Part shown: positions 1-64,000 of the stretch, piece after piece
How positions within the stretch are numbered: the stretch's first letter is position 1
How the letters are laid out: each line of letters opens with the position of its first letter
Source of the DNA: Minisyncoccia bacterium
Lineage (GTDB): Bacteria; Patescibacteriota; Minisyncoccia; Phycocordibacterales; UBA918
NCBI GenBank assembly: GCA_041736805.1
Contig: JBGSSW010000016.1
Span: 2,526 to 66,525, forward strand
DNA: 64,000 bases
Direction: 5' to 3'
Notes under the pieces: generated by a model
Databases searched by the model: none
What the model saw: only the letters and a program-made list of their open reading frames with translations
What the model was told of the DNA's origin: nothing
Program-made: the position numbers and the translations under genes

Positions 1-822
1 AGCCATGGCTCCGTATAATCCCACCTCATCACCCAGAGTTGCAGTGGTAATAAAAGGACACGGCGCGAAACCGTCTAAGACTTCAACGGTATATTTACGA
101 ATAGCCTCAAGCGGTATCTTAGGGTCCCCTAAAATCATAGACCCGCCTAAAGCAATAACTTCTGGTGACCAATAAAGGATTGTATTACGAAGTCCTTGCG
201 CCAAATAGCCAGCTAATTCATCCCAAATCATATCCTCTTGCGGAATTTCTTTTGGTTTCATGCCTACTCGCAACTCCAATCCTGTCCCAGAGACTAAGTT
301 TTCCAAAGTGGGACTGATTTCATCTCCTAGGATTGTACGATCTATATCCAAAACTTGATGTCCTGGTTCAAAGCCACTACTAGCTTCATCAATTTTACCA
401 CCATCAATTTTGACTCCACCTACCCCAGTACTAATTGTGTGATAGACAAAAATATCTACTCCCTTCCCTACTCCAAATATCGCTTCACCTAACCCAGCCA
501 GAGCTGTATCGTTCTCTAAATAGACCTTGGTTTTAAATTTTTTATTAAGAGCAGATACTATAGAGTGATTGGCCCACTCACCTAAAATTCCATCATTATC
601 AATTCCAGACCTATCCTCACTTAGTAAACCACGTACTCCTCCACAAATTCCTTTGATTGGTTTAGCTGGATTTAAATCTTGAATAGCTTTCTCTATTGCC
701 TCAATGCCTTTTGCAAAATTTTTTGGCGTTGGAAAGGTTCTGCTTCCATTTAATTTTAATAAATCATCACTAGTAGCAACTCTAGTCTTGGTTCCGCCAA
801 TATCAAATAAAATATAACTCAT
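1..822 (-). CDS. ROK-family sugar kinase (glucokinase-like), 5' portion only; the C-terminus lies beyond the window start
   Basis: Minus-strand translation from the ATG at 822 reads MSYILLDIGGTKTRVAT..., an N-terminal DxGGT phosphate-binding motif typical of ROK/glucokinase. The frame stays open to position 1. Its ATG overlaps the pgi stop in an ATGA arrangement. It is missing from the ORF track because it runs off the window edge. Confidence 0.5.
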   Translation of the reverse strand, partial: MSYILFDIGGTKTRVATSDDLLKLNGSRTFPTPKNFAKGIEAIEKAIQDLNPAKPIKGICGGVRGLLSEDRSGIDNDGILGEWANHSIVSALNKKFKTKVYLENDTALAGLGEAIFGVGKGVDIFVYHTISTGVGGVKIDGGKIDEASSGFEPGHQVLDIDRTILGDEISPTLENLVSGTGLELRVGMKPKEIPQEDMIWDELAGYLAQGLRNTILYWSPEVIALGGSMILGDPKIPLEAIRKYTVEVLDGFAPCPFITTATLGDEVGLYGAMA

Positions 823-2075
823 ATGCCGAGTATTTCCTTGGTTTTTATTTTGTACAACTCAACATTTGGCTGATTAAAAGCGTTGATTTTTAGAATATGA
901 GCAGTATACATAACTTCCCTCATTCGCATGCCCATAAATTGACCGACTGAATATGCTAAATTTTCTTCAAAAATAGTAGCTCTGTAAGGTAGCTGCACCT
1001 CTTGATATGCAGAAATAACACCTCCGTATATGGCAGTGGCTACCTCTTGAACTGAGTAACCTTTTAAAACGGGAGCTAATGCATTGACCTTAGGTAACAT
1101 AACATCAATTTTCTCATCGTCAAAAGTAACAAAGTCTGTATAGACATCTGGAACCCCACTCATGTAAAGCTGCCCAACTGAATGTAGTTCAACTGAGGTA
1201 GAAATTGCAGGCACCATTGCATGCTTGATACTATCGCCATTAATATCCTTTTCTTTACCTAAGCTTTCAGCAAAAAGCTGTCTGTACCAGCGCCCTAGTT
1301 TCTCCAGTCTAGTCTCAAAGGCAAAGAAATTATAGTGGTGATATTTTAGCTGATGGTAGGCAGCAAGCCTACTAGCGCTGTCGGCTACCACTGATTCTAA
1401 AGTGGTTTCAGAAGAATCAAGGAAGCCTGTAATGAATTCATCAACGTCGTGCCCTAATAGGGCTAGTGGTACTAAGCCAGCTGCTGTAGCAATAGAATAT
1501 CGTCCTCCAACAACTTCGGGCATCGTGACGCATTCAGACCCTTTCTTGCGTCCATATTTCATAAAATCAGTTCCTGGGCTACCAATGAACAAAGTTTGTT
1601 GGTAAACACTTTCACCAAATTTTTGCTTTAAATCATCTAGTACAACAAGTGCATTTGTAAACATTTCGATAGTTTGTCCCGACTTGCTACTGACACAGAT
1701 AGCCAAATCCGAAACCTTTTTTATCGAAGATAATTCCTTGCGCAATTCGTAAATCTTACTGACAGACGCCGTATCAAGTACCCGTAACTTCACTCCCCCT
1801 TCATCTAAAGTGGCGTGCACAGCTTCTACTCCAAGGGTTTGTCCACCAATACCAATCAAAATTACATATTTAATACCTTTGAAACGCTTCTTAACACTAG
1901 CCAATGTTTCGTGCAATGAAAAATCCCGACAATGATAAAGAGAATGTTCTGCTACATCCAAATTGTTAGTTTCAAAGTTAGAGGCTATTTCTTCTCTATA
2001 ATTTTTAAGTTTCTTTAAATTTGTACTTAGCGTCTTTTCTGAAACTCGTTTGTCGTCGAAGTAGGAAATGTACAT
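819..2075 (-). CDS. pgi: glucose-6-phosphate isomerase
   Basis: 418 aa. Contains the SIS-domain motifs GIGGQTLG and SKSGQTIE characteristic of PGI. Its length fits bacterial/archaeal-type PGI. Confidence 0.8.
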   Translation of the reverse strand: MYISYFDDKRVSEKTLSTNLKKLKNYREEIASNFETNNLDVAEHSLYHCRDFSLHETLASVKKRFKGIKYVILIGIGGQTLGVEAVHATLDEGGVKLRVLDTASVSKIYELRKELSSIKKVSDLAICVSSKSGQTIEMFTNALVVLDDLKQKFGESVYQQTLFIGSPGTDFMKYGRKKGSECVTMPEVVGGRYSIATAAGLVPLALLGHDVDEFITGFLDSSETTLESVVADSASRLAAYHQLKYHHYNFFAFETRLEKLGRWYRQLFAESLGKEKDINGDSIKHAMVPAISTSVELHSVGQLYMSGVPDVYTDFVTFDDEKIDVMLPKVNALAPVLKGYSVQEVATAIYGGVISAYQEVQLPYRATIFEENLAYSVGQFMGMRMREVMYTAHILKINAFNQPNVELYKIKTKEILGI

Positions 2076-2085
2076 ATTAATAATA

Positions 2086-2826
2086 TTAAACTTGTCTAGT
2101 ATTCACAAAATCTACGTTTTTTATTATGTACTTATAAGCTTCCTCTACAGTATCGACGAGGTGAAATAGTTCAAGATCTTCCTTGCTGATTGTTTTATGC
2201 TTCTTTAATAGATCCTTTTCAAACCATCGTAATAAAGGTTCCCAATAATCTTTACCAAATAATACTATTGGAAGTTTTTCAATTTTCTTAGTCTGGATTA
2301 AGGTAACAATTTCAAAAAATTCATCTAAAGTACCAAACCCACCTGGAAAATAAACATAAACTTCCGAAGAAAAAGTTAACATTACTTTTCGGGCAAAGAA
2401 AAAATCGAAGTCTAAAGATTCAGTCGTATAAGGATTTAACTTTTGTTCAAATGGAAGTTCAATATTTAGACCGATGGAATTCCCTCCCACTTTGAAAGCC
2501 CCAACGTTTGAGGCTTCCATAATACCTGGCCCCCCACCCGAAATAATTGTAAAACCTTTTTTTGCTAAGCGCGCAGCTAATTCCTCAGCGTCTTTATAGT
2601 ACGGTTCGTTAGGCTTAATTCTGGCACTTCCCCAAAAAGTTGCTGCTAGTCCGTAATTTCTTAACAACTCAAATCCTTGTACGAATTCAGACATGATTCT
2701 AAAAACACGCCAAGACTCTATGGCGGCATCGTTGCCTCTAGGGTCTAGTAATTCTGTAACCACGCGACAATTTTGAGCTTTCTTTTTTTCAGACTTACTC
2801 TTTATATTGAATATTTTTTTAACCAT
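2086..2826 (-). CDS. LOG-family protein (cytokinin riboside 5'-monophosphate phosphoribohydrolase-like, TIGR00730)
   Basis: Motifs GGGPGIMEA and PGGFGTLDEFFE. The start was moved to the internal Met at 2826 so the gene does not overlap the upstream exonuclease gene by 28 nt. Confidence 0.7.
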   Translation of the reverse strand: MVKKIFNIKSKSEKKKAQNCRVVTELLDPRGNDAAIESWRVFRIMSEFVQGFELLRNYGLAATFWGSARIKPNEPYYKDAEELAARLAKKGFTIISGGGPGIMEASNVGAFKVGGNSIGLNIELPFEQKLNPYTTESLDFDFFFARKVMLTFSSEVYVYFPGGFGTLDEFFEIVTLIQTKKIEKLPIVLFGKDYWEPLLRWFEKDLLKKHKTISKEDLELFHLVDTVEEAYKYIIKNVDFVNTRQV

Positions 2827-2831
2827 ATTTA

Positions 2832-3443
2832 TCATATTGTAGCACTTGGAAATGTCCACGGCATTAGGAAAGAATCAAACTCGGGGAGAAGCATTTTATT
2901 ATTAAGTAAACGAGAAGTAACCTCAGCGTGGCAAAGTGCTCCCGTAAGAGCATTATGTGGTTCAGGTTCACTAGGGATACCGCAATAATTTAACACCACA
3001 TCAAGATTTAAGGCGCTTCTGCGATGCTGTTCATCAATAGGCGCTGAAAGTCCTCTCTTTACCATATGCATCCAGCAAAAAGTGTGTGTATCTAGAGTGC
3101 GATGGGCCATATCCCAAGCAATATTTGCTCTATCGCAAGCGGCCCTCATCATATCACGATCAAAAGAAACATTTTGCCCAACTAAAGTTCTGTCAGACAT
3201 GTGTTGTGACCACTCCATAAAATTTTGAATCAATTCCGCTTCAGTTAACTTGGTTTCATCCCGAATTTCTTCCTCGGTGTAACCGTTTACTTCCAGAGCC
3301 CCATCCATAACGTGTGCACCTTGCCAAATTCTGCACTCACCATAAAAACGATTGCTTGGATTAGCAAAATCCAAAGCACCAATTGAAACAATAGAGTGTT
3401 TCTTGTAATCAGTTCCAGAGGCTTCAACATCGACAATTATCAT
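2832..3443 (-). CDS. DEDDh-family 3'-5' exonuclease (DnaQ/epsilon-like)
   Basis: N-terminal MIIVDVEASG (Exo I motif). A downstream H...D motif and a length of about 200 aa are typical. Confidence 0.6.
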   Translation of the reverse strand: MIIVDVEASGTDYKKHSIVSIGALDFANPSNRFYGECRIWQGAHVMDGALEVNGYTEEEIRDETKLTEAELIQNFMEWSQHMSDRTLVGQNVSFDRDMMRAACDRANIAWDMAHRTLDTHTFCWMHMVKRGLSAPIDEQHRRSALNLDVVLNYCGIPSEPEPHNALTGALCHAEVTSRLLNNKMLLPEFDSFLMPWTFPSATI

Positions 3444-3452
3444 AGTAGCAAT

Positions 3453-4259
3453 TTATTTATTGGTGGGTTTTACAAAATTAATTTTATCATACAAACCTGC
3501 AACTGCTGCACCGTAATAAATTAAAAGGGCCCAAACATATATCCAAATAAGTAAAACTAAGATTAAGCCAGCAGCACCAAAAAGTGTTAAGACGGGAGTA
3601 GAGGCAATATAGGAACCAACTAAAATCTTGGCTAAAACAAATAAAATTGAACTCACTAACGCTCCAACAAAGCAGCCTTTTAGACTTGGTGCTTTCATCA
3701 CCAAGAAACGATACAAGGTGAAGAAAAATAAAGTGGTTGAACTAAACAAAACTAAAGACGACGTAATTTCGTTCTCACCAAAAAAGGCTGGGGCAATAAA
3801 AAATTCAATCCCAATACTAAAGGTAAGATAAATTTGTAAAACAAGGATAAAGCCAACCGAGCGTAAGCTCTTGAATATCCAGGCCTTAAAACCCCTGCGT
3901 TCATTTCCCCATAAAACATGAAAACCATCACTAAGTGTATTAAGGGCTATAATACAAAAAAAGATAAAAAAAGAAGTTCCAATGAAATTAAAATTGTTGG
4001 CTTGGTTTTCTAAGCCAATATTACTAATAGCACTTTTGATAATTTTAATTAAGTCTTCTCCCAAGACTGATCCCCAAGACGAAAAGACATTTGTAATAAA
4101 AGTGTCGCCATAAAGAAAACCTAAAAAAGAGATTGAAAGAAAGAGGAGAGGAATTAGGGCCATTGGTGCATAGTAGGAAAAAGCAGCTGCGTAATAGCTA
4201 ATTTCGCATTCAAAAAAGCGCTTGCCCGCGTCAAACAGTAGGTAGAAAAATTTAACCAT
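3453..4259 (-). CDS. YihY/BrkB-family polytopic membrane protein
   Basis: 268 aa and highly hydrophobic. The N-terminal AAAFSYYAPMALIPLL signature is typical of the YihY/virulence factor BrkB family. Confidence 0.5.
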   Translation of the reverse strand: MVKFFYLLFDAGKRFFECEISYYAAAFSYYAPMALIPLLFLSISFLGFLYGDTFITNVFSSWGSVLGEDLIKIIKSAISNIGLENQANNFNFIGTSFFIFFCIIALNTLSDGFHVLWGNERRGFKAWIFKSLRSVGFILVLQIYLTFSIGIEFFIAPAFFGENEITSSLVLFSSTTLFFFTLYRFLVMKAPSLKGCFVGALVSSILFVLAKILVGSYIASTPVLTLFGAAGLILVLLIWIYVWALLIYYGAAVAGLYDKINFVKPTNK

Positions 4260-4281
4260 ATATTTTAACTAATACTCTATT

Positions 4282-4668
4282 CTATTGTAATCCAGAGCAA
4301 TTAGCAGCCGGTTTATACCCGGCAGACTCGGCTGCGGCTTTTGAAGTAAAGTAAATTTTATTTTCCTCCTTTATCTGTTTGGCTCCAGGGCACGTGAGGA
4401 GGTGATATTTGGAGCCGGATTTTGAAGCCACCAGTTCTGTTGTACCGCTGTTGGCCCTTGTGGCTGACTCTGACTTCTGATTTGATACTGACGCCGGTAA
4501 AGCTACCGTATCCAAAGCTTTAAAGCTCGGCTGTGAAATCTCCTCTATTTCAGCCACCACCTCTACCGAGGCCCTGCCTAAAGCAAATGAAGTAATCCCT
4601 ACTAAGATCAACATTAAGCCAAAGAAAATTTGGTCATTTTGAAGGAAAAGCTTGAATTTTTCAAACAT
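4282..4668 (-). CDS. membrane-anchored small protein with a C-terminal Ada-like zinc-ribbon motif
   Basis: An N-terminal TM segment is followed by a Ser/Thr-rich linker. The C-terminus reads [38 protein letters not shown], which matches the FYHxxxC...N..F.S...A...GYxPC..C pattern of the Ada metal-binding domain. Confidence 0.4.
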
Positions 4669-4714
4669 ATATCGTATACTCCACCAGTTATATTTCGTTT
4701 ATTTATTATATACT

Positions 4715-4993
4715 ATGGCAACTAAGAAAGCGGGAGGTACCGCTAAAAACCTGCGTGATTCGCAACCAAAATACCTAGGAATTAAGAAAGCTGCTGGACA
4801 GGCAGTAAAGGCTGGCAATATTATTGTTAGACAGCGCGGAACCAAAATTGAAGCCGGTAAAGGGGTTTTTATTGGTAAAGACCATACTTTATTTGCGGCA
4901 ATTGCCGGAACAGTTTCTTTCCGAAACATTCGCAAAACTCGTTTCAATGGAAAGACTGTAAGTAAGAAAAGTGTTGATGTTTTAGCTGCTTAG
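4715..4993 (+). CDS. rpmA: 50S ribosomal protein L27
   Basis: Begins [25 protein letters not shown]...[24 protein letters not shown], the canonical L27 sequence. The ORF-track start at 4652 is an upstream in-frame extension. Confidence 0.9.
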
Positions 4994-5005
4994 CTAAATA
5001 AAAAA

Positions 5006-5036
5006 GCCTCGCGCCAAAGGCGCGAGGCTTTTTTTA
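5006..5036. terminator. bidirectional rho-independent terminator between rpmA and ppiB
   Basis: The perfect stem gcctcgcgcc/ggcgcgaggc encloses a 4-nt loop. It is flanked by an A-run upstream and a T-run downstream, so it can act on either strand. Confidence 0.6.
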
Positions 5037-5055
5037 TTTTAAAATCCAACTGGAA

Positions 5056-5751
5056 CTATTTTCTTAGGATATCTATAGATTCGATCACTACATCATCAAG
5101 TGGTAAGTCTCTATCATCTACTGGCGTAAAGGAAATCTTGTCTACTATTTCCATACCTTCAATGACGTGTCCAAAAACTGGGTGTTTAGAAGATAGAGGG
5201 GGTTTGTCAAAATCTAAGTTTGTATTATCTGCGACATTAATGAAAAATTGACTACCGCCACTATTTGGACCACTATTTGCCATTGATATTGTGCCTCTTA
5301 TGTTAGTTAAATACTTACCAGCGATGTGTTCATCTGGAATAGAGTACCCTGGTCCACCAGTTCCGTAACGTAGGTATTCTTCAGTTTTAGTAATTGGATC
5401 ACCTCCCTGAATCATAAATCCATCTATTACTCGATGAAATTTGATCCCATTATAAAAACCTTCCTCAGCTAATTTAATAAAGTTGCCAGCTGTGACAGGC
5501 ATAGTATCTTCAAACAACTCCATCTTGAATGTTCCTAAATTAGTTTTAAATTCTGCAACTGGGTTTTTCTTGTTTGTCATAGAAACTTTATAGGCGGCTA
5601 ATTCTTTTGCTGTTAGCGGCGAAATTAATTTTTCACTATCGTCATTACTACTAATATCCTTATTTGGCGCCAGCCAAATACTAATACCTGCTACCAATAA
5701 TCCACAAAATACCAGTACTGAGGCTACGCTGATTATATTATTTTTTGACAT
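5056..5751 (-). CDS. ppiB: peptidyl-prolyl cis-trans isomerase, cyclophilin type, with an N-terminal membrane anchor
   Basis: Cyclophilin motifs FHRVIDGFMIQGGDP and GTISMANSGPNSGGSQFFI. The start was set at MSKNN (5751), 4 nt after the rplI stop. Confidence 0.8.
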   Translation of the reverse strand: MSKNNIISVASVLVFCGLLVAGISIWLAPNKDISSNDDSEKLISPLTAKELAAYKVSMTNKKNPVAEFKTNLGTFKMELFEDTMPVTAGNFIKLAEEGFYNGIKFHRVIDGFMIQGGDPITKTEEYLRYGTGGPGYSIPDEHIAGKYLTNIRGTISMANSGPNSGGSQFFINVADNTNLDFDKPPLSSKHPVFGHVIEGMEIVDKISFTPVDDRDLPLDDVVIESIDILRK

Positions 5752-5755
5752 GGCT

Positions 5756-6196
5756 TTATTTAGCGACAACATTAATTTGAATTGAGGCCACTTCACCATG
5801 ATTTTTTAATTGAATTTCATGTTGACCAATTGATTTAATTGGGTTCATTAAATGAATATACTCTTTCGGTAATACAAGGTTAACTTTAGCTGCTGAATTA
5901 ACAATGTCATCAGCGTGAATACTTTGAAATAAGTGTCCTTGCTGATTAGCTTGAACCAATACTTCCAAAGGAGTACTTTTTAATTCGCCTGCAATTTTCT
6001 TAATTTCTTTAACAATCACTTCTTTGCTGGTTTTGTCTTTCAAGCGCATGTTTTCAACCCTCTTTATATTTACTGGTGTAGCTGGTTCGGCGTCCTTACG
6101 CGGAATTAACTTATTGAGTGCAAAGCCATCAGGAACCTCTACCACCTGATACCTTCGGCCAATTTTTGCGACATCTCGTAACAGAATGACTTTCAT
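5756..6196 (-). CDS. rplI: 50S ribosomal protein L9
   Basis: N-terminal MKVILLRDVAKIGRRYQVVEVPDGFALNKLIP matches the L9 N-domain consensus. The 146-aa length fits. Confidence 0.85.
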   Translation of the reverse strand: MKVILLRDVAKIGRRYQVVEVPDGFALNKLIPRKDAEPATPVNIKRVENMRLKDKTSKEVIVKEIKKIAGELKSTPLEVLVQANQQGHLFQSIHADDIVNSAAKVNLVLPKEYIHLMNPIKSIGQHEIQLKNHGEVASIQINVVAK

Positions 6197-6275
6197 GCTT
6201 TATTAAAGGTTATGTACACTAATAAATTTTATCGGCCAATAATAGCAAAATCCGTTCTCTGCCGCTAGCTACTAG

Positions 6276-7574
6276 CTATTCAGAAACAACTTCTTCTCCT
6301 TTCAAGAATTTAATAGCTACGTCTTGCTGAGGGTCAAGATTGTCCAAACGTTGTTGTGGAGTACGACTAATCTTGATGTCTGGCTTGAGTCCAGAATCAG
6401 AAATTGATATTCCTTCTGGAGTAAGCCATCTAGCCACAGTAATTTTAACTGATGAGCCATTATCTAATTGCACCAATTCCTGCACTGAACCTTTACCAAA
6501 AGTGTCCACCCCAATCAAAGTAGCTGCGTCATGTTCTCGCAGGGCGCCAGCCAAAATTTCAGAAGCAGAAGCTGATCCGCCGTCTATTAAAATAACCATT
6601 TCCTTAGCACTAAACTCTTTAATGGTTCTTCCCTGACTACGGTATAACTTTTCTTCATCGCCTTCACCGAAGTGTTCCCTTACAACTATCTTTCCGGTCG
6701 GCAGGAAGTAACCTGCAATGGCTACAGCACTCTGCAGATAACCCCCAGGATTTCCTCTTAGGTCCAAGACTATTTTGTTTGAGCCACTTTTTACATACTC
6801 TCTTAAGGCTTCTTGAAATTTCATCTCAGAGATAGCGTTAAAGCTATACAGTCTGATTATGAAAATTCCATCAACTACTTCGGTCTTGATGGTTGGAATA
6901 TTTATCGTGTCTCTAGTTACCGGTATTTCTCTGATTTCCAAATCACCTTCACGGAAGATTGAAAGCACCACTACAGTTCCCTTTTCACCTCGAATTAACT
7001 TAACCGCTTCATCGATCCTCATGCCGTCAGTATTTTGTCCATCGATTTTTACAATCAAATCTCCGGCCATAATACCAGCTCTTTCAGCTGGAGTGTCAGG
7101 CAAAGGTGCTATCACCGTTACAATATTATCTCTAATCCCCACCTCCATTCCTATCCCACTAAAATTACCGGAAATATCTTCAGCAAATTCCGCACTCTCA
7201 ACCGGAGGAAAAAATACTGTATAAGGGTCACCATAAGTTGCCACCAGACCTTCAATAGCTCCATTAATTTTGTCTTCATTAGATAAGCTAACAGTAGTAC
7301 TAGCAGAAATAAATTTTTCATCTAACAAATTCCAAACTTTCCAAAACTCGGTTAAGTCGGCCTCCTTATTTTCAGCTGAGTTAACAGGATTTGAAAAAAA
7401 AGAAAATAAGCTAGCTGTCTGATTTTCATTATTAAATAAAGTACTGGCTTGCAGGCCAGAGGTAAAGGATCCAGCGGCTAAGATTAGGGCTAGCGCGATA
7501 CCTAAATAATTACTTTTTTTGGAAGGTTTTCCTTGTTTTAATAAATCTGGATTAAATGGTTTTTCTTCATACAT
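6276..7574 (-). CDS. ctpA: carboxyl-terminal processing protease (S41 family) with a PDZ domain
   Basis: A PDZ region (GIMAGDLIVKIDG) is followed by the S41 signature LDLRGNPGGYL...IDGGSASASEILAGAL...GKGSVQ. An N-terminal TM anchor is present. Confidence 0.85.
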   Translation of the reverse strand: MYEEKPFNPDLLKQGKPSKKSNYLGIALALILAAGSFTSGLQASTLFNNENQTASLFSFFSNPVNSAENKEADLTEFWKVWNLLDEKFISASTTVSLSNEDKINGAIEGLVATYGDPYTVFFPPVESAEFAEDISGNFSGIGMEVGIRDNIVTVIAPLPDTPAERAGIMAGDLIVKIDGQNTDGMRIDEAVKLIRGEKGTVVVLSIFREGDLEIREIPVTRDTINIPTIKTEVVDGIFIIRLYSFNAISEMKFQEALREYVKSGSNKIVLDLRGNPGGYLQSAVAIAGYFLPTGKIVVREHFGEGDEEKLYRSQGRTIKEFSAKEMVILIDGGSASASEILAGALREHDAATLIGVDTFGKGSVQELVQLDNGSSVKITVARWLTPEGISISDSGLKPDIKISRTPQQRLDNLDPQQDVAIKFLKGEEVVSE

Positions 7575-7587
7575 AGTGACTATTATG

Positions 7588-7631
7588 ACATGAAGTGGCT
7601 CGATGACAAAAGTCGTTATGTGACTTCATGT
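7588..7631. promoter_or_regulatory. 9-bp inverted repeat (acatgaagt ... acttcatgt) in the ctpA/cysS divergent intergenic region
   Basis: Seen directly in the sequence. A spacer of about 26 nt separates the arms. It may be an operator or an RNA hairpin; function unknown. Confidence 0.25.
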
Positions 7632-7660
7632 TTAAGCTCTATTTTGTTACACTATAGAAC

Positions 7661-9121
7661 ATGTTTAACAATCTATTTAAAAAACCCGCCTCAAATACAA
7701 ATCTGCCTGAAATTAGTTTTTATAACACAGAATCAAAAAAACTTGAGTTATTTAAGCCTATTTCAAACAAGACAGTCAGCATTTACTCTTGTGGTCCAAC
7801 TGTCTATGATTATGTACATATTGGTAATCTACGTTCTTACGTATTCTCCGATATATTGAAGCGAACCCTACTGATTAACGGCTATACTGTAAATCAAACT
7901 ATAAACATAACTGATTTTGGCCACTTAACTGATGATGGGGATGCCGGTGAAGATAAAATGATGAAAGGTTTAAAGCGAGAAGGTCTTCCAGTGACCTTAG
8001 ACTCAATGCGAGAACTTTCAGATACTTACATTGATGCTTTTTATGATGATATTGATTCGTTGCGCATCCTACCTCCTACTACATGGTCACGAGCCAGTGA
8101 CTACATTAATTCACAGATACGGCTAATCGAAACCCTTTCCGAAAAAGGTTACACCTATGAGACTAGCGACGGGGTCTATTTTGATATTCAAAAGTATCCG
8201 AACTATGGAAGACTAGGAAATATTGACCTAGAACAATTAAAAAGTGGAGCCAGAGTTGAAGTCAATACTGAAAAGCGCCATCCCGCTGATTTCGCAGTTT
8301 GGAAAAAAGGTCAACTTGGTTGGGAAAGCCGCTGGGGTAAAGGTTTCCCGGGTTGGCATATTGAATGTTCGGCTATGGCCATGGCGACCCTTGGTAAGGA
8401 GATAGATATTCATACTGGTGGTATTGACCACATTCCAGTTCACCACAACGCCGAAATAGCTCAATCTGAATGTGCGACGGGTAAAAAATTTGTTCGCTAC
8501 TGGATGCACAATGCTTTCATTACTATAGATAATACAAAGATCGCCAAATCACTTGGTAATTCTATTACCTTAAGACACCTCTTTGATCGTGGCTTTACTG
8601 GCGATGACTATCGTTATTGGCTGCTAACGGCCCACTACCGTTCCCCGATTAATTTCTCCTGGGATGCCCTCACAGCGGCCAAACAAGCCCTCTACCGACT
8701 CAAACGCTTTGTCTACGAAGACTACAAACAAATACCAGGACTACCTAACCAAGACTACGTTAAAAAATTCAAACAATTTTTAGCTAATGATTTAGACACT
8801 CCTTCAGCTATTGCTTTACTATGGGAAGTGACAAAAGACGATTCTCTTACCAACAAAGAGAAGTGTGCCACCATTCACTACATGGACAATGTTTTAGAAA
8901 TTGGTTTAAGTGATGATTTAGACAGTGGTAAAAAAACCCTCGGTATTGTTGGTAGTAGTGATATTCCCGCGGAAATTCAAGAATTGATAAATAATCGTGA
9001 AGCGGCCAGAATTGCCCGCAATTGGTTAGAGGCCGATAAATTTCGAGAATTATTAAACTTGAAAGGCTACTCTGTAGAAGATACACCTTACGGGCCAAAA
9101 ATAAGTAAGGGTTCTGAGTAA
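7661..9121 (+). CDS. cysS: cysteinyl-tRNA synthetase
   Basis: Contains CGPTVYDYVHIGN (HIGH region), HIECSAM and KIAKSLGN (KMSKS). 486 aa. Confidence 0.9.
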   Translation: MFNNLFKKPASNTNLPEISFYNTESKKLELFKPISNKTVSIYSCGPTVYDYVHIGNLRSYVFSDILKRTLLINGYTVNQTINITDFGHLTDDGDAGEDKMMKGLKREGLPVTLDSMRELSDTYIDAFYDDIDSLRILPPTTWSRASDYINSQIRLIETLSEKGYTYETSDGVYFDIQKYPNYGRLGNIDLEQLKSGARVEVNTEKRHPADFAVWKKGQLGWESRWGKGFPGWHIECSAMAMATLGKEIDIHTGGIDHIPVHHNAEIAQSECATGKKFVRYWMHNAFITIDNTKIAKSLGNSITLRHLFDRGFTGDDYRYWLLTAHYRSPINFSWDALTAAKQALYRLKRFVYEDYKQIPGLPNQDYVKKFKQFLANDLDTPSAIALLWEVTKDDSLTNKEKCATIHYMDNVLEIGLSDDLDSGKKTLGIVGSSDIPAEIQELINNREAARIARNWLEADKFRELLNLKGYSVEDTPYGPKISKGSE

Positions 9122-9188
9122 ATTTACGACCTCAAAAGTTATAAACAAAGTCCACAGTACTGTGCAAAAGTAGTCAAGGAAGGAAGCG

Positions 9189-9206
9189 TGATACAATGCT
9201 ACCACT
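9189..9206 (+). promoter_or_regulatory. putative extended -10 promoter of dnaB (TGaTACAAT) lying 9 nt upstream of the ATG
   Basis: cgTGaTACAATgctaccactATG. No SD sequence separates the -10 element from the start codon. This implies a leaderless or very short leader. Confidence 0.35.
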
Positions 9207-10589
9207 ATGGCAGAAACACGTTCCACTAATCGTTCCTTACGGACACCTCCGCACAATATTGACGCTGAAAAAGCATTGCTGGGTGCGATTATTTTGAAAC
9301 CAGATGTTATGCATGATGTATCAGTGACGGTTTATCCTGAAAGCTTTTACGCCGATAAACACCGTGCAATTTACGATGCTGTTCTATCAATTTTTTCTAA
9401 AGGTGACCCTATAGATGTTGTTTCTTTAGTTTCAAAACTGAAGTCTAATAATACTCTCGATAGAGTAGGTGGTGCTAGCTATATAACTGAACTCATCGAG
9501 ACAGTACCCGCTGCCGGTAATGCCCACTACTACGCTGAACTTGTACAAGGAAAAGCCGCTCTCCGTAATCTTATCTATGCCGCTGATGATATTGCTGAAA
9601 TTGGCTACTCAGACCCAGAGAGTGTTGATGAAGCACTAGACCAAGCCGAGAAAAAAATCTTTCATGCCACCCAATCACCCACGGCGCAAAAATTTAAAAC
9701 TATCGGCACTTCCCTAACGGAAGCCTGGGAACGTTTTGAATACCTCAGTGCCAACCAAAATGAAAGACGTGGTGTGCCTTCCGGTTTTACTGCCCTAGAC
9801 AATGTTTTGGCTGGATTTCAAAAATCAGATTTGATTATCTTGGCGGCTCGCCCATCAATGGGAAAGACGACCTTTGCCTTGGACATTGCGCGTAACGCCG
9901 CCCTAAAATTTGGCGCCTCGGTTGGTATCTTTTCTCTAGAAATGAGTGACCAACAACTGGTGGACAGAATGCTAGCAGCTGAAGCTGGAGTTGACTCTTG
10001 GAAACTGCGAACGGGAAAACTTTCTAACGATCAAGAGTTTGAGGCTGTCCAACAAGCCATGGCTAAACTTTCTGACGCCCAAATACACATTGATGACCAA
10101 GCTGGCAACAACATTCTTAAGATGCGTTCGGCGGCGAGACGACTAAAAAACGAGCATGGTCTGGATTTGTTAATTGTAGACTACCTCCAGCTAATGTCCC
10201 CTACTGCTACCAAGGCTAGTGACTCCATGGTGCAACAAGTAACTGAAATTTCTCGCTCACTCAAAATCCTGGCTCGCGACCTAGAAGTACCAGTTCTTGC
10301 TCTTTCACAGCTCTCTCGAGCCGTAGAACAACGCGGTGGCAAGCCTCGCCTATCTGACTTGCGCGACTCTGGTTCTATCGAGCAGGATGCCGACGTGGTG
10401 ATGTTCATACACCGTGAGGACAAAATCAATAAAGAATCAGATCGGCCAAACATTGCTGAAATACTGGTAGAAAAGCACCGTAATGGTCCAGTTGGTTCAT
10501 GTGAATTATTCTTTGACGGTAAACACGTCCGTTTCCTCAATCTTGATACCAAGCATCACAGCGAAGCTGCTGCTCATGACGATTTCTAG
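9207..10589 (+). CDS. dnaB: replicative DNA helicase DnaB
   Basis: An N-terminal DnaB domain (IDAEKALLGAIIL) is present. The RecA-like core carries GFTALD...LIILAARPSMGKTTFALDIA (Walker A) and VDYLQLM. No intein is present. Confidence 0.9.
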   Translation: MAETRSTNRSLRTPPHNIDAEKALLGAIILKPDVMHDVSVTVYPESFYADKHRAIYDAVLSIFSKGDPIDVVSLVSKLKSNNTLDRVGGASYITELIETVPAAGNAHYYAELVQGKAALRNLIYAADDIAEIGYSDPESVDEALDQAEKKIFHATQSPTAQKFKTIGTSLTEAWERFEYLSANQNERRGVPSGFTALDNVLAGFQKSDLIILAARPSMGKTTFALDIARNAALKFGASVGIFSLEMSDQQLVDRMLAAEAGVDSWKLRTGKLSNDQEFEAVQQAMAKLSDAQIHIDDQAGNNILKMRSAARRLKNEHGLDLLIVDYLQLMSPTATKASDSMVQQVTEISRSLKILARDLEVPVLALSQLSRAVEQRGGKPRLSDLRDSGSIEQDADVVMFIHREDKINKESDRPNIAEILVEKHRNGPVGSCELFFDGKHVRFLNLDTKHHSEAAAHDDF

Positions 10590-10630
10590 AGTGTTTCAAA
10601 TGTAATAATAAAAACTATTTTAAAAGAAAT

Positions 10631-11266
10631 ATGACTCCCCTCGATAAACTAATCGCCTATTTTGAAAAATTCCCTGGTATTGGCGGTCGCCAAGCCAAGC
10701 GTTTTGCTTTTCATATTTTAACTCTCAAGGATGAGCAAATAAGAGAACTAGCTTCTCTTATTACTTCCCTACCTAAATCAGTAACTGAGTGTACTCTATG
10801 TCACAGGTTTTTTTCATTTCAAAGTAACTCAGTCAATAACAACCGATGTTCCATTTGTAATGACGATTCTAGAGATAGTAGCAAGCTGATTGTCGTGGCC
10901 AGAGACACCGATATTCAAGCCATTGAAAGAAGTGGTGTCTATGATGGGTTATATTTTGTCCTAGGTGGGACAGCGCCCTTGCTAAATCAATCTGAAATAA
11001 ATTCCAGACTAAGGACTCCAGCTTTTAGAGCCTTAATAAGTAGCGGACTTGAAAGTAAACTCACAGAAGTTATTTTTGCTTTCTCTGTCAACCCAGACGG
11101 AGAAAATACTAGTCGCTATATTGAAAATGTTTTGAAAGAAATCCCAGGTTCGAATAAGCTTAAAATTTCTGAGATGGGGCGGGGTCTTTCGACTGGCAGT
11201 GAGCTAGAATACGCTGATTCAGAAACTATCAAAAATGCTCTCTCCAACCGAAGAGAACACAATTAA
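10631..11266 (+). CDS. recR: recombination protein RecR
   Basis: An HhH region (FPGIGGRQAKRFAFHIL) is followed by a C4 zinc finger (CTLCHRF...CSICN). A Toprim domain completes the protein. Confidence 0.9.
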   Translation: MTPLDKLIAYFEKFPGIGGRQAKRFAFHILTLKDEQIRELASLITSLPKSVTECTLCHRFFSFQSNSVNNNRCSICNDDSRDSSKLIVVARDTDIQAIERSGVYDGLYFVLGGTAPLLNQSEINSRLRTPAFRALISSGLESKLTEVIFAFSVNPDGENTSRYIENVLKEIPGSNKLKISEMGRGLSTGSELEYADSETIKNALSNRREHN

Positions 11267-11267
11267 A

Positions 11268-11293
11268 AAATCCGCCAACTGGCGGATTTTTTA
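11268..11293. terminator. bidirectional terminator between recR and rplU
   Basis: aaaaaATCCGCCaactGGCGGATttttt. A 7-bp GC stem is flanked by A and T runs. Confidence 0.55.
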
Positions 11294-11294
11294 A

Positions 11295-11627
11295 TTAGAT
11301 TGAGTCAATCTTTACTTCGGCGTAGTGTTGGCGGTGACCAAGACGTCGATCGCGGTTACTCTTGGCCTTGTAGCGAACGATAGTAAGCTTTGGACCATTC
11401 TTTTCACCTAGGTAAGTTGCCTTTACTTTAGTTCCAGTAGTTGGAGTGCCGACTTTTGCAGCTGAACCATCATCAGTCATCAGTACAGTATCAAATTCGA
11501 TTGCATCACCTTCCTTGTGCTCACCCATCAGCTCAACTAGAATAGTTTCGCCGACGGTAACGATGTATTGCTTGCCGCCGGTTGCAATAACTGCAAAAGC
11601 GTCCTTATTAGCTGTTTTTGTTGCCAT
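11295..11627 (-). CDS. rplU: 50S ribosomal protein L21
   Basis: MATKT...FAVIATGGKQYIVTVGETI... matches the L21 consensus (AVI.TGGKQY.V). The start was set at the internal Met (11627). rplU is not adjacent to rpmA in this genome. Confidence 0.85.
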   Translation of the reverse strand: MATKTANKDAFAVIATGGKQYIVTVGETILVELMGEHKEGDAIEFDTVLMTDDGSAAKVGTPTTGTKVKATYLGEKNGPKLTIVRYKAKSNRDRRLGHRQHYAEVKIDSI

Positions 11628-11637
11628 AGTGCGGGCT

Positions 11638-11666
11638 ATAGTACTAGAAAACCTTAAAAATTGCAA
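11638..11666 (-). promoter_or_regulatory. putative rplU promoter: TTGCAA, 17-nt spacer, TACTAT, with the -10 element 10 nt upstream of the ATG
   Basis: Minus-strand reading ttgcaaTTTTTAAGGTTTTCTAGtactatAGCCCGCACT-ATG. No SD is present. This implies a leaderless or near-leaderless transcript. Confidence 0.35.
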
Positions 11667-11701
11667 TGGTATGTCCAACAAGAAATTTTATTTCTAAGTA
11701 A

Positions 11702-11730
11702 TTGACAAGCTCTCTAAATCATGTTATGAT
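11702..11730 (+). promoter_or_regulatory. near-consensus sigma-70 promoter (TTGACA, 17-nt spacer, TATGAT), divergent from rplU
   Basis: TTGACAagctctctaaatcatgtTATGAT, a 6/6 -35 and a 5/6 -10 with a 17-nt spacer. It faces a GC-rich small unit on the + strand. Confidence 0.5.
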
Positions 11731-11736
11731 ATATAG

Positions 11737-11977
11737 CGTTCCGTTCCTCAACCACTCATTACCCAAGGAGAGCAAAATGCACAAAAGTGCGGTCCGTTCC
11801 ATCAAGAAGACCAGTCCCTCGGCCAGCAACCGCGCTGCCCGCGGCCGAGATGCCGAAGCGTGGCATCTCGGCCACGGCCGGCTCCAAGGGTGCTCGCCGT
11901 CGCAAGAAGGGTGGGTAGCATTTGCTACTTGCCAAACAAAAGGCCTCGTAGTCTCAAACGACTGGGGCCTTTTCTAA
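11737..11977 (+). other. GC-rich small transcription unit: either a structured sRNA or a 66-codon ORF (AGGAGA SD followed by ATG at 11777), ending in an intrinsic terminator at about 11938-11975
   Basis: Local GC is far above the surrounding genome. Hairpins include the perfect 10-bp gccgagatgc/gcatctcggc and gtagca/tgctac. The terminator stem ggcc...ggcc is followed by tttt. Codon usage (CGC, GCC, GGC) is atypical for this genome. No protein family or ncRNA class could be recognised. Confidence 0.3.
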
Positions 11978-12014
11978 TCTTCGACTTTTATCACCATTTA
12001 TAAGTAAAATTTAA

Positions 12015-13226
12015 CTAGTCTAATGCGAAATTTCTTGAAAGACGCTCAAGTGTTTCTTCTGACTGGGCTTTTGCCTTATCGTACAGAGGGATTAAGGTTT
12101 CAAGTAATATCTCTACAAATACTGGTGTCTTTGGGTCATTCTGAATACTTGCCAATGATTTAAAAAATGTTTCTCGTGTAATTTCTACAGTTCTCCTATA
12201 TTTATTATCTTTCTCTTCTGGGACATTTCCAGAGATAAGGGTATCAATATTTTTTTGCGCGTTACAAATTTGTAATTCAATAAAAGCTAACTTTTCAGCT
12301 GACGAATCAAATAATCTTTTGTCACCTAATAGAACCAAATTCTCAGCCATGCCGGCTCCCTGAGAAAATAAAACTAAATGAGCGAACAGATCTTCGCTTT
12401 TCAATTTATCTTTATTAGTATCGATAAAATTATTTAATAATGAAACCGCTTGATCTGTATCTGCTTGTTCAGAAAAATAGGGCTGGTCATCTGCTCTCAA
12501 ACCTCTAAATAAGGGAGTTTTGTCTTTCAAATAAATAGTATCTGCTAATTTTGCTAGTGACTTTGGATTTATTAAAAATTCATCATATCTCGACTTCCAA
12601 TCATCTTCTATTACGCGGGCAGAAAACATAGTGGCAAAGGCCTCTTCTAGGAGTGCCTGCTCCCCAGTATTGTGATTAATTTTATCTCTCATGAAAGTAG
12701 GGAGTGGGGAGTTCTCATTATCAAGTCCAAGCTTTATTGCCAAAATTATATGAACAAGATCATGATCCGTGACAGTTTCCATATCACCAGATAGGGTTTT
12801 TGTAGGATCGTATGTGATGCTTTTTAAATACTCTTGTTTAGTTAATGCTGAATTATTTGCAATATTTTTTGCTGTAACAACACTCATAACTCTTTTGAAT
12901 ACATAATCTAAAGTAGTCAAAACTACCTCTTCTTCTGCTGAGGAAAGTTCTCTACCAAAAGAGCTACGCGCTTTTTCGTAAATTAAATTTACCACAAGCA
13001 TTGTATTTAACTGAATTACAGCAGTTGAAAAATCATCCCGAAGGAAGTCGGTGGGCATTTGTTCAAAATCACCAACCTCTTTTTCCTTTCTACCCTGCTC
13101 ATATTCACTCACCTCAACGATATCTATTAAGTCATTTATTCTTTTCATTCTATCGACTTGAAATGAGTTAGCCTCTGCTGCATCCTCGTTGACTGAATTA
13201 ATGTTATTTTTTAAACTTTCTGACAT
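12015..13226 (-). CDS. hypothetical protein (403 aa, acidic, predicted helical), co-directional with and immediately downstream of rmuC
   Basis: Long ORF with no recognisable motif. A possible degenerate HD-like stretch DHDLVHIILAIKLGLD was noted but cannot be supported. Confidence 0.45.
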   Translation of the reverse strand: MSESLKNNINSVNEDAAEANSFQVDRMKRINDLIDIVEVSEYEQGRKEKEVGDFEQMPTDFLRDDFSTAVIQLNTMLVVNLIYEKARSSFGRELSSAEEEVVLTTLDYVFKRVMSVVTAKNIANNSALTKQEYLKSITYDPTKTLSGDMETVTDHDLVHIILAIKLGLDNENSPLPTFMRDKINHNTGEQALLEEAFATMFSARVIEDDWKSRYDEFLINPKSLAKLADTIYLKDKTPLFRGLRADDQPYFSEQADTDQAVSLLNNFIDTNKDKLKSEDLFAHLVLFSQGAGMAENLVLLGDKRLFDSSAEKLAFIELQICNAQKNIDTLISGNVPEEKDNKYRRTVEITRETFFKSLASIQNDPKTPVFVEILLETLIPLYDKAKAQSEETLERLSRNFALD

Positions 13227-13238
13227 ATTCTGTAGTTT

Positions 13239-14321
13239 TTAATCCTCCAGCTTTCCTTGCGGTTTATCAAGTGTAAGCGTGTCAATATCGATTGACTCGC
13301 CAGTAATACGCATGACATCCTTATCTATTTTTCCCAATTCTTTGTAGCCGGCATTGTAATGATTTACAGATGTCTCTAGGGTCTTACCTAGCTTGTGGTA
13401 ATAATCCTCGTATTTGCTAATATGCGTAGAAAGTCTCTCCACATTTTTGATAATATCCTGAGCTTTTTCCTCAATCTCCATCGCTTTAAGACCTTGCATA
13501 ACCGTTTGCAAATATGCCAAGAAAGAAGTTGGTGAGACGATAATTACCTTGTGAGTACCAGCCGCTCGTTGAATAAGATTTTCTTCACTGGCACCAACTT
13601 TATTTGAGAGCAGATCATAATAAATACCTTCGTGCGGAATAAACATAAAAGCAAAGTCGGTGGTTTTTTCGTTTGGTCTAATGTATTTAGCCGTTTCTGT
13701 GATGCGCAATTTAAGATCATTTACAAAAGCTTTTTCCAAAGCTATTTTTTCTGCCCCTTCTCTAGCTTCAACAAAACGATTGTAGTTTTCTAACGAAAAT
13801 TTTGAATCAATTGGAATTATTTTACCCTTCACAAAAACTGCCGCGTCAACAATATCTCCATCGCTAAAAGCATATTGCATTTTAAAACTCTCTGGAGGTA
13901 GAACGTTTTGTAGTACGGTTTCTAGATAGTATTCACCAAGAATACCTCGTTGCTTGGGATTTTTGAGAATATCTTGCAGTTCCTTCAGTTGATCAGCTAC
14001 CTGGAAAACCTGTTTACTACTCTCCCCCACCTCGCTAACGCTTTTAACTACACTACGAAGTTGTTCATTTACTTCTTTATTGATTTCCTGCATCAGCTCC
14101 TTACTTTCTCGAAATTGCAGACGGCTACCCTCTTGGGCAAGACGATTACTTTCACTCATTTGTTCCCGCATAGCTCGAGACAAATCTTGTAGCTGTTGCT
14201 GCATCAGCAGCATACTTTTATCATCTTCTTTCTTTTCTACCTCGCGAAAGAAAAATACGTAAAGTAATAAGCCAAAAATAGCCAACAGAAGCAGCACCAA
14301 AATAAAAGATATCGGTTCCAT
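13239..14321 (-). CDS. rmuC: DNA recombination protein RmuC
   Basis: An N-terminal TM segment is followed by a long coiled-coil. The GILGEYYLETVLQNVLP segment matches the RmuC signature (G.WGE..LE.vLe). Confidence 0.7.
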   Translation of the reverse strand: MEPISFILVLLLLAIFGLLLYVFFFREVEKKEDDKSMLLMQQQLQDLSRAMREQMSESNRLAQEGSRLQFRESKELMQEINKEVNEQLRSVVKSVSEVGESSKQVFQVADQLKELQDILKNPKQRGILGEYYLETVLQNVLPPESFKMQYAFSDGDIVDAAVFVKGKIIPIDSKFSLENYNRFVEAREGAEKIALEKAFVNDLKLRITETAKYIRPNEKTTDFAFMFIPHEGIYYDLLSNKVGASEENLIQRAAGTHKVIIVSPTSFLAYLQTVMQGLKAMEIEEKAQDIIKNVERLSTHISKYEDYYHKLGKTLETSVNHYNAGYKELGKIDKDVMRITGESIDIDTLTLDKPQGKLED

Positions 14322-14398
14322 GACTACAAGTGTATCACACCAAAAAATAGAAAAATGGCTGCTAAAATGCTATTATTTCTGCATTAACTATTGATATT

Positions 14399-14851
14399 AT
14401 GTCTATACACACCGAACTTCGCACCACCTTAAAAGAAGCCATGAAAGCCAAGGATGAAGTAGGATTGAGAACCGTTCGCAGTATTATTACCGCCTGTACC
14501 AATGAACTGGTCGCCACCTCAAGAACACCGCAAGCAGAACTGAAAGATGAAGAAGTCCTTGCGGTTATTAAACGCTTGGCTAAGCAACGTAAAGAGTCGA
14601 TTACTCAATATGAAGCAGCCAATCGCCCAGAGCTCGCTCTACCAGAAAAAGAGGAATTAGCAGTACTAGAGGCTTATTTGCCTTCAATGATGTCACAGGA
14701 AGCCATCAGGCCCGTTGCAGAGGCAGTTAAGGCCGAGTTGGGAATAACCGACAAATCAAAGATGGGAATATTAGTCGGTTCAGTGATGAAAAAACTCCAA
14801 GGCCAAGCAGATGGTGGTGATGTAAAAGCAGTAGTGGAAAGTCTATTCTAA
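14399..14851 (+). CDS. GatB/YqeY domain protein
   Basis: 150 aa. The pattern LKEAMKAKDEV...LRTVRS...AELGITDKSKMGILVGSVMKK is typical of the YqeY family. Confidence 0.7.
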   Translation: MSIHTELRTTLKEAMKAKDEVGLRTVRSIITACTNELVATSRTPQAELKDEEVLAVIKRLAKQRKESITQYEAANRPELALPEKEELAVLEAYLPSMMSQEAIRPVAEAVKAELGITDKSKMGILVGSVMKKLQGQADGGDVKAVVESLF

Positions 14852-14857
14852 TTTGTT

Positions 14858-15163
14858 ATGCCCAATAATGAAAAACCTAGAAGGGTTTTAGAAAAACAAA
14901 TTGCTGGAGATAGCGAGGCTTTGAGCGCTATGGGTAGGGCCGGTGGCCGTGAAGCAGCCAAAAGACGGGAACTAAGAAAAAAGATGGCCGAAATGGAAGC
15001 CGAAGCAGATGAAATTGAGCAGTATCTTCAAGCACTCAAAGAGAACAGGCACTTGGCGCCATTAACTGATGATGAAAACATTGTCTTACCAGCTACTCCT
15101 GAAGAAATCGAAGACCTAAGAGAACGTTACGAAAAATTAACCGGTCGTCATCCTAGCTACTAA
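14858..15163 (+). CDS. hypothetical small charged coiled-coil protein (101 aa)
   Basis: Its start lies 6 nt after the stop of the YqeY-like gene, suggesting translational coupling. No recognisable family. Confidence 0.4.
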   Translation: MPNNEKPRRVLEKQIAGDSEALSAMGRAGGREAAKRRELRKKMAEMEAEADEIEQYLQALKENRHLAPLTDDENIVLPATPEEIEDLRERYEKLTGRHPSY

Positions 15164-15191
15164 AATCTATTTAATTAAAATAGTTTTATAT

Positions 15192-15872
15192 TTAAAATTC
15201 CTCAAGTCGTTTGGCTTCCGTAATTGAATAAGGGCCAACTTTAGTTCGTCGCAGATTAGCCAGCGTTGCTGGATAACCAAGACGACGACCCAGTTCTTCG
15301 CCAAGAGAACGAACATATGTACCGCTACTTACTTTAAATCTAACTTTTAATAATAGGCGATTTTTTAATTCTTTATCCGCAACTTCTTTTAATTCAACTT
15401 CATAAATTATCATCCGTCGCTTTGGCACTTCTGCTACCACCTCGCCTTTAATAGCCGCTGCTCTAGCCCTTTTATACATTGGGACACCGTCCTTTTTAAT
15501 CGCGCTATAAGCTGAGACCGGCAGCTCAATTTCTCCTAGCATCGAATTAAGTGCGTCCTTAATTAAGTCTGGCGTTAAATCATTTTGATAAGATTTCTCC
15601 TCTAACACCATCCCCTCCATATCACCTGTTAAGCGCTTTTCACCTAGGATGATTTCAGTAATATATTCCTTGTCTAAACCAACTAGCTCGGTCAGGAGTT
15701 TAGTCCCAGACTCCACTCCTATCAACATTAAACCAGTGGCAAGTGGGTCGAGTGTACCCGCGTGACCGAACTTCCTTATTCCGGTACGTCTTCTTAGTTC
15801 GCGTATAACAGTGAAGGAACTAATTCCTTTTGGTTTATCAATCAAAATAAGCTTCGGTATAATTTCAGCCAT
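15192..15872 (-). CDS. truB: tRNA pseudouridine(55) synthase TruB
   Basis: LIDKPKGISSFTVIRELRR...GHAGTLDPLATGLMLIG, with the catalytic Asp in the GTLDP motif. The 226-aa form lacks a PUA domain. Confidence 0.85.
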   Translation of the reverse strand: MAEIIPKLILIDKPKGISSFTVIRELRRRTGIRKFGHAGTLDPLATGLMLIGVESGTKLLTELVGLDKEYITEIILGEKRLTGDMEGMVLEEKSYQNDLTPDLIKDALNSMLGEIELPVSAYSAIKKDGVPMYKRARAAAIKGEVVAEVPKRRMIIYEVELKEVADKELKNRLLLKVRFKVSSGTYVRSLGEELGRRLGYPATLANLRRTKVGPYSITEAKRLEEF

Positions 15873-15889
15873 AAGTTAATCTCCGTCAA

Positions 15890-17119
15890 TTAGATGACAA
15901 GTATACTTGGGTTGATTATAAGTAATCCGCCTAGTAGTAGCATTAGTAACCCGCCGACCAGTAGTGACATCTGGGCGTACTTGCCGCCATGAGACTGGAG
16001 TTTTGAATAACCCCAGATGGCTAGACCGAAAACAATAAAATCATCCACCATATACCCAGCCGTGTAGACCAAAATGAACCACTGCCTTTCCAAAAAGACC
16101 AAATTGTTTAATTCAAGAATTTTGGTATAGGCCTGAGGAATACCAATCGAGCAAGCAAATTCAATAATATTAACTGAAAAAGCGATAACTAGAATTGCTG
16201 CGATTGAAGCTAAGGTGACTGGGGCTTCGATGATTTGTTTGAACTTATTAATAGTTTTGGACTGAGTATCAAGATCGGTGATGTCACAAACGAGTTGTGC
16301 ATCTTTATTTTTATTCCAACGCCAGAGGAAGAAAGTTCCCCCACCAACCGCCAAGAAGCCGACTAGAGGCGTGACAATCTGATCCAGAGCGACAAAGTCC
16401 CAAGTCTTGTACCAGACGTTGAGAATGAGGTTGTACATTACGGCTTCTGCTATTACGAAAATACCAGCTAGCAAAACCATCTTTTTTTTACTGCCAGCCT
16501 GAGAAAGAAGTACCAAGAAAGTAATCAGTACCCACATGGCACAAGGATTAAAACCGTCAATTATGCCTAGTACTAAAGATAATGAAAATAGTGAGAAGGT
16601 TCGAAGATCAACTACGCCAAGCATTGGTAAATCAAAGATAAATTCACTTGTTCCAGCATCACACTTTATATCACTACAGCCACTACCAATTTCCACAGCT
16701 TGAACAGGAGCATCAGTAATATGTTGCTCGATGGTCATTGATGGCTTTGTGGCGGCTTCAGCTATAGCAGCTTTGATTTGTTCTCCAGTAGTTTTAGCTC
16801 CATTGAAGCCAACTAAAACTTTTTCTCCTACAACCGTAACTGGCGTGACTTTGGTAATGTCGTGTTTATCAGTAACTTCATCGTATAATTTTTTTGCCTT
16901 TTCGTCTGTAACAATATTCAGGTAGGTAAAATTAATTTTTTCATCTTCTAAATATGCAAAAAGTTTCTTACAAAAACCACACTCGTCTCTTCCAAACACA
17001 TAGACAAGGACTTCTTGTTTTTCATCGCCAGGAATATAGGCTGATGAAATACTTGGTAACACGGCATTAGAAAAAAGCACCAAACCCAACGCTATCCAAC
17101 CTAGCCAAAATTTTCCCAT
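15890..17119 (-). CDS. thioredoxin/glutaredoxin-fold domain fused to a polytopic membrane domain (DsbD/CcdA-like thiol-disulfide transporter candidate)
   Basis: A signal/TM segment precedes a CGFC thioredoxin-like motif (VFGRDECGFCKK). The membrane domain carries GFNPCAMWVL and a second pair, ACSIG. The start was set at MGKFW (17119), downstream of the YgjP-like gene's stop. Confidence 0.5.
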   Translation of the reverse strand: MGKFWLGWIALGLVLFSNAVLPSISSAYIPGDEKQEVLVYVFGRDECGFCKKLFAYLEDEKINFTYLNIVTDEKAKKLYDEVTDKHDITKVTPVTVVGEKVLVGFNGAKTTGEQIKAAIAEAATKPSMTIEQHITDAPVQAVEIGSGCSDIKCDAGTSEFIFDLPMLGVVDLRTFSLFSLSLVLGIIDGFNPCAMWVLITFLVLLSQAGSKKKMVLLAGIFVIAEAVMYNLILNVWYKTWDFVALDQIVTPLVGFLAVGGGTFFLWRWNKNKDAQLVCDITDLDTQSKTINKFKQIIEAPVTLASIAAILVIAFSVNIIEFACSIGIPQAYTKILELNNLVFLERQWFILVYTAGYMVDDFIVFGLAIWGYSKLQSHGGKYAQMSLLVGGLLMLLLGGLLIINPSILVI

Positions 17120-17123
17120 AAAT

Positions 17124-17618
17124 TTACACAACTGATAAAGAATTAAGTTTTGATGATAGCTTTATTTCTCGGCCAATGCAATTTGGACAAATATGTTTTT
17201 GGCTAAATTTTCTAATTGAATAAGGTCTCATTTTAGTAGCCGTTTCAAGTTGCCTCAAAGAAACTACTATTTCCCCATAATTTGGTATCTGTTCCTCGAC
17301 TAAGCGCCAAAAAACTGGTCCGTGATTTAATTCTTTTAGATGGCATAATTCATGGACAATGATGTAGTCACGTATGCAGGCTGGCAAAAACAGCAACTTA
17401 TAATTAAAGTTTAAATTTCCGAGTGCTGAACAACTACCCCAACGACTTTTTTGGTTTCTAATAGCAACACGCTTTAAATTAAGACCGCAGACATCAGCCC
17501 AGTAAATTAACCTCTCCTGTATTAGTTCTTTGGCTTCTGCTTTATGTTTGCTATAGACAGAATCCCTTCCAGGTTTTAGGTGAACCTTAATTATCCTTCT
17601 ATAGAGACGGCCGAGCAT
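17124..17618 (-). CDS. YgjP-like (DUF45/M48-family) zinc metallohydrolase
   Basis: The HELCHLKELNHGPVFW signature (HExxH...NH) places it in the DUF45/YgjP family. Confidence 0.7.
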   Translation of the reverse strand: MLGRLYRRIIKVHLKPGRDSVYSKHKAEAKELIQERLIYWADVCGLNLKRVAIRNQKSRWGSCSALGNLNFNYKLLFLPACIRDYIIVHELCHLKELNHGPVFWRLVEEQIPNYGEIVVSLRQLETATKMRPYSIRKFSQKHICPNCIGREIKLSSKLNSLSVV

Positions 17619-17638
17619 TACAGGGAGTAAATAACTGT

Positions 17639-19219
17639 CTAAAACATTCTATTCATTAGATAGCAACCTTCATAATTTAGTCCATTGGGGTCAGGAATTA
17701 CTGGAGCAGAATAAACAATGATGCTATCAACGGGTTCATTCTGGATACTACCTACGCCATCAATTAAGTAACTAAGAAATCCGTTCATAATGGCCTTATC
17801 AGATGTATAGTAACAATCAGTTTGATTATAAGGAATAACCCGATTCGCAACAAAGGTATTTGTGTTCTTAACCAGGAAGTTGGCAAATTTAGTACCGAAG
17901 TTCGGAATTTTGGTAGTGAACGGTAAACGACTAAATAATGAAGTTATATTATCTATCAGTAACAGCGGATCTACCTTATCAAATAGTTTTGTTGCTTTTG
18001 GTAAGACAGTGCTGATATTAGTATTTGGGTCAGTAACTACATCATCTCTTGATGTGGTGGCGTAATATTCAAAAAGTATCTCGTATTCATCTATATATGT
18101 AATACTATTCTGTACATTATTACTAGTTGATTTCTGTTTGATAGACAAATTTACAGTTTCCCCCTGATTGGTGATAAAACTAACATCCCCAAAGTGATCG
18201 TTGGGCTTAACTATTATTTCATTAATAATCGAGTGTCTAGCGAAATTTTCAGCCATTTCTTCTGCTACTTTTGAACCACGAGTAATGTAGCCATCGCGAA
18301 CGGGATCTCTAGCTGAAATGAACATTAAATCTTTAATATCTCTTTCAAAAATCTTTTCTGAATTAGAAAGTTCTTTGGCTAAATCAATTCTTAAAGCTTC
18401 CATTTTTGCATTAAAGTCAGGCGCCTTGAGAACAGACTGTAGGATTATTTTTTTCACAGCTACACCGCTAGAGTAACTAAGTCTTATAGTAGCCTCATCA
18501 GTAGTAGTGGCAAAGGTTACGTCTATCCTATTTAAGTTAGCACGTTTTGCACTCTCTTTCAGGTTTTCTGAAACAGCAGGTGTGGGAGTGGTTGCTTTAG
18601 CTGGCGGTAGAGGAATAGGTCTAATTGACTTTTCAAGCTCGAGAATCTGAGTACTGATAGCAATAATCTGTTGTACTAAAACGATTTTTTGAGCTTCAAG
18701 TAAAGTTGGGGAATTTAAGACCGCTGTACTGACAGCTGCTATAGCGAGTTTAAGTTGATCAATTTGCGCCTGTGTCAAAGCAATTGCCGCAGCAGAAACT
18801 CCAGAAGAAGAACCTGAACATGCATTATTAACCCAACTTGAACCACCGACACAGAAAGTTTCGACTTCGAAAGTATCCAAATCAATACTACTTCCACTTG
18901 AGCGAAGGGAAAGTGTTGATTTACCATAACCAACTACAGAAGCAGGTTGGCCAATATTTGTACCAAAAGGAGGATATGGAGAAACGAAAGCATTTGGAGT
19001 AGTTACACCAGACTGGTAATTATATAAATCATAATTACCACTAAGACTTCCGCCGACAACAATATTACTAATTCGACAAGTTGATTGTCCAGCGTCAATA
19101 ATACAACCACTTGGTCCTGAAATTGTTGCGGCGGCTGCACTAGAAACGCTTGCAAAAAACATCAGTACAAAGAAAATAAAGGACGTTGAGATGAATTTAA
19201 TATACGAGGAAGAAGTCAT
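17639..19219 (-). CDS. secreted hypothetical protein (526 aa) with a signal peptide
   Basis: The N-terminal hydrophobic leader ends in an AAAA cleavage-like site. The mature part is Ser/Thr/Asn-rich. No recognisable catalytic motif. Confidence 0.5.
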   Translation of the reverse strand: MTSSSYIKFISTSFIFFVLMFFASVSSAAAATISGPSGCIIDAGQSTCRISNIVVGGSLSGNYDLYNYQSGVTTPNAFVSPYPPFGTNIGQPASVVGYGKSTLSLRSSGSSIDLDTFEVETFCVGGSSWVNNACSGSSSGVSAAAIALTQAQIDQLKLAIAAVSTAVLNSPTLLEAQKIVLVQQIIAISTQILELEKSIRPIPLPPAKATTPTPAVSENLKESAKRANLNRIDVTFATTTDEATIRLSYSSGVAVKKIILQSVLKAPDFNAKMEALRIDLAKELSNSEKIFERDIKDLMFISARDPVRDGYITRGSKVAEEMAENFARHSIINEIIVKPNDHFGDVSFITNQGETVNLSIKQKSTSNNVQNSITYIDEYEILFEYYATTSRDDVVTDPNTNISTVLPKATKLFDKVDPLLLIDNITSLFSRLPFTTKIPNFGTKFANFLVKNTNTFVANRVIPYNQTDCYYTSDKAIMNGFLSYLIDGVGSIQNEPVDSIIVYSAPVIPDPNGLNYEGCYLMNRMF

Positions 19220-19400
19220 AAAATTTTGGTTAATAATTAACTATAGCTAGATTATAACCTTAATTCTAAGAATTTATAAATTTTTTCCCCTAAATTTGGA
19301 GTTTAAATAATAAATAAACCCCAGGCTAGGGGTTTATTTATCCTTTTGTCACTATAATTAGTAGTTACCGGCGGCTAATCGAAGTGATCACTAGAAAATT

Positions 19401-20366
19401 CTAAGACTCATCATCTGCATCATCCTCATTATTGTCATCTTCTTCATTGTCTTCATTGTCTTCATCATCGATTTTATTTCTTTCCTTATATTCCTTTGCC
19501 AACTTTTCTAAGGCTGCTTGAGAAACTTTATACGCTTCTGTTGCATAATCATAAGCTGGACGTAGTTTATTTTTTTCTAGCTCATCTTCTGCTGAAATCA
19601 AAAGCCGTTTTGCCTTTGACAAGCTTTCATTTGCTTCACGCGTATTTCTAACTGTACTAGACGCTTTAATTTCCTTAATTTTATCCTCCAAATCGTCTAT
19701 TTTATCTTCAGCTTTTTTTATTGCTGAATTAACCGTTGAGGTAGAGGTTACTTTATTTGTTGTAGAAGTCGCTCTATCTTTATCCGATTTATCTTCTTTA
19801 CACAAGAAAGCCGAACCAGTTTTATCTTCACAGTCTAAATAGTTTTTACCATCTTTCTCTCTCCATCTTTCCAAGATTTTTTTACTTATGCCTGGGGCCT
19901 TTAGTAATCCAGGTGGAAGCTTACCTTCTTTCTTTTCTTTAAAATATTCTTGCATTAAGTCCTTTGTTGCCTCATCAATTTTACCAGTGACTGGTAAGTC
20001 ATGCCTTTTTTGGAAATTTTCAATAGCTTCTCTAGTCAGGGAGCCATAGTAACCACTCACTATCCCTCTTGGATATATCGATGGGTCGGTAGCAAGTAAT
20101 TCTTGTATCTTCCTTATATCGTCATTTTCCATTCCCTCTGCTAGACCACCCCTGATTTCCTCTCTTATTTCTCCCTTTATTTCAGCTAATTGTTTTTGTA
20201 AACTTTCGACTTGTTTCATCAAACTTTGTAGTAGTTCAAGTAGACCTGAGAGGTTCTCGCTTGTTTTCACACTAGTTGTGACAGCTGTCTCTGCTCTGAC
20301 AGTAGCTGGATAAACTGACAAGACGGCCAGTAAAACAAAAGTTAAGCCTAGAAAATAGTTCTTCAT
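19401..20366 (-). CDS. secreted protein with a peptidoglycan-binding domain (PG_binding_1-like) and a C-terminal poly-acidic tail
   Basis: A signal peptide and coiled-coil are followed by IRKIQELLATDPSIYPRGIVSGYYGSLTREAIENFQKRHDLPVTGKID, a PGBD-like sequence. The tail is DDEDNEDNEEDDNNEDDADDES. Confidence 0.6.
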   Translation of the reverse strand: MKNYFLGLTFVLLAVLSVYPATVRAETAVTTSVKTSENLSGLLELLQSLMKQVESLQKQLAEIKGEIREEIRGGLAEGMENDDIRKIQELLATDPSIYPRGIVSGYYGSLTREAIENFQKRHDLPVTGKIDEATKDLMQEYFKEKKEGKLPPGLLKAPGISKKILERWREKDGKNYLDCEDKTGSAFLCKEDKSDKDRATSTTNKVTSTSTVNSAIKKAEDKIDDLEDKIKEIKASSTVRNTREANESLSKAKRLLISAEDELEKNKLRPAYDYATEAYKVSQAALEKLAKEYKERNKIDDEDNEDNEEDDNNEDDADDES

Positions 20367-20423
20367 AATAATTATTAAACAAATAAAATCAGCCCAAAGC
20401 TGAACTATGAATAGTATAGCCTT

Positions 20424-22145
20424 TTATTTATTTAAATTTAAGCTTTTCCCATTCTCAAGTATGTACAAAGCTCTAACTAAGCGAATCATTAAATAATCAT
20501 ACTCCTCACCAGTCTCCTCATAAAGTGGGCGTAATTTCTCAAAACCATGTTTTTCAATGGCTTTTAAAATATTTTTTTGAATTTTTTTATCCCAGCTAGG
20601 TTCTTTTTCAAGAATTGATTTTAGTTCTGGTACTGAGACGCCCTTATTGTCTACCATTGTCTCGAGATGGCCAACAATAGTTGAGACTGTCAGCTGTCTA
20701 AGGGTTGCTACCATCTCAAGACTCTTTCCTTCTAGGAGTAGCGTCTTGGTTTCATGCTGAGTACTCTCCTTTTTAATACGTTCTGACGGTGATTTTTTGA
20801 GCTTTATTAAATCTTTTTCTGATGGTATTACCCCTCCATTGGCTTTAACAAATCTCTGGTGCATTTCTTCTATTTCACTTTTCTCCATTTCAGCTAAAGT
20901 TTCTTCAGCTGAATCAGAATCAGAAATAAACCGATTGTCTTGCGCAATTATTTTTGGATCAACCATTAGTGCGTTAGCGTTCATTCCCAAGACCTTCAGT
21001 CCAGCCAACGAACGAACCCGCGAGAGAGCTACATAGCCCTGACCATAAACAAAAGACTTAGACAAATCAACTTCAGCGGCATCAAGTGACATGCCTTGGC
21101 TTTTGTGCACAGTAATGGCCCAGGCCAATCGCAATGGTAACTGTTCGATTGAGGCTAGCGTCTTTCCCTCTTCAGACAATTCCCAACTAACCGGTTCAAT
21201 GGTAATTCTTCTTTTGTCAGCGGTCTCAATGATTGGATTACCTTCGTAACTATCAAAACCCACTACACGGGCTAAGGTACCATTTACATATCCAGCTTCA
21301 AAATTATTTTTTGTACACATCACCATTGCCTCCTCTTTCAAATATAAAATCTCTGGTGAGAGGCAATTGCGTTTAAGCGATTCGTGTAAAATTTTATTTC
21401 CTCGCGCAGACATTTGGTACGATTTTGAGACCCCTTTTAATTCCGCCAACTTAGCTGAGTTTACCGCATCAACGTCGGCATTGTGAGTATAGAGTCTAGT
21501 CGGTTCAATGTCTTCATACTCTATGTCTACTTGCTCGCTAAGCAGAGTATAGTGGTCTTCTTCAATTTCTCCTTTACGAATTGAGCCAAGCAAACTAAGG
21601 AGTAATTCATCTTCTTGTCGAAATTGCTCTGTGATGTAACAGACTAAAGGTCTCAAATGTTCCCAGGCACGAGATTCAAAGGCATAGCGCATCATATCTC
21701 CCTGCCTAGCGATTGGTGGTAGTTGGAAAAAATCTCCGACACACACCACCTGCATACCACCAAAAGCCTCAGCCGATTTTCTAATTGTTCGACAGATTAT
21801 ATCCACCATGTCGAGCATCTTTCCGTCCAACATTGATATTTCATCAATAATTAAGACATTGGTTTTCTTGATTCTCTTTACCAATCTTTCCTTGGTTACA
21901 ATTTGATCTAAATCATAAGCATTTAAAGTGTCTCTAGCGCCCACACCACTCCAGGAATGAATAGTTAGCCCTCCAATGTGCGTCGCAGCAATTCCGGTTG
22001 AAGCAGTGACCGCAACTGTCAGTCCGGCAGCTTCAAGCCACTGTATGTATTTATTAATGACGTAAGTTTTACCAGCTCCAGGCTCACCGGTTAGAAAAAC
22101 ATTGGCTCCAGTTTTTAAAATTGAAAGTGCGGTCTCTTGTGTCAT
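20424..22145 (-). CDS. PIF1/RecD-family ATP-dependent DNA helicase with a C-terminal HTH/helicase-associated domain
   Basis: Contains Walker A FLTGEPGAGKT and Walker B LIIDEISML, plus a UvrD_C-like region (WAITVHKSQGMSLD). The C-terminal roughly 100 aa resemble the PIF1 HTH domain. The ORF-track N-terminal 114 aa (22146-22487) appear to be a spurious extension, so the start was set at MTQETA. Confidence 0.75.
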   Translation of the reverse strand: MTQETALSILKTGANVFLTGEPGAGKTYVINKYIQWLEAAGLTVAVTASTGIAATHIGGLTIHSWSGVGARDTLNAYDLDQIVTKERLVKRIKKTNVLIIDEISMLDGKMLDMVDIICRTIRKSAEAFGGMQVVCVGDFFQLPPIARQGDMMRYAFESRAWEHLRPLVCYITEQFRQEDELLLSLLGSIRKGEIEEDHYTLLSEQVDIEYEDIEPTRLYTHNADVDAVNSAKLAELKGVSKSYQMSARGNKILHESLKRNCLSPEILYLKEEAMVMCTKNNFEAGYVNGTLARVVGFDSYEGNPIIETADKRRITIEPVSWELSEEGKTLASIEQLPLRLAWAITVHKSQGMSLDAAEVDLSKSFVYGQGYVALSRVRSLAGLKVLGMNANALMVDPKIIAQDNRFISDSDSAEETLAEMEKSEIEEMHQRFVKANGGVIPSEKDLIKLKKSPSERIKKESTQHETKTLLLEGKSLEMVATLRQLTVSTIVGHLETMVDNKGVSVPELKSILEKEPSWDKKIQKNILKAIEKHGFEKLRPLYEETGEEYDYLMIRLVRALYILENGKSLNLNK

Positions 22146-22437
22146 AGTTGGGAATAAGCCTAACACATTTTGCTGAGAATACTGTAAAATAGTAGTAATG
22201 AAAAATAGTTCCTCAGGCTCATTGGCAATTATAAACCTTGATAGCAAAACAAAAAAGAAGGTTATTTCTAGTACTATAAATAAGTCCAAAAAAGTGACTC
22301 TGACTAAAAAGGCCCCTCCAATTGCGCACAGACATTCAACTAAAAAAGCCAAGTCCTCCTCTTCCCAAAACCACGCCATCAAAATTACCCCACCAACAAT
22401 AAAAAGAAACCCCCTCGGGCATCTTCTAATTGAAAAA

Positions 22438-24096
22438 ATGTTTAGAGAAGCCGGTTTTCGCGGCGGAATTTCTAGCGATAAGCGCATCCTTGAAAAGTAC
22501 AGTACTGATGAAAGTATTTTTTCCGTTAGACCTCAAGTGGTTATTCAACCCAAAAATCGCCATGATATCGAAATTGCCGCTAAAGTAATAGCGCGTGAGA
22601 CAAAACGCTTTTCTTCTCTTTCACTTACTCCCAGAGCAGCCGGAACAGGACTTAGTGGTGGTTCTTTGACTGATTCAATTGTGGTTGATGTTTGCTCTCA
22701 CCTAAACAAGATTGGTGAAGTTTTAGTCAAAAAAGATGGAGTTATATTTAGTTGCGAACCCGGCGCGATGTGGCGAGATGTAGAAAAAAAACTTAAACAT
22801 TATGACGCCTACATTCCTTCTTATACTTCATCAAAAGATATTTGCTCTATCGGCGGTTCTATAGGCAACAATGCAGCAGGCCCTGACTCACTTCGTTATG
22901 GTCATTGTGCTGAGTGGGTTGAGTCTCTAGACGTCGTTTTAGCTGACGGTAATTCATACACCATAAAACCTCTTGATTACAAGGAATTTAAAAATTTAAT
23001 CAAACAAAAGAACGAGTACGCGCGAATCGCCCAAGCCATTTTTTCTTTAATTGAAAAGAACGAAAAGGAAATTCTTAAGAGTATGCCCAAGACCAAGAAA
23101 AATACTGCTGGATACGCTCTCTGGCACGTAATACCAGAAAGTGTCGCCGCTTTCAAAAAAGGAATTGGTGTTTTTGACCTCACTCGTTTAATTAATGGTA
23201 GTCAAGGTACGATTGGTATTATTACCAATATCAAGATGCGCGCAATTCCAATTCAACATGATACTACCCTGCTAGTTATTCCTATCTTTGATTTACAAGA
23301 GGCAGCCCAAGTCGTGACTCAGTCTTTAAAATTCAATCCCATTAATGTTGAAATATTTGACGCTTTAACTTTTGACCTCGCACTGAAAAACCCCGATTTC
23401 TTTAAAAAAAGACTTGACGGTATGGACTACTATAGAACCATGCTTAATATGTATACTACTTATCATATCCGTTATGGTCGAAAAACGCCGGAATTCACTA
23501 TTCTTGTTACTCTAGACAAAGAAACGACCGAGGAAACCTCTAAAGCCGATATTATTACGGCCATCAGCACTAAAAAAACTCGAGCTAGAGTTGTTACTAG
23601 TAAGATAGAGGCGGAAATGCTTTGGCAAATCAGAAGAGCTAGCTATACCCTTTCCAAATTCCAAGATGCCAACAAACGTCCTGCCGCTTTTCTCGAGGAT
23701 ATGACAGTACCGCCAGAAAACCTCTCTAAATTCTTTATTGAAATTAAAAAACTATTGAATGAATTTAATGTTACCTCAGCTGTACATGGCCATGGGGGCA
23801 ATGGTCATTTTCACTTTTATCCCCTACTTGATTTCACCAACAAAACTACGCCTGTTTTAGTTGAAAAAATGGCTGAAAAATTCTACAACACTGCGGTCAA
23901 GTACAAAGGCAATATCTGTGGTGAACACAACGACGGTATCATTCGCACCCCTCATCTTAATAAATTATTCAACAAGCACATGCTTGAGCTGTTTAAAATA
24001 ACTGAGCATATCTTTGACCCCGACGATATCTTCAATCCAGGCAAAAAAGTTAATCCGCGCTTTGATATCAAAACCACAATGCGTACCAGCAATTAA
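22438..24096 (+). CDS. FAD-binding oxidoreductase (GlcD/D-lactate dehydrogenase-like FAD-linked oxidase)
   Basis: An FAD_binding_4 (PCMH) pattern (RPQVVIQPKNRHDIEIAAKV...RAAGTGLSGGS) is present, with a C-terminal FAD-oxidase_C region (HGHGGNGHFHF). The start is ambiguous; a Lys-rich in-frame upstream stretch (22198-22437) may be translated. Confidence 0.7.
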   Translation: MFREAGFRGGISSDKRILEKYSTDESIFSVRPQVVIQPKNRHDIEIAAKVIARETKRFSSLSLTPRAAGTGLSGGSLTDSIVVDVCSHLNKIGEVLVKKDGVIFSCEPGAMWRDVEKKLKHYDAYIPSYTSSKDICSIGGSIGNNAAGPDSLRYGHCAEWVESLDVVLADGNSYTIKPLDYKEFKNLIKQKNEYARIAQAIFSLIEKNEKEILKSMPKTKKNTAGYALWHVIPESVAAFKKGIGVFDLTRLINGSQGTIGIITNIKMRAIPIQHDTTLLVIPIFDLQEAAQVVTQSLKFNPINVEIFDALTFDLALKNPDFFKKRLDGMDYYRTMLNMYTTYHIRYGRKTPEFTILVTLDKETTEETSKADIITAISTKKTRARVVTSKIEAEMLWQIRRASYTLSKFQDANKRPAAFLEDMTVPPENLSKFFIEIKKLLNEFNVTSAVHGHGGNGHFHFYPLLDFTNKTTPVLVEKMAEKFYNTAVKYKGNICGEHNDGIIRTPHLNKLFNKHMLELFKITEHIFDPDDIFNPGKKVNPRFDIKTTMRTSN

Positions 24097-24175
24097 GCTG
24101 TCCCCTCTTCACTTATTGGCTTTTTTCTGCTATAAATATGCCACTTGTTTTAGCGGTAATTCGCAAAACGAGTAC

Positions 24176-24247
24176 GGCCCTATCGTCTAGTGGTTAGGAC
24201 ACAAGGTTTTCATCCTTGAAGCCGGAGTTCGATTCTCCGTAGGGTCA
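24176..24247 (+). tRNA. tRNA-Glu (anticodon UUC)
   Basis: A manual cloverleaf was built: acceptor stem GGCCCTA/TAGGGTC, anticodon stem-loop CAAGG-TTTTCAT-CCTTG, T-arm CGGAG-TTCGATT-CTCCG. The 3' CCA is not encoded. Confidence 0.8.
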
Positions 24248-24260
24248 CAGATTTTTAAAG

Positions 24261-24283
24261 CTTGTTTTACAACACTATTTCCA
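24261..24283. repeat. left copy of an imperfect ~22-bp direct repeat (cttgttttacaaCACTATTTCCA); the right copy is at 25785-25806
   Basis: 21 of 23 positions match the right copy with one indel. It lies 14 nt downstream of the tRNA-Glu 3' end. Confidence 0.45.
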
Positions 24284-24301
24284 GCTACCCTAAGGAGATA
24301 T

Positions 24302-24757
24302 TTGAAGTGTTTGGAACCAAGAAACAGAAAGCCGCCCGAAGGTGACTTTCCTTGGACGGCACTTGGTGCAACACGCGATTCAGATCTTGCTTTCCCAATG
24401 GAACTTGAAGCCTTCCTTGACTACATCACTCACTGCCGGAACTGGCTGAAGGCCGAGCATCGGAAGGAGCACCTAACGCCACTGGGCAATCGAGCCATTT
24501 ACACCGTTGATTTCAATGGTGTCGGCATTGATATCGGTGATGTGGCCTATGGGATAGATTTCGACAGCCTCGTTGCAACATCCACACTTCACACGCAGAC
24601 TGGGCGAACTCCAACGATTCTTGGAGACCTGGCGACGAGCACGGCGAGTGATGCGCAGGTCGTGTTGACCACCGGATATTCTCTCGACTTTGGGCATGTT
24701 TGCTCCTGGTTAAGCCGTATAACGGCGGGACTTTGCAAACCAGACTATACTATCTAA
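24302..24757 (+). CDS. hypothetical protein (151 aa, TTG start with an AGGAG SD) in a GC-elevated segment
   Basis: An ORF with GC-rich codon usage atypical for the window. No homologue was recognised. Antisense ORFs of similar size exist, so whether it codes is uncertain. Confidence 0.3.
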   Translation: MKCLEPRNRKPPEGDFPWTALGATRDSDLAFPMELEAFLDYITHCRNWLKAEHRKEHLTPLGNRAIYTVDFNGVGIDIGDVAYGIDFDSLVATSTLHTQTGRTPTILGDLATSTASDAQVVLTTGYSLDFGHVCSWLSRITAGLCKPDYTI

Positions 24758-24854
24758 TCGAGGTTTTGTAAACTCATTCCGAACTCTTCCCATCCCTTCA
24801 TTTCCTTCACCAATTGGTTCCAACTTTGTCCCATTTGGGTCACAGAAATAAAAA

Positions 24855-24886
24855 ACACCCACAAGCAAATGCTTGTGGGTGTTTTC
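24855..24886. terminator. strong hairpin terminator (12-bp stem acacccacaagc/gcttgtgggtgt)
   Basis: A perfect stem encloses an aaat loop. The T-run is stronger on the minus-strand reading (ttttt attt). Confidence 0.5.
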
Positions 24887-24918
24887 CTGGCAGTTCCAGA
24901 GGACGTCACTCCGGAGAT

Positions 24919-24950
24919 AAAAACACTCATTCACTAATGAGTGTTTTTAT
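24919..24950 (+). terminator. rho-independent terminator (aaaacactcatt-cact-aatgagtgtttttat)
   Basis: A perfect 9-12-bp stem is followed by TTTTTAT. Confidence 0.5.
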
Positions 24951-25008
24951 GCTTGAATGGGTGAGGAACATAATTTGACACCCTAGAAGCAACAGCTGGA
25001 GATATAAA

Positions 25009-25719
25009 TTGATTACTAAATTTCTAGTTTCATTCCTTGAGGCAGCAAACCTCAAGCTTCATCAACTAATTGATAAAGCCAACTTGGTCTATCTACGTAT
25101 GATTGTTGACGTTCTTTTTTTTCGACCTTTTGTCTTAAAGAAATGTGATTTACAAGTTCACAACCGTGAGCGCCTGCCCAAAAAAGGTCCGGCGATACTA
25201 GTATCTACCCACAGCAGTCACATGGACGCTGGAGTGATACAAGCTCTCTTCCCTCTCATGATGTTGCCCTACATAAGACCGAGTGCGGCCAGAGACCACT
25301 TCACGAAAGGATTACTCTGGCATTTGTTTGCTAGAGGATTTATGAGATTACTTTTTGTTGACCGGGGCAGCGGCCAGTTAGCTAAGACTGGGGACATAGA
25401 TCCATTTGGGGAACTTCACATCCCGCTTGAGGCCGGTTTGATGATAATCATTTTCCCACAAGGAACAAGAAATCCAGATGCAGGATTTCGCTCGGGTATC
25501 GTGCACTTAGCTAAAAGCTATCCGCACGTACCCGTCATCCCTATCCTGCTACGCGGAACACATGATGTACTGCCACCAAAGGCCAAAAGCTTTAGGGCTG
25601 GCCCAATTGCTGTATATGTAGGTGAAAAATACACCTTCAACCAACACCAAACGGCGTCAGAAAACGCCCAGGCTCTAGAGGCCTACATCTATCTACTTGA
25701 CCAAGCAAAAAACCAATAA
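25009..25719 (+). CDS. plsC: 1-acyl-sn-glycerol-3-phosphate acyltransferase family protein (PlsC-like)
   Basis: Acyltransferase motif I VSTHSSHMDAG (HX4D) and motif III FPQGTR. TTG start with a GGAGA SD 8 nt upstream. Local GC is higher than the window average. Confidence 0.7.
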   Translation: MITKFLVSFLEAANLKLHQLIDKANLVYLRMIVDVLFFRPFVLKKCDLQVHNRERLPKKGPAILVSTHSSHMDAGVIQALFPLMMLPYIRPSAARDHFTKGLLWHLFARGFMRLLFVDRGSGQLAKTGDIDPFGELHIPLEAGLMIIIFPQGTRNPDAGFRSGIVHLAKSYPHVPVIPILLRGTHDVLPPKAKSFRAGPIAVYVGEKYTFNQHQTASENAQALEAYIYLLDQAKNQ

Positions 25720-25750
25720 CGCCAAAATTAAGTTGTAGATGAAGGGGCCC

Positions 25751-25780
25751 CGTAAGCAAGGGGCCTTTTATTATAAATTT
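25751..25780 (+). terminator. terminator hairpin GGCCCC-guaagcaa-GGGGCC followed by TTTTATT
   Basis: A 6-bp all-GC stem with an 8-nt loop, followed by a T-run, sits directly after the plsC-like stop. Confidence 0.45.
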
Positions 25781-25784
25781 AACA

Positions 25785-25806
25785 CTTGTTTTACAAACTG
25801 TTTCCA
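25785..25806. repeat. right copy of the ~22-bp direct repeat (cttgttttacaaACTGTTTCCA)
   Basis: Matches the left copy at 24261-24283. Together they bracket about 1.5 kb of GC-elevated DNA next to tRNA-Glu. Confidence 0.45.
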
Positions 25807-25960
25807 ATTCGGAGTACATAGAGTCGCAAACGGGACTATATAGTCCAATATCCCCAATTTAAAGCTTTGATATCTGACTAATATAAATAATAATGGTGAT
25901 GGTAGTTTTTTGTACCTAGACACAATCCTTTACTCGGTCACAAATGAAAAGGAAATTTGG

Positions 25961-26353
25961 ATGATTAAAGCTCTCGCAAGAATTATTCCCGGGGCACCAC
26001 CAAACTGCCAAGACCTCATCACCCCAAATGGAGTCGTTTACTACGCTGGCAATAGTCATTACATTTGGAATGAGGGTGGAAAACTTGGTGTCTACGATGA
26101 CTCTCTTAGAAAAAACGTTCTTCCCTTTGAATTTCAGCAAATGATGCTTATCAGCATTTATAGCGGAAAATTGCTTTGGATATGGCGCCCTGACGGCTTG
26201 TCAGGTGTCTATGACATTAAGACAAAACTCATCTTGGTTCCGATAGAATTTCGTCAGGTGAGAATGACTCCATCTAAGGACCTTTTTGATGTTGTACTTC
26301 CAAACGGACAAAAGAAGCATCTGAACATCTTCACTTACAAGCTCGAAGATTGA
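25961..26353 (+). CDS. hypothetical protein with WG-type repeats
   Basis: Start set at MIKALAR, which has an AAAGGA SD. Repeated WxxGGKxGVYD and WRPDGLSGVYD motifs are present. Confidence 0.4.
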   Translation: MIKALARIIPGAPPNCQDLITPNGVVYYAGNSHYIWNEGGKLGVYDDSLRKNVLPFEFQQMMLISIYSGKLLWIWRPDGLSGVYDIKTKLILVPIEFRQVRMTPSKDLFDVVLPNGQKKHLNIFTYKLED

Positions 26354-26383
26354 GTCAAGTAAAGATTAATATCCATTCTTTGG

Positions 26384-26420
26384 GGGCCGCATGATGCAAT
26401 CATGCGGCCCTTAGTTATTT
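26384..26420 (+). terminator. rho-independent terminator (gggccgcatgat-gcaa-tcatgcggccc followed by ttagttatttt)
   Basis: Perfect 11-bp stem. It sits between converging genes. Confidence 0.55.
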
Positions 26421-26422
26421 TC

Positions 26423-27118
26423 TTATTCAGTTATTTTTTCAATAATTTCAATCATCGGTTGTAGAAGGTATAGTTCAATGATTTTTTGATAGCCAGCTTT
26501 ATTGAAGTGAATACCATCAGGTAACTTATATGAAGAATTTAAAAAAACTTCGGCCGTAATAAACGGGAGTAGTAATATTTTTTCCGATTCAGAAATTTCG
26601 CTGTAAAGTGAATCAAATAACTGTTTGTATTTTAGACCAGCATTAATTGGGGCTTGCATTTTAAGTAAAACAATAACAGGCGGATTAATACCACTTTTAA
26701 GAATCGTAATTGTCTCTAGGATGTTTTTTTTGGTTTCTTCAACAGGTAGTAAACGCAGGGCGTCATTTCCTCCAATCCCCAAAAGCACCACATCTGGATT
26801 TTGTTTACGAATAAAGGTAGCTCTTTCTAGATTGCCTTTAGTTGTCTCACCGCTAACACCAGAATTTATAACTGTGACAGCCAACCCTTTAGCTTTTAGC
26901 GCTAATTCAAGCTGGGCTGGATAACTCTCTCCGGCGAGTAAACCATATCCAGCCGTTAAACTGTCCCCAAAAGCAATAATTTTAACAGTCCCTTCGATTT
27001 GGGGCTTTGATTTAATATCTGAAATGACTTGCTCGTTTCTACTTCCAGTAGACAAATACATCGCCAGTAAAAGCAGGAGAACCCCACCAATCAAAAAGTA
27101 TTTACTGATTGGTTTCAT
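26423..27118 (-). CDS. SGNH/GDSL hydrolase (TesA-like arylesterase/thioesterase) with a signal/TM anchor
   Basis: Block I FGDSLTAGYG, block III GIGGNDA and block V DGIHFN, giving the catalytic Ser/Asp/His. Confidence 0.8.
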   Translation of the reverse strand: MKPISKYFLIGGVLLLLLAMYLSTGSRNEQVISDIKSKPQIEGTVKIIAFGDSLTAGYGLLAGESYPAQLELALKAKGLAVTVINSGVSGETTKGNLERATFIRKQNPDVVLLGIGGNDALRLLPVEETKKNILETITILKSGINPPVIVLLKMQAPINAGLKYKQLFDSLYSEISESEKILLLPFITAEVFLNSSYKLPDGIHFNKAGYQKIIELYLLQPMIEIIEKITE

Positions 27119-29600
27119 AAGATAATAATTCTCTTAAGGGCATTGTATCAGTTTTGAAAAGATAAAGACCAATTAGTCCCACCATAAAAACAATTAGTGT
27201 TAGGCCAATAATCAGCTCGGCATCGAACAGGACGACAGACTCTAGTTCCAAAAAGTAGTTACTAACTAAGAATGTAATTATCAAACTCAGTACATAAGAG
27301 AAGACAGCCGCCACTAAAGTGAGCGAGATTGTTTCGGCTAGGTATTGTTTCATCACCGTCATTCTGGTACTCCCAAGCGCTCGCATTCTCGCTCCTTCTC
27401 TTTGTCTTGATGCAAAAGATGATACCACTAGTGTTGCAATTAGCAGAGTAGCAATTAGCAGTGGAGGTAAGGTTACGACGAGAACTAAGACCAGTAAGGT
27501 ACCGACAATTCGCACCACCAATGGACCAATATTCTGGGTTTCAATAATTGTGATATTCGGCATTATATCAGCGATGAAGCTACCTAAAGCTTTCTGTTGC
27601 TCAGCTTCATAATATGAGAACGCAAAGTAAGTACCAGGAAAATCCCTTAAATCTTCTGGCGAGAAAATAAAGTAGAAGAATGGCAAACCAGAACGCGAAT
27701 CTGTACTACGCAGACTAGTCACCACCCCTTCAACCTCGAAACCCTGGACTAAAAAGACTAATTTTGAACCAAGGTTAATATCAGCCCGCTTTGCAAAACT
27801 CTCTTCGACCGAAATCTCACCTGGACGGCCATTGCTCCACTCTCCTTGAGTCACACTATCACTACTAGGCAAATCAGCATTTGAAGTAATGTTGAATTCA
27901 CGTCCCAGTTCTCTATCAACATCAGAGTTTGGAGAAGCTAACTCTTCCTGAATCAAACGATTATCAATACTGACAATCCTAGCTGAAATATTGGCAAACA
28001 TACTTAGGTCAGGAAAATTAGCCGCAATTTCATCTTTTTGTGATGGCTGAATGTCCAAAACATAAGTGGTCGGTACAGTGGAAGCTAGATCATTTTTGAG
28101 AAAACTCTCCAGAGAAATTTGTAGCAAAGCCAAAGTACTAAGCGCTGTTAAGGCTACAAAGAGTGAGGTGAATGAAACAATACCAAACAATCCATCAGCC
28201 TTCTTTTGACTAATTATACTTCTAAAAAAGAAGTTGAATTTTTGCCGGTGGCTGTAAAGAAAATTTAGGCTAAGAGAAAAAATCCCTGCCACAATAACGT
28301 AGACTAGGACAATGGCCAAAATTATTAGTAGCCCGTCCAAGAAATTGCCTAGTAGAAATGCTGCCAGTAGTACAAGTGGTAATAAAGTAAAAACTGTTAC
28401 TAGAGCAAGGGTTTTGAGCGGAAAGCCATCACCTGTGTCCACCTCACCACCAATAAGAATCTGTCTGGGGTTTAAAGATAAACTTTGTCTCAAGGCGGGA
28501 ATAAATGAAGACAAGGCAATTATTATTATCAAACCGAGACACAGAAATGAGTACAAATAAAAATCTGGCTTTGGAAGTGTAATCAAATATGTTTTCGACA
28601 CAAAATCAGTCAACCAATCAAACGCTAAAGCTCCCATACTTATTCCAATCAACCCCGATAATATGACGACATAAAATAACGCCATACCAAGTATGTACGT
28701 GAGTTTTCTTTTGGTCATGCCAAGTGCGAGTAGTACCGCCAAACTCTTCCTTTCTACCGTTACCAAATATAAAGTACTGGAATATACATTAACCGCCGCC
28801 AAGACAGCTGTGATTAAAACAGCTACAACTAAGAAGTCTGTTACTGTCTCAAGACCAAACTGCAAACCACGTCTATCTTGTCCTGCAATATCAACATCAA
28901 ATTCGCTACCAAAACTCTTTTCGGCTTCTCTTAGCCTGGTAATATCTAGACTGGATAAGTTGGTAAATTTTCCAGCATACGAATATTCGGCTCGTAATAA
29001 TTCTGGAGCTACTACAGACGCTGCAAAATCAGTGTCACTAATAATTGCCCTTGGTAAAAACCTAAATCCTCCAAATAACGAAGTTGGCTCAGAAACAACA
29101 ATACCCTTCAAAGTGAAAGTACTTTCTCCAAACGATACTTTGTCCCCAACAACCACTGCCAATTTTTGTGACCCACCTTGATCTAGGTAAATCTCACCCT
29201 CAGCAACTGGTTCAAATTTACCACTTTCTAAAATAAATTGTCCGTAGAGTGGATAAAAATTATCAACTGCCTGGACTGAAAATGAGGCTATCTCGTTAGA
29301 ACTTTGCAAGGTAGCTGTAAAAGAAATTTGTTTTGACTCTACTTCAGGAAAAACTTGAGCCTCACGCCAAAAATCTTCACTTATAATAGGAAGATTACTC
29401 TCAAGTACCACATCTCCACCCTGCAGTTCTCTCGCCTGCTCCTTAAGTAAGGCTGAGCTTGAACTAGTCAAAACCAACACCAACATCATCACTAAAGATG
29501 TGATAGCTAAAGAAAGTAGTGGTAAGACAAATTTTTTCCACTCACGTCTAACCAATCTCTGACTATATGTAAGAACTAGTTTAATTTCGTTCATAAACAC
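27102..29600 (-). CDS. ABC transporter permease, FtsX family with two FtsX domains (YbbP/MacB-like)
   Basis: 832 aa. Two sets of four TM helices are separated by a large extracytoplasmic domain. It overlaps the ABC ATPase gene upstream. Confidence 0.75.
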   Translation of the reverse strand: MFMNEIKLVLTYSQRLVRREWKKFVLPLLSLAITSLVMMLVLVLTSSSSALLKEQARELQGGDVVLESNLPIISEDFWREAQVFPEVESKQISFTATLQSSNEIASFSVQAVDNFYPLYGQFILESGKFEPVAEGEIYLDQGGSQKLAVVVGDKVSFGESTFTLKGIVVSEPTSLFGGFRFLPRAIISDTDFAASVVAPELLRAEYSYAGKFTNLSSLDITRLREAEKSFGSEFDVDIAGQDRRGLQFGLETVTDFLVVAVLITAVLAAVNVYSSTLYLVTVERKSLAVLLALGMTKRKLTYILGMALFYVVILSGLIGISMGALAFDWLTDFVSKTYLITLPKPDFYLYSFLCLGLIIIIALSSFIPALRQSLSLNPRQILIGGEVDTGDGFPLKTLALVTVFTLLPLVLLAAFLLGNFLDGLLIILAIVLVYVIVAGIFSLSLNFLYSHRQKFNFFFRSIISQKKADGLFGIVSFTSLFVALTALSTLALLQISLESFLKNDLASTVPTTYVLDIQPSQKDEIAANFPDLSMFANISARIVSIDNRLIQEELASPNSDVDRELGREFNITSNADLPSSDSVTQGEWSNGRPGEISVEESFAKRADINLGSKLVFLVQGFEVEGVVTSLRSTDSRSGLPFFYFIFSPEDLRDFPGTYFAFSYYEAEQQKALGSFIADIMPNITIIETQNIGPLVVRIVGTLLVLVLVVTLPPLLIATLLIATLVVSSFASRQREGARMRALGSTRMTVMKQYLAETISLTLVAAVFSYVLSLIITFLVSNYFLELESVVLFDAELIIGLTLIVFMVGLIGLYLFKTDTMPLRELLSYETNQ

Positions 29601-30246
29601 CCTTATCTCTTATCTCAAAAACCCGATCCATACGCTTGGCAATGCTTTCATCATGCGTGATTATGATTAGAGTTGTGTGACTGTCACTTACTGCTTCAAG
29701 TAACATCGTTAAGACCTTTTCTCCAGTCGAACGGTCAAGACTGCCGGTGGGTTCGTCAGCCAAAATAATAGCGGGTTTTTTGACCAAAGCTCTAGCAATT
29801 GCTACACGCTGCTTTTCACCACCAGATAACGTTCTAGGCATTGCTTCTTTTCTATTATTCAAACCAATATCATCTAGTAAATTGGTAATGGATTCCTGAT
29901 TAACTTTTTCTCCAGCAATATCAAGCGGCGCCATCACATTTTCAGTCACAGTAAAAGGAGATATGAGCTCAAAAGATTGAAAAATAAATCCAATTTTTTC
30001 GTTTCGAAAGCCGGCTTGCTCGGCTTCCGATAGATTGGCTAATGATTCGCCAGTAATTACAATTTCACCACTAGTTGGGGTGTCGAGTAGACCGATTAAG
30101 GACAATAAAGTTGATTTACCAGAACCTGACGGACCAACAATAGCTACTTTTTCACCTGCCCCTATATGAAGGTTGACATTCTCTAAGATTGAAATCTCTC
30201 CTTGTTTAGTGACAAAACTTTTTGATACTTGATTTAATTTGAGCAT
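29581..30246 (-). CDS. ABC transporter ATP-binding protein (YbbA/LolD-like)
   Basis: Walker [11 protein letters not shown]-loop, signature [15 protein letters not shown], Walker [12 protein letters not shown]. Confidence 0.9.
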
Positions 30247-30301
30247 TAGTGAATTTATTGTTTAATTTTAACTTCGTTTATAATTGAAAGGATAAAAATA
30301 A

Positions 30302-31591
30302 TTAGCGATTTTGCCAAGCTTTGTCTTGGCGAACTAATAAATCTGAAGCATTCTGTGGCTCGTCCATTACTTCTTCAACAATTTTCTCTGCCCTTACTCC
30401 TTGTGAGCCCTTTACCAAAATTACATCACCAGGTTGAATATATAGCTGTAATTCCTTACCGGTTTTGCTAACATCCTCATACTGAAAAATTGCAGACTCA
30501 TCTAAGCCAAAGGCTAAGGCTGACTCTGCAATTTTTCGAGACCTTACTCCCACGGTAAACAGAGCGTCAGCTGAAGATGCCACTATCTCCCCCACCTTTT
30601 CATGTTCACGAGCCGAAAATTTGCCCAGTTCCAACATGTCTCCCAAGACTGCTATCTTACGTTTAGCATGTTTAATCTCTTTTAGTGTAGCTAAGGCTTG
30701 TTCGACAGCGGCGGGTGAAGAATTGTAAGTGTCATCAATTATAATACTGCCCTTAATCCCTTTAATTATGCGTAGTCGACCCGGAGGAGGAACATGTGTG
30801 GCTAAAGCCTCAATAGCTACTTCGACCAAAATTCCACACTGAGCAGCTACAGCAATTGCACCTGTATAAGTATAGACTAAGGGTAAACCAACTCCTCCCA
30901 TGACCCTGACCTTTGCATTTTCTTCTATATGTTGCAGAACAAAAGCCATCCCAACAGGAATGTCGTCATGGTAGATAATTTCATCAGCCCCGGCATTGTA
31001 CTGTGAATTCAAATAACGACTATAGCCAATTGCCTTTTGTCTGACGTTAACCATTTGGGCCTGAATAATTTCGTCATCGTGGTTATAGACTACAATACCT
31101 TCAGGACGTAGAGATTTAATCAGGTTCATTTTTTCTTGTACTACAGCTTCTGGTGTATCGAAAAACTCTACGTGAACTGGAATATTAGGAAAACGAGTTA
31201 AAACAACTATGTTTGGCGACAACCAGCTTGCCAACTTCTTCATATCGCCCGGTCTGTCAACGCCCGTTTCAAGAATTAAATAGGAGGGATAGTCTTTACT
31301 AAATAAAGCAACAAAGAAACCGTCTACAATATTTTTTAACCATAGGAATGGATTGTTCCAGGCGTTAGGTAATCCCAAAATAGTGAGTGGAACACCAATA
31401 TCAGAATTAAAACTTTTTTCGCTTTTTCTGGCTCGGTACTGTTTTTTTAGTATGCTGTAAATAGCATCTTTCATTGAAGTTTTTCCCACACTACCAGTGA
31501 CAGCGATAATAGTTGGTTTGTGACGCTTTAAAATAATTTTAGCTTCTTGAGTAATAATATAGACAACAGTTTTCTTTAAAAAATTTTTCAT
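30302..31591 (-). CDS. murF: UDP-N-acetylmuramoyl-tripeptide--D-alanyl-D-alanine ligase
   Basis: Mur ligase P-loop AVTGSVGKTS. It sits at the expected place in the dcw cluster, downstream of ftsI. Confidence 0.8.
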   Translation of the reverse strand: MKNFLKKTVVYIITQEAKIILKRHKPTIIAVTGSVGKTSMKDAIYSILKKQYRARKSEKSFNSDIGVPLTILGLPNAWNNPFLWLKNIVDGFFVALFSKDYPSYLILETGVDRPGDMKKLASWLSPNIVVLTRFPNIPVHVEFFDTPEAVVQEKMNLIKSLRPEGIVVYNHDDEIIQAQMVNVRQKAIGYSRYLNSQYNAGADEIIYHDDIPVGMAFVLQHIEENAKVRVMGGVGLPLVYTYTGAIAVAAQCGILVEVAIEALATHVPPPGRLRIIKGIKGSIIIDDTYNSSPAAVEQALATLKEIKHAKRKIAVLGDMLELGKFSAREHEKVGEIVASSADALFTVGVRSRKIAESALAFGLDESAIFQYEDVSKTGKELQLYIQPGDVILVKGSQGVRAEKIVEEVMDEPQNASDLLVRQDKAWQNR

Positions 31592-31594
31592 AGT

Positions 31595-33313
31595 TTATCT
31601 ATCTGGTGGTACAGCATAATAATTAATCAAAAAATGGGCAATATCCATAAACGGTTCTGTCAAAGTCTCGGAAGCATAACGTACTCCCTTTGGCTCTACA
31701 GTATACATGAATACCAGAAATTGTGGATTAAAGGCCGGAAAATAACCAAAAAATGAGTGTAAATACTTATCCTCGTAGTACCCACCACCATTAGGGTTTG
31801 CGATTTGGGCGGTCCCTGTTTTGGCACCGATAGTATGATTTGGCATAGAAAATTTTCCCCCCGCCAAAGCATCGTCAACGACAGTTACCAGCATTCCAGA
31901 TATTTCATTACTTGTTTCTTTTGTTATGACTTGAGCACCTTTTGGATAGAGTAATTCTTTTGAGGTGCCATCATTATATTCAATTTTAGAAACTAGGTGA
32001 GGTGTGATTAAAAATCCACCATTCCCCAAAGTTGCCAATGCTCTTGTAGCAGCAATTGGTGTTAAAGCAATTCCTTGACCAAATGAAGCTGTGGCATATT
32101 CAACTTCTCTTGGTGAATGAAGATTTTCTACTAATCCATAGGCCTCATTTGGTAGATCAACTCCTGTTTCACTACCAAGTTTAAAATTTAAAAAGTAATC
32201 TCTGAATTTTTCTCTACCCATTTTACTCGCAATATAAGCCACACCAGTGTTTAGTGATTGATTTAGAATCTCCTGCATTGGTACAGTGCCACGACCACGT
32301 CCATCGAAATTTTTTATAGTAAAAGTGTTTAAAGTAATTGAACCAGCATCATAGTAGGTTGTGTTTCTGTTAATTACACCACTATCTAGGCCAGAAGCCA
32401 TAGTTAGGGCCTTGATGGTAGAACCAAATTCATACACATTCTCGACTAAGGGATTTTGAAACTGTTCAATAGTACTACTACCACGATTATTTAAATCAAA
32501 ACTCGGTACGGCGTTCATGGCATAAATTTCTCCATTTTGAGGATTAATTATAATCGCTCCGGTTAAATTACTTTTATATTTTTCATTAGTTTCGACTAGC
32601 ACTGAATCAAGCATTCGAGCCACAGTTGGTTCAATCGTACTAATAATATCTCCCTGCACTGATTTTTCTTTCCTATAAACTAGGTCTCCCAAATTGCTAA
32701 AAATTTCGGCAAAAAAATTAACAGACCTCACTTCTCTTTCTTTTAAAAGAACTTCATCATAATAACGTTCGAGCCCATACTTTCCATGTAATTCATTTTC
32801 TGACTTATCGGAATATCCAACAAAGCCAATACTTCTGGCAGACAGACTTCCTCCTGGATAATAGCGCCATTGATTTCTATAAAGTTGCACTCCGTCTAGT
32901 TTTAATTCCTTTATTTTTTTAGCTGCTTCTTCATCAACGGTTGAACTAATTTCTACATATGTTCTATTTACAAGTTCCGCTCGCTCAATACACTTTTCGC
33001 GAGCTATTTGAATATTTTCTAATAAAGCATCACAGACAATAACAGAGTTGGTTATTAGGGTAGGATTGAAAGCTAAGACATAGCCTGAACGTATTGAAGC
33101 AGCAGAAACTTTTTCTCCTTCTTTTGTAGTAAGAAAAATTGATCCTCGAGAGTACAAATCCTGAGTAGTATGTACGTACTGTTTTTCAGCTTTTTCCCGA
33201 TAGATATCTCCATCTAAAATCTGAATTTGATACACCCTGCCTATTAAAACAACTGCCAACAACAAAACTATGCCGGTAATAACACGAATCCGAAATACCA
33301 TTTGTCTTCTCAT
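31595..33313 (-). CDS. ftsI: peptidoglycan D,D-transpeptidase FtsI (class B PBP)
   Basis: An N-terminal TM segment is followed by a transpeptidase domain with SxxK (FGSTIKAL), SxN and KTGTA. Confidence 0.85.
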   Translation of the reverse strand: MRRQMVFRIRVITGIVLLLAVVLIGRVYQIQILDGDIYREKAEKQYVHTTQDLYSRGSIFLTTKEGEKVSAASIRSGYVLAFNPTLITNSVIVCDALLENIQIAREKCIERAELVNRTYVEISSTVDEEAAKKIKELKLDGVQLYRNQWRYYPGGSLSARSIGFVGYSDKSENELHGKYGLERYYDEVLLKEREVRSVNFFAEIFSNLGDLVYRKEKSVQGDIISTIEPTVARMLDSVLVETNEKYKSNLTGAIIINPQNGEIYAMNAVPSFDLNNRGSSTIEQFQNPLVENVYEFGSTIKALTMASGLDSGVINRNTTYYDAGSITLNTFTIKNFDGRGRGTVPMQEILNQSLNTGVAYIASKMGREKFRDYFLNFKLGSETGVDLPNEAYGLVENLHSPREVEYATASFGQGIALTPIAATRALATLGNGGFLITPHLVSKIEYNDGTSKELLYPKGAQVITKETSNEISGMLVTVVDDALAGGKFSMPNHTIGAKTGTAQIANPNGGGYYEDKYLHSFFGYFPAFNPQFLVFMYTVEPKGVRYASETLTEPFMDIAHFLINYYAVPPDR

Positions 33314-33317
33314 ATGC

Positions 33318-33635
33318 TTACTCTGTCTCCGAACGAAGTACCAGACTTTTTTCTTCCCTACTTATGAAAACCTTAGCAGAATTTTGACTAAAACCCTCTA
33401 AACTAGCTACTTTGGCACTTATTTGGTGCTTAGCTTCAATATACGAAGTTTCAAGAAAAGCTATGTCAGAACGCATTTGGCCAATTTGTTGAGTGGCCTC
33501 TTTCCGCATCACAACATGAACTACTGACAAACTTAAAAAGTACATGTAAGCAATAATACTAAATATAAAAAAACTAAAACAAAGAGTTGTTGCTATTTTG
33601 TTATTTATTTTTAAGGCTTTTACGTTCATGTACAA
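33318..33635 (-). CDS. ftsL: cell division protein FtsL-like (small bitopic coiled-coil protein)
   Basis: 105 aa with a single TM segment followed by a coiled-coil. It sits between rsmH and ftsI. Confidence 0.5.
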   Translation of the reverse strand: MYMNVKALKINNKIATTLCFSFFIFSIIAYMYFLSLSVVHVVMRKEATQQIGQMRSDIAFLETSYIEAKHQISAKVASLEGFSQNSAKVFISREEKSLVLRSETE

Positions 33636-33643
33636 AATAATAT

Positions 33644-34534
33644 TTAATTTATTTTCTTGATTGCTCTCAGTTTTGCGCTGCGAGATCGAGGATTTGATAG
33701 TATTTCTTCTCTTGTCGCTACGATTGGTTTTTTAGTTAAAAGTTTGAAATCTTCGGTTTCTAGATACTCTCTAAAACGCAACTTTATGATTCTGTCCTCA
33801 AGACTATGGAAACTTATAATGGCTAAGGTTCCATTTACGTTTAAGTTATCGATGGCTGAGGTGATAAATCTTTCTAGAACACCTAACTCATCATTTACAG
33901 CAATCCGCAGGGCTTGAAAAGTCTTCGTAGCCGGATTTAATCTTCCCTTTCGATAAAAGCTCGGAACCGAACTTTCGATAATTGTCGAAAGTTGTAGAGC
34001 CGTAATGATCGAAGATTTTTTTCTTGCCACTACTATAGCTTTAGCAATTTTTCGCGAGTGTCTTTCTTCACCATAAGCGTAGATGACATCAGCTATATTT
34101 TCCTCATCCCAAGAATTTACAATATCCAAGGCGGTAAATTCATATTTCGCTGGATCGCCATAAGTCATTAACAGAGGTTCATTCGCAGTAAAGGAAAACC
34201 CTTTATATCCATCTGTAAACTGATCCGTTCGCCAACCAAGGTCGGCTAGGATTGCATCTACTTTTTTAATATTCAAAGAACTCAATACTTCATTTAAGTT
34301 GCCAAAATTATCATTTACCAAATGAATTTTTTGACCATCTCTTGTTTCAAGTTTAGAATCCTTGAAAGCAATTGCATCAGCATCAATGCCGATATAAACT
34401 CCTTCTTTATTTAATTGCTCACAAATTAATTTAGCGTGACCACCAGCTCCATAAGTAGCATCGACCACGATACTATTTTTTTGGAGACCCAAGGCTGCAA
34501 CTGCTTCGTTTTGCAATACTGTGATGTGCTTCAT
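33644..34534 (-). CDS. rsmH: 16S rRNA (cytosine1402-N4)-methyltransferase
   Basis: MKHITVLQNEAVAAL...VDATYGAGGHA and DLGWRTDQF, which are MraW signature motifs. Confidence 0.9.
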   Translation of the reverse strand: MKHITVLQNEAVAALGLQKNSIVVDATYGAGGHAKLICEQLNKEGVYIGIDADAIAFKDSKLETRDGQKIHLVNDNFGNLNEVLSSLNIKKVDAILADLGWRTDQFTDGYKGFSFTANEPLLMTYGDPAKYEFTALDIVNSWDEENIADVIYAYGEERHSRKIAKAIVVARKKSSIITALQLSTIIESSVPSFYRKGRLNPATKTFQALRIAVNDELGVLERFITSAIDNLNVNGTLAIISFHSLEDRIIKLRFREYLETEDFKLLTKKPIVATREEILSNPRSRSAKLRAIKKIN

Positions 34535-34546
34535 GGTAGATATGAG

Positions 34547-34981
34547 TTAGAGGACGCCGATTTCTCCCAATTTTTCGGCCAAGGCATCTGCCTGTGACTC
34601 GATTTTGCGTTTGTACTCTTCCCATTTTTTCTCATCCCAAATTTCGATACGATTGTGAATGCCGGCCAGTACAACATTTGTACTTAAGGCTGCAAAATCT
34701 TTCAAAAAGTCTGGCACGAGAATACGTCCAACTGAATCTACCTCCGCTTCCACTGCTCCTGATAAGAAGAATCGATTGAAACTTCTTGTATCCGCCTGTC
34801 CGAGCGGGAGTTGACCAATTTTTTCAGTGATCTTCTCCCACTCCAGGAGCGGATATACAAAGAGACAGTTATCAAGCCCACGGGTCACAACCAGATTTTT
34901 CCCAAGTTCCTTACGCCACTTGGACGGTAAGGACAGCCGTTTCTTAGGATCCAACGTATGTTTGTATTCGCCGATTAACAT
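34547..34981 (-). CDS. mraZ: transcriptional regulator MraZ
   Basis: Two DXXXR-containing MraZ repeats are present (LDPKKRLSLPSKWR...; VDSVGRILVPDFL). First gene of the dcw cluster. Confidence 0.9.
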   Translation of the reverse strand: MLIGEYKHTLDPKKRLSLPSKWRKELGKNLVVTRGLDNCLFVYPLLEWEKITEKIGQLPLGQADTRSFNRFFLSGAVEAEVDSVGRILVPDFLKDFAALSTNVVLAGIHNRIEIWDEKKWEEYKRKIESQADALAEKLGEIGVL

Positions 34982-35014
34982 GACTTGATTAGTCTATACG
35001 ACTTTCGTCATATG

Positions 35015-35063
35015 TTCCACTATCTCCCACCACTCGTACATTGTATACCACTATGCCCCACTG
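35015..35063 (-). promoter_or_regulatory. array of four AGTGG(N) direct repeats upstream of mraZ: candidate MraZ boxes and mraZ promoter region
   Basis: Minus-strand reading tcAGTGGggcatAGTGGtatacaatgtacgAGTGGtgggagatAGTGGaac. MraZ proteins bind GTGG-type direct repeats. Confidence 0.35.
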
Positions 35064-35111
35064 ACTACCATAGTTATACACATCTAACAAAGATGGTGTT
35101 ATTTAAAATAA

Positions 35112-35148
35112 AAAACCTTTCGCTTAAGCGAAAGGTTTTCTTTTATTT
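35112..35148. terminator. bidirectional rho-independent terminator (acctttcgc-ttaa-gcgaaaggt) flanked by A and T runs
   Basis: Perfect 9-bp stem. It terminates the upstream minus-strand hypothetical gene and insulates the mraZ promoter. Confidence 0.6.
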
Positions 35149-35202
35149 TAAATCCTAAGTTTGCTAACTGAGATAATTATAAATTTTTTGTTAATTTATA
35201 TT

Positions 35203-35718
35203 CTATGTTTTACTATTAGGGTCAGTCTTCTCGGTACCAGAAATTACATCTGTACTTCCCCACACCAAAGCGTGAGTTTCCCAAAATTTTATAGACTCTT
35301 CATCAGCTAAAGGATCCCAAGGTTCCTTTTCTGCTTTTGGTCCTATGTAAGCAGTAATGACAATCCATACATCCTCAACTTTTTTTAGAACGATAGTAAT
35401 GTCAGAAGTTGGTTTAGGGATTTTATTCTTAACAAAACGAGTTAAGCCAGAACGATTTGGTCTTTGTGCATATAATATCTCATCATCAAGTTCTGTCTCA
35501 ACACAAATACTTACGCCTATTGGTGTCTCAAACGAGACACTCTCAACAATAAATTCTCTTTCGTTTGGGTTAATTTTCTCAAGTGCAATTTCTAGATACT
35601 TATATAAATCTTGATTATCGACCAAGTGACTTATTTTCCTATCGTAGACTCTTTCCCCAGAACTAAGTACTCCTAGTTGTTTTTGCTTTGGATTATAAAA
35701 AGATTCCTTGGAGAACAT
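35203..35718 (-). CDS. hypothetical protein (171 aa)
   Basis: Its start lies 4 nt after the lysS stop. No recognisable family. Confidence 0.45.
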   Translation of the reverse strand: MFSKESFYNPKQKQLGVLSSGERVYDRKISHLVDNQDLYKYLEIALEKINPNEREFIVESVSFETPIGVSICVETELDDEILYAQRPNRSGLTRFVKNKIPKPTSDITIVLKKVEDVWIVITAYIGPKAEKEPWDPLADEESIKFWETHALVWGSTDVISGTEKTDPNSKT

Positions 35719-35721
35719 AAA

Positions 35722-37179
35722 CTATATCTTTGGTTTCATTAGCGGAAACAACTGTGTCTCTCGCAGTGACTTATCTTCTAAGATAGCAAATAATCTTTCG
35801 CCAAAACCAAAACCACAGGCTGGTGGCATACCGTGTTCAAGCATTTCCACAAACTCATAGTCTGACATCATGGCTTCGGCATCACCTCGCTCTATTAAAG
35901 CCTGCTGCAAATCAAAGCGAGCCTGTTGCTCTAGGGGGTCATTTAATTCAGAATAACCATTTCCTACTTCTGTGCCAGCAATTATCGGCTGGAAGCGTTG
36001 TGTGGCTCCTGGCTGCCCTACTACTTCTTTAGCTAATGGCGAAACCAATTTTGGGTGATTGATTAAGAAGGCTGGACCGGCAATATTTTTGCGACAGTAT
36101 TTCCAAAGTGTGTCAGTCAGACGCTCTTTGTTGTCTCCTTCATACTTCACCCCTAGTTCATTTAATTTAGTTTTGATTTCTTCTTCTGTGGCTGATTCTA
36201 GATTGATTCCAGTTTGATTTTTTATTTCACTAGCATAATCAATTCTCTTCCATTCATCGGCTAAATTGAAAGTTTGTTCACCACGAGTGAAAGTAGTAGT
36301 GCCATAAACTTCCTGTGCAATAGAGCGGTATAGATTTTCAACCAGCTTCATGCCGTCTTCATAATTAGCAAAAGCTTGATAGAACTCGAGGTTCGTGAAT
36401 TCTTGGAGATGGTTAGGGCTAGTGCCTTCATTACGGTAAACTCGTCCAATTTCGAAAATCTTTTCAAAGCCAGCGGCCAAGAGTCTCTTCTGCCACAACT
36501 CCCCAACCGAGATGCGCAAGAAGACGTCAATATCGTAATCATTGTGATGAGTAGAAAAAGGTCTAGCTTCTGCTCCACCAGTAGTTATTTCTAAAGTTGG
36601 AGTTTCCACCTCAGTAAAACCCTGCTCTTTCATGAACGAACGAGTTGTATCCCAAAACTTTTCTTTTCGTTTAAACATTAGACGTAGTTCGTCTCGACCA
36701 AGCAAATCTAAATAACGCTTTCGAAAACGCTCTTCTTCATCTTGAAGACCATGATACTTATCCGGCAATGGTAAGAGACTTTTAGTCACCATTCGCCATT
36801 CTTTAACTAAAAGAGAATTCTCACCTCGCTGTGTTATAAAAACAGTACCAGTCACTTCAATGAAATCACCGCCGTCGACAGTGTCTTTAAATAGAGCAAA
36901 GACATCAGCCGGAATCTCATCTTCTTTGAAAACAGCTTGCATCTTACCAGTAGCATCCTGTACAACTACAAACATAATTGCCCCTTGTCCTCGCACCACC
37001 ATTACACGACCTACAATAGTGATGGTTGTTTTGTCAGTCTCAAGTTCTGCAAAGTTACTTAGAGCTTCGGAAATTTGGTGAGTTCGTACTACTTCTGATA
37101 AGTAAGGATTAATTCCTTTGTCTTTTAAGATTTGCAGTTTTTTTAGGCGCTCTGCTCGCATTTCATCTAGTCCTGACAT
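35722..37179 (-). CDS. lysS: lysyl-tRNA synthetase (class II)
   Basis: An OB-fold anticodon-binding N-domain is followed by class II motifs (FRNEG...; GGAEARPF; ...GFGFGERL). The start was set at MSGLDEM (37179). Confidence 0.9.
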   Translation of the reverse strand: MSGLDEMRAERLKKLQILKDKGINPYLSEVVRTHQISEALSNFAELETDKTTITIVGRVMVVRGQGAIMFVVVQDATGKMQAVFKEDEIPADVFALFKDTVDGGDFIEVTGTVFITQRGENSLLVKEWRMVTKSLLPLPDKYHGLQDEEERFRKRYLDLLGRDELRLMFKRKEKFWDTTRSFMKEQGFTEVETPTLEITTGGAEARPFSTHHNDYDIDVFLRISVGELWQKRLLAAGFEKIFEIGRVYRNEGTSPNHLQEFTNLEFYQAFANYEDGMKLVENLYRSIAQEVYGTTTFTRGEQTFNLADEWKRIDYASEIKNQTGINLESATEEEIKTKLNELGVKYEGDNKERLTDTLWKYCRKNIAGPAFLINHPKLVSPLAKEVVGQPGATQRFQPIIAGTEVGNGYSELNDPLEQQARFDLQQALIERGDAEAMMSDYEFVEMLEHGMPPACGFGFGERLFAILEDKSLRETQLFPLMKPKI

Positions 37180-37189
37180 AATGAGGTTT

Positions 37190-37218
37190 ATGATAGCGTG
37201 TAATAAGCGTAAACGCAA
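37190..37218 (-). promoter_or_regulatory. putative lysS promoter: TTGCGT, 17-nt spacer, TATCAT, with the -10 element 10 nt upstream of the ATG and no SD
   Basis: Minus-strand reading ttgcgtTTACGCTTATTACACGCtatcatAAACCTCATT-ATG. Confidence 0.4.
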
Positions 37219-37244
37219 AAGCCCGGCGCCTTTGGCGCCGGGCT
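37214..37244 (-). terminator. greA terminator (agcccggcgcc-ttt-ggcgccgggct) followed by a U-run
   Basis: Perfect 10-11-bp GC stem. The minus-strand U-run is TTTTGCGTTT. Confidence 0.6.
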
Positions 37245-37261
37245 TTTTAAAACCAAATCAA

Positions 37262-37352
37262 AACCGCCATATACGAGGCGCGGAGGAGCGAACACAGGAG
37301 GTGTACATTGACTGTGTGAGCGACGAACGCAACAATGTAGATGGCGGTTTTG
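37262..37352. other. 91-nt GC-rich structured element closed by a 10-bp inverted repeat (aaaccgccat ... atggcggttt) in the greA 3' region
   Basis: Seen directly in the sequence. Its interior is GC-rich (gaggcgcggaggagcgaac...gagcgacgaacgc) with internal hairpins (cacag/ctgtg). Function unknown. Confidence 0.3.
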
Positions 37353-37354
37353 AC

Positions 37355-37831
37355 TTAGTCTACTTTTAGAACTTTATACTTCTGCTTACCAGAAGGTGTT
37401 TCAAACATAAAATCATCTCCTTTGGTCTTTCCCATCAAAGCTTCTCCGAGTGGTGAAAGATACGATAGTTTCTTTTCGTGGATATTTGCTTCATCTGATC
37501 CAACAATCGTGTACTTTCTATCTTCCTTCTCTTTTTCTTTTTGAATAACAACGACTGAACCAAGACCAATGACTCCACCCTTCTTTTCGTGAGCCACAAT
37601 CTTCGCTTCTTTGATTGTCTTTTCTAAGTAACCGATTCTTTCTTCAATGGCCGACTGCATGTCTCTAGCCTCCTGGTACTCCGCATTTTCTGACAAATCT
37701 CCAAGACTACGAGCGTACTCCAAAGATTCGGCTACTTCCTTGCGACGAACTGTTTTTAAGTGATCTAGTTCCTTCTTTAGTTCCTCAAATTTTTCAGCGG
37801 TTAAAAAAGCTTGTGTGTCATTCATATACAA
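37355..37831 (-). CDS. greA: transcription elongation factor GreA
   Basis: A coiled-coil N-domain is followed by the GDLSENAEY motif. A C-terminal FKBP-like domain is present. Confidence 0.9.
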   Translation of the reverse strand: MYMNDTQAFLTAEKFEELKKELDHLKTVRRKEVAESLEYARSLGDLSENAEYQEARDMQSAIEERIGYLEKTIKEAKIVAHEKKGGVIGLGSVVVIQKEKEKEDRKYTIVGSDEANIHEKKLSYLSPLGEALMGKTKGDDFMFETPSGKQKYKVLKVD

Positions 37832-37881
37832 TAAAATTTACCCAATTATACTTACTTAAAACTGTAGGTCAAATTTTTTAA

Positions 37882-39582
37882 TTAAATAGTTGTTTCTGTC
37901 TTTATTCCTAGGTAATCAGGTCTGTTTTTTGACATCCACTCCACCACGTCTCCCATAATGCGAGTAGCACCCAAGGCGTTGCTTCTAGGAGCTCTATCCA
38001 TCATCAGAATAAAAGCATACTGTGGATCTTCATAAGGGAAAAAGCCAGCTGCCCAAGAGTTAACATAGGCATTACCAGCCCCTACTTCAGCCGTACCAGA
38101 CTTTGCAGCAATGGCAACATCTTTACGCTCTAAAGCACGCGCTGTACCACCCGGTAAAATAACAGTTTTTCTCATTCCTTCATAGATTATTTCTAAATAA
38201 TCTGGATTTAGATTTAAATTCTTAGTCTGACCCTGTTTACCCTTAATCACATGTGGCGTCACCAAAGTACCGCCGTTAGCTAAAGCTGCGTAAGCCTTAA
38301 GCATCTGAATTGGGGTCACTAAAAAGCCAAATTGACCAATAGCAGTGAAATAAGTGTCGCCTAGCCTCCAGTCATCATTAAAAACTTTCTGCTTCCAAGC
38401 TGGATCAGGAACTACTCCCTCTTGCTCTTGAGCTATAGTGATACCTGTAGTTGAACCTAGGCCAAATAACCGATAGTACTCAGCCATTTTAGTAATGCCT
38501 AAACCTTTTTGATCACCAAATCCTCCCCCAATAATGTAGAAATAGACATTGGACGAGAAAGCAATGGCTTCACGCATGGTCATGGCCCCATGTGCCCTCC
38601 AATCTGTAAAATGTGCTGGCTTACTTGGGTTGTATGGATTTGGAATTACAATTTCCCCAGTACTTACAATTTGCTTCATTGGATCAATCGTCTTTTCGGC
38701 TAAAGCGCCGTAGGCAACAAAAGGTTTTACAATCGAACCCGGGGTATAAGCTCCACTAATTACTTTATTAAGAAATGGTAAGCGATCATCATTATTATAT
38801 TCTTCAATTGTATCAACCTCAAAACCATCGGCCATTACTTCAGGGTCGTAAGAGGGAAAACTGGTCATCGCTAGTAATTCTCCAGTATGAATATCCATAA
38901 TTGCCCCTGCCCCGCTTCGAAATCCCGCCTTAATACTTGAAGTAGAAATAATCTGATACATTACTTCAGATAATTCAGCATCAATTGAAAGTGTCACGGG
39001 ATTACCGTTTACACTGCTAGAAATAGCATGTTCACCGACAACTTTTTGTAAAGCATCTACCACCACAATCTTACTACCATTTTGGCCTCTTAAGTCATCA
39101 TCATAAGCAGATTCAACACCATTTCTACCTAAGTAGTCAGTTCTAAAATAAAAACCCCTATTGTCCTTTTTGGGATAACTAACATAACCAAGTACCTGCC
39201 CCAAACCAAGTCGGTCGGTATAAGCTCTAATAGGAAAATCATGAATCCCTCTCTCATCAACTTCATTCCAAACTACCAACTCTCCATTTCTGTCATAAAT
39301 AACCCCTCGTTCAGCAATAATAACTGCCTTATCAACACTATTTTTTTCAGCGATTTCTTCAAATTCTGCCCCTCTTGTCACTTGTAAGTTAAAGACTTTA
39401 CCAAAGAAAATTGCTGCAATTAATAGCGAGACTACACCAACTACATAGATACTTCTGGCTGGTATAGGTAATTCACGTTTGCCTTCAAGTCTCGCTTGAT
39501 TAAAAGCTGGGATATTAGAAGAATCAAGCAACATTTCGTCTAATTCCACGAGGGAACGATTTTTTTTATGAAACCACTTCAT
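37882..39582 (-). CDS. mrdA: penicillin-binding protein 2 (elongasome transpeptidase)
   Basis: A TM segment and PBP dimerisation domain precede the transpeptidase motifs SxxK (PGSIVKPF), SSN and KSGTAE. It is linked to mreBCD. Confidence 0.85.
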   Translation of the reverse strand: MKWFHKKNRSLVELDEMLLDSSNIPAFNQARLEGKRELPIPARSIYVVGVVSLLIAAIFFGKVFNLQVTRGAEFEEIAEKNSVDKAVIIAERGVIYDRNGELVVWNEVDERGIHDFPIRAYTDRLGLGQVLGYVSYPKKDNRGFYFRTDYLGRNGVESAYDDDLRGQNGSKIVVVDALQKVVGEHAISSSVNGNPVTLSIDAELSEVMYQIISTSSIKAGFRSGAGAIMDIHTGELLAMTSFPSYDPEVMADGFEVDTIEEYNNDDRLPFLNKVISGAYTPGSIVKPFVAYGALAEKTIDPMKQIVSTGEIVIPNPYNPSKPAHFTDWRAHGAMTMREAIAFSSNVYFYIIGGGFGDQKGLGITKMAEYYRLFGLGSTTGITIAQEQEGVVPDPAWKQKVFNDDWRLGDTYFTAIGQFGFLVTPIQMLKAYAALANGGTLVTPHVIKGKQGQTKNLNLNPDYLEIIYEGMRKTVILPGGTARALERKDVAIAAKSGTAEVGAGNAYVNSWAAGFFPYEDPQYAFILMMDRAPRSNALGATRIMGDVVEWMSKNRPDYLGIKTETTI

Positions 39583-39838
39583 TGTCTTCAGTATACATCA
39601 ATAATTGTGGCTTGATCAGACTTGCTAAAATAACCATGACAGCACTACAAATTGTAAGTGTAGGAACAGAATAAAAGGCCTGATAATAGCCATCGATTAA
39701 AATACCTATTAATACCAACTCGTAACCATTGTTTTTAAACAAATACCAAAGGCTAAGCAAAACAGCAGCTATATAAAATTGAGCTACCAAACACCAGGTA
39801 ATTAGTAACAAAAAAATGAGTCTAATAAAAATTCGCAT
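39566..39838 (-). CDS. mreD: MreD-like small membrane protein
   Basis: 90 aa with three predicted TM segments. It lies between mreC and mrdA. Shorter than canonical MreD. Confidence 0.4.
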   Translation of the reverse strand: MRIFIRLIFLLLITWCLVAQFYIAAVLLSLWYLFKNNGYELVLIGILIDGYYQAFYSVPTLTICSAVMVILASLIKPQLLMYTEDNEVVS

Positions 39839-39842
39839 CTTG

Positions 39843-40811
39843 TTAATTCGTGTTTAAAATTTCTTCTGAGCTTGTAGTTTGGACTTGACTACTTGAACTA
39901 AAATTTAGAACAGGAACATCGCTTAAACGAGTGGATTTTCTAATTGCTTCACGAACCTGTTCATCAATTATAAAATCTGATTTCACTTGTACTGGTTTTA
40001 AACCAACCGATACATACAGCAAACTATTCATTGCTAAAGGTGGAGTTATGTAACCATATTGTTCTGGCTGTGTTGGTTCACTTTCCACCCTAACAATTTC
40101 TCCATAAATCCCATTTGAGACATTTGGTAATATAACTAACTGTCCTAGGCGTATTGAGACACCTTGGGGCAAACTAACTCTAGCGACCCCGCCACCAACA
40201 CCTTCAATAGAAGAAAAAACGTTTGGACCAATAATAAAAGCCGTTGATTTAAAGCCAGGGGAAGTAAATAAATCTACAAAGGAGTAATCCTCTGCTGTAT
40301 GAACTACTATTCCTAGAACCGAATCTACTCCCGTATAAACAGGAGAACCTTCAACTACCCCATCGCTTATCCCCTTATCAATTTGAAGTAGGTCGTAAGT
40401 TAAAGTATCAGGCCGTGCTAAAACTCTTGCTACCACTCGATCATCAAAGACTGAAGCTTTATTCATTCCTCGCAGTTGCATGTTTTCTTCTAGCAAACGA
40501 TTAATGGACATTTGTGTACCACCACGGGTAGCTATTTCGCTTTTGAGTGACTCAATTTCACTTACTAAGTCTGCTTTAGAACGTAAGTATGATGGAAATA
40601 GTCTATCACTAGTTTTAACCCAAGTAGTAGTATAATGAATTGGGAACAAAACTATGGCTGATACTCTTGATATCAACCACGGAAAAAGTAGGCCTACAGA
40701 AATAACTACAGTTAAAATAATTATCCAAGAACGATAATTTTTATGTGAGGCGTGGCGATAATTCGCCTTCTTTGTCGATGAGTATTTCTGCATATAAATC
40801 AAGGTTTTCAA
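39843..40811 (-). CDS. mreC: rod shape-determining protein MreC
   Basis: An N-terminal TM segment and coiled-coil are followed by the beta-rich MreC domain. The start may be the Met at 40793; the ORF overlaps the mreB 3' end. Confidence 0.7.
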   Translation of the reverse strand: MKTLIYMQKYSSTKKANYRHASHKNYRSWIIILTVVISVGLLFPWLISRVSAIVLFPIHYTTTWVKTSDRLFPSYLRSKADLVSEIESLKSEIATRGGTQMSINRLLEENMQLRGMNKASVFDDRVVARVLARPDTLTYDLLQIDKGISDGVVEGSPVYTGVDSVLGIVVHTAEDYSFVDLFTSPGFKSTAFIIGPNVFSSIEGVGGGVARVSLPQGVSIRLGQLVILPNVSNGIYGEIVRVESEPTQPEQYGYITPPLAMNSLLYVSVGLKPVQVKSDFIIDEQVREAIRKSTRLSDVPVLNFSSSSQVQTTSSEEILNTN

Positions 40812-41814
40812 TTACAATTCCTGCTCCCCTAATGACGGCTCTAAGTGGATCAGGCACAACAATTACTGGAACTTGTAGGCTTTCTTCCAAAAACGAACTG
40901 AGCCCAGGAATTAAAGCTCCTCCACCAGAAAGATGAATACCTCTTTGCATAATATCAGCCAAAACCTCAGGTGGAGTTCGCTCTAAAACAGATCTAGTTG
41001 ATTCCACTATAATATCCACCTGCCCGGCAATAGCATCATGAATATCTCTGGCGGTGATAATCACCTCTCGGGGTAAACCAGTCATAACGTCCCGACCTCG
41101 AATCACCATTTCACTACCGTTACTTTCTTGTCGAATAGAAGCTAGGGCGATTTTCGCATCCTCTGCCGTTTTGTCACCCACATAAATTTTAAATTGGTCA
41201 CGAATATAAGAAGTAATTGAGTCATTTAGATGGTCTCCTGCTACACGAAGATTTTTAGAAACGACAATTCCACTCAAGGATATAACAGCGATATCAGTAG
41301 TCCCCCCACCGATATCAATCACCATACTGCCAACAGCCTTACCTATTGGTAGTTTTGCTCCAACAGCTGCAGCCATTGGTTCTTCAATTAAGAACACTTC
41401 TCTAGCTCCAGCGTTCTTAGCTGCATCACGAGCAGCTCTCATTTCGACATTTGTAATACCGGAAGGAACACCAACCAAGATTCGTGGGGCAATAAAAGTA
41501 CGTAAGTCGGCGTGAACTTTGTTAATTAAATAACCCAACATTTCTTCAGTTACTTCAAAGTCAGAAATAACACCGTCCACCAAAGGACGGATGACTTCAA
41601 TGTGTTGAGGAGTCCTGCCCTGCATAGTCTTAGCTTCCTGTCCAACAGCAACCAATTGGCCAGTTTTTTTATTAATAGCTACAATTGTAGGTTCATTCAA
41701 TACAATTCCCTTACCTTTCACATAAACTAACGTATTAGCAGTTCCAAGGTCAATAGCGATGTCGGTAGATACCGCCGCAAGCATTTTATTCAAGTATTTT
41801 GATACAAAACTCAT
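40741..41814 (-). CDS. mreB: rod shape-determining protein MreB
   Basis: Actin-fold motifs DLGTANTLVYV, VIDIGGGTTDIAV and LSGGGALIPGL. Confidence 0.9.
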   Translation of the reverse strand: MSFVSKYLNKMLAAVSTDIAIDLGTANTLVYVKGKGIVLNEPTIVAINKKTGQLVAVGQEAKTMQGRTPQHIEVIRPLVDGVISDFEVTEEMLGYLINKVHADLRTFIAPRILVGVPSGITNVEMRAARDAAKNAGAREVFLIEEPMAAAVGAKLPIGKAVGSMVIDIGGGTTDIAVISLSGIVVSKNLRVAGDHLNDSITSYIRDQFKIYVGDKTAEDAKIALASIRQESNGSEMVIRGRDVMTGLPREVIITARDIHDAIAGQVDIIVESTRSVLERTPPEVLADIMQRGIHLSGGGALIPGLSSFLEESLQVPVIVVPDPLRAVIRGAGIVIENLDLYAEILIDKEGELSPRLT

Positions 41815-41829
41815 TAGAGGGAAATTGTA

Positions 41830-43095
41830 CTACGTATCAGGATTAGCATCAAAGTCAGCGTAAATTTCATCCTCAGTTAACTGCCTTATATCACCAGTTG
41901 ATCTAGTAACAACTTCAAAAGTACCAGCTTCCTTAGATTTTTTACTAGCCACTATTCTATAAGGTAAACCGATTAAATCGCTATCAGCAAACTTTTCTCC
42001 TGCCCGAGCATCACGATTATCATAGAGAACTGAAATTCCTTTTTCCTTAAGAGAAGCATATATACCATCTACCCAATCTTTAATAGATTCATCTTCTAGA
42101 TTTAGACCGACGAGATGAACCTTAAAAGGAGCAACGCTTTCTGGCCAGACAATCCCTTTTTCGTCTGCAAACTTCTCTACCAAAACACCCATCATTCTGG
42201 TTATACCAATTCCGTATGAACCCATCCAAACTGGAACCCTCTCTCCTTTTTCGTCAGTAAAATAAAGACCAACTTCTTCCGCTTTCTGTCTGCCGAAGTT
42301 AAAAATGTTGCCTACCTCAGCTGTCTTAGTTGCAACCAACTCTTCTCTTGTCACACCTAATTCATTTAGATTTGTCTTTCCCAATACCTCCTCGTTAATA
42401 GCAATTCCTTTTTCTTTACAAATATAGGTAACATCTTCACCAGCTTCACATACTGTTTGAAACTCATGTGAAAACTCGGTGAAGGCCCCTCCGGCAGCAA
42501 AAGTGATAAAGGTATCATTACCAACCCCAAGTCGATCAAATGCTCTCATATAAGCCACCTTACAGGCTTCGTAAAACTCATTGTGCTGTTGTTCAGTGGC
42601 AGAAAATGAGTAGGCGTCTTTCATGATAAATTCACGGCCACGCATCACTCCACTTTTAGCTCTCACCTCATTCCGTAGTTTGTTTTGGAATTGATAGATA
42701 GCTACCGGTAAATCTTTGTGGCTAGAAATATGATTTTTCATCATATTTGCAAGCGGCTCTTCATGACTCCAGGCCAAACCTATTTGACCACCTGCTTTCA
42801 AATCTGTTTTAAACCAAATATCAACTACCTCATCATCCCAGCGACTGGTTCTCTCCCACAATTCTTTACTTTGTAAATTAGTAGCGATGAGTTCATTAGT
42901 ACCCAAATTCTTCATTTCTTCTCGTACAATCTGTTTAATTTTTTGAATAACCATTAAACCGAGCGGCAGTAATTGATATACCCCCGCCATTTCTTTATGA
43001 ATATACCCAGCCCTAATGAGTAATTGGGCGTTTTTAGCTACTTCGTCTGCTGGTACTTCCTTCTGAGTTTTTGTAAATAATTTTGATTGATGCAT
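41830..43095 (-). CDS. proS: prolyl-tRNA synthetase, short form without the editing insertion
   Basis: N-terminal MHQSKLFTKTQKEVPADE...LLIRAGYIH...YQLLPLGL matches the ProRS N-terminus. Class II motifs are present. At about 421 aa it lacks the INS domain. Confidence 0.85.
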   Translation of the reverse strand: MHQSKLFTKTQKEVPADEVAKNAQLLIRAGYIHKEMAGVYQLLPLGLMVIQKIKQIVREEMKNLGTNELIATNLQSKELWERTSRWDDEVVDIWFKTDLKAGGQIGLAWSHEEPLANMMKNHISSHKDLPVAIYQFQNKLRNEVRAKSGVMRGREFIMKDAYSFSATEQQHNEFYEACKVAYMRAFDRLGVGNDTFITFAAGGAFTEFSHEFQTVCEAGEDVTYICKEKGIAINEEVLGKTNLNELGVTREELVATKTAEVGNIFNFGRQKAEEVGLYFTDEKGERVPVWMGSYGIGITRMMGVLVEKFADEKGIVWPESVAPFKVHLVGLNLEDESIKDWVDGIYASLKEKGISVLYDNRDARAGEKFADSDLIGLPYRIVASKKSKEAGTFEVVTRSTGDIRQLTEDEIYADFDANPDT

Positions 43096-43182
43096 AAAAA
43101 TAACCAAATGGAATTACCTCCTCTAATCTTTACATCTTAACGGTAAAGATTAACTTGGTCAAAGTAGAACTATATTTTAGAA

Positions 43183-44274
43183 CTAAATTAACCTAATAAT
43201 GTCGTTCCAGGTCACAGCTACCATCAATAACATCAGTAAGGCAAAGCCAATCATGTTTACCCTTCCCATCCAAATAGGGTTAATTGGTTTTTTGGTAATT
43301 GATTCTATTATGACAAAAACCAATCTACCGCCATCTAAGGCCGGAATAGGTAATAAATTAATTACGGCCAAATTAAGTGAGATCATGGCTGTAAACATCA
43401 TTAGTGAAGTGAGGCCAAATGAAGCTGCGTCCCCTACCATACCAACGATACCTATCGGACCAGCCACTTGAGAAAAATCAGCTGACCCACTGATTGATTT
43501 TACTATTAAGGTAACTAAACCCGTTGTAATATTTATCAACCCTTCATAAGTTGTAACGGAGGCAGAAACTACTGATTCCCATATAGAGTACTGTTTTGTC
43601 TCTACCATACTAAGTGAGACCCCCACAGCTGCCTTTTCGCTATTGTTTGGTATAAGACCTAATTCTGGTCGCACTGTTATCTTAGATTCATCTTCACCGT
43701 AACGAAGGTATAGGTCTATGTCAGAATCTGAATTCAACTGAATAAACTCACTGAACGTAGTAGGATTTAAAACTGAGATTTCAGTATTGTTTGCAGTAAT
43801 TTTTATAACCTCTGAACCTGGTTGGACTAAACCATCTAGTGGCCCTTCTGGAAGTACGCCATTAATATATAAAACTGCCTCAGCTCCAGCAACAGACTCA
43901 TCGACAGAAGTAGGTACCCCAACCAAAAAAGTGACGAAAAAAAGTAACCAGGCAAAAATTACATTCATGGTTACTCCCGCAACCAAAACCACCGCTTGGG
44001 CCCACAGTGGTCTTGAGCTAAAGGCACGATTAGAATCTTTCTCATTGGAGTCGACTCTCTCAAGATTTTCACCAAATATTCTAACGAAACCTCCAATTGG
44101 TAAGGCGTTAAAAGTATATTCTGTCTCTCCTTTTTTAATCCCAAATAGTTTTGGTGGAAAGCCGATACCAAACTCGTCCACTCTCATTCCCGTTTTTTTA
44201 GCGGTAATAAAATGGCCCCATTCATGTACCAGGATAAGAACAAATAGAACTAAGAAGAAAATAAGAATTGACAT
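43183..44274 (-). CDS. rseP: RIP metalloprotease RseP (site-2 protease, M50) with a PDZ domain
   Basis: HEWGHFITAK (HExxH) in TM1 and a second zinc-ligand motif LNLAVINLLPIPALDGG, with a PDZ domain between them. Confidence 0.85.
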   Translation of the reverse strand: MSILIFFLVLFVLILVHEWGHFITAKKTGMRVDEFGIGFPPKLFGIKKGETEYTFNALPIGGFVRIFGENLERVDSNEKDSNRAFSSRPLWAQAVVLVAGVTMNVIFAWLLFFVTFLVGVPTSVDESVAGAEAVLYINGVLPEGPLDGLVQPGSEVIKITANNTEISVLNPTTFSEFIQLNSDSDIDLYLRYGEDESKITVRPELGLIPNNSEKAAVGVSLSMVETKQYSIWESVVSASVTTYEGLINITTGLVTLIVKSISGSADFSQVAGPIGIVGMVGDAASFGLTSLMMFTAMISLNLAVINLLPIPALDGGRLVFVIIESITKKPINPIWMGRVNMIGFALLMLLMVAVTWNDIIRLI

Positions 44275-44280
44275 ATGAAG

Positions 44281-44823
44281 CTATTGTTGAAGTTCTCTTT
44301 CCTTACTCATAAATAAAGACTCCAATTTCAAATTGATTTCTTCGACGCTTTTTTGAATTAAATCTTTTTTTGTAAACTTATCGTCTTCACCCATTCCTCC
44401 AAGTTTAAAGTCCTTTTCTAGTTCTTTCATTTCTTCGTCACGTATAGAACGAACCGAAATACGAGCGTCTTCTAACTTATTTTTTGCTAGTTTTAATAAT
44501 TGCACTCTACGCTCACTAGTTAATTCTGGAAAAATTATTCGCAGTCCAGCAGAATCTCCAGCAACAGATACTCCTAAATCAGCTTCTCGAATAGCTTTTT
44601 CTGTAGCCGATATCTGACCAGAATCCCAAATTGACACTCTTAAAGTTCTGGCATCCTCTATCCCAACAGTACCAATTTGCTGAATTGGTAAAAACGCTCC
44701 GTATGACTCTACTTTAACAGAATCAAGTAAGCTAGGACTTGCTTGACCAGTTCTAATTCCAGCAAATTCTTTTTGTAGCCAAAGCGTTACTTCTTCTAGC
44801 CGTTTCTTTATATCAATACTCAT
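44281..44823 (-). CDS. frr: ribosome recycling factor
   Basis: 180 aa. The pattern ...FAGIRTGQASPSLLDSVKVESYG...LRIIFPELTSERR is classic RRF. Confidence 0.9.
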   Translation of the reverse strand: MSIDIKKRLEEVTLWLQKEFAGIRTGQASPSLLDSVKVESYGAFLPIQQIGTVGIEDARTLRVSIWDSGQISATEKAIREADLGVSVAGDSAGLRIIFPELTSERRVQLLKLAKNKLEDARISVRSIRDEEMKELEKDFKLGGMGEDDKFTKKDLIQKSVEEINLKLESLFMSKERELQQ

Positions 44824-44880
44824 AAATTAATTAAGATTACCATTCCCTGTAGTGTAACATTTTAAAATTCTTCTAGCAGC

Positions 44881-45498
44881 TTATCTTAAAGTAAGGGCTA
44901 ATTCTTCCAATAACATCTTATTTGAAGCCCCTCTAGTCTGTAGGTGTTTAGCTAACCAAAATAACTGGACTGAATCTTCTGGACTAGAAATTTTCAACTC
45001 TGCCACCAATTTATTTAATAGTCCAGTCTTAATTTCTTCAACCCAAACTGAATCCCTTTTTAGCATTCGATTTGCTATTTCAGCCATTCTTTCCTTTACA
45101 GACTTAAGATAAAATTCATTAAAAGTAACCAAATTATTCTTTTGACTTTGTGAGTAATCATTCTCTACTTGAAATCTAGAGAGTAAGGTTGGTAGCAAGT
45201 GTAAGGTAAAAGGCAGACAAAAAAGAAACTTTGTGGTTTGTGGTGGTTCTTCTAAAAGCTTTAGCATGGCCTGCTGAGCTTCGATAGAAATATATAAGCT
45301 ACAAACAACGATTAACAATTCCTTTCCTAAAGCTGGACGAACGTAGGCTTTTTTGGTTATTGTTCTAACATCGTCAATGCCAAGATTTTCTATCTCCAAA
45401 TACTCAACTTCACCAATATTCAGTTTGCGCACAAAACCCTTAATTGAGCTAAGCTCAGGATTATCTACACAGTAAAGATAGGCGTGGTGGTTAAGCAT
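44881..45498 (-). CDS. holB: DNA polymerase III delta'-like clamp-loader subunit (truncated, no P-loop)
   Basis: SIEAQQAMLKLLEEPP and LLSRFQ, which are sensor-1 and SRC-like motifs of delta/delta'. The N-terminal ATP-binding region is absent. Confidence 0.5.
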   Translation of the reverse strand: MLNHHAYLYCVDNPELSSIKGFVRKLNIGEVEYLEIENLGIDDVRTITKKAYVRPALGKELLIVVCSLYISIEAQQAMLKLLEEPPQTTKFLFCLPFTLHLLPTLLSRFQVENDYSQSQKNNLVTFNEFYLKSVKERMAEIANRMLKRDSVWVEEIKTGLLNKLVAELKISSPEDSVQLFWLAKHLQTRGASNKMLLEELALTLR

Positions 45499-45505
45499 TG
45501 ATACA

Positions 45506-47140
45506 TTATGCTGGTTTGTGCTTTCTTTGTAAATCCAGAATTTGTTTAATTACTCGTCTCAAGTAATGTTCAAAGGTTTCACCTTGTTCATAGATTATTC
45601 CTTGTTCATAGCGCCAGCCATTCATATAGTCAGTAATACTTTGTTTGATTTCCTGTGTTGAGCCTTCGAATCTTCCAGCTAAAAGAAGTGGTATTTGTAG
45701 GTCTGCAAGTTTTTTAAAGAGTGGATGCTCCCTTCCTTTAGGACCGGTACCAAAAAGGCCGCTTTTCTTAAATAGTGACCAGTCAGATAAAAGTTGATTA
45801 AGTCCATCATCAACCTCACGGGTTTTTAGAGGATCGGCAGAATCACTAGTAGCTAAGGAAGAAGCTAAGGGTAAATCATTTGGAGTTTGCAGTTTTTGGC
45901 CATCATTATTAATGGATGGAGGTTTTGGAACTGGTAAAATAGCTTTTAAAGCTTCTTCTCTAGCTTCTTTTTCAGCAGCTAAAGCAAATCCAGAGACTTC
46001 TTCTTCTGCAGATTTGATCACCTCACTATCGTCTAAAATAACTGGTGACGCTATTGGTGGCGGTAGCTCATTTGAAGTGGCCACATTTTCTTGTTGGCTA
46101 GGCACATCATTAACAAGTTCAGGTTTCGACTGATTTGGAACAGGCTCTGGTCTTGACTGATTCGGAGCAGCTTGATTTTGAGATTGAGACTGCGCGTGCG
46201 TGCTAACTGCGACTTCGACTGACTTGTAAGCAGCTTCCAAACGTTGCATAGCTTCCTCAATTTGACCTGGAGCACCTCCACTAAGTCTCTTCATTGCATC
46301 CAGCAGTGCATTCATATACTCCCGTCCTACTACATTATCGATATCAACTAGATTTACAGGATTACCTACTTTTGTATTTACCGCTAGTTTTATTTCACGA
46401 ATTCGGTCTAGATAATTTTGACCTCCAGCTGACATCTGTGGCTGTGCGGGAGTAGGGTTTTGAGTTGGAGCATCTTGAGCTGGTAGTGGGGCTGGTGCTA
46501 CGTATTGAGGTTGAGGAGGTACTACAGGTTGTGGTGGTACATATTGTGGTTGCGCAGCCACTGGTTGTGGGGCTGGTGATACATATTGTGGTTGCGCTAC
46601 TGCTGGTTGAGGGGCTGGATATGCGTATACTGGAATATTTTGAGTAACAACTGGCGGTACGTACTGAGAAGCAACTGAAGCTGGTTGTGGGGTTGGTGGT
46701 ACTACAGGTTGTGGTGGTACATATTGTGGTTGAGCAGCCACTGGTTGTGGGGTTGGTGCTACGTATTGAGGTTGAGGAGGTACTACAGGTTGTGGTGGTA
46801 CATATTGTGGTTGAGCTACAGCCTGGGGTTGGATTGGTGTTTGATTCGTGACAGCTCCAAAAACCGGCGCCGGTCTAGAAGTACCGAAAGATAAATCTTG
46901 AGCAGACTGAACCACTTGAGAAGTAGATGAAAGTGTAGAAATTAAGTTATGTGCTGCTAACTTCTGCTCTAAGGCGATACGCACAGAAGCATCTCCCCCA
47001 CCATTTTTGTATAAAAAAACCAAATCTCGTAATTCATTCTTGTCAGACGGACTTAAAGAGCTAGAACGAATAGTTGCAAGCAAAGACATCACTCCCGCTT
47101 GGGAGTTAAAATTAAAACCTAAAGAACTTCCTTGATCCAT
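45506..47140 (-). CDS. Pro/Gln-rich tandem-repeat protein (544 aa) with a globular C-terminal domain
   Basis: The central part contains at least eight repeats of PQYV(P/A)PQPVVPP / PQPVAAQ. The N-terminus MDQGSSL and the upstream roughly 60 nt are shared with the 439-aa paralog gene. Confidence 0.5.
   Translation of the reverse strand: MDQGSSLGFNFNSQAGVMSLLATIRSSSLSPSDKNELRDLVFLYKNGGGDASVRIALEQKLAAHNLISTLSSTSQVVQSAQDLSFGTSRPAPVFGAVTNQTPIQPQAVAQPQYVPPQPVVPPQPQYVAPTPQPVAAQPQYVPPQPVVPPTPQPASVASQYVPPVVTQNIPVYAYPAPQPAVAQPQYVSPAPQPVAAQPQYVPPQPVVPPQPQYVAPAPLPAQDAPTQNPTPAQPQMSAGGQNYLDRIREIKLAVNTKVGNPVNLVDIDNVVGREYMNALLDAMKRLSGGAPGQIEEAMQRLEAAYKSVEVAVSTHAQSQSQNQAAPNQSRPEPVPNQSKPELVNDVPSQQENVATSNELPPPIASPVILDDSEVIKSAEEEVSGFALAAEKEAREEALKAILPVPKPPSINNDGQKLQTPNDLPLASSLATSDSADPLKTREVDDGLNQLLSDWSLFKKSGLFGTGPKGREHPLFKKLADLQIPLLLAGRFEGSTQEIKQSITDYMNGWRYEQGIIYEQGETFEHYLRRVIKQILDLQRKHKPA
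46440..46860. repeat. tandem DNA repeats (units of about 60 to 180 nt) encoding the PQYVPPQPVVPP repeats
   Basis: The 35-mer ggtactacaggttgtggtggtacatattgtggttg occurs three times on the plus strand. Shorter variants are interleaved. Confidence 0.6.
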
Positions 47141-47149
47141 AACCTAATT

Positions 47150-47188
47150 ATCATAACACCATGCATACTATAAAGCAGCTACTTTATT
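47150..47188 (-). promoter_or_regulatory. promoter/5' module (extended -10 TGTTATGAT 9 nt upstream of the ATG, plus the conserved upstream box ATAAAGTAGCTGC), duplicated at 48571-48609
   Basis: Minus-strand reading ATAAAGTAGCTGC-n13-gTGTTATGATaattaggtt-ATGGATCAAGG. A near-identical block precedes the 439-aa paralog. Confidence 0.4.
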
Positions 47189-47242
47189 TGAATGACCTGT
47201 GTATTATTTTAAATTTATTTTCTTACTTAACTAAGTGAGATT

Positions 47243-48562
47243 TTATTTATCTTTAAATTTATTTAGCCGTACAGCTTCTGATTCAGCCACATAGCGTGAA
47301 AACAAATCAATAAGTGTAGTTGTGCCTTCTTGAGGTAAGTGTTCTTTCATAGTAGTCATTTCATCGATAAGATCTAACCACGCTAGGTAGGTATCGTACT
47401 TAATATTTTCAGTTTTCATAATTTCTCTAACCCGTGCATTAGGTAAATTTTGAAATTTCTGTATCTCGGAAAGACTCATATCCTTTAATAAATTGAAGGG
47501 GCTGTTATAAATTCCTTTATTAAATAAATCATAAGTTGAATTATCAAGATTTTCTATAGCTCTATTGAGAATTTTTGCAAATGCCTTCTCATTACCGAAT
47601 ACTTTACTAACAAATAACTTGTAGTCTGGCTGGTCAAAATAATTACCGTCTGGTTTAAAGAATCTAGGCGGGGTGATAGGCTCAACCTCTTTTTTAAACA
47701 CGCTCTTAATTCCAATCTTAGGACCACTATCAGTAACAATAGAAGAATTTTTCTGAGTTTTTATAATAGCTGTCTCCAATTTTTTAATTAAAGGTTTGAC
47801 TTCTTCTTCTTTACTGGAAGTAAATTTAATCGGAATATCTTTGACAGCCTCGTTTTCTTCCACCCTCAAAGAGGCTGACTTTTTAAAACTATCAGAAACT
47901 ATTTCAACCCCCAAAATTTTACCTAACTCAAGACTGACGGCACTTAAATTTATCTCTTCGCCGGGATATATTAAATCAATATCGTCACCACTGCGTAAAT
48001 TTAAAGTAGCTCTTAATTCAGAAGTACCCTCAATTGTGTCAAAAAGCCTATCTAGTACTTCCATTCTTTTACCGGCTGGAAGATCTTTTATATCTTCATT
48101 AAATTGTTTTTCAATAATGTTCCAAAAAGTATCCTCCTTCTTAACTACATAAATGATTTCCTTCTTCTCGCTGGAGGGGTTTTTAGTAGTAGATATTGAT
48201 TCACGAGGTTTTAAATCCAAATCATCAATAATGAGACGGGTAAATTTTGCTGACTGCCACCAACTATATCCGCCATATTTAATTTGCAACTTATTAAATA
48301 TTTCATCTTCGAGTAAGTTTTTAGACATATTATAATGAACAGATAATAGTTCATCTGCCAAAAACTTAATGGATTGTCCCAGTTCAATCTTTATTTCAGA
48401 GTCAAGAGAACTACATGCAGAAGACCCAATTAACTCAAGGCCAGAAAGAATAGTTTCATACTTAATATCACTTTGATTAACACCGTAGTAATCAATTGAA
48501 ATTTTTTCAAATTTTAAAGACAAGTCTTCTAAGCTTTTGTCTAAACTACTTCTTTGATCCAT
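47243..48562 (-). CDS. hypothetical protein (439 aa): soluble paralog of the C-terminal module of the adjacent 1472-aa protein
   Basis: Shared blocks: KYGGYSWWQSAKF vs KFGTESWWQAAKI; LysM-like YVVKKEDTFWNI...DLIYPGEEINL vs VESGDSVSSIF...HLIRPGENIDV; and a roughly 130-aa C-terminal block (PDYKLFVSKVFG...TYDLF...NIKYDTYLAWLDLIDEM...LPQEGTTTLIDLFSRYVAE vs PEYQKFITKLFG...TYALF...RINYETLIAWFNKIDQM...LPNTPQTTLQDIYSRSVAE). No signal peptide or TM segment. Confidence 0.55.
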   Translation of the reverse strand: MDQRSSLDKSLEDLSLKFEKISIDYYGVNQSDIKYETILSGLELIGSSACSSLDSEIKIELGQSIKFLADELLSVHYNMSKNLLEDEIFNKLQIKYGGYSWWQSAKFTRLIIDDLDLKPRESISTTKNPSSEKKEIIYVVKKEDTFWNIIEKQFNEDIKDLPAGKRMEVLDRLFDTIEGTSELRATLNLRSGDDIDLIYPGEEINLSAVSLELGKILGVEIVSDSFKKSASLRVEENEAVKDIPIKFTSSKEEEVKPLIKKLETAIIKTQKNSSIVTDSGPKIGIKSVFKKEVEPITPPRFFKPDGNYFDQPDYKLFVSKVFGNEKAFAKILNRAIENLDNSTYDLFNKGIYNSPFNLLKDMSLSEIQKFQNLPNARVREIMKTENIKYDTYLAWLDLIDEMTTMKEHLPQEGTTTLIDLFSRYVAESEAVRLNKFKDK

Positions 48563-48570
48563 AATTTATA

Positions 48571-48609
48571 ATCATAACACTACCTTTATTTTACCGCAGC
48601 CACTTTATA
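48571..48609 (-). promoter_or_regulatory. second copy of the promoter/5' module (ATAAAGTGGCTGC-n14-gTGTTATGATtataaatt-ATGGATCAAAG)
   Basis: Direct comparison with 47133-47200. Arms of 11 of 11, 10 of 10 and about 13 of 14 nt are identical. Both genes start MDQxSSL. Confidence 0.4.
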
Positions 48610-48641
48610 GACCAATTTGAGGGATTAAATCGCAACACCTT

Positions 48642-48911
48642 CTACGCGGCAACTTCCTTTAATTCCGATCGCAAAATTGTTATCTCTTGTTTCAACAACT
48701 CCTCAAACCTAGGATAACTGGAACAGAGTGACTCTAAAAAATTATCCTCTGCCACGTGAGCATCAATGTAAGATTCAAATTGGTTTGATTGCTCTTCGTC
48801 TTCTTCGGCTAGATACTGCATCAAGGCACTTTGAAATACTAGAGTACCCAATTCCTCAGCAAAGACATTTTCGTCTTTACTATCAATTTGATTTACTTGT
48901 TGTGTTGTCAT
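48642..48911 (-). CDS. small acidic protein (89 aa) coupled to the giant protein gene
   Basis: Its start lies 2 nt after the stop of the 1472-aa ORF. It is highly acidic (E/D-rich) with predicted helices. No family recognised. Confidence 0.4.
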   Translation of the reverse strand: MTTQQVNQIDSKDENVFAEELGTLVFQSALMQYLAEEDEEQSNQFESYIDAHVAEDNFLESLCSSYPRFEELLKQEITILRSELKEVAA

Positions 48912-48913
48912 AA

Positions 48914-51900
48914 TTAAGCCTTAATTGAACGTACATTTGCTTGCTTCAGCTTCATAAAATCCTCTGCTACTGATCTGGAGTAAATATCTTGTAGTGTGGT
49001 TTGTGGAGTATTTGGTAATTTACCTTTCATTTGGTCAATTTTATTAAACCAAGCAATAAGTGTCTCATAATTAATTCTATTTTTATCAGCAAATTCATGC
49101 AGATATTCGTTCGATTGCTCTCTAAGCAGTTTAAGATTATCCAAATTTAATTCCTTCAGAGATTCGTACGGACTTTCATATGATTTAAATCTATCAAAGA
49201 GGGCGTATGTTTTTGCTTCAAAACTAGACGCATTTCTACCTACAGCATAGTCAAAGTTTTTTGGACTACCAAATAGTTTAGTAATAAATTTTTGATACTC
49301 AGGTGACTTTAGGAAGTTGTCTCCGACTACAAAAGGTCTCGGTGCTTCAGTTGGTAAAGAGGGTTTGTAATTAAGGGTCTCGCCCAAAGCTGGTTTAAAT
49401 CCATATGAGTTTTCGTCCATAACTCTAACTGGGGTTTTGACAGTTCCATCCAAAATGCCTTCGGCTTTAGCGGCATCTAATTCTGTTTCAGTTGGGGGCT
49501 TCCACGGTGTCTCTTGAGCAATTTTGATTTGCTTTTCGAAAAGCGTCTCTGGGTTACCAGCACCTTGTCGATGTAATATTTCAGCCGTTGGTGTAGCTAT
49601 GCCCGATTGGCCAATTTTTAAATCAGGGTCAACAAACTTGCCTAACAATTTTGCTACGTCAATATTTTCACCTGGTCTTATTAAATGAGGATTGCCGCTA
49701 CTAATGCCAAGCTTCTTCCAATCTTCAGGGCTAAGAGTCCAAGTTGGATTTTGAGCATTTGTCAGTTCTGGAAACTTTTGCAACATTAATTTTGACAGCC
49801 CTTCTCGTGTCACTCCTTCTGGCTGCTTAAGATTACCTTGATCAAATTGGATCTGGAGATTCTTTTTAAAGATGCTAGAAACACTATCGCCAGACTCTAC
49901 TTTATGCTCAGGTATTTTTATCTCTACTGCTTCCTTATGAACAACATCATTAATTTTGTCGTTAACCGGACCCATCTGATTCTTCATCACATCCTCGTTT
50001 GGCATAACGTCCCCAGTTGGCTTTACTACTGAATCACCAACCCCGACCACTTCAATTGAACCAATTTTTACATTATTTATCTTAGCTGCTTGCCACCATG
50101 ATTCTGTACCAAATTTGGCCTCCAATTTGTCCATCAAAAGTCTTTCCACTTGGGCATTCGGCATATGAGGATGAGCTGACAAAATATCTTTCACTGTCAA
50201 ATCAGCTAATTTCTGTACTTCCAACATTTGTCCTGAAGATAGTTCAAGACTACCGGTTTGCAAACCTTGCAGCTCAATTCCTGAAACAACTGTTTTGGTA
50301 AAGGTACCACTCGGGTCATCGTTCAATACTGAGACTGATTCAGAAAGTGAAAAAGGAGCTTTTGCGTCAGTCACACTATCAAAGTGTGGGTCATTACCCG
50401 CTTTCATTACATCATCATTGTAGACTGGTTCAGGGTGTTCGACTGTTGCCACAGCATTCTCAGCCGCATCTTCATTTATATTGTCATTAACTGGGTCGCC
50501 AGATTTCATCACGTCGTCATTGTAGACCGGCTCAGGATTTGCCATAGTTGCCTTTGCATTCTCAGCCGCTGATCCAGCAGACGCTGGTGACATTGCTACC
50601 TTTGGAACCGCCTCACCACCCCCAGAATTACCACCATTAGCTCCTCCGCCCACACCAGACGGTGAAAGAATATCGTACGCTGCCATCGCACCACGAGAAC
50701 CCCCTGCAGCTAAGATAGTTACCCCAATAGTCATTGCAGTTTTACGTTTTTTTGCAGTATCAACTTGCGCATTTGCCAACATAACTGCTCTTCTGGCTTC
50801 AGCAACCGACATTGTATTTGAGTTTTCAGAATTTGTTAGTAAAATTTGAAGCCTTTCGCCTGCACTTTTTACTCTTTTTCCTTCATATTTATTGACGGCC
50901 GCTCCTGCCCCCATACCAAGGGCAGTTGAGACACCCCACCTTCCAGCCCCTGCCGCTCCACCAAGTGCCGCTGAAGCAGCCACGACTCCTGCTCCGGCTG
51001 CCCCTACTGCCAAAACTCCCAGGGTTGCACCTGTCATAGAAGCTACCGCTAGACCAATCGCTAATCGTACTTTTTTATTTTTCGGCAGAAGTTTTGCAAT
51101 CCTTCCTACCGTCGCTATAGTCTTGGGCCAATCATTAATAAAGGCATCCCTTTTTTCAGCTTTAGAAGCAAGGATAGTTTTTTGTTCAGCAGCATCAATA
51201 CCTACAATTAGTTTGTTCTGTAAACCTGTCTTAATCTGGTCACTATCAGCTGTCAATACAGTATCTAAGACACGATCTTTTCTTCTATCTTCTATCTGAA
51301 TAAGTAATTTCTCACGGTATTGTTCGGCCGCTTCATCAGCCTCCTTTCTTAATTTACGTAAATGTTCTGCCGGACTCGATTCTCCGTTGAATGAATTCTT
51401 AATCCCCCCCGTTATCTTTTCTTTTATACTTTGTTTATGATAGCTAGACAAAGCCTGACGATATGCCTCGTCACACTTATCCATACTGAGACGAGCTAAC
51501 ATTGTCTCATTAGCCAAACTTTTTCTTTCAGCTTTTCTTTCATCTATAAAACCTACTCTTTCGTGAGTCGGTGAATCAGGATTGATTCCTACTGCTCGCA
51601 ACCTCTCTGCCCTAGCAGCATCCTCAGGACTAACTATCGAACCAGGTGCTGCTGCTACAGGAGGCAAATCATCTGGTGTAGGTTCTGGAGCTGGTGCGGT
51701 ATCGGGACTCTGTGTATCGCTTACAACATCAGGGGCAACCGGAGCAGCTTCACCATCAGTTGCTGGAGGAGGCACGTCTAAATCAGGACTCATCATATCA
51801 GCAGAAGTCTTTTCTTCTAGAATTTCTTCAACCGCTGGTTTACCATAATAATTACCTGAATTATTATTTAAAATATCAGATTCTAATACTTCAACCCCAG

Positions 51901-53332
51901 CGGTCGATTCAGCCTCAATTTCTGGGACTGTTTCTGGAACATAATTTTCCAAACTTTCCTCATCATATAATTCTTCCACTTCCCGGCTGATACTCTTCTC
52001 TTTCAACTTTAAACTTAGCTTTCCTAGACTTATTTTAAGAGCTTTTAGATAGCGCGATTTAATTTTTAAAGCAATGTTCTTATCGGACTCTTTGACACTT
52101 TCAATTTTGTTCACCAAATCTACTATTTCGTTAACTAACGATTCATTCACTTCTTTTATACGCGATGAATCAAAAAGTGTCTGGGTTTCTTTGGCTAACC
52201 TTTCCATTTGAGCGTCCATTTCTTCTAAATCTTTTGGTTCGTTTTCACTATCAAAAGAACCCTCTGTTTTAGGACCTCTTACTTGTCTTTCCTGCTCTTC
52301 TTTTTCCAGTAGTTTTACTAACTCACCAGGATTTTCTAAATAAAACGCTACTCCGTTTTTTATTTCATTATAATTACTATCTATTGCTCGACTAATTTCA
52401 ATTTTTTCTTCTACACTCTTTCCGGTTCCGACTTTTTTCCTGACTAAATCACCAGTGTTTCTTCTAATTCTTTCTAAAATTTTACTTACTGATTGCGGCA
52501 ACCTATCTATTCCAGCCACTTCTAAAAGACCGTGCTGGGCTTTTTCCATAATAAACCGTATCGGAATATTTTTTCCATTTCCATCTTTCAATTCTTTGCC
52601 ATTTCTATATCTCTCGGCCAACTTTGGATTACCACTCAAAACTTCTCTGGTCCCAAAAACTTCTTCGGCCGTTGGGAAATCACCAGCTTCAAGTTTATTA
52701 AAATTTGTTTCCTCATTTGATTCAAAAACTAATGAGTTTGAAACCTCTTCCCCTGGTACCAAAGCCTCACTTTCAATTGAATCAGTATCCACACTAAAGG
52801 GACCAGAATAATACTCCTCTGAATTATCAAATGATTTAGTTTCTTCCTTTGTGGCTTCCGGGTCAAAATCTTCCACACCCATCTTGGTTAAGTATTTATT
52901 CCAAGCCATTTCATGCTCATCCCGAGGCCCGACAGAAAACTCATGGGGGTTTTTGTTTGTTATTTTTTCATTAAAATTAGCGATACCCTGACGAAACTTA
53001 AAAAAAGCCTGCTCTACTTGATACCTTTTTTTATGATCATCTGTGGTTGTAGTTTCATTTATTAGCTCAATCAATTCTTTGTAGGCAATACTAACCGTAC
53101 TTACTAACTCACTTAAATTACCCACCTCAACCGAATTAATTGCTTGATTTTTAAAATCCTCGTATTCTTCGACAGCGTCTGTAAGTCGTTCAGAAAAAAA
53201 AGTGTCTTCTGAATCGTCTTCTTCATAATTATCTTCTAAGCCCTGTTGCCCAGCCTTTACCAGAGCAGCCCGAGTTAGTCTTTCGACTCTTTCTCTTTCA
53301 AAATTATGAATCTCACTCTCAGATTTTCCCAT
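48914..53332 (-). CDS. giant bitopic protein (1472 aa): N-terminal acidic/coiled-coil region, Gly/Ala-rich TM hairpin, then repeats, LysM-like motifs and a conserved C-terminal module
   Basis: Its start lies 8 nt after the stop of the VirB4-like gene. Residues 1-740 are charged and helical. A Pro-rich linker (PAPEPTPDDLPP) follows. Hydrophobic glycine-zipper segments AIGLAVASMTGATLGVLAVGAAGAGVVAASAALGGAAGAG and MTIGVTILAAGG follow. A Gly/Asn-rich stretch and two repeats of about 36 aa (PEPVYNDDVMK) come next. The C-terminal roughly 430 aa are paralogous to the 439-aa protein. Confidence 0.6.
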   Translation of the reverse strand: MGKSESEIHNFERERVERLTRAALVKAGQQGLEDNYEEDDSEDTFFSERLTDAVEEYEDFKNQAINSVEVGNLSELVSTVSIAYKELIELINETTTTDDHKKRYQVEQAFFKFRQGIANFNEKITNKNPHEFSVGPRDEHEMAWNKYLTKMGVEDFDPEATKEETKSFDNSEEYYSGPFSVDTDSIESEALVPGEEVSNSLVFESNEETNFNKLEAGDFPTAEEVFGTREVLSGNPKLAERYRNGKELKDGNGKNIPIRFIMEKAQHGLLEVAGIDRLPQSVSKILERIRRNTGDLVRKKVGTGKSVEEKIEISRAIDSNYNEIKNGVAFYLENPGELVKLLEKEEQERQVRGPKTEGSFDSENEPKDLEEMDAQMERLAKETQTLFDSSRIKEVNESLVNEIVDLVNKIESVKESDKNIALKIKSRYLKALKISLGKLSLKLKEKSISREVEELYDEESLENYVPETVPEIEAESTAGVEVLESDILNNNSGNYYGKPAVEEILEEKTSADMMSPDLDVPPPATDGEAAPVAPDVVSDTQSPDTAPAPEPTPDDLPPVAAAPGSIVSPEDAARAERLRAVGINPDSPTHERVGFIDERKAERKSLANETMLARLSMDKCDEAYRQALSSYHKQSIKEKITGGIKNSFNGESSPAEHLRKLRKEADEAAEQYREKLLIQIEDRRKDRVLDTVLTADSDQIKTGLQNKLIVGIDAAEQKTILASKAEKRDAFINDWPKTIATVGRIAKLLPKNKKVRLAIGLAVASMTGATLGVLAVGAAGAGVVAASAALGGAAGAGRWGVSTALGMGAGAAVNKYEGKRVKSAGERLQILLTNSENSNTMSVAEARRAVMLANAQVDTAKKRKTAMTIGVTILAAGGSRGAMAAYDILSPSGVGGGANGGNSGGGEAVPKVAMSPASAGSAAENAKATMANPEPVYNDDVMKSGDPVNDNINEDAAENAVATVEHPEPVYNDDVMKAGNDPHFDSVTDAKAPFSLSESVSVLNDDPSGTFTKTVVSGIELQGLQTGSLELSSGQMLEVQKLADLTVKDILSAHPHMPNAQVERLLMDKLEAKFGTESWWQAAKINNVKIGSIEVVGVGDSVVKPTGDVMPNEDVMKNQMGPVNDKINDVVHKEAVEIKIPEHKVESGDSVSSIFKKNLQIQFDQGNLKQPEGVTREGLSKLMLQKFPELTNAQNPTWTLSPEDWKKLGISSGNPHLIRPGENIDVAKLLGKFVDPDLKIGQSGIATPTAEILHRQGAGNPETLFEKQIKIAQETPWKPPTETELDAAKAEGILDGTVKTPVRVMDENSYGFKPALGETLNYKPSLPTEAPRPFVVGDNFLKSPEYQKFITKLFGSPKNFDYAVGRNASSFEAKTYALFDRFKSYESPYESLKELNLDNLKLLREQSNEYLHEFADKNRINYETLIAWFNKIDQMKGKLPNTPQTTLQDIYSRSVAEDFMKLKQANVRSIKA

Positions 53333-53340
53333 ATTTATTA

Positions 53341-56106
53341 TTACATCATACCCCCTATTGCACTTGTAGCAACTGGCTTTTTGGCATAACGGGCAGATAT
53401 TTCTGCTTCTACCTCGGCTCGCGGTCGACCGTGTTTGGCAGCACTCATAGCAATCAGTTCTGCTACCCTATTTGGATCAGACTGAATTGGTGGTCGCATC
53501 GCCACACTAAAGGGTTTGGTTGGTATGCCATTGGCCAAGATACGCACTAGAGCATTGTAATTTGGGACATTCATTAAATCTCTCGCCTCAAACACCGGGG
53601 CGAATTGCTGCTCTAAAAACTGAGCGTCTTCTGAACCAACTCGGAAAGAAACCAAAGAACCGACATTACCGAAAACAGCATCCTTGATACTTTGATCTAA
53701 CTGAGCAATAAACTGATGTACGACAGTCAGACTCAGCTTGTATTTACGAGCTTCAGAAAGAATTGAAGCAATCGCTGGAGTAGAAACGTTTTGAAACTCA
53801 TCAATATGTAAAAAGAATGGTGGGAAACTTTTTGAAGCATCATCAACTCTTGAAAGTGCTGCCATTAATATCTTGCCGACAAAAATCATTCCGATCAGAT
53901 TAGCATTGATTTCACCCAGTCGACCTTTAGAAAGATTTACCAACAAGATTTTTTTCTCGTCCATCACCTGGCGGAAATTAAAAGCGGATTTTTGCTGACC
54001 AATAATCGGTCGCATGTAGTCGTTGGCTGTAAAGACGTCAAACTTAGATACGATGTAAGGGACAATATTTTCTAGGGAGGCTTCCCCGCCAGCCTTGGTA
54101 GCAATTTCTGTCCAAAACTGAACCACCACTGGATTCTTGGCTTTTGATAATTTATATCTTCGGTACTGTGCGTCCACCATTACACGGGAAATGTCCATCA
54201 AAGTATTGCCACTTTCTGGATCTTCCATCACTAGCATCGTGGCGTTGCGGAAGTATTGTTCAAACATCGGACCCATACTTTCAGGATTAGCACCATAAAG
54301 TTTCTGGAAAATTGAAAATAGTTCATTGACCACAAAGGTCTTTTGTTCTGGTTTGGTGATATCATACTCCAGCATATTAAGGCCTACCGCACTCTCCATT
54401 CTTGCTGGGTCAAAATAAATAACATCCTGCTCTCTTTCCTTTGGCATGGCTCCCAATACTTCTTCAATATCAGTGCCGTGAGGATCAATCATACAAACAC
54501 CATTGCCAGATTGAATATCCTGAATAATCGTATTGGTCATAAACTTAGACTTTCCTGTACCAGTTTGCCCAATAACATATAGATGTCGCATCCGATCAAG
54601 CTCGGTCATATAAATTGGCCTTTCTACACCACGATGTCGGTTGTCGCCAATCAGAGTCCCTTGGGTTGGTATATCATTTGGCGCTGGAGCGGTATTAGAT
54701 TGTGATTGCTTAAATTGAGGTGAGCTCAAAATACCATTACTAGGGAAATGAATCATTGTCGCCAGCTCAGTTAATGACAGGGGCAAGGCCGCTTTAGCTG
54801 AGAACTCACGAAATGAAAAAGCCTTCTGCAAATGTAATAAAGAACTACCAGTAGCTTTTTTAAAAGCAAAAGAATTACCTTCAACTAAATCAAACTGATT
54901 AAAAGTTGATTGAATTTCGGTCATTATTTGCTCAGCTCGAGCTGGATCTGCCGCTGAAACAGCCAAACGTATATTTGTTTCAATAATTTCAGTTTGGATT
55001 TTCTTATTAAAAATATCCACCTTATCTATATCAGGTGAAGTAACAACTTCTGGTTGATCGGTTTTGGTCTTTGAATTAAATAAATCAGAAATCGCTCCTA
55101 TGATTCCCCCACTTACACTGCTGCGTGAAATGGCGTCAGACGCTTTCTTACCCTTTTGAATATTTTTAATAATTTCCTGATAAGATTTCCGATACTTTTT
55201 TTGTGGATACCGCATCACAAATTGTACAGCTGCACCACCGCCTTCTCTCTCAATTTTTGAAAATGCATTCAATATCACAGCTAAAGGATCGGAAGAAAAA
55301 CCGTCAGGTGTCCGTAGCGGGTAAATAGGATGTTTTTTGATTTGTGCTTCTGAAATAATAGTCTTTCCTTTGTCGACAAAGATATTATAGTCGTGTGCTT
55401 GAATAATTAACTCAGCGTGAGGGAAAAGCGAGAGGGTTTGTTTTTCAAACAAATTTACAAACTTGTTCGGTACGGCTACATAAAAAACAATATCATCACT
55501 ATTGTCAGCCACTGCTATTTCAATCACAAAATGATTTTCAGACTGCTGTGAGCCTATTGTACGTAGTCCAGCAAAAAGTTGCTCCATCATGCTCACAATC
55601 TCTGCCAACTGGTATTCACGGCCATCTTTAGATTTTACCTCTGGTAAGGTCACTTCATAGAGTGTCATGCTCAACATCTGCCAAGGTGGAACGTTTTCCT
55701 TTAAGTCTTGGATTTTTGAACCGGAACGGATTTGTTCAATTAATTGCCGGTGAACTTCGTCGACTATATAGGCGTTGTCCATTTTTTCTAGTACCGACAA
55801 GGCATTGCGAATCCCTTTCTCCTTGGCTAATTCTAAAATATCGGTCACTGGATCGTGTGAAATGGCGACTTGTTCAATTGAAGCAGCTAAAGCTGGTTCA
55901 TCCAGCAAGTGTTCACGATCAAGAATAATTCTCGGTGTAAAAGAAGCGTATTCTTTTATTTCTTGATTGCCGATTGTTTCAGTATCAGAATTATCACTTT
56001 CAGGGTTACGTTGCAAAAGCTCTCGCTCTCGCTCAGCAATACGTTCACGTAAGTACAACAACTCCTCCTCTGGAGAGGAAAACTGTTTTGGTATCCCTTC
56101 TGGCAT
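53341..56106 (-). CDS. VirB4/TraC/TrbE-family (DUF87/HerA-like) type IV secretion-type ATPase
   Basis: 921 aa. The C-terminal ATPase carries Walker A VIGQTGTGKSKF, Walker B FFLHIDEFQN and a downstream VVHQF...L motif, with domain spacing typical of VirB4/TraC. The N-terminal roughly 480 aa are not assignable. Confidence 0.7.
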   Translation of the reverse strand: MPEGIPKQFSSPEEELLYLRERIAERERELLQRNPESDNSDTETIGNQEIKEYASFTPRIILDREHLLDEPALAASIEQVAISHDPVTDILELAKEKGIRNALSVLEKMDNAYIVDEVHRQLIEQIRSGSKIQDLKENVPPWQMLSMTLYEVTLPEVKSKDGREYQLAEIVSMMEQLFAGLRTIGSQQSENHFVIEIAVADNSDDIVFYVAVPNKFVNLFEKQTLSLFPHAELIIQAHDYNIFVDKGKTIISEAQIKKHPIYPLRTPDGFSSDPLAVILNAFSKIEREGGGAAVQFVMRYPQKKYRKSYQEIIKNIQKGKKASDAISRSSVSGGIIGAISDLFNSKTKTDQPEVVTSPDIDKVDIFNKKIQTEIIETNIRLAVSAADPARAEQIMTEIQSTFNQFDLVEGNSFAFKKATGSSLLHLQKAFSFREFSAKAALPLSLTELATMIHFPSNGILSSPQFKQSQSNTAPAPNDIPTQGTLIGDNRHRGVERPIYMTELDRMRHLYVIGQTGTGKSKFMTNTIIQDIQSGNGVCMIDPHGTDIEEVLGAMPKEREQDVIYFDPARMESAVGLNMLEYDITKPEQKTFVVNELFSIFQKLYGANPESMGPMFEQYFRNATMLVMEDPESGNTLMDISRVMVDAQYRRYKLSKAKNPVVVQFWTEIATKAGGEASLENIVPYIVSKFDVFTANDYMRPIIGQQKSAFNFRQVMDEKKILLVNLSKGRLGEINANLIGMIFVGKILMAALSRVDDASKSFPPFFLHIDEFQNVSTPAIASILSEARKYKLSLTVVHQFIAQLDQSIKDAVFGNVGSLVSFRVGSEDAQFLEQQFAPVFEARDLMNVPNYNALVRILANGIPTKPFSVAMRPPIQSDPNRVAELIAMSAAKHGRPRAEVEAEISARYAKKPVATSAIGGMM

Positions 56107-56125
56107 AATCCTAATTGTACAGTAC
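56107..56125 (-). promoter_or_regulatory. -10-like TACAAT (preceded by TG) 7 nt upstream of the VirB4-like ATG, with no SD
   Basis: Minus-strand reading cTGTACAATtaggatt-ATG. The AATTAGG(A)TT-ATG spacing resembles the paralog promoters. Confidence 0.3.
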
Positions 56126-56162
56126 TACAAGAAATGAATTTGCGAGCAATCCACCTAAATAA

Positions 56163-56192
56163 AAACCGTCAGGCTACGCCTGACGGTTTTTA
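56163..56192. terminator. rho-independent terminator (ccgtcaggc-tac-gcctgacgg) between the mreB paralog and the VirB4-like gene
   Basis: A perfect 9-bp stem is flanked by AAAAA upstream and TTTTTTATTT downstream. It works on either strand. Confidence 0.6.
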
Positions 56193-56205
56193 TTTAGATA
56201 TCTTG

Positions 56206-57252
56206 TTAGCGCTTGGCCAAAACGGTCTTCTTGTAAGCATCTAAGTGTTCTAGAGCAATACCCGTGCCAGTAGCGACACAAAAAAGAGCTTGGTCTGCCA
56301 GATGAGCCTTCACTCCCGAACGTCGTTTGACTAGCTCAGGAAAGTTTCTTAGTTGTGAAGTCCCGCCAGTCATAATTACTCCCCCATCAATAATATCTGC
56401 TGCGAGTTCAGGTGGGGTCTCTTGAAATACATCTTTAATCGCTTTTATCATTTCACGCAAGTCTCGACTTATTGCTCGCACTACTTCATTTGTTCTTATC
56501 TCAGTTGTTCTAGGTAAACCAGAGAGTACATCTCGCCCTTTAATGTCCATTACTAGTTCTTCTTCCAAAGGTAAGGCTGAACCAATTTTAATTTTAATTT
56601 CTTCGGCTGTCTTTTCACCAATGGAAAGATTTCTAGTTTTTTTAACATAATCAATTATCGAAGCATCGATTCGATTTCCCGCACACTTCACTGAGTTTGA
56701 AGCTACAATTCCTCCTAGAGAAATCACGGCTACGTCGATTGTTCCGCCGCCAATATCGACAATCATGTGTCCTTGTGGTTCATAAATCGGCACCCCGGCT
56801 CCAATCGCCGCCAAAATCGGCTCCTTAACCACATAAGCATTTCTAGCTCCAGCTTTAAGAGTTGCCTCAACCACCGCTCGTCGTTCAGTTGAAGTCACTC
56901 CAGCTGGTACGGATATCATTACATCAGGTTTAAATAAGTTGAACCGACTCATGGATTTACGAATAAAATATCGCAACATAACTTCGGTGACTCGGTAATC
57001 TGCAATTACTCCGTCTTTCATCGGTCGATAGGCCTTGATACTGTCTGGAGTACGTCCTATCATTCGCTTTGCTTCTATTCCGACAGCTAAGACTTCATTA
57101 TCATCAGAGATAGCCACTACAGAGGGTTCGTTTAAAACAATTCCTTGTCCCGGTATAAATACCAAAATACTAGTTGTACCTAAATCAATACCAATCTTCG
57201 GGTTTAAATTATTCCAAAACATCATATTATTTATCTTGCCAACATAGTACAA
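56206..57252 (-). CDS. second MreB/Mbl-like actin homologue
   Basis: KIGIDLGTTSILVF, MIVDIGGGTIDVAV and MTGGTSQLRNF match MreB phosphate-1/phosphate-2/adenosine motifs. The ORF-track start at 57252 is TTG; a Met at 57225 or 57222 is the more likely start. Confidence 0.8.
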   Translation of the reverse strand: MYYVGKINNMMFWNNLNPKIGIDLGTTSILVFIPGQGIVLNEPSVVAISDDNEVLAVGIEAKRMIGRTPDSIKAYRPMKDGVIADYRVTEVMLRYFIRKSMSRFNLFKPDVMISVPAGVTSTERRAVVEATLKAGARNAYVVKEPILAAIGAGVPIYEPQGHMIVDIGGGTIDVAVISLGGIVASNSVKCAGNRIDASIIDYVKKTRNLSIGEKTAEEIKIKIGSALPLEEELVMDIKGRDVLSGLPRTTEIRTNEVVRAISRDLREMIKAIKDVFQETPPELAADIIDGGVIMTGGTSQLRNFPELVKRRSGVKAHLADQALFCVATGTGIALEHLDAYKKTVLAKR

Positions 57253-57274
57253 CCTTTACCCCAATCTATAAAGT

Positions 57275-57306
57275 AGTCAAGTATAGCATGTATGCTATAC
57301 TTGACT
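57275..57306. promoter_or_regulatory. perfect 15-bp inverted repeat with a 2-nt spacer (agtcaagtatagcat-gt-atgctatacttgact) abutting the HTH-MurA start codon: candidate operator and bidirectional promoter
   Basis: Verified base by base. TATACT -10-like hexamers occur on both strands inside the palindrome. The ATG of the HTH-MurA gene lies 1 nt after it. Confidence 0.5.
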
Positions 57307-57307
57307 C

Positions 57308-58807
57308 ATGCAAAATATTGGACACCGCATCGCTGACATGCGTGAGACAAAGGGAATTACTCAGGCAGACCTAGCCAAAAAGCTCAAAACTACTCAAAGT
57401 GCTATTGCTCGTATTGAATCTGGTAAACAAAATATTAGTGCCGATATGCTCAAACGTATTGGTAAAGCTCTGGGTAAAAACCTCATTACCCTTTCTCCAG
57501 GAACAGTTAATATCCAAATTGAAGGTGGCAAAAAACTGTCAGGTACTATCGAAACCAATACCTCAAAAAATGGTGCGGTCGGTCTTTTGTGTGCCAGCTT
57601 ACTAAACCGCGGCATCACCACATTAAACCGCATGCCGAGAATAGAAGAAGTCCATCGAATAATTGAAGTCTTAGAGAGTATTGGGGTTAGGGTTGAATGG
57701 AAAGGAGATAAGGTAGTAATTACACCACCCAAAAAAATTAACCTAAATAAAATTGATGTTGAAGCTGCTAAAAAAACTCGCAGTATTGTGATGTTTATCG
57801 GTCCACTAATTCATCGCCTTGGCTCTTTTAGCCTTCCCCAATCGGGAGGCTGCAAACTAGGCAGCCGAACTGTTAGACCTCATTTCTATGCCCTAGAAAA
57901 ATTTGGTGTAAATATAAATACTACAGATAAAAATTATGAAATTAAGACAAAATTAACTTCTCCAGAAGAAATTATCCTTTATGAATCAGGTGACACTGTC
58001 ACGGAAAACACCTTATTTGCAGCTGCTCTAAACCAAGGTACCACTACCATAAAATACGCTTCGGCCAATTATATGGTTCAAGAAGTTTGCGCTTTCTTGA
58101 GCTTACTGGGAGTAAAAATCGAAGGCGTTGGTACGACTACTCTTAAAGTAACCGGGATAAAAGAAATTAACCAAGCTGTCGAATACACCCTTTCAGAAGA
58201 CCCGACTGACACAATGTTTTTCTTGGCCGCTGCCATAGTGACTGACTCTTCTATCACTATTACTCGTTGTCCAATAAATTTTCTCGAACTTGAACTACTG
58301 AAATTGGAAAAAATGGGTTTTGAATATAAAAAATCAAAACCTTACCTTAGTTACAATGGAGTGACTAACCTGGTAGATATCACGACCAAGCCTTCCAAAC
58401 TAGTAGCTTTACATGAAAAAATTCATCCGGCAGTTTACCCCGGCTTAAATATAGACAACCTACCTTTCTTTGCTGTTATCGCTACTCAGGCCGAAGGACA
58501 AACTCTCATTCATGATTGGGTCTATGAAAAACGCGCCATTTATTTTACCGAGCTAGACAAACTCGGCGCTGACACCGTCTTGGCCGACCCCCATCGAATT
58601 TACATTAATGGCCCGACACCACTTCGAGCAAGTGAGCTAATCTGCCCTCCAGCCTTACGTCCGGCTACCATCCTCCTTATTGCCATGCTCGCTGCCAAAG
58701 GACATTCGATTTTACGCAATATTTATAGTATTAATCGTGGTTATGAAAAACTAATCGAAAGACTATCTTCAATTGGGGCCAGGGTCTCATATCTTGACGA
58801 ATTCTAA
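57308..58807 (+). CDS. murA: XRE-family HTH domain fused to UDP-N-acetylglucosamine 1-carboxyvinyltransferase (MurA)
   Basis: Residues 1-60 read IGHRIADMRETKGITQADLAKKLKTTQSAIARIESGKQNIS, a canonical XRE HTH. The remainder is MurA/EPSP-synthase fold (LSGTIETNTSKNGAVGLLCASLL and downstream). 499 aa in a single continuous ORF. Confidence 0.75.
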   Translation: MQNIGHRIADMRETKGITQADLAKKLKTTQSAIARIESGKQNISADMLKRIGKALGKNLITLSPGTVNIQIEGGKKLSGTIETNTSKNGAVGLLCASLLNRGITTLNRMPRIEEVHRIIEVLESIGVRVEWKGDKVVITPPKKINLNKIDVEAAKKTRSIVMFIGPLIHRLGSFSLPQSGGCKLGSRTVRPHFYALEKFGVNINTTDKNYEIKTKLTSPEEIILYESGDTVTENTLFAAALNQGTTTIKYASANYMVQEVCAFLSLLGVKIEGVGTTTLKVTGIKEINQAVEYTLSEDPTDTMFFLAAAIVTDSSITITRCPINFLELELLKLEKMGFEYKKSKPYLSYNGVTNLVDITTKPSKLVALHEKIHPAVYPGLNIDNLPFFAVIATQAEGQTLIHDWVYEKRAIYFTELDKLGADTVLADPHRIYINGPTPLRASELICPPALRPATILLIAMLAAKGHSILRNIYSINRGYEKLIERLSSIGARVSYLDEF

Positions 58808-58870
58808 ATAAAATTGGTGCCAACAGGTAAATCTGACCAACTAGTATAAGTCTGGTACAATTACCGCCAC

Positions 58871-60766
58871 ATGTTTGTTATTCAGGTAATTCCGCTTATT
58901 CGGGGCACAAAAATTGATAAACTTTCCTATTTTAGTGCGACAGAATATGAACTGGGAACCTTTCTAACCATCCCTATCCGAGGCAAAGAACATCCCGCTA
59001 TAGTCACTGAAGTTAATCCAGTAGCTGATAATAAAAGTTCGCTTAAAAGTGCTTCTTTTACTTTACGTAAACTGCCTGAACAAACCCCATTATCTTCCGT
59101 TCCCAAAAATATTCAAAGTACGGCGAAGTTACTACAAAAAATATATCCCAGTTCAGCCGGGGCCATTTTATATCAATTACTTCCGCCCGACGTTCGTACT
59201 GGCGAATATAAATATCCACTGGTTTCTTCGCTCGTGCACAAAGAAGATACTACCCCACAAATACTTACAGCTACCTTAAAGGATAGGTACGTTTCTTACC
59301 GTAGCCATATCAGAAGTGTTCTCGCTAGACGAGGCTCCGTCGTATTTGTTGTCCCTACTAGCGCTGATGTTCAGTACGCTGTCACTAATCTTTCTCAAGG
59401 TATTGAAGATAGAGTGGTAATTTTTTCTCCGGCCCAAACAAAAACTGAGCGCCGTAAATCTTACGCCGCCTATGAAGATACAAGTCTAGCAAAATTGATT
59501 ATCACAACACCTTCTCATGCTTACTTAGACCGCGTAGATTTATTATCTATAATCATAGAAAACTCGGCCAACGATTTTTATCGCAGCAAACAAAGACCCT
59601 ACCTTGATCACCGGACCGCTCTTGAAACCTACGCTAAAGCCACCGGAAGGGACATTCTGCTTGGTGATATTCTACCTAGAACTGAGGATGAATACTTGCG
59701 CAGAATGGAATTGTTCACGACCTACAATCAAGAGACAAAACGCTTATCTTTTACCTCCCCACTTACTATTATTACCCAACACGACAAATCAACTCCAGAA
59801 AAACCTTTTACTCTCTTTTCAAAAAAATTAACAGCTAGGGTTAATAATGTCCTCGAAGCCAAAGGACGAGTGTTCATGTATGGTGCCAGACGAGGTATCG
59901 CTCCAGTAGTAACTTGTATTGATTGTGGTCATATCTTCCGTTGCCCTGATTCGGATACTCCCTATTCCTTAGTAAAAACTACTTCTAAAACTGGCAACGA
60001 AGAAAGGTGGTTTGTCTCAGGTACTTCCGGCAAAAAAATTCGCGCTGCCGACACTTGTCCTGATTGCGGCTCGTGGCGTCTGCGTACTAGAGGAATTGGT
60101 ATCCAGCAAGTTCATGATGAAGCTTTGTCCACCTTTCCCAAACACAAAATATTCCTACTAGACCACATTACAGCCTCCACCAGGAAACGAGCTCAAACAA
60201 TTATTGATGATTTTTATAAATGCCGAGGAGCTATTTTACTTGGTACGCAAATGGCCCTACCTTATTTGAATGCACATGAAATAGATTTGAGCGCGATAAT
60301 TTCTCTCGATGCTACTCGCTCTAACCCTACTTGGCGCGCAGACGAAAATGTTTTTCGCCTATTACTGCAGCTACGAGAAATTAGCCGTCAAGAAGTCTTG
60401 ATTCAAACTAGAACTGAAGTTGATTCTCTTTTGCAAAGTGCTACACATGGAGCTTTAGAAGCTTTTTACAATGAAGAAATCCAACTGCGCGAACAGCTTA
60501 AATATCCTCCTTTTTCTACCTTTGTCTTACTTAGTTGGACTGGTGATAAAAGCGCAGTAGCAGAAACTGAAGAGATGATTAAAAAATTGACTGAAACAAA
60601 AACGGCTGATTACTACAGCAACCCGAATTCAGCGGATAACAAAATTCTTCGTCATGCGTTATTTAGAATTCCCCCAACTATTAAGGATAAAGATATTTTT
60701 ATGGAAATACTTAGAAATCTACCGCCGTATATTCGAATTGAAATAGACCCGCCGAGAATTGTCTAA
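58871..60766 (+). CDS. priA: primosomal protein N' (PriA)-like protein with a degenerate helicase P-loop
   Basis: A PriA-type zinc-binding region is present: CIDCGHIFRCPDSD...CPDCGSWRLRTRGIGIQQV. The C-terminal helicase and winged-helix region are conserved (LLGTQMALPYL...). The Walker A position reads VVFVVPTSADVQ instead of a GKT motif. The priA-def-fmt order is conserved. Confidence 0.55.
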   Translation: MFVIQVIPLIRGTKIDKLSYFSATEYELGTFLTIPIRGKEHPAIVTEVNPVADNKSSLKSASFTLRKLPEQTPLSSVPKNIQSTAKLLQKIYPSSAGAILYQLLPPDVRTGEYKYPLVSSLVHKEDTTPQILTATLKDRYVSYRSHIRSVLARRGSVVFVVPTSADVQYAVTNLSQGIEDRVVIFSPAQTKTERRKSYAAYEDTSLAKLIITTPSHAYLDRVDLLSIIIENSANDFYRSKQRPYLDHRTALETYAKATGRDILLGDILPRTEDEYLRRMELFTTYNQETKRLSFTSPLTIITQHDKSTPEKPFTLFSKKLTARVNNVLEAKGRVFMYGARRGIAPVVTCIDCGHIFRCPDSDTPYSLVKTTSKTGNEERWFVSGTSGKKIRAADTCPDCGSWRLRTRGIGIQQVHDEALSTFPKHKIFLLDHITASTRKRAQTIIDDFYKCRGAILLGTQMALPYLNAHEIDLSAIISLDATRSNPTWRADENVFRLLLQLREISRQEVLIQTRTEVDSLLQSATHGALEAFYNEEIQLREQLKYPPFSTFVLLSWTGDKSAVAETEEMIKKLTETKTADYYSNPNSADNKILRHALFRIPPTIKDKDIFMEILRNLPPYIRIEIDPPRIV

Positions 60767-60809
60767 TTTAAAAGGTTGTGCTAGTTTGCTATAATATAAG
60801 TAAGAAATT

Positions 60810-61343
60810 ATGGCTAAATTAGTACCAGAAAACCATCCTGTCCTACATGCAATGGCCGAAGAAATAACCGAGGCTGAATTTGCTGATGGAACCGTAAAAA
60901 AGCTACTAAGCGACCTACGTCAGGCTATCAAAACCTACAAAGTAGACGGTTTTACAGCTGTAGCCATCGCTGCTCCACAAATTGGGGTTGGTAAAAGAAT
61001 GTTTATAATTGAAGATCAAAGTACTGAGCCAGACAGATTACCAACAGTTATTGCCATCAACCCGCGACTAACCAAGCTATCTAAAAAGACACATGTGGTG
61101 GGTGAAGGCTGTCTGTCTATTCCAGACCGTTACGGACTGGTTCGTCGCTCAACTAACGTGACAATTGAAGCGATTGATGAAAATGGGACGCCTTTCAAAC
61201 GTGGGGCTGGCGGGCTTCTCGCGCAAATTATGCAGCACGAGACCGACCACCTAGACGGCATCCTTTTTACCGACCGAGCCGAAAAAATCTGGACTAAGGA
61301 AGAAATAAAAAATAAAGACCAAGCCGAAGCTCCGTTGACATGA
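60810..61343 (+). CDS. def: peptide deformylase
   Basis: Motifs GVGKRMF (motif 1), EGCLSIPD (motif 2) and QHETDHLDG (motif 3). Confidence 0.9.
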   Translation: MAKLVPENHPVLHAMAEEITEAEFADGTVKKLLSDLRQAIKTYKVDGFTAVAIAAPQIGVGKRMFIIEDQSTEPDRLPTVIAINPRLTKLSKKTHVVGEGCLSIPDRYGLVRRSTNVTIEAIDENGTPFKRGAGGLLAQIMQHETDHLDGILFTDRAEKIWTKEEIKNKDQAEAPLT

Positions 61344-62197
61344 AAATAGCTTTTTTTGGTACGCCAGAGCTTTCAGCTATTGTGCTCGATGAACTTGAAC
61401 AATCAGGCATAGTTCCCAACTTAATTATTACCAATCCAGACGCCCTTATCGGACGCAAACAAGTTCTTACTCCACCTCCCGTAGCCAAATGGGCCCAGGC
61501 TAGAGCTATACCTTTTTTTCAGCCAGAAACACTTAAAGACAAGGCTCTTCTTGGACCAATTACAAATAGTTCATGGGACTTATTTATAGTTGTCGCTTAC
61601 GGAAAAATTATTCCCAGGTGGCTGATTGAGCTTCCCAAATTTGGTACGGTAAACCTGCATCCTTCGCTATTGCCTAAGTTTCGCGGTGCCAGTCCAATAC
61701 GTAGTGCAATTTTAAATAATGAAAGACAGACTGGAGTCACGGTCATGCTGCTAGATGAAATGGTGGACCATGGCCCAATTTTAGCTCAGAAAAAAATTGA
61801 CCTAAATATTAATAATTGGCCCGTTGATGGTCAAAAACTCGACACTATGATGGCGCACCAAGGCGGGGCTTTTTTGGCTGATACCATCAAACAATTTGTA
61901 GCTGGTAAAATTTCACCTAAAGAACAAGACCACATCGAAGCGACTTTCTGCACTAAAATTTCTAAGGAAATGTCTGAGTTAAATTTAGACCCATTTAATC
62001 TTCCCTCTGGCGAGGAGGCTTATAAAATTTTACTAAAAATTAGAGCTTTTTCTGGTTGGCCAGAGACCTTTTTTATCTATCAAGGAAAAAGGATCAAAAT
62101 CAAAGAAGCTGGCTTAGACTATGCGGGGAAGCTATACATTTCTAAAATCATTCCCGAAGGTAAAAAGGAAATGGATTTTACTGATTATTTTAAATAA
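61340..62197 (+). CDS. fmt: methionyl-tRNA formyltransferase
   Basis: MKIAFFGTPE...; the formyl-transferase N-domain motifs NLHPSLLPKFRGASPI are present. It overlaps the def stop by 4 nt. Confidence 0.85.
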   Translation: MKIAFFGTPELSAIVLDELEQSGIVPNLIITNPDALIGRKQVLTPPPVAKWAQARAIPFFQPETLKDKALLGPITNSSWDLFIVVAYGKIIPRWLIELPKFGTVNLHPSLLPKFRGASPIRSAILNNERQTGVTVMLLDEMVDHGPILAQKKIDLNINNWPVDGQKLDTMMAHQGGAFLADTIKQFVAGKISPKEQDHIEATFCTKISKEMSELNLDPFNLPSGEEAYKILLKIRAFSGWPETFFIYQGKRIKIKEAGLDYAGKLYISKIIPEGKKEMDFTDYFK

Positions 62198-62232
62198 AAA
62201 ATGGGACGCCTTACGGCGTCCCATTTTTTATT
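62198..62232. terminator. bidirectional terminator (atgggacgcc-ttac-ggcgtcccat) between fmt and hpf
   Basis: A perfect 10-bp stem is flanked by AAAAAA upstream and TTTTTTATT downstream. Confidence 0.65.
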
Positions 62233-62236
62233 CTCT

Positions 62237-62608
62237 CTACTCACTCCTACCAAACCTCATCATTTCCTTAATCATCCTTCCTCCCTTTCTTAGCATACTA
62301 TTTCTTTTCTTGTGAGCTTTTTTCATTTCCTGGTCTAGCTCATCTTTCACCAAGTCAACCGAGGCTTCAAAAGTATCACCTAGAGCATCTGCTCTATATA
62401 AAGTACCAGCTACCCAGATATTAACTTCTGTTCGACAAACCTTTCCAGACTTTTGATTAGATATTTTTTCAAACTCAACCTCACATTTAACATCACTTTC
62501 ATCACCAATGTATTTTTCAAGTGAGCTCAACTTCTGTGCAACAAGAGCATCAATTCTATTATCAGTATTACTATTTGTGTGTTTGAAGGTTATGTTTTGA
62601 AATACCAT
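62237..62608 (-). CDS. hpf: ribosome hibernation promoting factor / RaiA (YfiA) family
   Basis: 123 aa with the beta-alpha-beta-beta-beta-alpha pattern and the LEKY...AE...D.Y.S.DL..D.L motif typical of HPF. A basic C-terminal tail is present. Confidence 0.7.
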   Translation of the reverse strand: MVFQNITFKHTNSNTDNRIDALVAQKLSSLEKYIGDESDVKCEVEFEKISNQKSGKVCRTEVNIWVAGTLYRADALGDTFEASVDLVKDELDQEMKKAHKKRNSMLRKGGRMIKEMMRFGRSE

Positions 62609-62637
62609 AAGGTGGTTATTTGGCTTTTATGATTTTG

Positions 62638-62859
62638 TTAATCTTCAATTGAGAATATTTTTCTACTTGAATGGTGCCCAGACACGAGTCGGATAGATTT
62701 TTTATTTTTTCTATACTGAAGAGCGAGAATTTCCATAACTCTACTATTGGCTAGATTTCTTTCTGCCGGTTCTTTAACCCTTACTTCGCATTTATCTTGA
62801 CCATTTTCAATCAACTCTTCCTTCTTGGCGTTCGGATAAACCGAAACACGAATGTACAT
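62638..62859 (-). CDS. DUF167 (YggU) family protein
   Basis: IRVSVYPNAKKE...CEVRVKEPAERNLANSRVMEILA...IRLVSGHHSSRKI matches DUF167 (V.V.P.AK...L.V.V.APP..GKAN..L...LA...V.GetsR.K). The start was set at the internal Met. Confidence 0.6.
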   Translation of the reverse strand: MYIRVSVYPNAKKEELIENGQDKCEVRVKEPAERNLANSRVMEILALQYRKNKKSIRLVSGHHSSRKIFSIED

Positions 62860-62861
62860 AC

Positions 62862-63170
62862 TTATCCTTCGCAGGAAACACAAACGTTATCGGAAATACT
62901 TATTCTTGGTCTGACGTAAGCAACCGTCTTACCATAATTTCTTTGCAGGTGTGCAACAATATCATCTGCTTCGTACATCTCAACATTATGAGTTTCGTCT
63001 ACCAAATAAGGGGTTTGATTTAGCCCTCCTCTTTCTACAAGTTCAGCTTGAAAATCTGCTTCAGCAACGTCTTTTAGTTCGACCTCTAAATTAAGTCTAT
63101 CAACCACTGCTAATACCTGCCGACAAAACACGCAGGATGGTTTGTAATAAAGTGTAAGCATGCGAAACAT
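62862..63170 (-). CDS. glutaredoxin-like protein (thioredoxin fold, CVFC active site)
   Basis: LYYKPSCVFCRQV...TPYLVD, a CxxC motif plus a TVP-like motif. A C-terminal extension ends in CVSCEG. Confidence 0.65.
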   Translation of the reverse strand: MFRMLTLYYKPSCVFCRQVLAVVDRLNLEVELKDVAEADFQAELVERGGLNQTPYLVDETHNVEMYEADDIVAHLQRNYGKTVAYVRPRISISDNVCVSCEG

Positions 63171-63239
63171 TTAAGCTTTTAACTTATTTATTATACTATG
63201 TCTCACCCAAACTACCCTGTGTATTACTCACTGACCAGT

Positions 63240-63267
63240 TGAATATTCACAATTTTTCTGTACAATA
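63240..63267 (+). promoter_or_regulatory. putative promoter upstream of tRNA-Asn (TTGAAT, 16-nt spacer, TACAAT)
   Basis: ttgaatATTCACAATTTTTCTGtacaat lies about 55 nt upstream of the tRNA 5' end. Confidence 0.35.
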
Positions 63268-63324
63268 TGACCACTAGTAATAAAAAAGCCCTAAAAAGCT
63301 TGCTGGAACTAGAAAAAAGCTTCT

Positions 63325-63396
63325 TCCGCGGTAGCTCAGTGGTAGAGCAGGTCGCTGTTAACGACTTGGTCGTAGGTTCGAATCCTACCCGCGGAG
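63325..63396 (+). tRNA. tRNA-Asn (anticodon GUU)
   Basis: A manual cloverleaf was built: acceptor stem TCCGCGG/CCGCGGA, D-arm GCTC-AGTGGTA-GAGC, anticodon stem-loop GGTCG-CTGTTAA-CGACT, T-arm GTAGG-TTCGAAT-CCTAC. Confidence 0.8.
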
Positions 63397-64000
63397 CAAG
63401 ACAGGACGTTTACTTAATTCTAAGACCGAATCAAACGGTTTTCGCATTGTAAACTCTAGGTTTTTGCCATCAAGGAGCGAGTTATAAGATATGAGTTTAA
63501 CAATTGCTTGTTTTTCTTCTATATCAGAACTCTCAAACAACTCCACTGCATTCTGAGCTAAGAGCAAAATTGTTCTGGCTGTGATGTGGTGGTTTTTGTT
63601 GTCTGTAGTTAAATCCTCTAGCTCACTATTAATCTCCTCTTGCCGACTAGTATATTCAGTCACCTTTTCGTCATAGCGGTCTTGGGCTACCTTGCCATCA
63701 ATTAACAATTCAAGTAATTGGTTCATTCTGGTCTGGCAAGAATTATACTCATTCTGTAAGCGACTGATATTGTCTCGATGAAATAGTGTTTGACTGTCGT
63801 GATGCTTTTTTAGGTAGTCACACACCTCACTTATTTGCTCATCAGTGATAAACAAGCTTTTGAGCATATCTACTACTTGTTTCATTAACTCTGCTTCTGG
63901 CACATATATACGTTTACATATTTTCTTTGCATCTGTGCAATGGTAATAAGTAAATTTACCTTTCTTGGTTTGTCCTGAAATGGAACAACCACAATTCTTG
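63385..64000 (-). CDS. large serine recombinase (integrase-type), C-terminal portion; the N-terminus lies beyond the window end
   Basis: The minus-strand frame is open from 64000 down to the stop at 63385. It contains the recombinase zinc-ribbon motif KNCGCSISGQTKKGKFTYYHCTDAKKICKRIYVPEAEL, which matches CxxCG...YYxC...C, followed by a coiled-coil. The stop overlaps the 3' end of tRNA-Asn by 12 nt. The ORF-track start at 63903 is an internal GTG. Confidence 0.6.
   Translation of the reverse strand, partial: KNCGCSISGQTKKGKFTYYHCTDAKKICKRIYVPEAELMKQVVDMLKSLFITDEQISEVCDYLKKHHDSQTLFHRDNISRLQNEYNSCQTRMNQLLELLIDGKVAQDRYDEKVTEYTSRQEEINSELEDLTTDNKNHHITARTILLLAQNAVELFESSDIEEKQAIVKLISYNSLLDGKNLEFTMRKPFDSVLELSKRPVLLRG

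Follow-up and report, generated by a model that had tools for sequence, protein, structure and literature searches.

The window analysed here, a 64,000-nucleotide stretch of DNA from a bacterium of the Parcubacteria type with a tiny genome, encodes on its minus strand a 1472-aa protein (48914..53332; the giant), which consists of a charged N-terminal part of ~750 aa, a Gly/Ala-rich membrane region, a repeat linker, and a C-terminal module of three blocks, B1, B2, and B3. A gene on the same strand for a 921-aa P-loop ATPase of the VirD4/TraG/TraD type (T4CP-like; 53341..56106) ends 8 nt short of the start of the giant gene, and the gene for a small acidic helical protein of 89 aa (48642..48911, minus strand) starts 2 nt past the stop codon of the giant gene. 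This small gene is followed by an ORF for a 439-aa protein that contains B1, B2, and B3 (47243..48562, minus strand; the free copy) and by the gene for a Pro/Gln-rich (PQ-rich) protein of 544 aa (45506..47140, minus strand), a conserved member of the cluster. A stop codon precedes the ATG of the free ORF by one codon and rules out an earlier start.

The original prediction held that the C-terminal ~430 aa of the giant recur as a stand-alone, soluble protein of 439 aa. Using BLASTP with compositional adjustment, we found that residues 37-427 of the free copy align with residues 1014-1457 of the giant in one collinear alignment (26% identity, 109 bits, E = 3e-29), while all remaining segments had E values >4. 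The pairwise alignment suggested with the prediction thus places the similarity far beyond the level of chance or low-complexity sequence. Every quoted motif was found where the prediction had put it in both translations, i.e., KYGGYSWWQSAKF (free residues 95-107) and KFGTESWWQAAKI (giant residues 1073-1085), YVVKKEDTFWNI (138-149) and VESGDSVSSIF (1145-1155), DLIYPGEEINL (196-206) and HLIRPGENIDV (1216-1226), and, in the C-terminal block, TYDLF/TYALF and RYVAE/RSVAE. Profiles made from family members, the second check suggested, matched each block in both proteins, with E values for the free copy and the giant, respectively, of 7.6e-26 and 1.5e-29 for B1, 5.9e-30 and 5.6e-17 for B2, and 2e-51 and 5.3e-46 for B3; no other ORF of the window matched any of the three. 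Judged by these alignments, the free protein and the giant are true paralogs across the entire C-terminal module. The predicted pair of a tethered and a free architecture is also borne out in that the giant has a membrane region, while hydrophobic and transmembrane (TM) segments, other anchors, and a signal peptide are all absent from the 439-aa protein.

The genome is metagenome assembled and giants vary strongly between strains, and the second copy could accordingly be an assembly chimera of two strains' versions of the locus. We consider this highly improbable. Run SRR28170465, as assembled independently in Logan, matches positions 46787-50562, which span both junctions, with 100% identity; therefore, the gene arrangement is not a quirk of a single assembly. 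Moreover, assemblers would not confuse the copies because they are only 26% identical, and the junction described below is an in-frame fusion to the diverged leader of a neighbouring gene and not a repeat collapse.

The original prediction treated the shared module as one and the same domain. An AlphaFold2 (AF2) model of the free copy instead suggests three independent domains connected by disordered linkers (residues 122-133 and 224-291). B1 comprises residues ~12-120 of the free copy (48203..48529, minus strand), with the WWQSAK box at residues 101-106, and, based on alignment and profile, residues 1006-1095 of the giant (50048..50317, minus strand), with the WWQAAK box at residues 1079-1084. 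In the model, B1 has an alpha/beta fold with pLDDT values of 72-96. Its top five Foldseek matches in the PDB are periplasmic domains of FliL (including 7sgn, 6ahq, and 9hmf_O), followed by stomatin (SPFH domain), flotillin, and prohibitin (TMt 0.53-0.68, probability up to 1.00, and marginal E values of 0.02-0.2), and Band 7/SPFH proteins lead its ranking in a search of a viral library. B1 superposes on FliL of H. pylori and Vibrio (7sgn and 6ahq) and on mouse stomatin over ~110 columns, and in the giant it comes after the membrane region, as does the domain in FliL. However, B1 lacks sequence similarity to FliL and Band 7, its genes lack a flagellar context, and, in the giant, a long repeat linker lies between B1 and the membrane region. 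Neither Pfam Band_7 nor FliL matched the free protein, the giant, or the B1 consensus. These data support, as a claim about the fold only, that the WWQ box sits in a predicted FliL/SPFH-like domain.

B2 spans residues 137-206 of the free copy (47945..48154, minus strand) and residues 1139-1230 of the giant (49643..49918, minus strand), where the insert is longer (83 aa from KVESGD to ENIDV) and the profile match is weaker. A split LysM-like motif had been proposed here. The kinship with LysM is supported: all seven PDB matches at E ≤ 10 of a profile of 22 B2 sequences contain LysM (with LytE at the top, 3.4e-8, and Ecp6, 0.004, and SafA, 0.008, also among them), and SafA aligns with both halves of B2. 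In Pfam, LysM (PF01476; cut-off, 20.9) matches the family consensus with 22.9 bits, and with 26.3 bits once the insert is deleted in silico. Single B2 sequences stay below the gathering score of 20.9, with 12.3 bits (E = 0.17, profile positions 1-12 only) for the free copy and no PF01476 match at E ≤ 1 for the giant. The idea that the motif is truly split was not sustained, and B2 is rather predicted to form one unit of 69 residues with the order beta, alpha, extra alpha, alpha, beta (free residues E137-139, H146-158, H163-179, H181-186, and E203-205); this order fits LysM, but the size and the number of helices do not. LysM models from phages are weak Foldseek matches of B2 (TMt 0.45, probability 0.6). 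Nor is the element peculiar to this pair: essentially all family members have the helical insertion of ~25 residues between helix 1 and helix 2, and the median B2 length is 68 residues in 91 family instances vs 43 in Pfam LysM. B2 resembles the LysM domains of B. subtilis LytE and SafA and fungal Ecp6 in its start motif (Y-x-V-x-x-G-D-T-L-W-x-I), its end motif (L-x-L-x-S-x-D-x-L-I-Y-P-G-E-x-L-N-L), and its predicted beta-alpha-alpha-beta order; it differs in that the extra helix makes it longer and in that it is present once, between two unrelated domains. At the profile level, B2 is LysM related.

B3 covers residues 296-438 of the free copy (47249..47677, minus strand) and residues 1328-1471 of the giant (48920..49351, minus strand). 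It is modelled by AF2 as an all-alpha domain of seven helices and roughly 140 aa (pLDDT 94.8, pTM 0.88 in the free copy) and, in 131 of 137 proteins, ends ≤15 residues from the C-terminus. B3 had no fold match in the PDB (best Foldseek E, 1.2; TM ≤ 0.33), no sequence match in the PDB, and no Pfam match at E ≤ 1, and we regard it as an undescribed all-alpha domain.

The start of the free gene carries the trace of its origin. Alignment with the PQ-rich genes of the window and of three related loci (L002, L003, and L004) revealed that its leader (48542..48641, minus strand), i.e., the 79-nt upstream region and codons 1-7 (MDQRSSL), duplicates, in diverged form, the 5' end of the PQ-rich gene that lies downstream. 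The duplicated stretch comprises ~65 nt of upstream sequence and seven codons, which encode MDQRSSL in the free gene vs MDQGSSL in the PQ-rich gene. The original leader is the intergenic region 5' of the PQ-rich gene (47141..47242, minus strand); it has the arrangement AATAATACACAG ... GTGTTATGAT ... ATG, which is conserved in L002, L003, and L004, and GTGTTATGAT also lies ~9 nt ahead of the ATG of the free gene. The PQ-rich protein as such was rejected as a paralog of the module (BLASTP E > 3 to both paralogs). With collinear similarity and an identifiable junction both present, the two genes qualify, by sequence comparison, as adjacent paralogs of which one is a partial gene duplicate. From the junction we infer a series of events in which a rearrangement would have set the 3' part of a giant gene behind a promoter-like region and seven initial codons copied from the PQ-rich gene. 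Because the junction is located right before B1, the folded module was kept whole, with its own start.

The other loci examined lack a second copy: five that are related and 36 metagenomic ones that carry the blocks have one copy each. Two candidate stand-alone homologs were rejected: P0003 is a frameshifted gene, and P0012 is a giant gene truncated at a contig edge. The pairing of a tethered and a free copy, which the original prediction had proposed to trace in related genomes, is thus not a conserved design, and the alignments support that the free gene is a lineage-specific, one-off partial duplicate from a local rearrangement. The free copy is up to 50% identical to giants of other genomes, while the giant of its own genome is at most 35% identical to them. 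In a neighbour-joining tree, it groups with L002g, P0006, and P0010, while the giant's tail is on a long branch; the full-length giant and the small protein are outliers. Moreover, the free copy has the consensus residue at 21 of 21 invariant or nearly invariant family columns. This conservation and the closer likeness to the giants of others point to one of two histories: either the free copy is the resident or conservative one, and divergence took place in the full-length giant and its small partner, or the latter pair was imported. Just past the stop codon of the free gene lies a weak candidate for what remains of a second small gene's 3' end (47196..47228, minus strand); its local alignment with the last codons of the L006 small gene has a score of 14, matched by 1 of 500 shuffles, while p was 0.06 for the L002 small gene and not significant for others.

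These observations also bear on the possibility that the free gene is a non-functional leftover, i.e., that a divergent allele took the place of most of a resident giant gene by recombination and left the former 3' end stranded, still open by chance. The uniqueness of the gene among the loci examined, its grouping with the giants of relatives beside an outlying giant and small gene, and, weakly, the possible decayed relic right alongside would fit such a history. We nevertheless find it unlikely, since the ORF is intact over 439 codons, no invariant family position has lost its consensus residue, the free copy scores as well as or better than the tethered one against the profiles, and the junction provides both a conserved promoter-like element and, exactly at a domain boundary, a start codon. 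In addition, the free copy is too old to have escaped decay by chance because its nearest known relative is only 50% identical.

The 921-aa ATPase has scores of 30.6 bits for T4SS-DNA_transf (cut-off, 20.1), 27.2 bits for DUF87, and 22.1 bits for TraG-D_C (cut-off, 22) in Pfam, an E value of 8.7e-16 for NCBIfam TraD, and a Walker A motif (GQTGTGKS) at residue 513; homologs have PF26449 (DUF8128) N-terminally. By gathering scores and Walker A, it is a homolog of VirD4/TraG/TraD-type coupling proteins. It lacks a hydrophobic segment and, hence, an N-terminal TM anchor. No T4SS family was found when the 10 largest ORFs located between 15 and 40 kb were scanned, and no obvious channel is encoded in the window. 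The available part of a recent preprint reports that CPR genomes commonly encode orphan T4CPs of the VirD4 type, with 5,713 VirD4-type homologs in 2,918 genomes, of which 148 are near virB4 (Quinonero-Coronel et al. 2025, bioRxiv 10.1101/2025.01.22.634366); that part mentions no conserved downstream partner gene, B3 domain, LysM, or hydrolase. The 921-aa ATPase resembles these orphans in having no T4SS gene among the window ORFs scanned.

At E ≤ 1e-3, the family has 739 cluster representatives, most of which are proteins of 1000-1900 aa with a C-terminal module, and the conserved gene order is MreB-like, T4CP-like ATPase, B3-ending protein, (small), PQ-rich, holB, frr, and rseP. In a survey anchored on the ATPase, which covered 47 assessable syntenic loci (Paceibacteria), a protein with C-terminal B3 starts at −97 to +32 nt from the ATPase ORF at 32 loci; the other partners end in a LysM-type block (4/47) or have no recognisable block (9/47), and 2 loci have no intervening gene. 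Soluble proteins in which B3 is the sole shared block fill the same slot after the ATPase. A LysM-only relative without B3 (L010) is not adjacent to the ATPase. Homologs of the small protein follow all 14 assessable B1/B2-bearing proteins and none of 22 B3-only proteins. Giants are 24-40% identical between genomes with ATPases that are 80-85% identical. The module tail belongs to an undescribed protein family, which many related bacteria encode beside an orphan ATPase of the secretion type.

XVIPCD of Xanthomonas and BID of Bartonella are C-terminal domains by which a T4CP recognises type IV secretion substrates. B3 is likewise a folded domain, of similar size (~120-140 aa), and also occupies the extreme C-terminus of proteins that are otherwise unrelated. 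These carriers, too, are diverse, fast evolving, and encoded alongside a VirD4-type ATPase. B3 differs from XVIPCD and BID in that neither Pfam nor Foldseek against the PDB linked it by sequence or fold to a known T4SS signal domain, and in that the ATPase beside it is soluble, with no channel genes nearby. Because B3 is at the extreme C-terminus of most partners of the ATPase, we infer that the ATPase may recognise B3 as a docking or translocation tag; that B3 is not universal at the 47 syntenic loci counts against such a tag.

The Gly/Ala-rich hydrophobic region of the giant (residues 757-889; 50666..51064, minus strand) contains segments A, A', and B, of which A' is only marginally hydrophobic. 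Clusters of Lys/Arg precede A and B, acidic residues follow B, and this charge pattern is kept across 14 giants. Based on the positive-inside rule alone, the giant would have its N-terminus inside, three spans, and its C-terminus outside. On balance, we lean slightly toward an explanation that combines a duplicated module, capture of a leader, B3 as a tag, and a module outside the membrane. In this explanation, the soluble VirD4-like ATPase next door would have the giant as its variable partner, and the membrane region of the giant would place the C-terminal module outside. There, peptidoglycan would be held by the LysM-type domain, and the FliL/SPFH-like domain would form oligomers; the membrane/LysM part may have a chaperone-like partner in the small acidic protein. 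The free copy would amount to the wall-binding module in soluble, untethered form and, because it has no Sec signal, would be exported via B3.

LysM domains and periplasmic domains of FliL are characteristically extracytoplasmic, while SPFH domains can face the cytoplasm. The B3-only proteins provide another perspective on location: none of 47 B3-only representatives has a signal peptide or TM segment, and no cluster gene at B3-only loci encodes a recognised Pfam membrane domain. With a soluble ATPase, no channel, and no obvious membrane protein at these loci, a purely cytoplasmic complex fits equally well. Extended to the giants, it would require an even number of spans, with B1-B3 facing the cytoplasm and B3 as a stable binding partner of the ATPase. 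B3 of the giants would recruit the ATPase to the membrane, the LysM-like domain would bind a cytoplasmic ligand or protein, and the free copy, itself devoid of signal peptide and TM segment, would be a cytoplasmic competitor or adaptor for the ATPase. This model is more economical because both paralogs act in one compartment, and the possible cytoplasmic orientation of SPFH domains suits it. We hold it to be a tentative option of lower probability: the Lys/Arg before A and B and the acidic residues after B favour three spans and an outside C-terminus, LysM and FliL domains are typical of the extracytoplasmic side, and extreme divergence of giants beside a conserved ATPase is more typical of exposed proteins. 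Beyond the gene pair, the wider result is the family itself, in which a variable, B3-ending partner is encoded beside a conserved VirD4-like ATPase in Paceibacteria.

The 439-aa protein (47243-48562, minus strand; the free copy) lies in a run of minus-strand genes that begins with a gene for an MreB-like protein (56206-57252) and continues with genes for a 921-aa VirD4/TraG/TraD-type ATPase (53341-56106), the 1472-aa giant membrane protein (48914-53332), an 89-aa acidic protein (small; 48642-48911), the free copy itself and a 544-aa Pro/Gln-rich protein (PQ; 45506-47140). These genes are followed by holB, frr, rseP, proS, a second mreB and mreC and, farther on the same strand, by PBP2-type, mraW, ftsI-type and mur genes. 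The nearest genomic relatives of the window are metagenome-assembled Parcubacteria/Paceibacteria. To examine the original prediction that the C-terminal part of the giant is duplicated as the 439-aa protein, the two proteins were compared using BLASTP with compositional adjustment, which aligned residues 37-427 of the free copy with residues 1014-1457 of the giant in one collinear alignment (26% identity, 109 bits, E=3e-29); no other segment of the 439-aa protein matched the giant below E=4. The motifs quoted in the prediction were all found where they had been described, and profiles for the three blocks (B1, B2, and B3) matched both proteins strongly and none of the remaining ORFs in the 64 kb. 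Over 46787-50562, a stretch that includes both gene junctions, the window was 100% identical to an independent Logan assembly of run SRR28170465. Together, these results confirm the paralogy of a tri-domain module that has been duplicated once, and exclude a chance resemblance. PQ was considered as a third paralog and rejected (BLASTP E>3 to both proteins, no profile match).

An AlphaFold2 model of the free copy based on a 22-sequence family alignment (mean pLDDT 77.6) contains three well-predicted units separated by disordered linkers (residues 122-133 and 224-291). B1 (residues ~12-120) is an alpha/beta domain with the WWQSAK box at 101-106. In Foldseek searches of the PDB, its best five matches were periplasmic domains of flagellar FliL (7sgn, 9hmf_O), followed by further FliL (6ahq) and the SPFH domains of stomatin, flotillin, and prohibitin (~110 aligned columns, TMt 0.53-0.68, probability up to 1.00, E 0.02-0.2); Band 7/SPFH proteins also ranked at the top in a viral fold library. 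No SPFH or FliL match was detected at the sequence level, and the modeled resemblance is one of fold with marginal statistics. In the giant, the linker leading from the membrane region to B1 carries the repeat (N/H)PEPVYNDDVMK(S/A)G twice (50396-50539; residues 932-979), and a related DVMPNEDVMKNQMGPVNDKIND is located after B1; the linker repeats differ in other giants, e.g., GGTEV.FE...YTEAAP.

B2 of the free copy (residues 137-206) is predicted to fold as strand, helix, additional helix (163-179), helix, and strand. Against the Pfam LysM model (cut-off 20.9 bits), the free copy scored 12.3 bits and the giant gave no score, while the consensus of 91 family instances scored 22.9 bits, increasing to 26.3 bits after deletion of the insert in silico. 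In the PDB, LytE was matched at 2.7e-6 by a 4-sequence family profile and at 3.4e-8 by a 22-sequence profile, for which all PDB matches at E<=10 contain a LysM domain (Ecp6, SafA, Kbp, 6ve2_O); SafA was matched by both halves of B2. Compared to the 43 residues of the Pfam model, B2 has a median length of 68 residues and 83 in the giant. Based on these scores, profile matches and lengths, the element described as split is a LysM derivative carrying a ~25-residue helical insertion. Its proposed relation to LysM stands at the profile level. The insert form is standard in the family and is not peculiar to the pair.

B3 (residues 296-438), modeled alone using 40 sequences, is a seven-helix domain (pLDDT 94.8, pTM 0.88). 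It had no match in Pfam, among PDB sequences or in a word-indexed protein search with the B3 alignment, and no match among PDB folds (best E 1.2, TM<=0.33).

To define the family, we performed an exhaustive HMMER search with a profile built from the two paralogs and two homologs, which identified 739 cluster representatives (E<=1e-3), of which 215 reached E<=1e-10. Most of the best matches are proteins of 1000-1900 aa with one common layout, in which a long charged N-terminal part is followed by a Gly/Ala-rich hydrophobic region and finally by B1-B2-B3, with which the protein ends. The proteins of a second class (300-900 aa) share only B3, have a different conserved N-terminal domain and lack a hydrophobic segment. 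Using jackhmmer, this N-terminal domain was found in 46 of 47 B3-only proteins and in no giant, and an N-terminal domain common to the two classes was not supported (hhalign probability 5.9%). B3 has a strict C-terminal position: at most 15 residues follow it in 131 of 137 proteins (median, 1 residue). The module is also multiplied within single polypeptides, with two B3 in the homolog P0071, two B1 together with two B3 in a 1639-aa giant of another locus (L017, 9779-14695), and two to four B2 in P0065, P0081, and P0099. The L017 giant together with P0051, P0071, and P0099 shows that duplication of the module is recurrent and normally occurs in frame rather than as a separate gene. Defence or phage origin was considered, and neither PADLOC nor PHROG gave matches for the two paralogs, the small protein or PQ.

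The original prediction also described the pair as a membrane-tethered and a free copy of one domain, and suggested looking for this pairing in related genomes. In the three related loci L002, L003, and L004, the gene order is MreB-like, ATPase, giant, small, PQ, holB, frr, rseP, proS, and mreB, and a second module gene is absent; the P0043 locus has the same order. Among 36 loci with a block-carrying gene, none had a second module gene. Two stand-alone homologs (P0003 and P0012) were rejected as evidence for a conserved free form because they are fragments of giant genes: P0003 is a giant split by a frameshift within B1 on a contig with 2x coverage, P0012 is cut by a contig end, and in both cases small and PQ genes come next, the same arrangement as for giants. 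The observation of a duplication is confirmed and its interpretation was partly right: the duplication is a local one-off, and the LysM variant and the B3 domain are traits of the family.

The origin of the free copy can be read in part from its 5' end. The 79 nt upstream of the free gene together with its first seven codons (ATG GAT CAA AGA AGT AGT TTA; MDQRSSL) align with the upstream region and first codons of PQ (ATG GAT CAA GGA AGT TCT TTA; MDQGSSL), and the same leader element is conserved 5' of the PQ genes in L002, L003, and L004. The leader element contains a GTG(G/T)TATGAT box ~9 nt before the ATG that looks like an extended -10 element for a near-leaderless transcript; consensus scans for promoters and terminators in general gave counts not above those in shuffled sequence. 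In the predicted structure, the first strand of B1 starts about five residues after the junction, so that the whole module lies behind the copied start. Just 3' of the stop codon of the free gene, a stretch at 47196-47228 is similar to the final codons of small in the related locus L006 (1 in 500 shuffles; p=0.06 against the small gene of L002, others not significant); if this relic is real, the free gene once had its own small gene, like the 3' end of the giant gene.

These features fit a tandem duplication of a segment spanning the 3' end of the giant gene, small and the 5' end of PQ, after which the second small gene was lost and the upstream copy diverged more rapidly. However, in a neighbor-joining tree of B1+B2+B3, the two copies are not sisters: the free copy clusters with the L002 giant, P0006, P0010, and P0002 (best identity 50%), while the giant's own tail lies elsewhere on a long branch (best identity 35%). 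Moreover, the 89-aa small protein is an outlier, with 33-46% identity to its relatives compared to 76% between the L002 and L006 small proteins. Because the whole upstream unit is an outlier and the copies are not sisters, we slightly favor a second history, in which a divergent unit of giant, small and the 5' end of PQ was imported and recombined into the resident giant gene just before B1, leaving the resident tail stranded, although long-branch effects could give the same picture. Under either history, the free copy appears from its sequence to have been maintained: it has the consensus residue at 21 of 21 invariant or nearly invariant family columns, and its profile scores equal or exceed those of the tethered copy.

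To avoid a bias towards B3, gene context was surveyed using the ATPase as anchor in 80 metagenomic loci (49-85% identity), of which 47 were syntenic with a complete downstream gene. The downstream gene encoded a C-terminal B3 in 32 loci (10 giants and 22 B3-only proteins), ended in a LysM-type block in 4 and had no recognizable block in 9; in the remaining 2, PQ followed the ATPase gene directly. B3 as a universal mark of the neighbor of the ATPase is therefore only partly true (32/47), and ATPase homologs at ~50% identity are found in other contexts in which the blocks are absent. The B3-only proteins occupy the exact slot of the giant, directly after the ATPase, and the small gene is missing there. 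Overall, a small gene lies 3' of 14 of 14 assessable B1/B2-bearing proteins and of 0 of 22 B3-only proteins, and this strict co-occurrence with membrane/LysM-bearing partners is chaperone-like. The ATPase and its partner gene form a conserved pair. Across the window, L002, and L003, the ATPases are 80-85% identical, and the MreB-like proteins of the window and L002 share 92% identity; the L002 and L003 giants are 31-40% identical to each other, the giant of the window is only 24-30% identical to either, and their C-termini share 34-45% identity with the free copy. Beside its conserved neighbors, the partner gene therefore stands out as hypervariable, evolving several times faster than they do.

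Several further features of these loci were recorded. The ATPase has no hydrophobic segment, matches phrog_5156 (function unknown) over nearly its full length (1.4e-81) and PADLOC mad8 at 6.3e-16, and its homologs carry Pfam DUF8128 at the N-terminus. The small protein is acidic and helical with a conserved core, EE(V/L)GT(L/I)(I/V)FQSALM. PQ matched neither Pfam nor NCBIfam families, and its gene always comes directly after that of the B3 protein or the small protein. The N-terminus of PQ is conserved and its last ~120 aa are very conserved (73-81% identity at an ATPase identity of 65-67%), with PQYVPPQPVVPP-type repeats in between. The upstream MreB-like gene is kept beside the ATPase gene in most syntenic loci (84-92% identity), and the two MreB paralogs flanking the cluster (56206-57252 and 40741-41814) are 43% identical as estimated via their L002 counterparts. 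A perfect palindromic hairpin with a 20-bp stem (56155-56197; CTAAATAAAAACCGTCAGGC TAC GCCTGACGGTTTTTATTTAG) between the MreB-like and ATPase genes has a T-run 3' of the stem on either strand and looks like a bidirectional terminator parting the ATPase-giant unit from the mreB-like gene. The MurA gene (57308-58807; EPSP_synthase fold) encodes an N-terminal HTH_3-type DNA-binding domain, a fusion kept at the same position in L007, L008, and L010. L010 also encodes, away from the ATPase, a membrane protein of 754 aa that carries two LysM-type blocks but no B3 (P0066; 5854-8391), located on a Paceibacteria-type contig between fmt and an S30AE hibernation-factor gene and accompanied by a small-like gene; the corresponding site in the window (compare 61340-62608) has only 39 nt. 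Elsewhere in the window, mechanically called ORFs for a PIF1-like helicase with an HTH_40 domain (20424-22487, minus strand) and a FAD-linked oxidase (22198-24096, plus strand) overlap by ~290 nt; the start of one was probably called too early.

A common charge pattern was drawn from 14 giants. Four to six Lys/Arg in 15 residues precede a hydrophobic segment A (25-41 aa), which is followed by a single Lys/Arg, a ~15-residue Gly/Ala segment A' that is only marginally hydrophobic, a ~50-residue loop with a Lys/Arg-rich end, and a segment B (20-26 aa) with acidic residues after it. Under the positive-inside rule, the giants are predicted to have the N-terminus inside, three spans and the C-terminus outside. 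In the proposed mechanism, B3 would be the feature recognized by the ATPase, the LysM-type and FliL/SPFH-like domains would act on the wall outside the membrane, the small protein may aid the membrane/LysM part, and the free copy would be an untethered version exported via B3. The main alternative, that all of these proteins reside in the cytoplasm, accounts more simply for the missing signal peptides, as none was found in the free copy or the B3-only proteins; however, it conflicts with the charge pattern of the giants and with where LysM and FliL domains are usually located. We regard the explanation that combines origin, anatomy and mechanism as, on balance, just probable; we are confident in its account of origin and anatomy, and its mechanism is tentative and rather doubtful.

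XVIPCD and BID are C-terminal domains recognized by type IV coupling proteins and offer a functional analogy to B3, but no similarity of B3 to either was detected in sequence (Pfam) or fold (PDB). A broader reading, which we consider unlikely, is that B3 represents an unrecognized class of C-terminal recognition/translocation domains for the orphan VirD4-like ATPases widespread among CPR bacteria, and that it marks hypervariable exported proteins. The marked set would comprise giants whose Gly/Ala-rich spans are weakly hydrophobic, soluble proteins with B3 only and the free module; independently of Sec signals, they might arrive at the cell wall or even in the host cell, with the small protein as chaperone.

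Thousands of VirD4-type coupling proteins are present in CPR genomes away from secretion machinery; in the accessible part of the report describing them, their role is left open and no conserved partner gene is mentioned (bioRxiv 10.1101/2025.01.22.634366). Full-text literature searches found nothing on DUF8128 and no relevant work linking CPR bacteria to coupling proteins and MreB, or Patescibacteria to LysM and giant proteins. As a genome change, the duplication is of an ordinary kind, but its junction can be read unusually well because the promoter and start of a neighbor were captured. The part worth following up is the link between the ATPase and B3: one orphan VirD4-type ATPase in Paceibacteria has a constant downstream partner gene, the commonest shared feature of the partner is a confidently folded C-terminal domain without known relatives, and the giant form joins this domain to a LysM variant and a FliL/SPFH-like domain. 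The ATPase and B3 provide a concrete pair for addressing binding, export, and wall attachment, with the free 439-aa copy serving as a naturally occurring soluble construct of the module.

Follow-up and report, generated by a model that had tools for sequence, protein, structure and literature searches.

A Cro/C1-type DNA-binding domain fused to MurA in Patescibacteria, and the conserved palindrome at its promoter: a putative autorepressing enzyme

BirA (the biotin protein ligase that represses the bio operon), NadR and PutA are bifunctional enzyme-repressors, the so-called 'trigger enzymes'. Each combines an N-terminal DNA-binding domain and an active metabolic enzyme in one polypeptide, with an operator at the promoter of its own gene or of genes of its pathway, and the enzyme domain can report metabolite status. 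The DNA-binding domain is a winged helix in BirA and a ribbon-helix-helix in PutA. Autoregulators of the XRE family, such as the phage 434 repressor and Cro-type proteins (ImmR, DdrO, SinR-like), belong to phage, toxin-antitoxin or stress-response modules and join their helix-turn-helix (HTH) to a small oligomerization or sensor domain. Palindromes placed upstream of the own open reading frame (ORF) are the typical route of their autoregulation (PMC12565409). An N-terminal XRE HTH on an enzyme-type domain is also found in an HTH::shikimate kinase (NCBIfam NF006015 / PRK08154), annotated as 'anaerobic benzoate catabolism transcriptional regulator'.

Peptidoglycan synthesis begins with MurA, which fosfomycin targets. 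The means by which cells adjust the amount of this enzyme are under active study, and the answer so far is proteolysis in Firmicutes, where ReoM/ReoY with ClpCP proteolysis under PrkA sets the amount of the enzyme. That system is post-translational and made of separate proteins. Here, we describe a gene in a 64,000-nucleotide stretch of a Minisyncoccia genome (the window, below) for which control would be transcriptional and built into the enzyme itself, the amount of MurA setting the flux into peptidoglycan as it does in Firmicutes. A search of the full-text literature, with subscription journals outside its coverage, found no description of the HTH-MurA fusion or of its operator; the sole trace is one table in which HTH_3 figures as a "promiscuous" domain partner of PF00275 (PMC9394408).

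A first-pass annotation of the window had proposed that an XRE-family HTH and MurA form one continuous ORF. The fusion is real, as the reading frame, both Pfam domains and the homologues agree. Its parts are as follows (window positions).

57308 to 58807, plus strand: HTH-murA fusion gene, 499 aa and stop codon (ORF list, Pfam/NCBIfam matches, homologues)
57308 to 57487, plus strand: Cro/C1 (XRE, HTH_3) DNA-binding domain, aa 1-60, four helices (Pfam HTH_3, 434 repressor match, AF2 model)
57389 to 57412, plus strand: recognition helix T28-R35 (TTQSAIAR), within the HTH_3 domain
57488 to 57508, plus strand: flexible linker TLSPGTV, aa 61-67 (AF2 pLDDT below 50 at residues 61-64)
57509 to 58792, plus strand: MurA (UDP-GlcNAc 1-carboxyvinyltransferase) domain, aa 68-495 (NF006873, catalytic residues, AF2 fold match)
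57851 to 57853, plus strand: codon of the catalytic Cys182 (alignment to solved MurA structures)

The protein thus consists of a Cro/C1-type HTH, a short flexible linker and a complete MurA with its catalytic residues. The single frame opens with ATG, and reading of the sequence reveals no ATG, GTG or TTG in frame from the end of the HTH to where the MurA domain begins. Pfam places HTH_3 at aa 8-59 and EPSP_synthase at aa 72-486 (164 bits). The HTH had been called canonical, and this is borne out: HTH_3 (PF01381) scores 52.6-56.8 bits against a gathering cut-off of 23, and the domain matches the 434 repressor (E 5.6e-5), with TTQSAIAR aligned to TTQQSIEQ. In the AF2 model, its helices span residues 4-14, 19-26, 30-37 and 45-55. 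Residues R12, T18, Q19, A23, T28, Q30, S31, R35, E37, G39 and N42 are invariant in 64 sequences. The match to the HTH of the NF006015 model is weak; that protein has another enzyme fold and acts in another pathway and, while it is annotated as a regulator, HTH-MurA is annotated as an enzyme only.

In its C-terminal part, the protein scores 325.1 bits with the NCBIfam MurA subfamily NF006873 (cut-off 297, aa 68-495) and misses the cut-off of the strict equivalog TIGR01072 (315.9 against 392.7). The catalytic loop GGC(182)KLGSR(187) aligns with GGCaiGqR of solved MurA structures, and SK(87)N aligns with their aKN, so that Lys87 and Arg187 are both present; we take the loop cysteine and the N-terminal lysine to be the counterparts of Cys115 and Lys22 of E. 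coli MurA. The AF2 model (monomer, pLDDT 89.3) displays the two-domain inside-out alpha/beta barrel, and Foldseek aligns it with more than 40 MurA chains (TMt 0.88-0.95). Several of the matched structures contain, according to their descriptions, UDP-MurNAc together with a covalently bound PEP adduct. With canonical MurA (E. coli / E. cloacae, PDB 1UAE, 1NAW), HTH-MurA shares its fold (TM up to 0.95) and the catalytic Cys loop, Lys and Arg. It differs in having about 67 extra N-terminal residues (HTH and linker), some 15 residues inserted around aa 343-365 relative to the solved structures, and a score under the equivalog cut-off. Because of that shortfall and that insertion, we infer enzyme activity rather than assert it, the most likely reading being that the C-terminal domain is the cell's MurA, in charge of the first committed step of peptidoglycan synthesis. 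The gene occupies the housekeeping position mreB-murA-priA-def-fmt. There is a single argument for HTH-MurA as the sole MurA of its genomes, namely that this gene order is shared with the HTH-less murA of two relatives (L061 and L065).

Immediately before the gene stands an inverted repeat, within which further elements can be placed.

57275 to 57306, no strand: perfect palindrome AGTCAAGTATAGCAT gt ATGCTATACTTGACT, 15-nt arms, 2-nt spacer (inverted-repeat search)
57282 to 57299, no strand: conserved 18-bp operator core TATAGC-N6-GCTATA, here TATAGCATGTATGCTATA (predicted HTH-dimer site; comparative loci)
57293 to 57301, plus strand: extended -10 element TGCTATACT, with TG at 57293-57294 and the hexamer at 57296-57301 (promoter scan)

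The two arms (57275-57289 and 57292-57306) are 100% complementary, as had been noticed at first reading, and end 1 nt before the ATG. By a rough estimate, about 8e-4 perfect 15-nt palindromes of this kind are expected in 64 kb, and all other perfect inverted repeats of at least 14 nt in the window are terminator-like hairpins (A-run, GC stem, T-run). Perfection over 15-nt arms is a feature of this genome; elsewhere conservation is limited to the inner 18-20 bp, and the 6-7 bp at the outer end of either arm are peculiar to this genome. TATACT is present on both strands, as reported, by virtue of the symmetry. The promoter scan returned TAGTCA-16-TATACT, with TG ahead, ending at 57301, and the right half of the operator coincides with this extended -10 of murA. 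The seventh nucleotide after the -10 is the A of the murA ATG, a spacing that implies a leaderless mRNA, with transcription predicted to begin at the ATG or no more than about 5 nt from it; the same geometry recurs at related loci and at other genes of the window. A search for a second operator in the window returned none beyond the near-match GATAGCGTTAAAGCTATA at 6831, rejected as lying inside an S41-peptidase ORF and compatible with chance (0.17 expected). This speaks against a regulon extending beyond the own gene and possibly the divergent neighbour.

A DNA-binding domain on MurA had been regarded as a non-canonical arrangement. For this lineage it is nothing unusual: when relatives were searched, as had been suggested, the fusion was present in about 75 of 80 species-level Patescibacteria loci, and in much of the phylum MurA normally takes this form. 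PF00275 and PF01381 occur together in 240 of 240 homologues among the matches listed (120/120 in each of two listings), and the fusion is also a RefSeq protein family in cultured Nonomuraea, WP_214634277 being one such protein. The operator travels with it. Of 75 fusion genes, 73 have its motif in the 130 nt before them, as against none of four murA genes that lack the HTH; 16 other matches occur in 556 kb, and near-matches are seen in L062 and L070. The distance from operator to ATG is mostly 9-14 nt. Even in the GC-rich DNA of Nonomuraea an AT-rich palindrome, cATCTCATATGTGAGATa, stands 13 nt before the ATG. The pair made of fusion and operator is conserved across hundreds of genomes of the ultra-small Patescibacteria and in Nonomuraea. 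It is also independent of the neighbourhood, since the operator keeps to murA when the upstream gene is co-directional (L006, L009, L022, L027), when a tRNA-like sequence follows a co-directional rbfA (L089), and when the upstream neighbour is murB, parB or relA. The left half-site is therefore retained even where there is nothing to transcribe leftwards.

Operator and recognition helix vary together. Proteins with a TTQSA helix face the half-site ATAGC (115 of 118 half-sites), those with TSQSA mostly face ATATC (18/24), and TSQSS.P goes with ATATC or ATCTC in 16 half-sites out of 16, some lineages having mixed half-sites. This amounts to an apparent amino-acid-to-base recognition code, where Thr or Ser at position 2 of the helix corresponds to G or T at position 5 of the half-site. 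The covariation follows phylogeny and independent switches were counted on a rough neighbour-joining tree, on which the TT/ATAGC combination occupies at least two to three separate branches, including that of Doudnabacteria L088. Furthermore, as the right half-site doubles as a -10 box, a part of half-site conservation could be promoter conservation. Taken together, the comparative data (overlap with the -10, co-occurrence with the HTH, covariation with the helix) are just what one would expect of a cognate operator of the XRE domain, as first proposed.

Natural exceptions are of two kinds. The HTH-less murA genes of L061, L065 and L066 fall at three distinct points of a MurA-domain tree, and the first two hold the same mreB-murA-priA position as the fusion. 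All three were searched for an operator, for a relic of the HTH (tblastn) and for a separate XRE ORF, and none was found; gene fission, which would have left a small separate XRE gene upstream, was discarded for these relatives. Conversely, a divergent clade has lost the MurA catalytic loop while keeping HTH and operator. Its members score 135-235 with NF006873, under the cut-off of 297, and their genes sit between a genuine murA-murB pair and ddl or a Mur ligase. These proteins are probably not enzymes.

On the other side of the palindrome, transcription proceeds leftwards.

56206 to 57225, minus strand: divergent mreB paralogue (conserved start ATG at 57225; longest ORF from TTG at 57252)
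57244 to 57249, minus strand: -10-like hexamer TACTAT in a conserved block (minus-strand consensus ATTTGGGGAAAAGCGGTACTAT) before mreB (from alignment; putative)
56155 to 56197, no strand: terminator-like hairpin (A-run, GC stem, T-run) between mreB and a VirD4/TraG-like gene (inverted-repeat search)

It had been suggested that the palindrome is a bidirectional promoter coupling MurA to mreB and to the VirB4-like operon beyond. Three observations speak against this view: the operator stays with murA whatever the neighbour; mreB has a conserved promoter-like block of its own, to the left of the operator, where TACTAT likely marks a separate mreB promoter; and the hairpin separates mreB from the genes that resemble a type IV secretion system. 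The case for linking MurA with mreB and with the secretion-like genes is weak. An effect of operator and HTH on the adjacent mreB promoter is possible in this particular genome.

Comparison of sequences makes it likely that HTH-MurA is an autorepressing bifunctional trigger enzyme, binding an 18-bp operator on its own promoter. A dimer of the 434-repressor-like HTH would bind TATAGC-N6-GCTATA and, since the right half-site is also the extended -10, the bound protein would exclude RNA polymerase from the leaderless murA promoter and repress its own synthesis. The consequence of such negative autoregulation would be a steady level of MurA. DNA binding, dimerization, and repression rather than activation are what we infer here from the joint conservation of fusion and operator, the upshot being an enzyme that most likely turns its own gene off. 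Descriptions of canonical MurA usually give it as monomeric; if so, a dimer would have to form through contacts between the HTHs on DNA or through the MurA domain. As in BirA, NadR and PutA, enzyme and putative DNA-binding domain share one polypeptide and the predicted operator lies at the gene's own promoter; unlike them, the enzyme is MurA, essential for the cell wall, and the DNA-binding domain is of the Cro/C1 type. With the XRE autoregulators, HTH-MurA has in common a domain that aligns to the DNA-binding domain of 434 and a two-fold symmetric 18-bp site upstream of its own ORF, overlapping the promoter. It departs from them in that the C-terminal partner is a 430-aa enzyme, and the gene a housekeeping cell-wall gene.

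Other explanations have to be weighed against autorepression. That a sequencing or assembly frameshift fused a small XRE regulator gene to murA was a prior possibility raised at first reading, its only support, and it deserves practically no credence: the same uninterrupted ORF of about 499 aa is conserved in some 75 independent species-level assemblies, in hundreds of metagenomic proteins from varied sources and in isolate genomes of Nonomuraea, while the MurA part lacks a start codon of its own. It is also highly improbable that the palindrome acts as an RNA or DNA hairpin or cruciform (attenuator, terminator or processing site), or as the site of another regulator, the HTH being unrelated to it. 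If transcribed, the 32 nucleotides would indeed fold at -19.3 kcal/mol (z = -7.3), but the conserved cores fold weakly (-3.3 to -8 kcal/mol), too weakly for a hairpin function, and no T-run follows. The central 6 nt of the operator vary asymmetrically (GCCTAT or GTTTAT, for example) and the half-sites are conserved in sequence, not merely in pairing. As the right arm contains the -10, the murA mRNA would not include the palindrome at all. The presence of the palindrome tracks the HTH as its sequence tracks the recognition helix.

RodZ binds MreB via an XRE-like HTH, and most close relatives have mreB as the gene diverging from murA. The HTH could then be a RodZ-like protein-protein module tethering MurA to MreB filaments, with the palindrome reduced to a pair of extended -10 promoters facing away from each other, one for murA and one for mreB, with TGCTATACT on either strand; TGnTATACT does occur on both strands, by symmetry. 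We find this very unlikely. With the RodZ-type model HTH_25, the domain reaches 17.6 bits and misses the cut-off of 24.6, against 56.8 bits with HTH_3. After the HTH, a linker of 7 residues leads straight into MurA, and no membrane or hydrophobic segment is present. The recognition-helix residues are invariant, and the half-site base at the free 'n' of TGnTATAAT changes symmetrically, together with that helix. Finally, mreB has its separate conserved promoter-like block, and the full palindrome persists beside a co-directional gene, a tRNA-like sequence, murB, parB or relA, as well as in Nonomuraea. Some weight, if small, goes to a protein that binds the operator as an activator, or that acts mainly on the divergent gene, which is mreB in this genome and murB or murA-murB at other loci. 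At many loci the operator does lie in a divergent intergenic region beside mreB, murB or murA-murB, and its left edge here directly adjoins the place of the -35 in the putative mreB promoter. This remains unlikely in view of the usual repressor geometry found nearly everywhere, the core overlapping the murA -10 at 8-13 nt from the ATG, and of the persistence of the site where there is no divergent gene.

Autorepression by HTH-MurA leaves room for a more speculative step, by analogy with BirA, NadR and PutA: the open or closed, ligand-dependent state of the MurA domain (UDP-GlcNAc, UDP-MurNAc, PEP) may tune DNA binding. The hints are the loop-less clade, which has kept HTH and operator beside murA-murB, and the MurA structures solved with UDP-MurNAc and the PEP adduct. 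As a tentative and rather doubtful extension, the enzyme could be a metabolite-gated trigger enzyme, where UDP-GlcNAc, PEP and, as feedback ligand, UDP-MurNAc fix the conformation that decides whether the HTH dimerizes on the operator. In the regulator-poor Patescibacteria, this might be the chief transcriptional control over wall synthesis, or even the sole one, and the catalytically dead HTH-MurA-like proteins encoded beside murA-murB-ddl might act as pure UDP-sugar sensors and repressors.

Hundreds to thousands of database entries named "UDP-N-acetylglucosamine 1-carboxyvinyltransferase" are probably transcription factors too, and those of the clade devoid of the catalytic loop are probably no enzymes, which calls for a correction of annotation throughout. 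The family is directly testable, with its 18-bp operator, its recognition code, its natural losses of the HTH, its catalytically dead derivatives and a cultivable Nonomuraea homologue. HTH-MurA suggests a built-in solution to the control of MurA, an enzyme carrying its own repressor domain to its own promoter, and the arrangement occurs widely in Patescibacteria, a major radiation in which transcription factors are very scarce. If metabolite gating were true, the status of peptidoglycan precursors would have a direct feedback effect on the transcription of murA, whose product takes the first committed step.

Proteins in which a Cro/C1-type helix-turn-helix (HTH) domain precedes MurA are already visible in databases, annotated only as MurA, and a Pfam-based tabulation counts 218 proteins that combine HTH_3 with PF00275 (PMC9394408). 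Full-text searching of the literature turned up no account of HTH-MurA, its operator or its autoregulation. In the window, the gene and the signals around it are arranged as follows.

Features of the HTH-murA region (window coordinates)
56155-56197: strong terminator-like hairpin between mreB and the VirD4/TraG-like gene
57244-57249, minus strand: mreB -10-like hexamer TACTAT, within a conserved promoter-like block
57275-57289 and 57292-57306: palindrome, two 15-nt arms with 100% complementarity, separated by 2 nt
57308-58807, plus strand: HTH-murA ORF, one 499-aa frame

The single-ORF fusion and the perfect inverted repeat reported by the first-pass annotation are both borne out: the frame is uninterrupted, both domains exceed Pfam or NCBIfam subfamily cut-offs, and the repeat is exactly as described. 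HTH_3 spans residues 8-59 (52.6 bits, cut-off 23) and, C-terminal to it, the EPSP-synthase/MurA fold spans residues 72-486 (Pfam); the cut-off of the NCBIfam MurA subfamily NF006873 is reached (325.1 vs 297), that of the strict equivalog TIGR01072 is missed (315.9 vs 392.7). The GGC(182)KLGSR catalytic loop can be aligned with solved MurA structures, as can the Lys in SK(87)N. Because the sequence has no in-frame ATG, GTG or TTG from the HTH to the first MurA strand, MurA is not producible separately. In the AlphaFold2 model (pLDDT 89.3) the HTH forms four helices (4-14, 19-26, 30-37, 45-55), linker residues 61-64 are disordered (pLDDT below 50), and the confident MurA body reaches TM values as high as 0.95 against MurA entries of the PDB; a structure search with this model returned no solved structure covering HTH and MurA together. 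The HTH alone aligns with the DNA-binding domain of the phage 434 repressor (recognition helix TTQSAIAR vs TTQQSIEQ). Eleven of its residues (R12, T18, Q19, A23, T28, Q30, S31, R35, E37, G39, N42) are invariant across 64 diverse sequences, which indicates purifying selection on the DNA-facing surface.

Could the fusion be an assembly artefact? Both Pfam domains occur in 120/120 best homologues (81-100% identity). Scanning one genome per species yielded 80 loci, every one in a metagenome-assembled genome of Patescibacteria; the records name Nomurabacteria, Kaiserbacteria, Paceibacteria and some "Saccharibacteria"; the related genomes in which the first-pass annotation had proposed to look do carry the fusion, intact and of about 499 aa in about 75 of these species-level loci. 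A search from a divergent member found both domains in 120 of the 120 proteins among the matches listed; Liptonbacteria, Taylorbacteria, Colwellbacteria and Doudnabacteria are among the source names, and each protein carries the plain annotation MurA. Full-length fusions persist to 30-39% identity in an exhaustive search of cluster representatives, and cultured Nonomuraea (Actinomycetota) contributes a further cluster, 246 proteins with 54% identity (including RefSeq WP_214634277; labels "MurA" or "helix-turn-helix domain-containing protein"). Presence across Patescibacteria loci, listed homologues and a cultured organism excludes an artefact. In Nonomuraea sp. NEAU-A123 (locus L081, 1281-5605) the HTH-murA gene lies 16 nt after a Formyl_trans_C/ECH_1 gene and is followed by a phage-integrase gene. 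With the 54% identity to the CPR protein, this setting points to horizontal transfer and possibly to an additional copy of murA.

The palindrome ends 1 nt before the HTH-murA ATG; all other perfect inverted repeats of at least 14 nt in the 64-kb window are terminator-like hairpins (A-run, GC stem, T-run). A promoter scan finds TAGTCA-16-TATACT, with TG before it, within the palindrome; its last base is 57301. Counting on from the TATACT hexamer, the seventh base is the A of the ATG, a spacing that is, as read from the sequence, the geometry of a leaderless mRNA. At many other window genes (58853-58873, 9180-9210, 40741-41830, 53341-56125 and others) a -10-like TAnnnT, in many cases with TGn before it, stands 6-10 nt ahead of the ATG, and no Shine-Dalgarno was found there; for example, TGGTACAAT plus 9 nt precedes the priA-like gene, and the ORF at 9207 follows TGATACAAT. 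Leaderless or near-leaderless mRNAs appear to be in wide use in this genome.

Across related loci, conservation of the palindrome is confined to its inner 18 bp, TATAGC-N6-GCTATA, the predicted operator. Four kinds of evidence connect it with the HTH: where it occurs, its loss alongside the HTH, its independence of the neighbouring gene and the way in which it is conserved. A relaxed form of this motif, sought within 130 nt upstream of the gene, precedes 73/75 fusion genes, mostly 9-14 nt from the ATG, and 0/4 HTH-less murA genes, with only 16 other matches in 556 kb of flanking DNA; the two fusion loci missed, L062 and L070, have near-matches. At L061 and L065 an HTH-less murA stands where the fusion otherwise does, in the order mreB-murA-priA. 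A neighbour-joining tree of the MurA domain puts L061, L065 and L066 in three distinct positions; an HTH relic or separate XRE ORF is absent from all three, and L061 retains just the -10 part of the site, AGCATCTGTTATACT. This pattern fits repeated joint loss of the HTH and its site. The site is kept in four loci (L006, L009, L022, L027) despite a co-directional ORF of some 210 aa between mreB and murA, in L089, where tRNA-like genes after a co-directional rbfA precede murA, and where the divergent gene is murB-like or parB-like; by these comparisons the operator tracks murA, not the adjoining gene. Retention of the left half-site even without a leftward gene favours dimer binding over a second promoter. 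Sequence conservation is seen in the half-sites, while the six bases between them differ freely, and not symmetrically, from locus to locus, and the conserved cores would form only weak hairpins (-3.3 to -8 kcal/mol); since the -10 lies in the right arm, the palindrome would be outside the murA transcript. Nonomuraea has an AT-rich palindrome, cATCTCATATGTGAGATa, in GC-rich DNA, 13 nt before the ATG and overlapping the upstream gene's end.

Several features of these sites deserve separate mention. The inserted ORF (L006 2258-2887, L009 2235-2891, L022 2220-2888, L027 2258-2887; about 210-220 aa, in Nomurabacteria- or Kaiserbacteria-type genomes) begins with a signal-peptide-like segment and contains the motif NGSFE.G..GW. 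Only in the window (57275-57281, 57300-57306; folding energy -19.3 kcal/mol) and in its relative L001 (1049-1092; 20-nt arms, 1 mismatch, different flanks) is the palindrome longer than the conserved 18-20-bp core; the extension could reflect an additional protein contact or "perfection" by template switching. Inside the HTH coding region (QNISADM), 57432-57447 carries the operator-like ATATTAGTGCCGATAT, and in L007, L063 and L071 the sequence at that position fits the operator pattern exactly; it is probably a coding coincidence, less probably an auxiliary site. A one-mismatch match, GATAGCGTTAAAGCTATA (6831-6848), inside an S41-type C-terminal processing peptidase ORF (6276-7574, minus strand), is compatible with chance.

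Recognition helix and half-site vary together. TTQSA is paired with ATAGC in 115/118 half-sites, TSQSA with ATATC in 18/24, and TSQSS(I/V)P with ATATC or ATCTC in 16/16. In the 434 repressor the counterpart of the varying residue is Thr27, which adjoins the base-contacting Gln28 and Gln29. On a rough tree TS/ATATC looks ancestral, and TT/ATAGC appears both in the large clade to which the window belongs and, on a separate branch, in Doudnabacteria L088; L059, L075 and L062 also have TT/ATAGC, with mixed operators combining one half-site of each type. The covariation is in part phylogenetic.

In one divergent clade (P0131, P0132, P0140, P0144, P0146, P0237 and P0249), a CATALYTICALLY dead derivative, the HTH is kept and the GGC...R catalytic loop lost, several members also lacking the Lys; NF006873 scores are 135-235 bits vs the cut-off of 297. 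In L082 and L085 the loop-less gene is transcribed away from a genuine HTH-less murA (325 and 311 bits) that has murB behind it, and ddl and/or a Mur ligase gene lie downstream of the loop-less gene; the short murA/loop-less intergenic region holds ATATCATATATGATAT and TATAACATATATGCTATA, respectively. In L087 the site precedes the loop-less gene by 20 nt, and in L086 it heads a NUDIX / NTP-transferase / HTH-MurA-like operon. A loop-less protein with HTH, operator and peptidoglycan-precursor neighbourhood would most simply be a regulator; the same reasoning would make the active enzyme's HTH a working DNA-binding domain. The L082 (1624-7321) and L085 (1504-6791) regions form a compact precursor cluster in other Patescibacteria (murB, HTH-less murA, divergent loop-less HTH-MurA-like gene, ddl, Mur ligase), ddl of L082 being fused to a Peptidase_C39_2-like domain.

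The first-pass annotation had suggested that control could extend to the divergent mreB and the secretion-like genes beyond it. On its left, the operator directly adjoins the -35 position of the conserved mreB promoter-like block, so that bound protein may affect mreB in this genome, a pairing non-obligatory across genomes; extension to the secretion-like genes is unsupported, given the hairpin at 56155-56197. This and four other long perfect inverted repeats with A-run and T-run flanks (11261-11296, 5000-5034, 24852-24885, 37217-37247) look like bidirectional intrinsic terminators between genes. A further mreB paralogue (40771-41814, minus strand) is 39.5% identical to the murA-adjacent one. 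Downstream of murA, a 631-aa ORF (58871-60766, plus strand) with Cys-rich CxxC motifs has no Pfam match at E <= 0.01; a relative's gene in the same position matches PriA_3primeBD weakly, and the ORF is probably a divergent PriA.

All the evidence comes from comparison, and from it we infer DNA binding, dimerisation and the sign of regulation. Two HTH-MurA molecules would bind the 18-bp operator and, since the leaderless murA promoter has its extended -10 within this site, block RNA polymerase; a pair on the operator thus quite probably exerts negative autoregulation of the MurA level. That a ligand of the MurA domain gates DNA binding is plausible, if rather unlikely; hints in this direction are the parallel with BirA, NadR and PutA, the pseudoenzyme clade, and the large number of MurA crystal complexes that contain UDP-MurNAc. 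HTH-MurA would be an XRE autoregulator, or a trigger enzyme, having the essential enzyme MurA as its effector domain.
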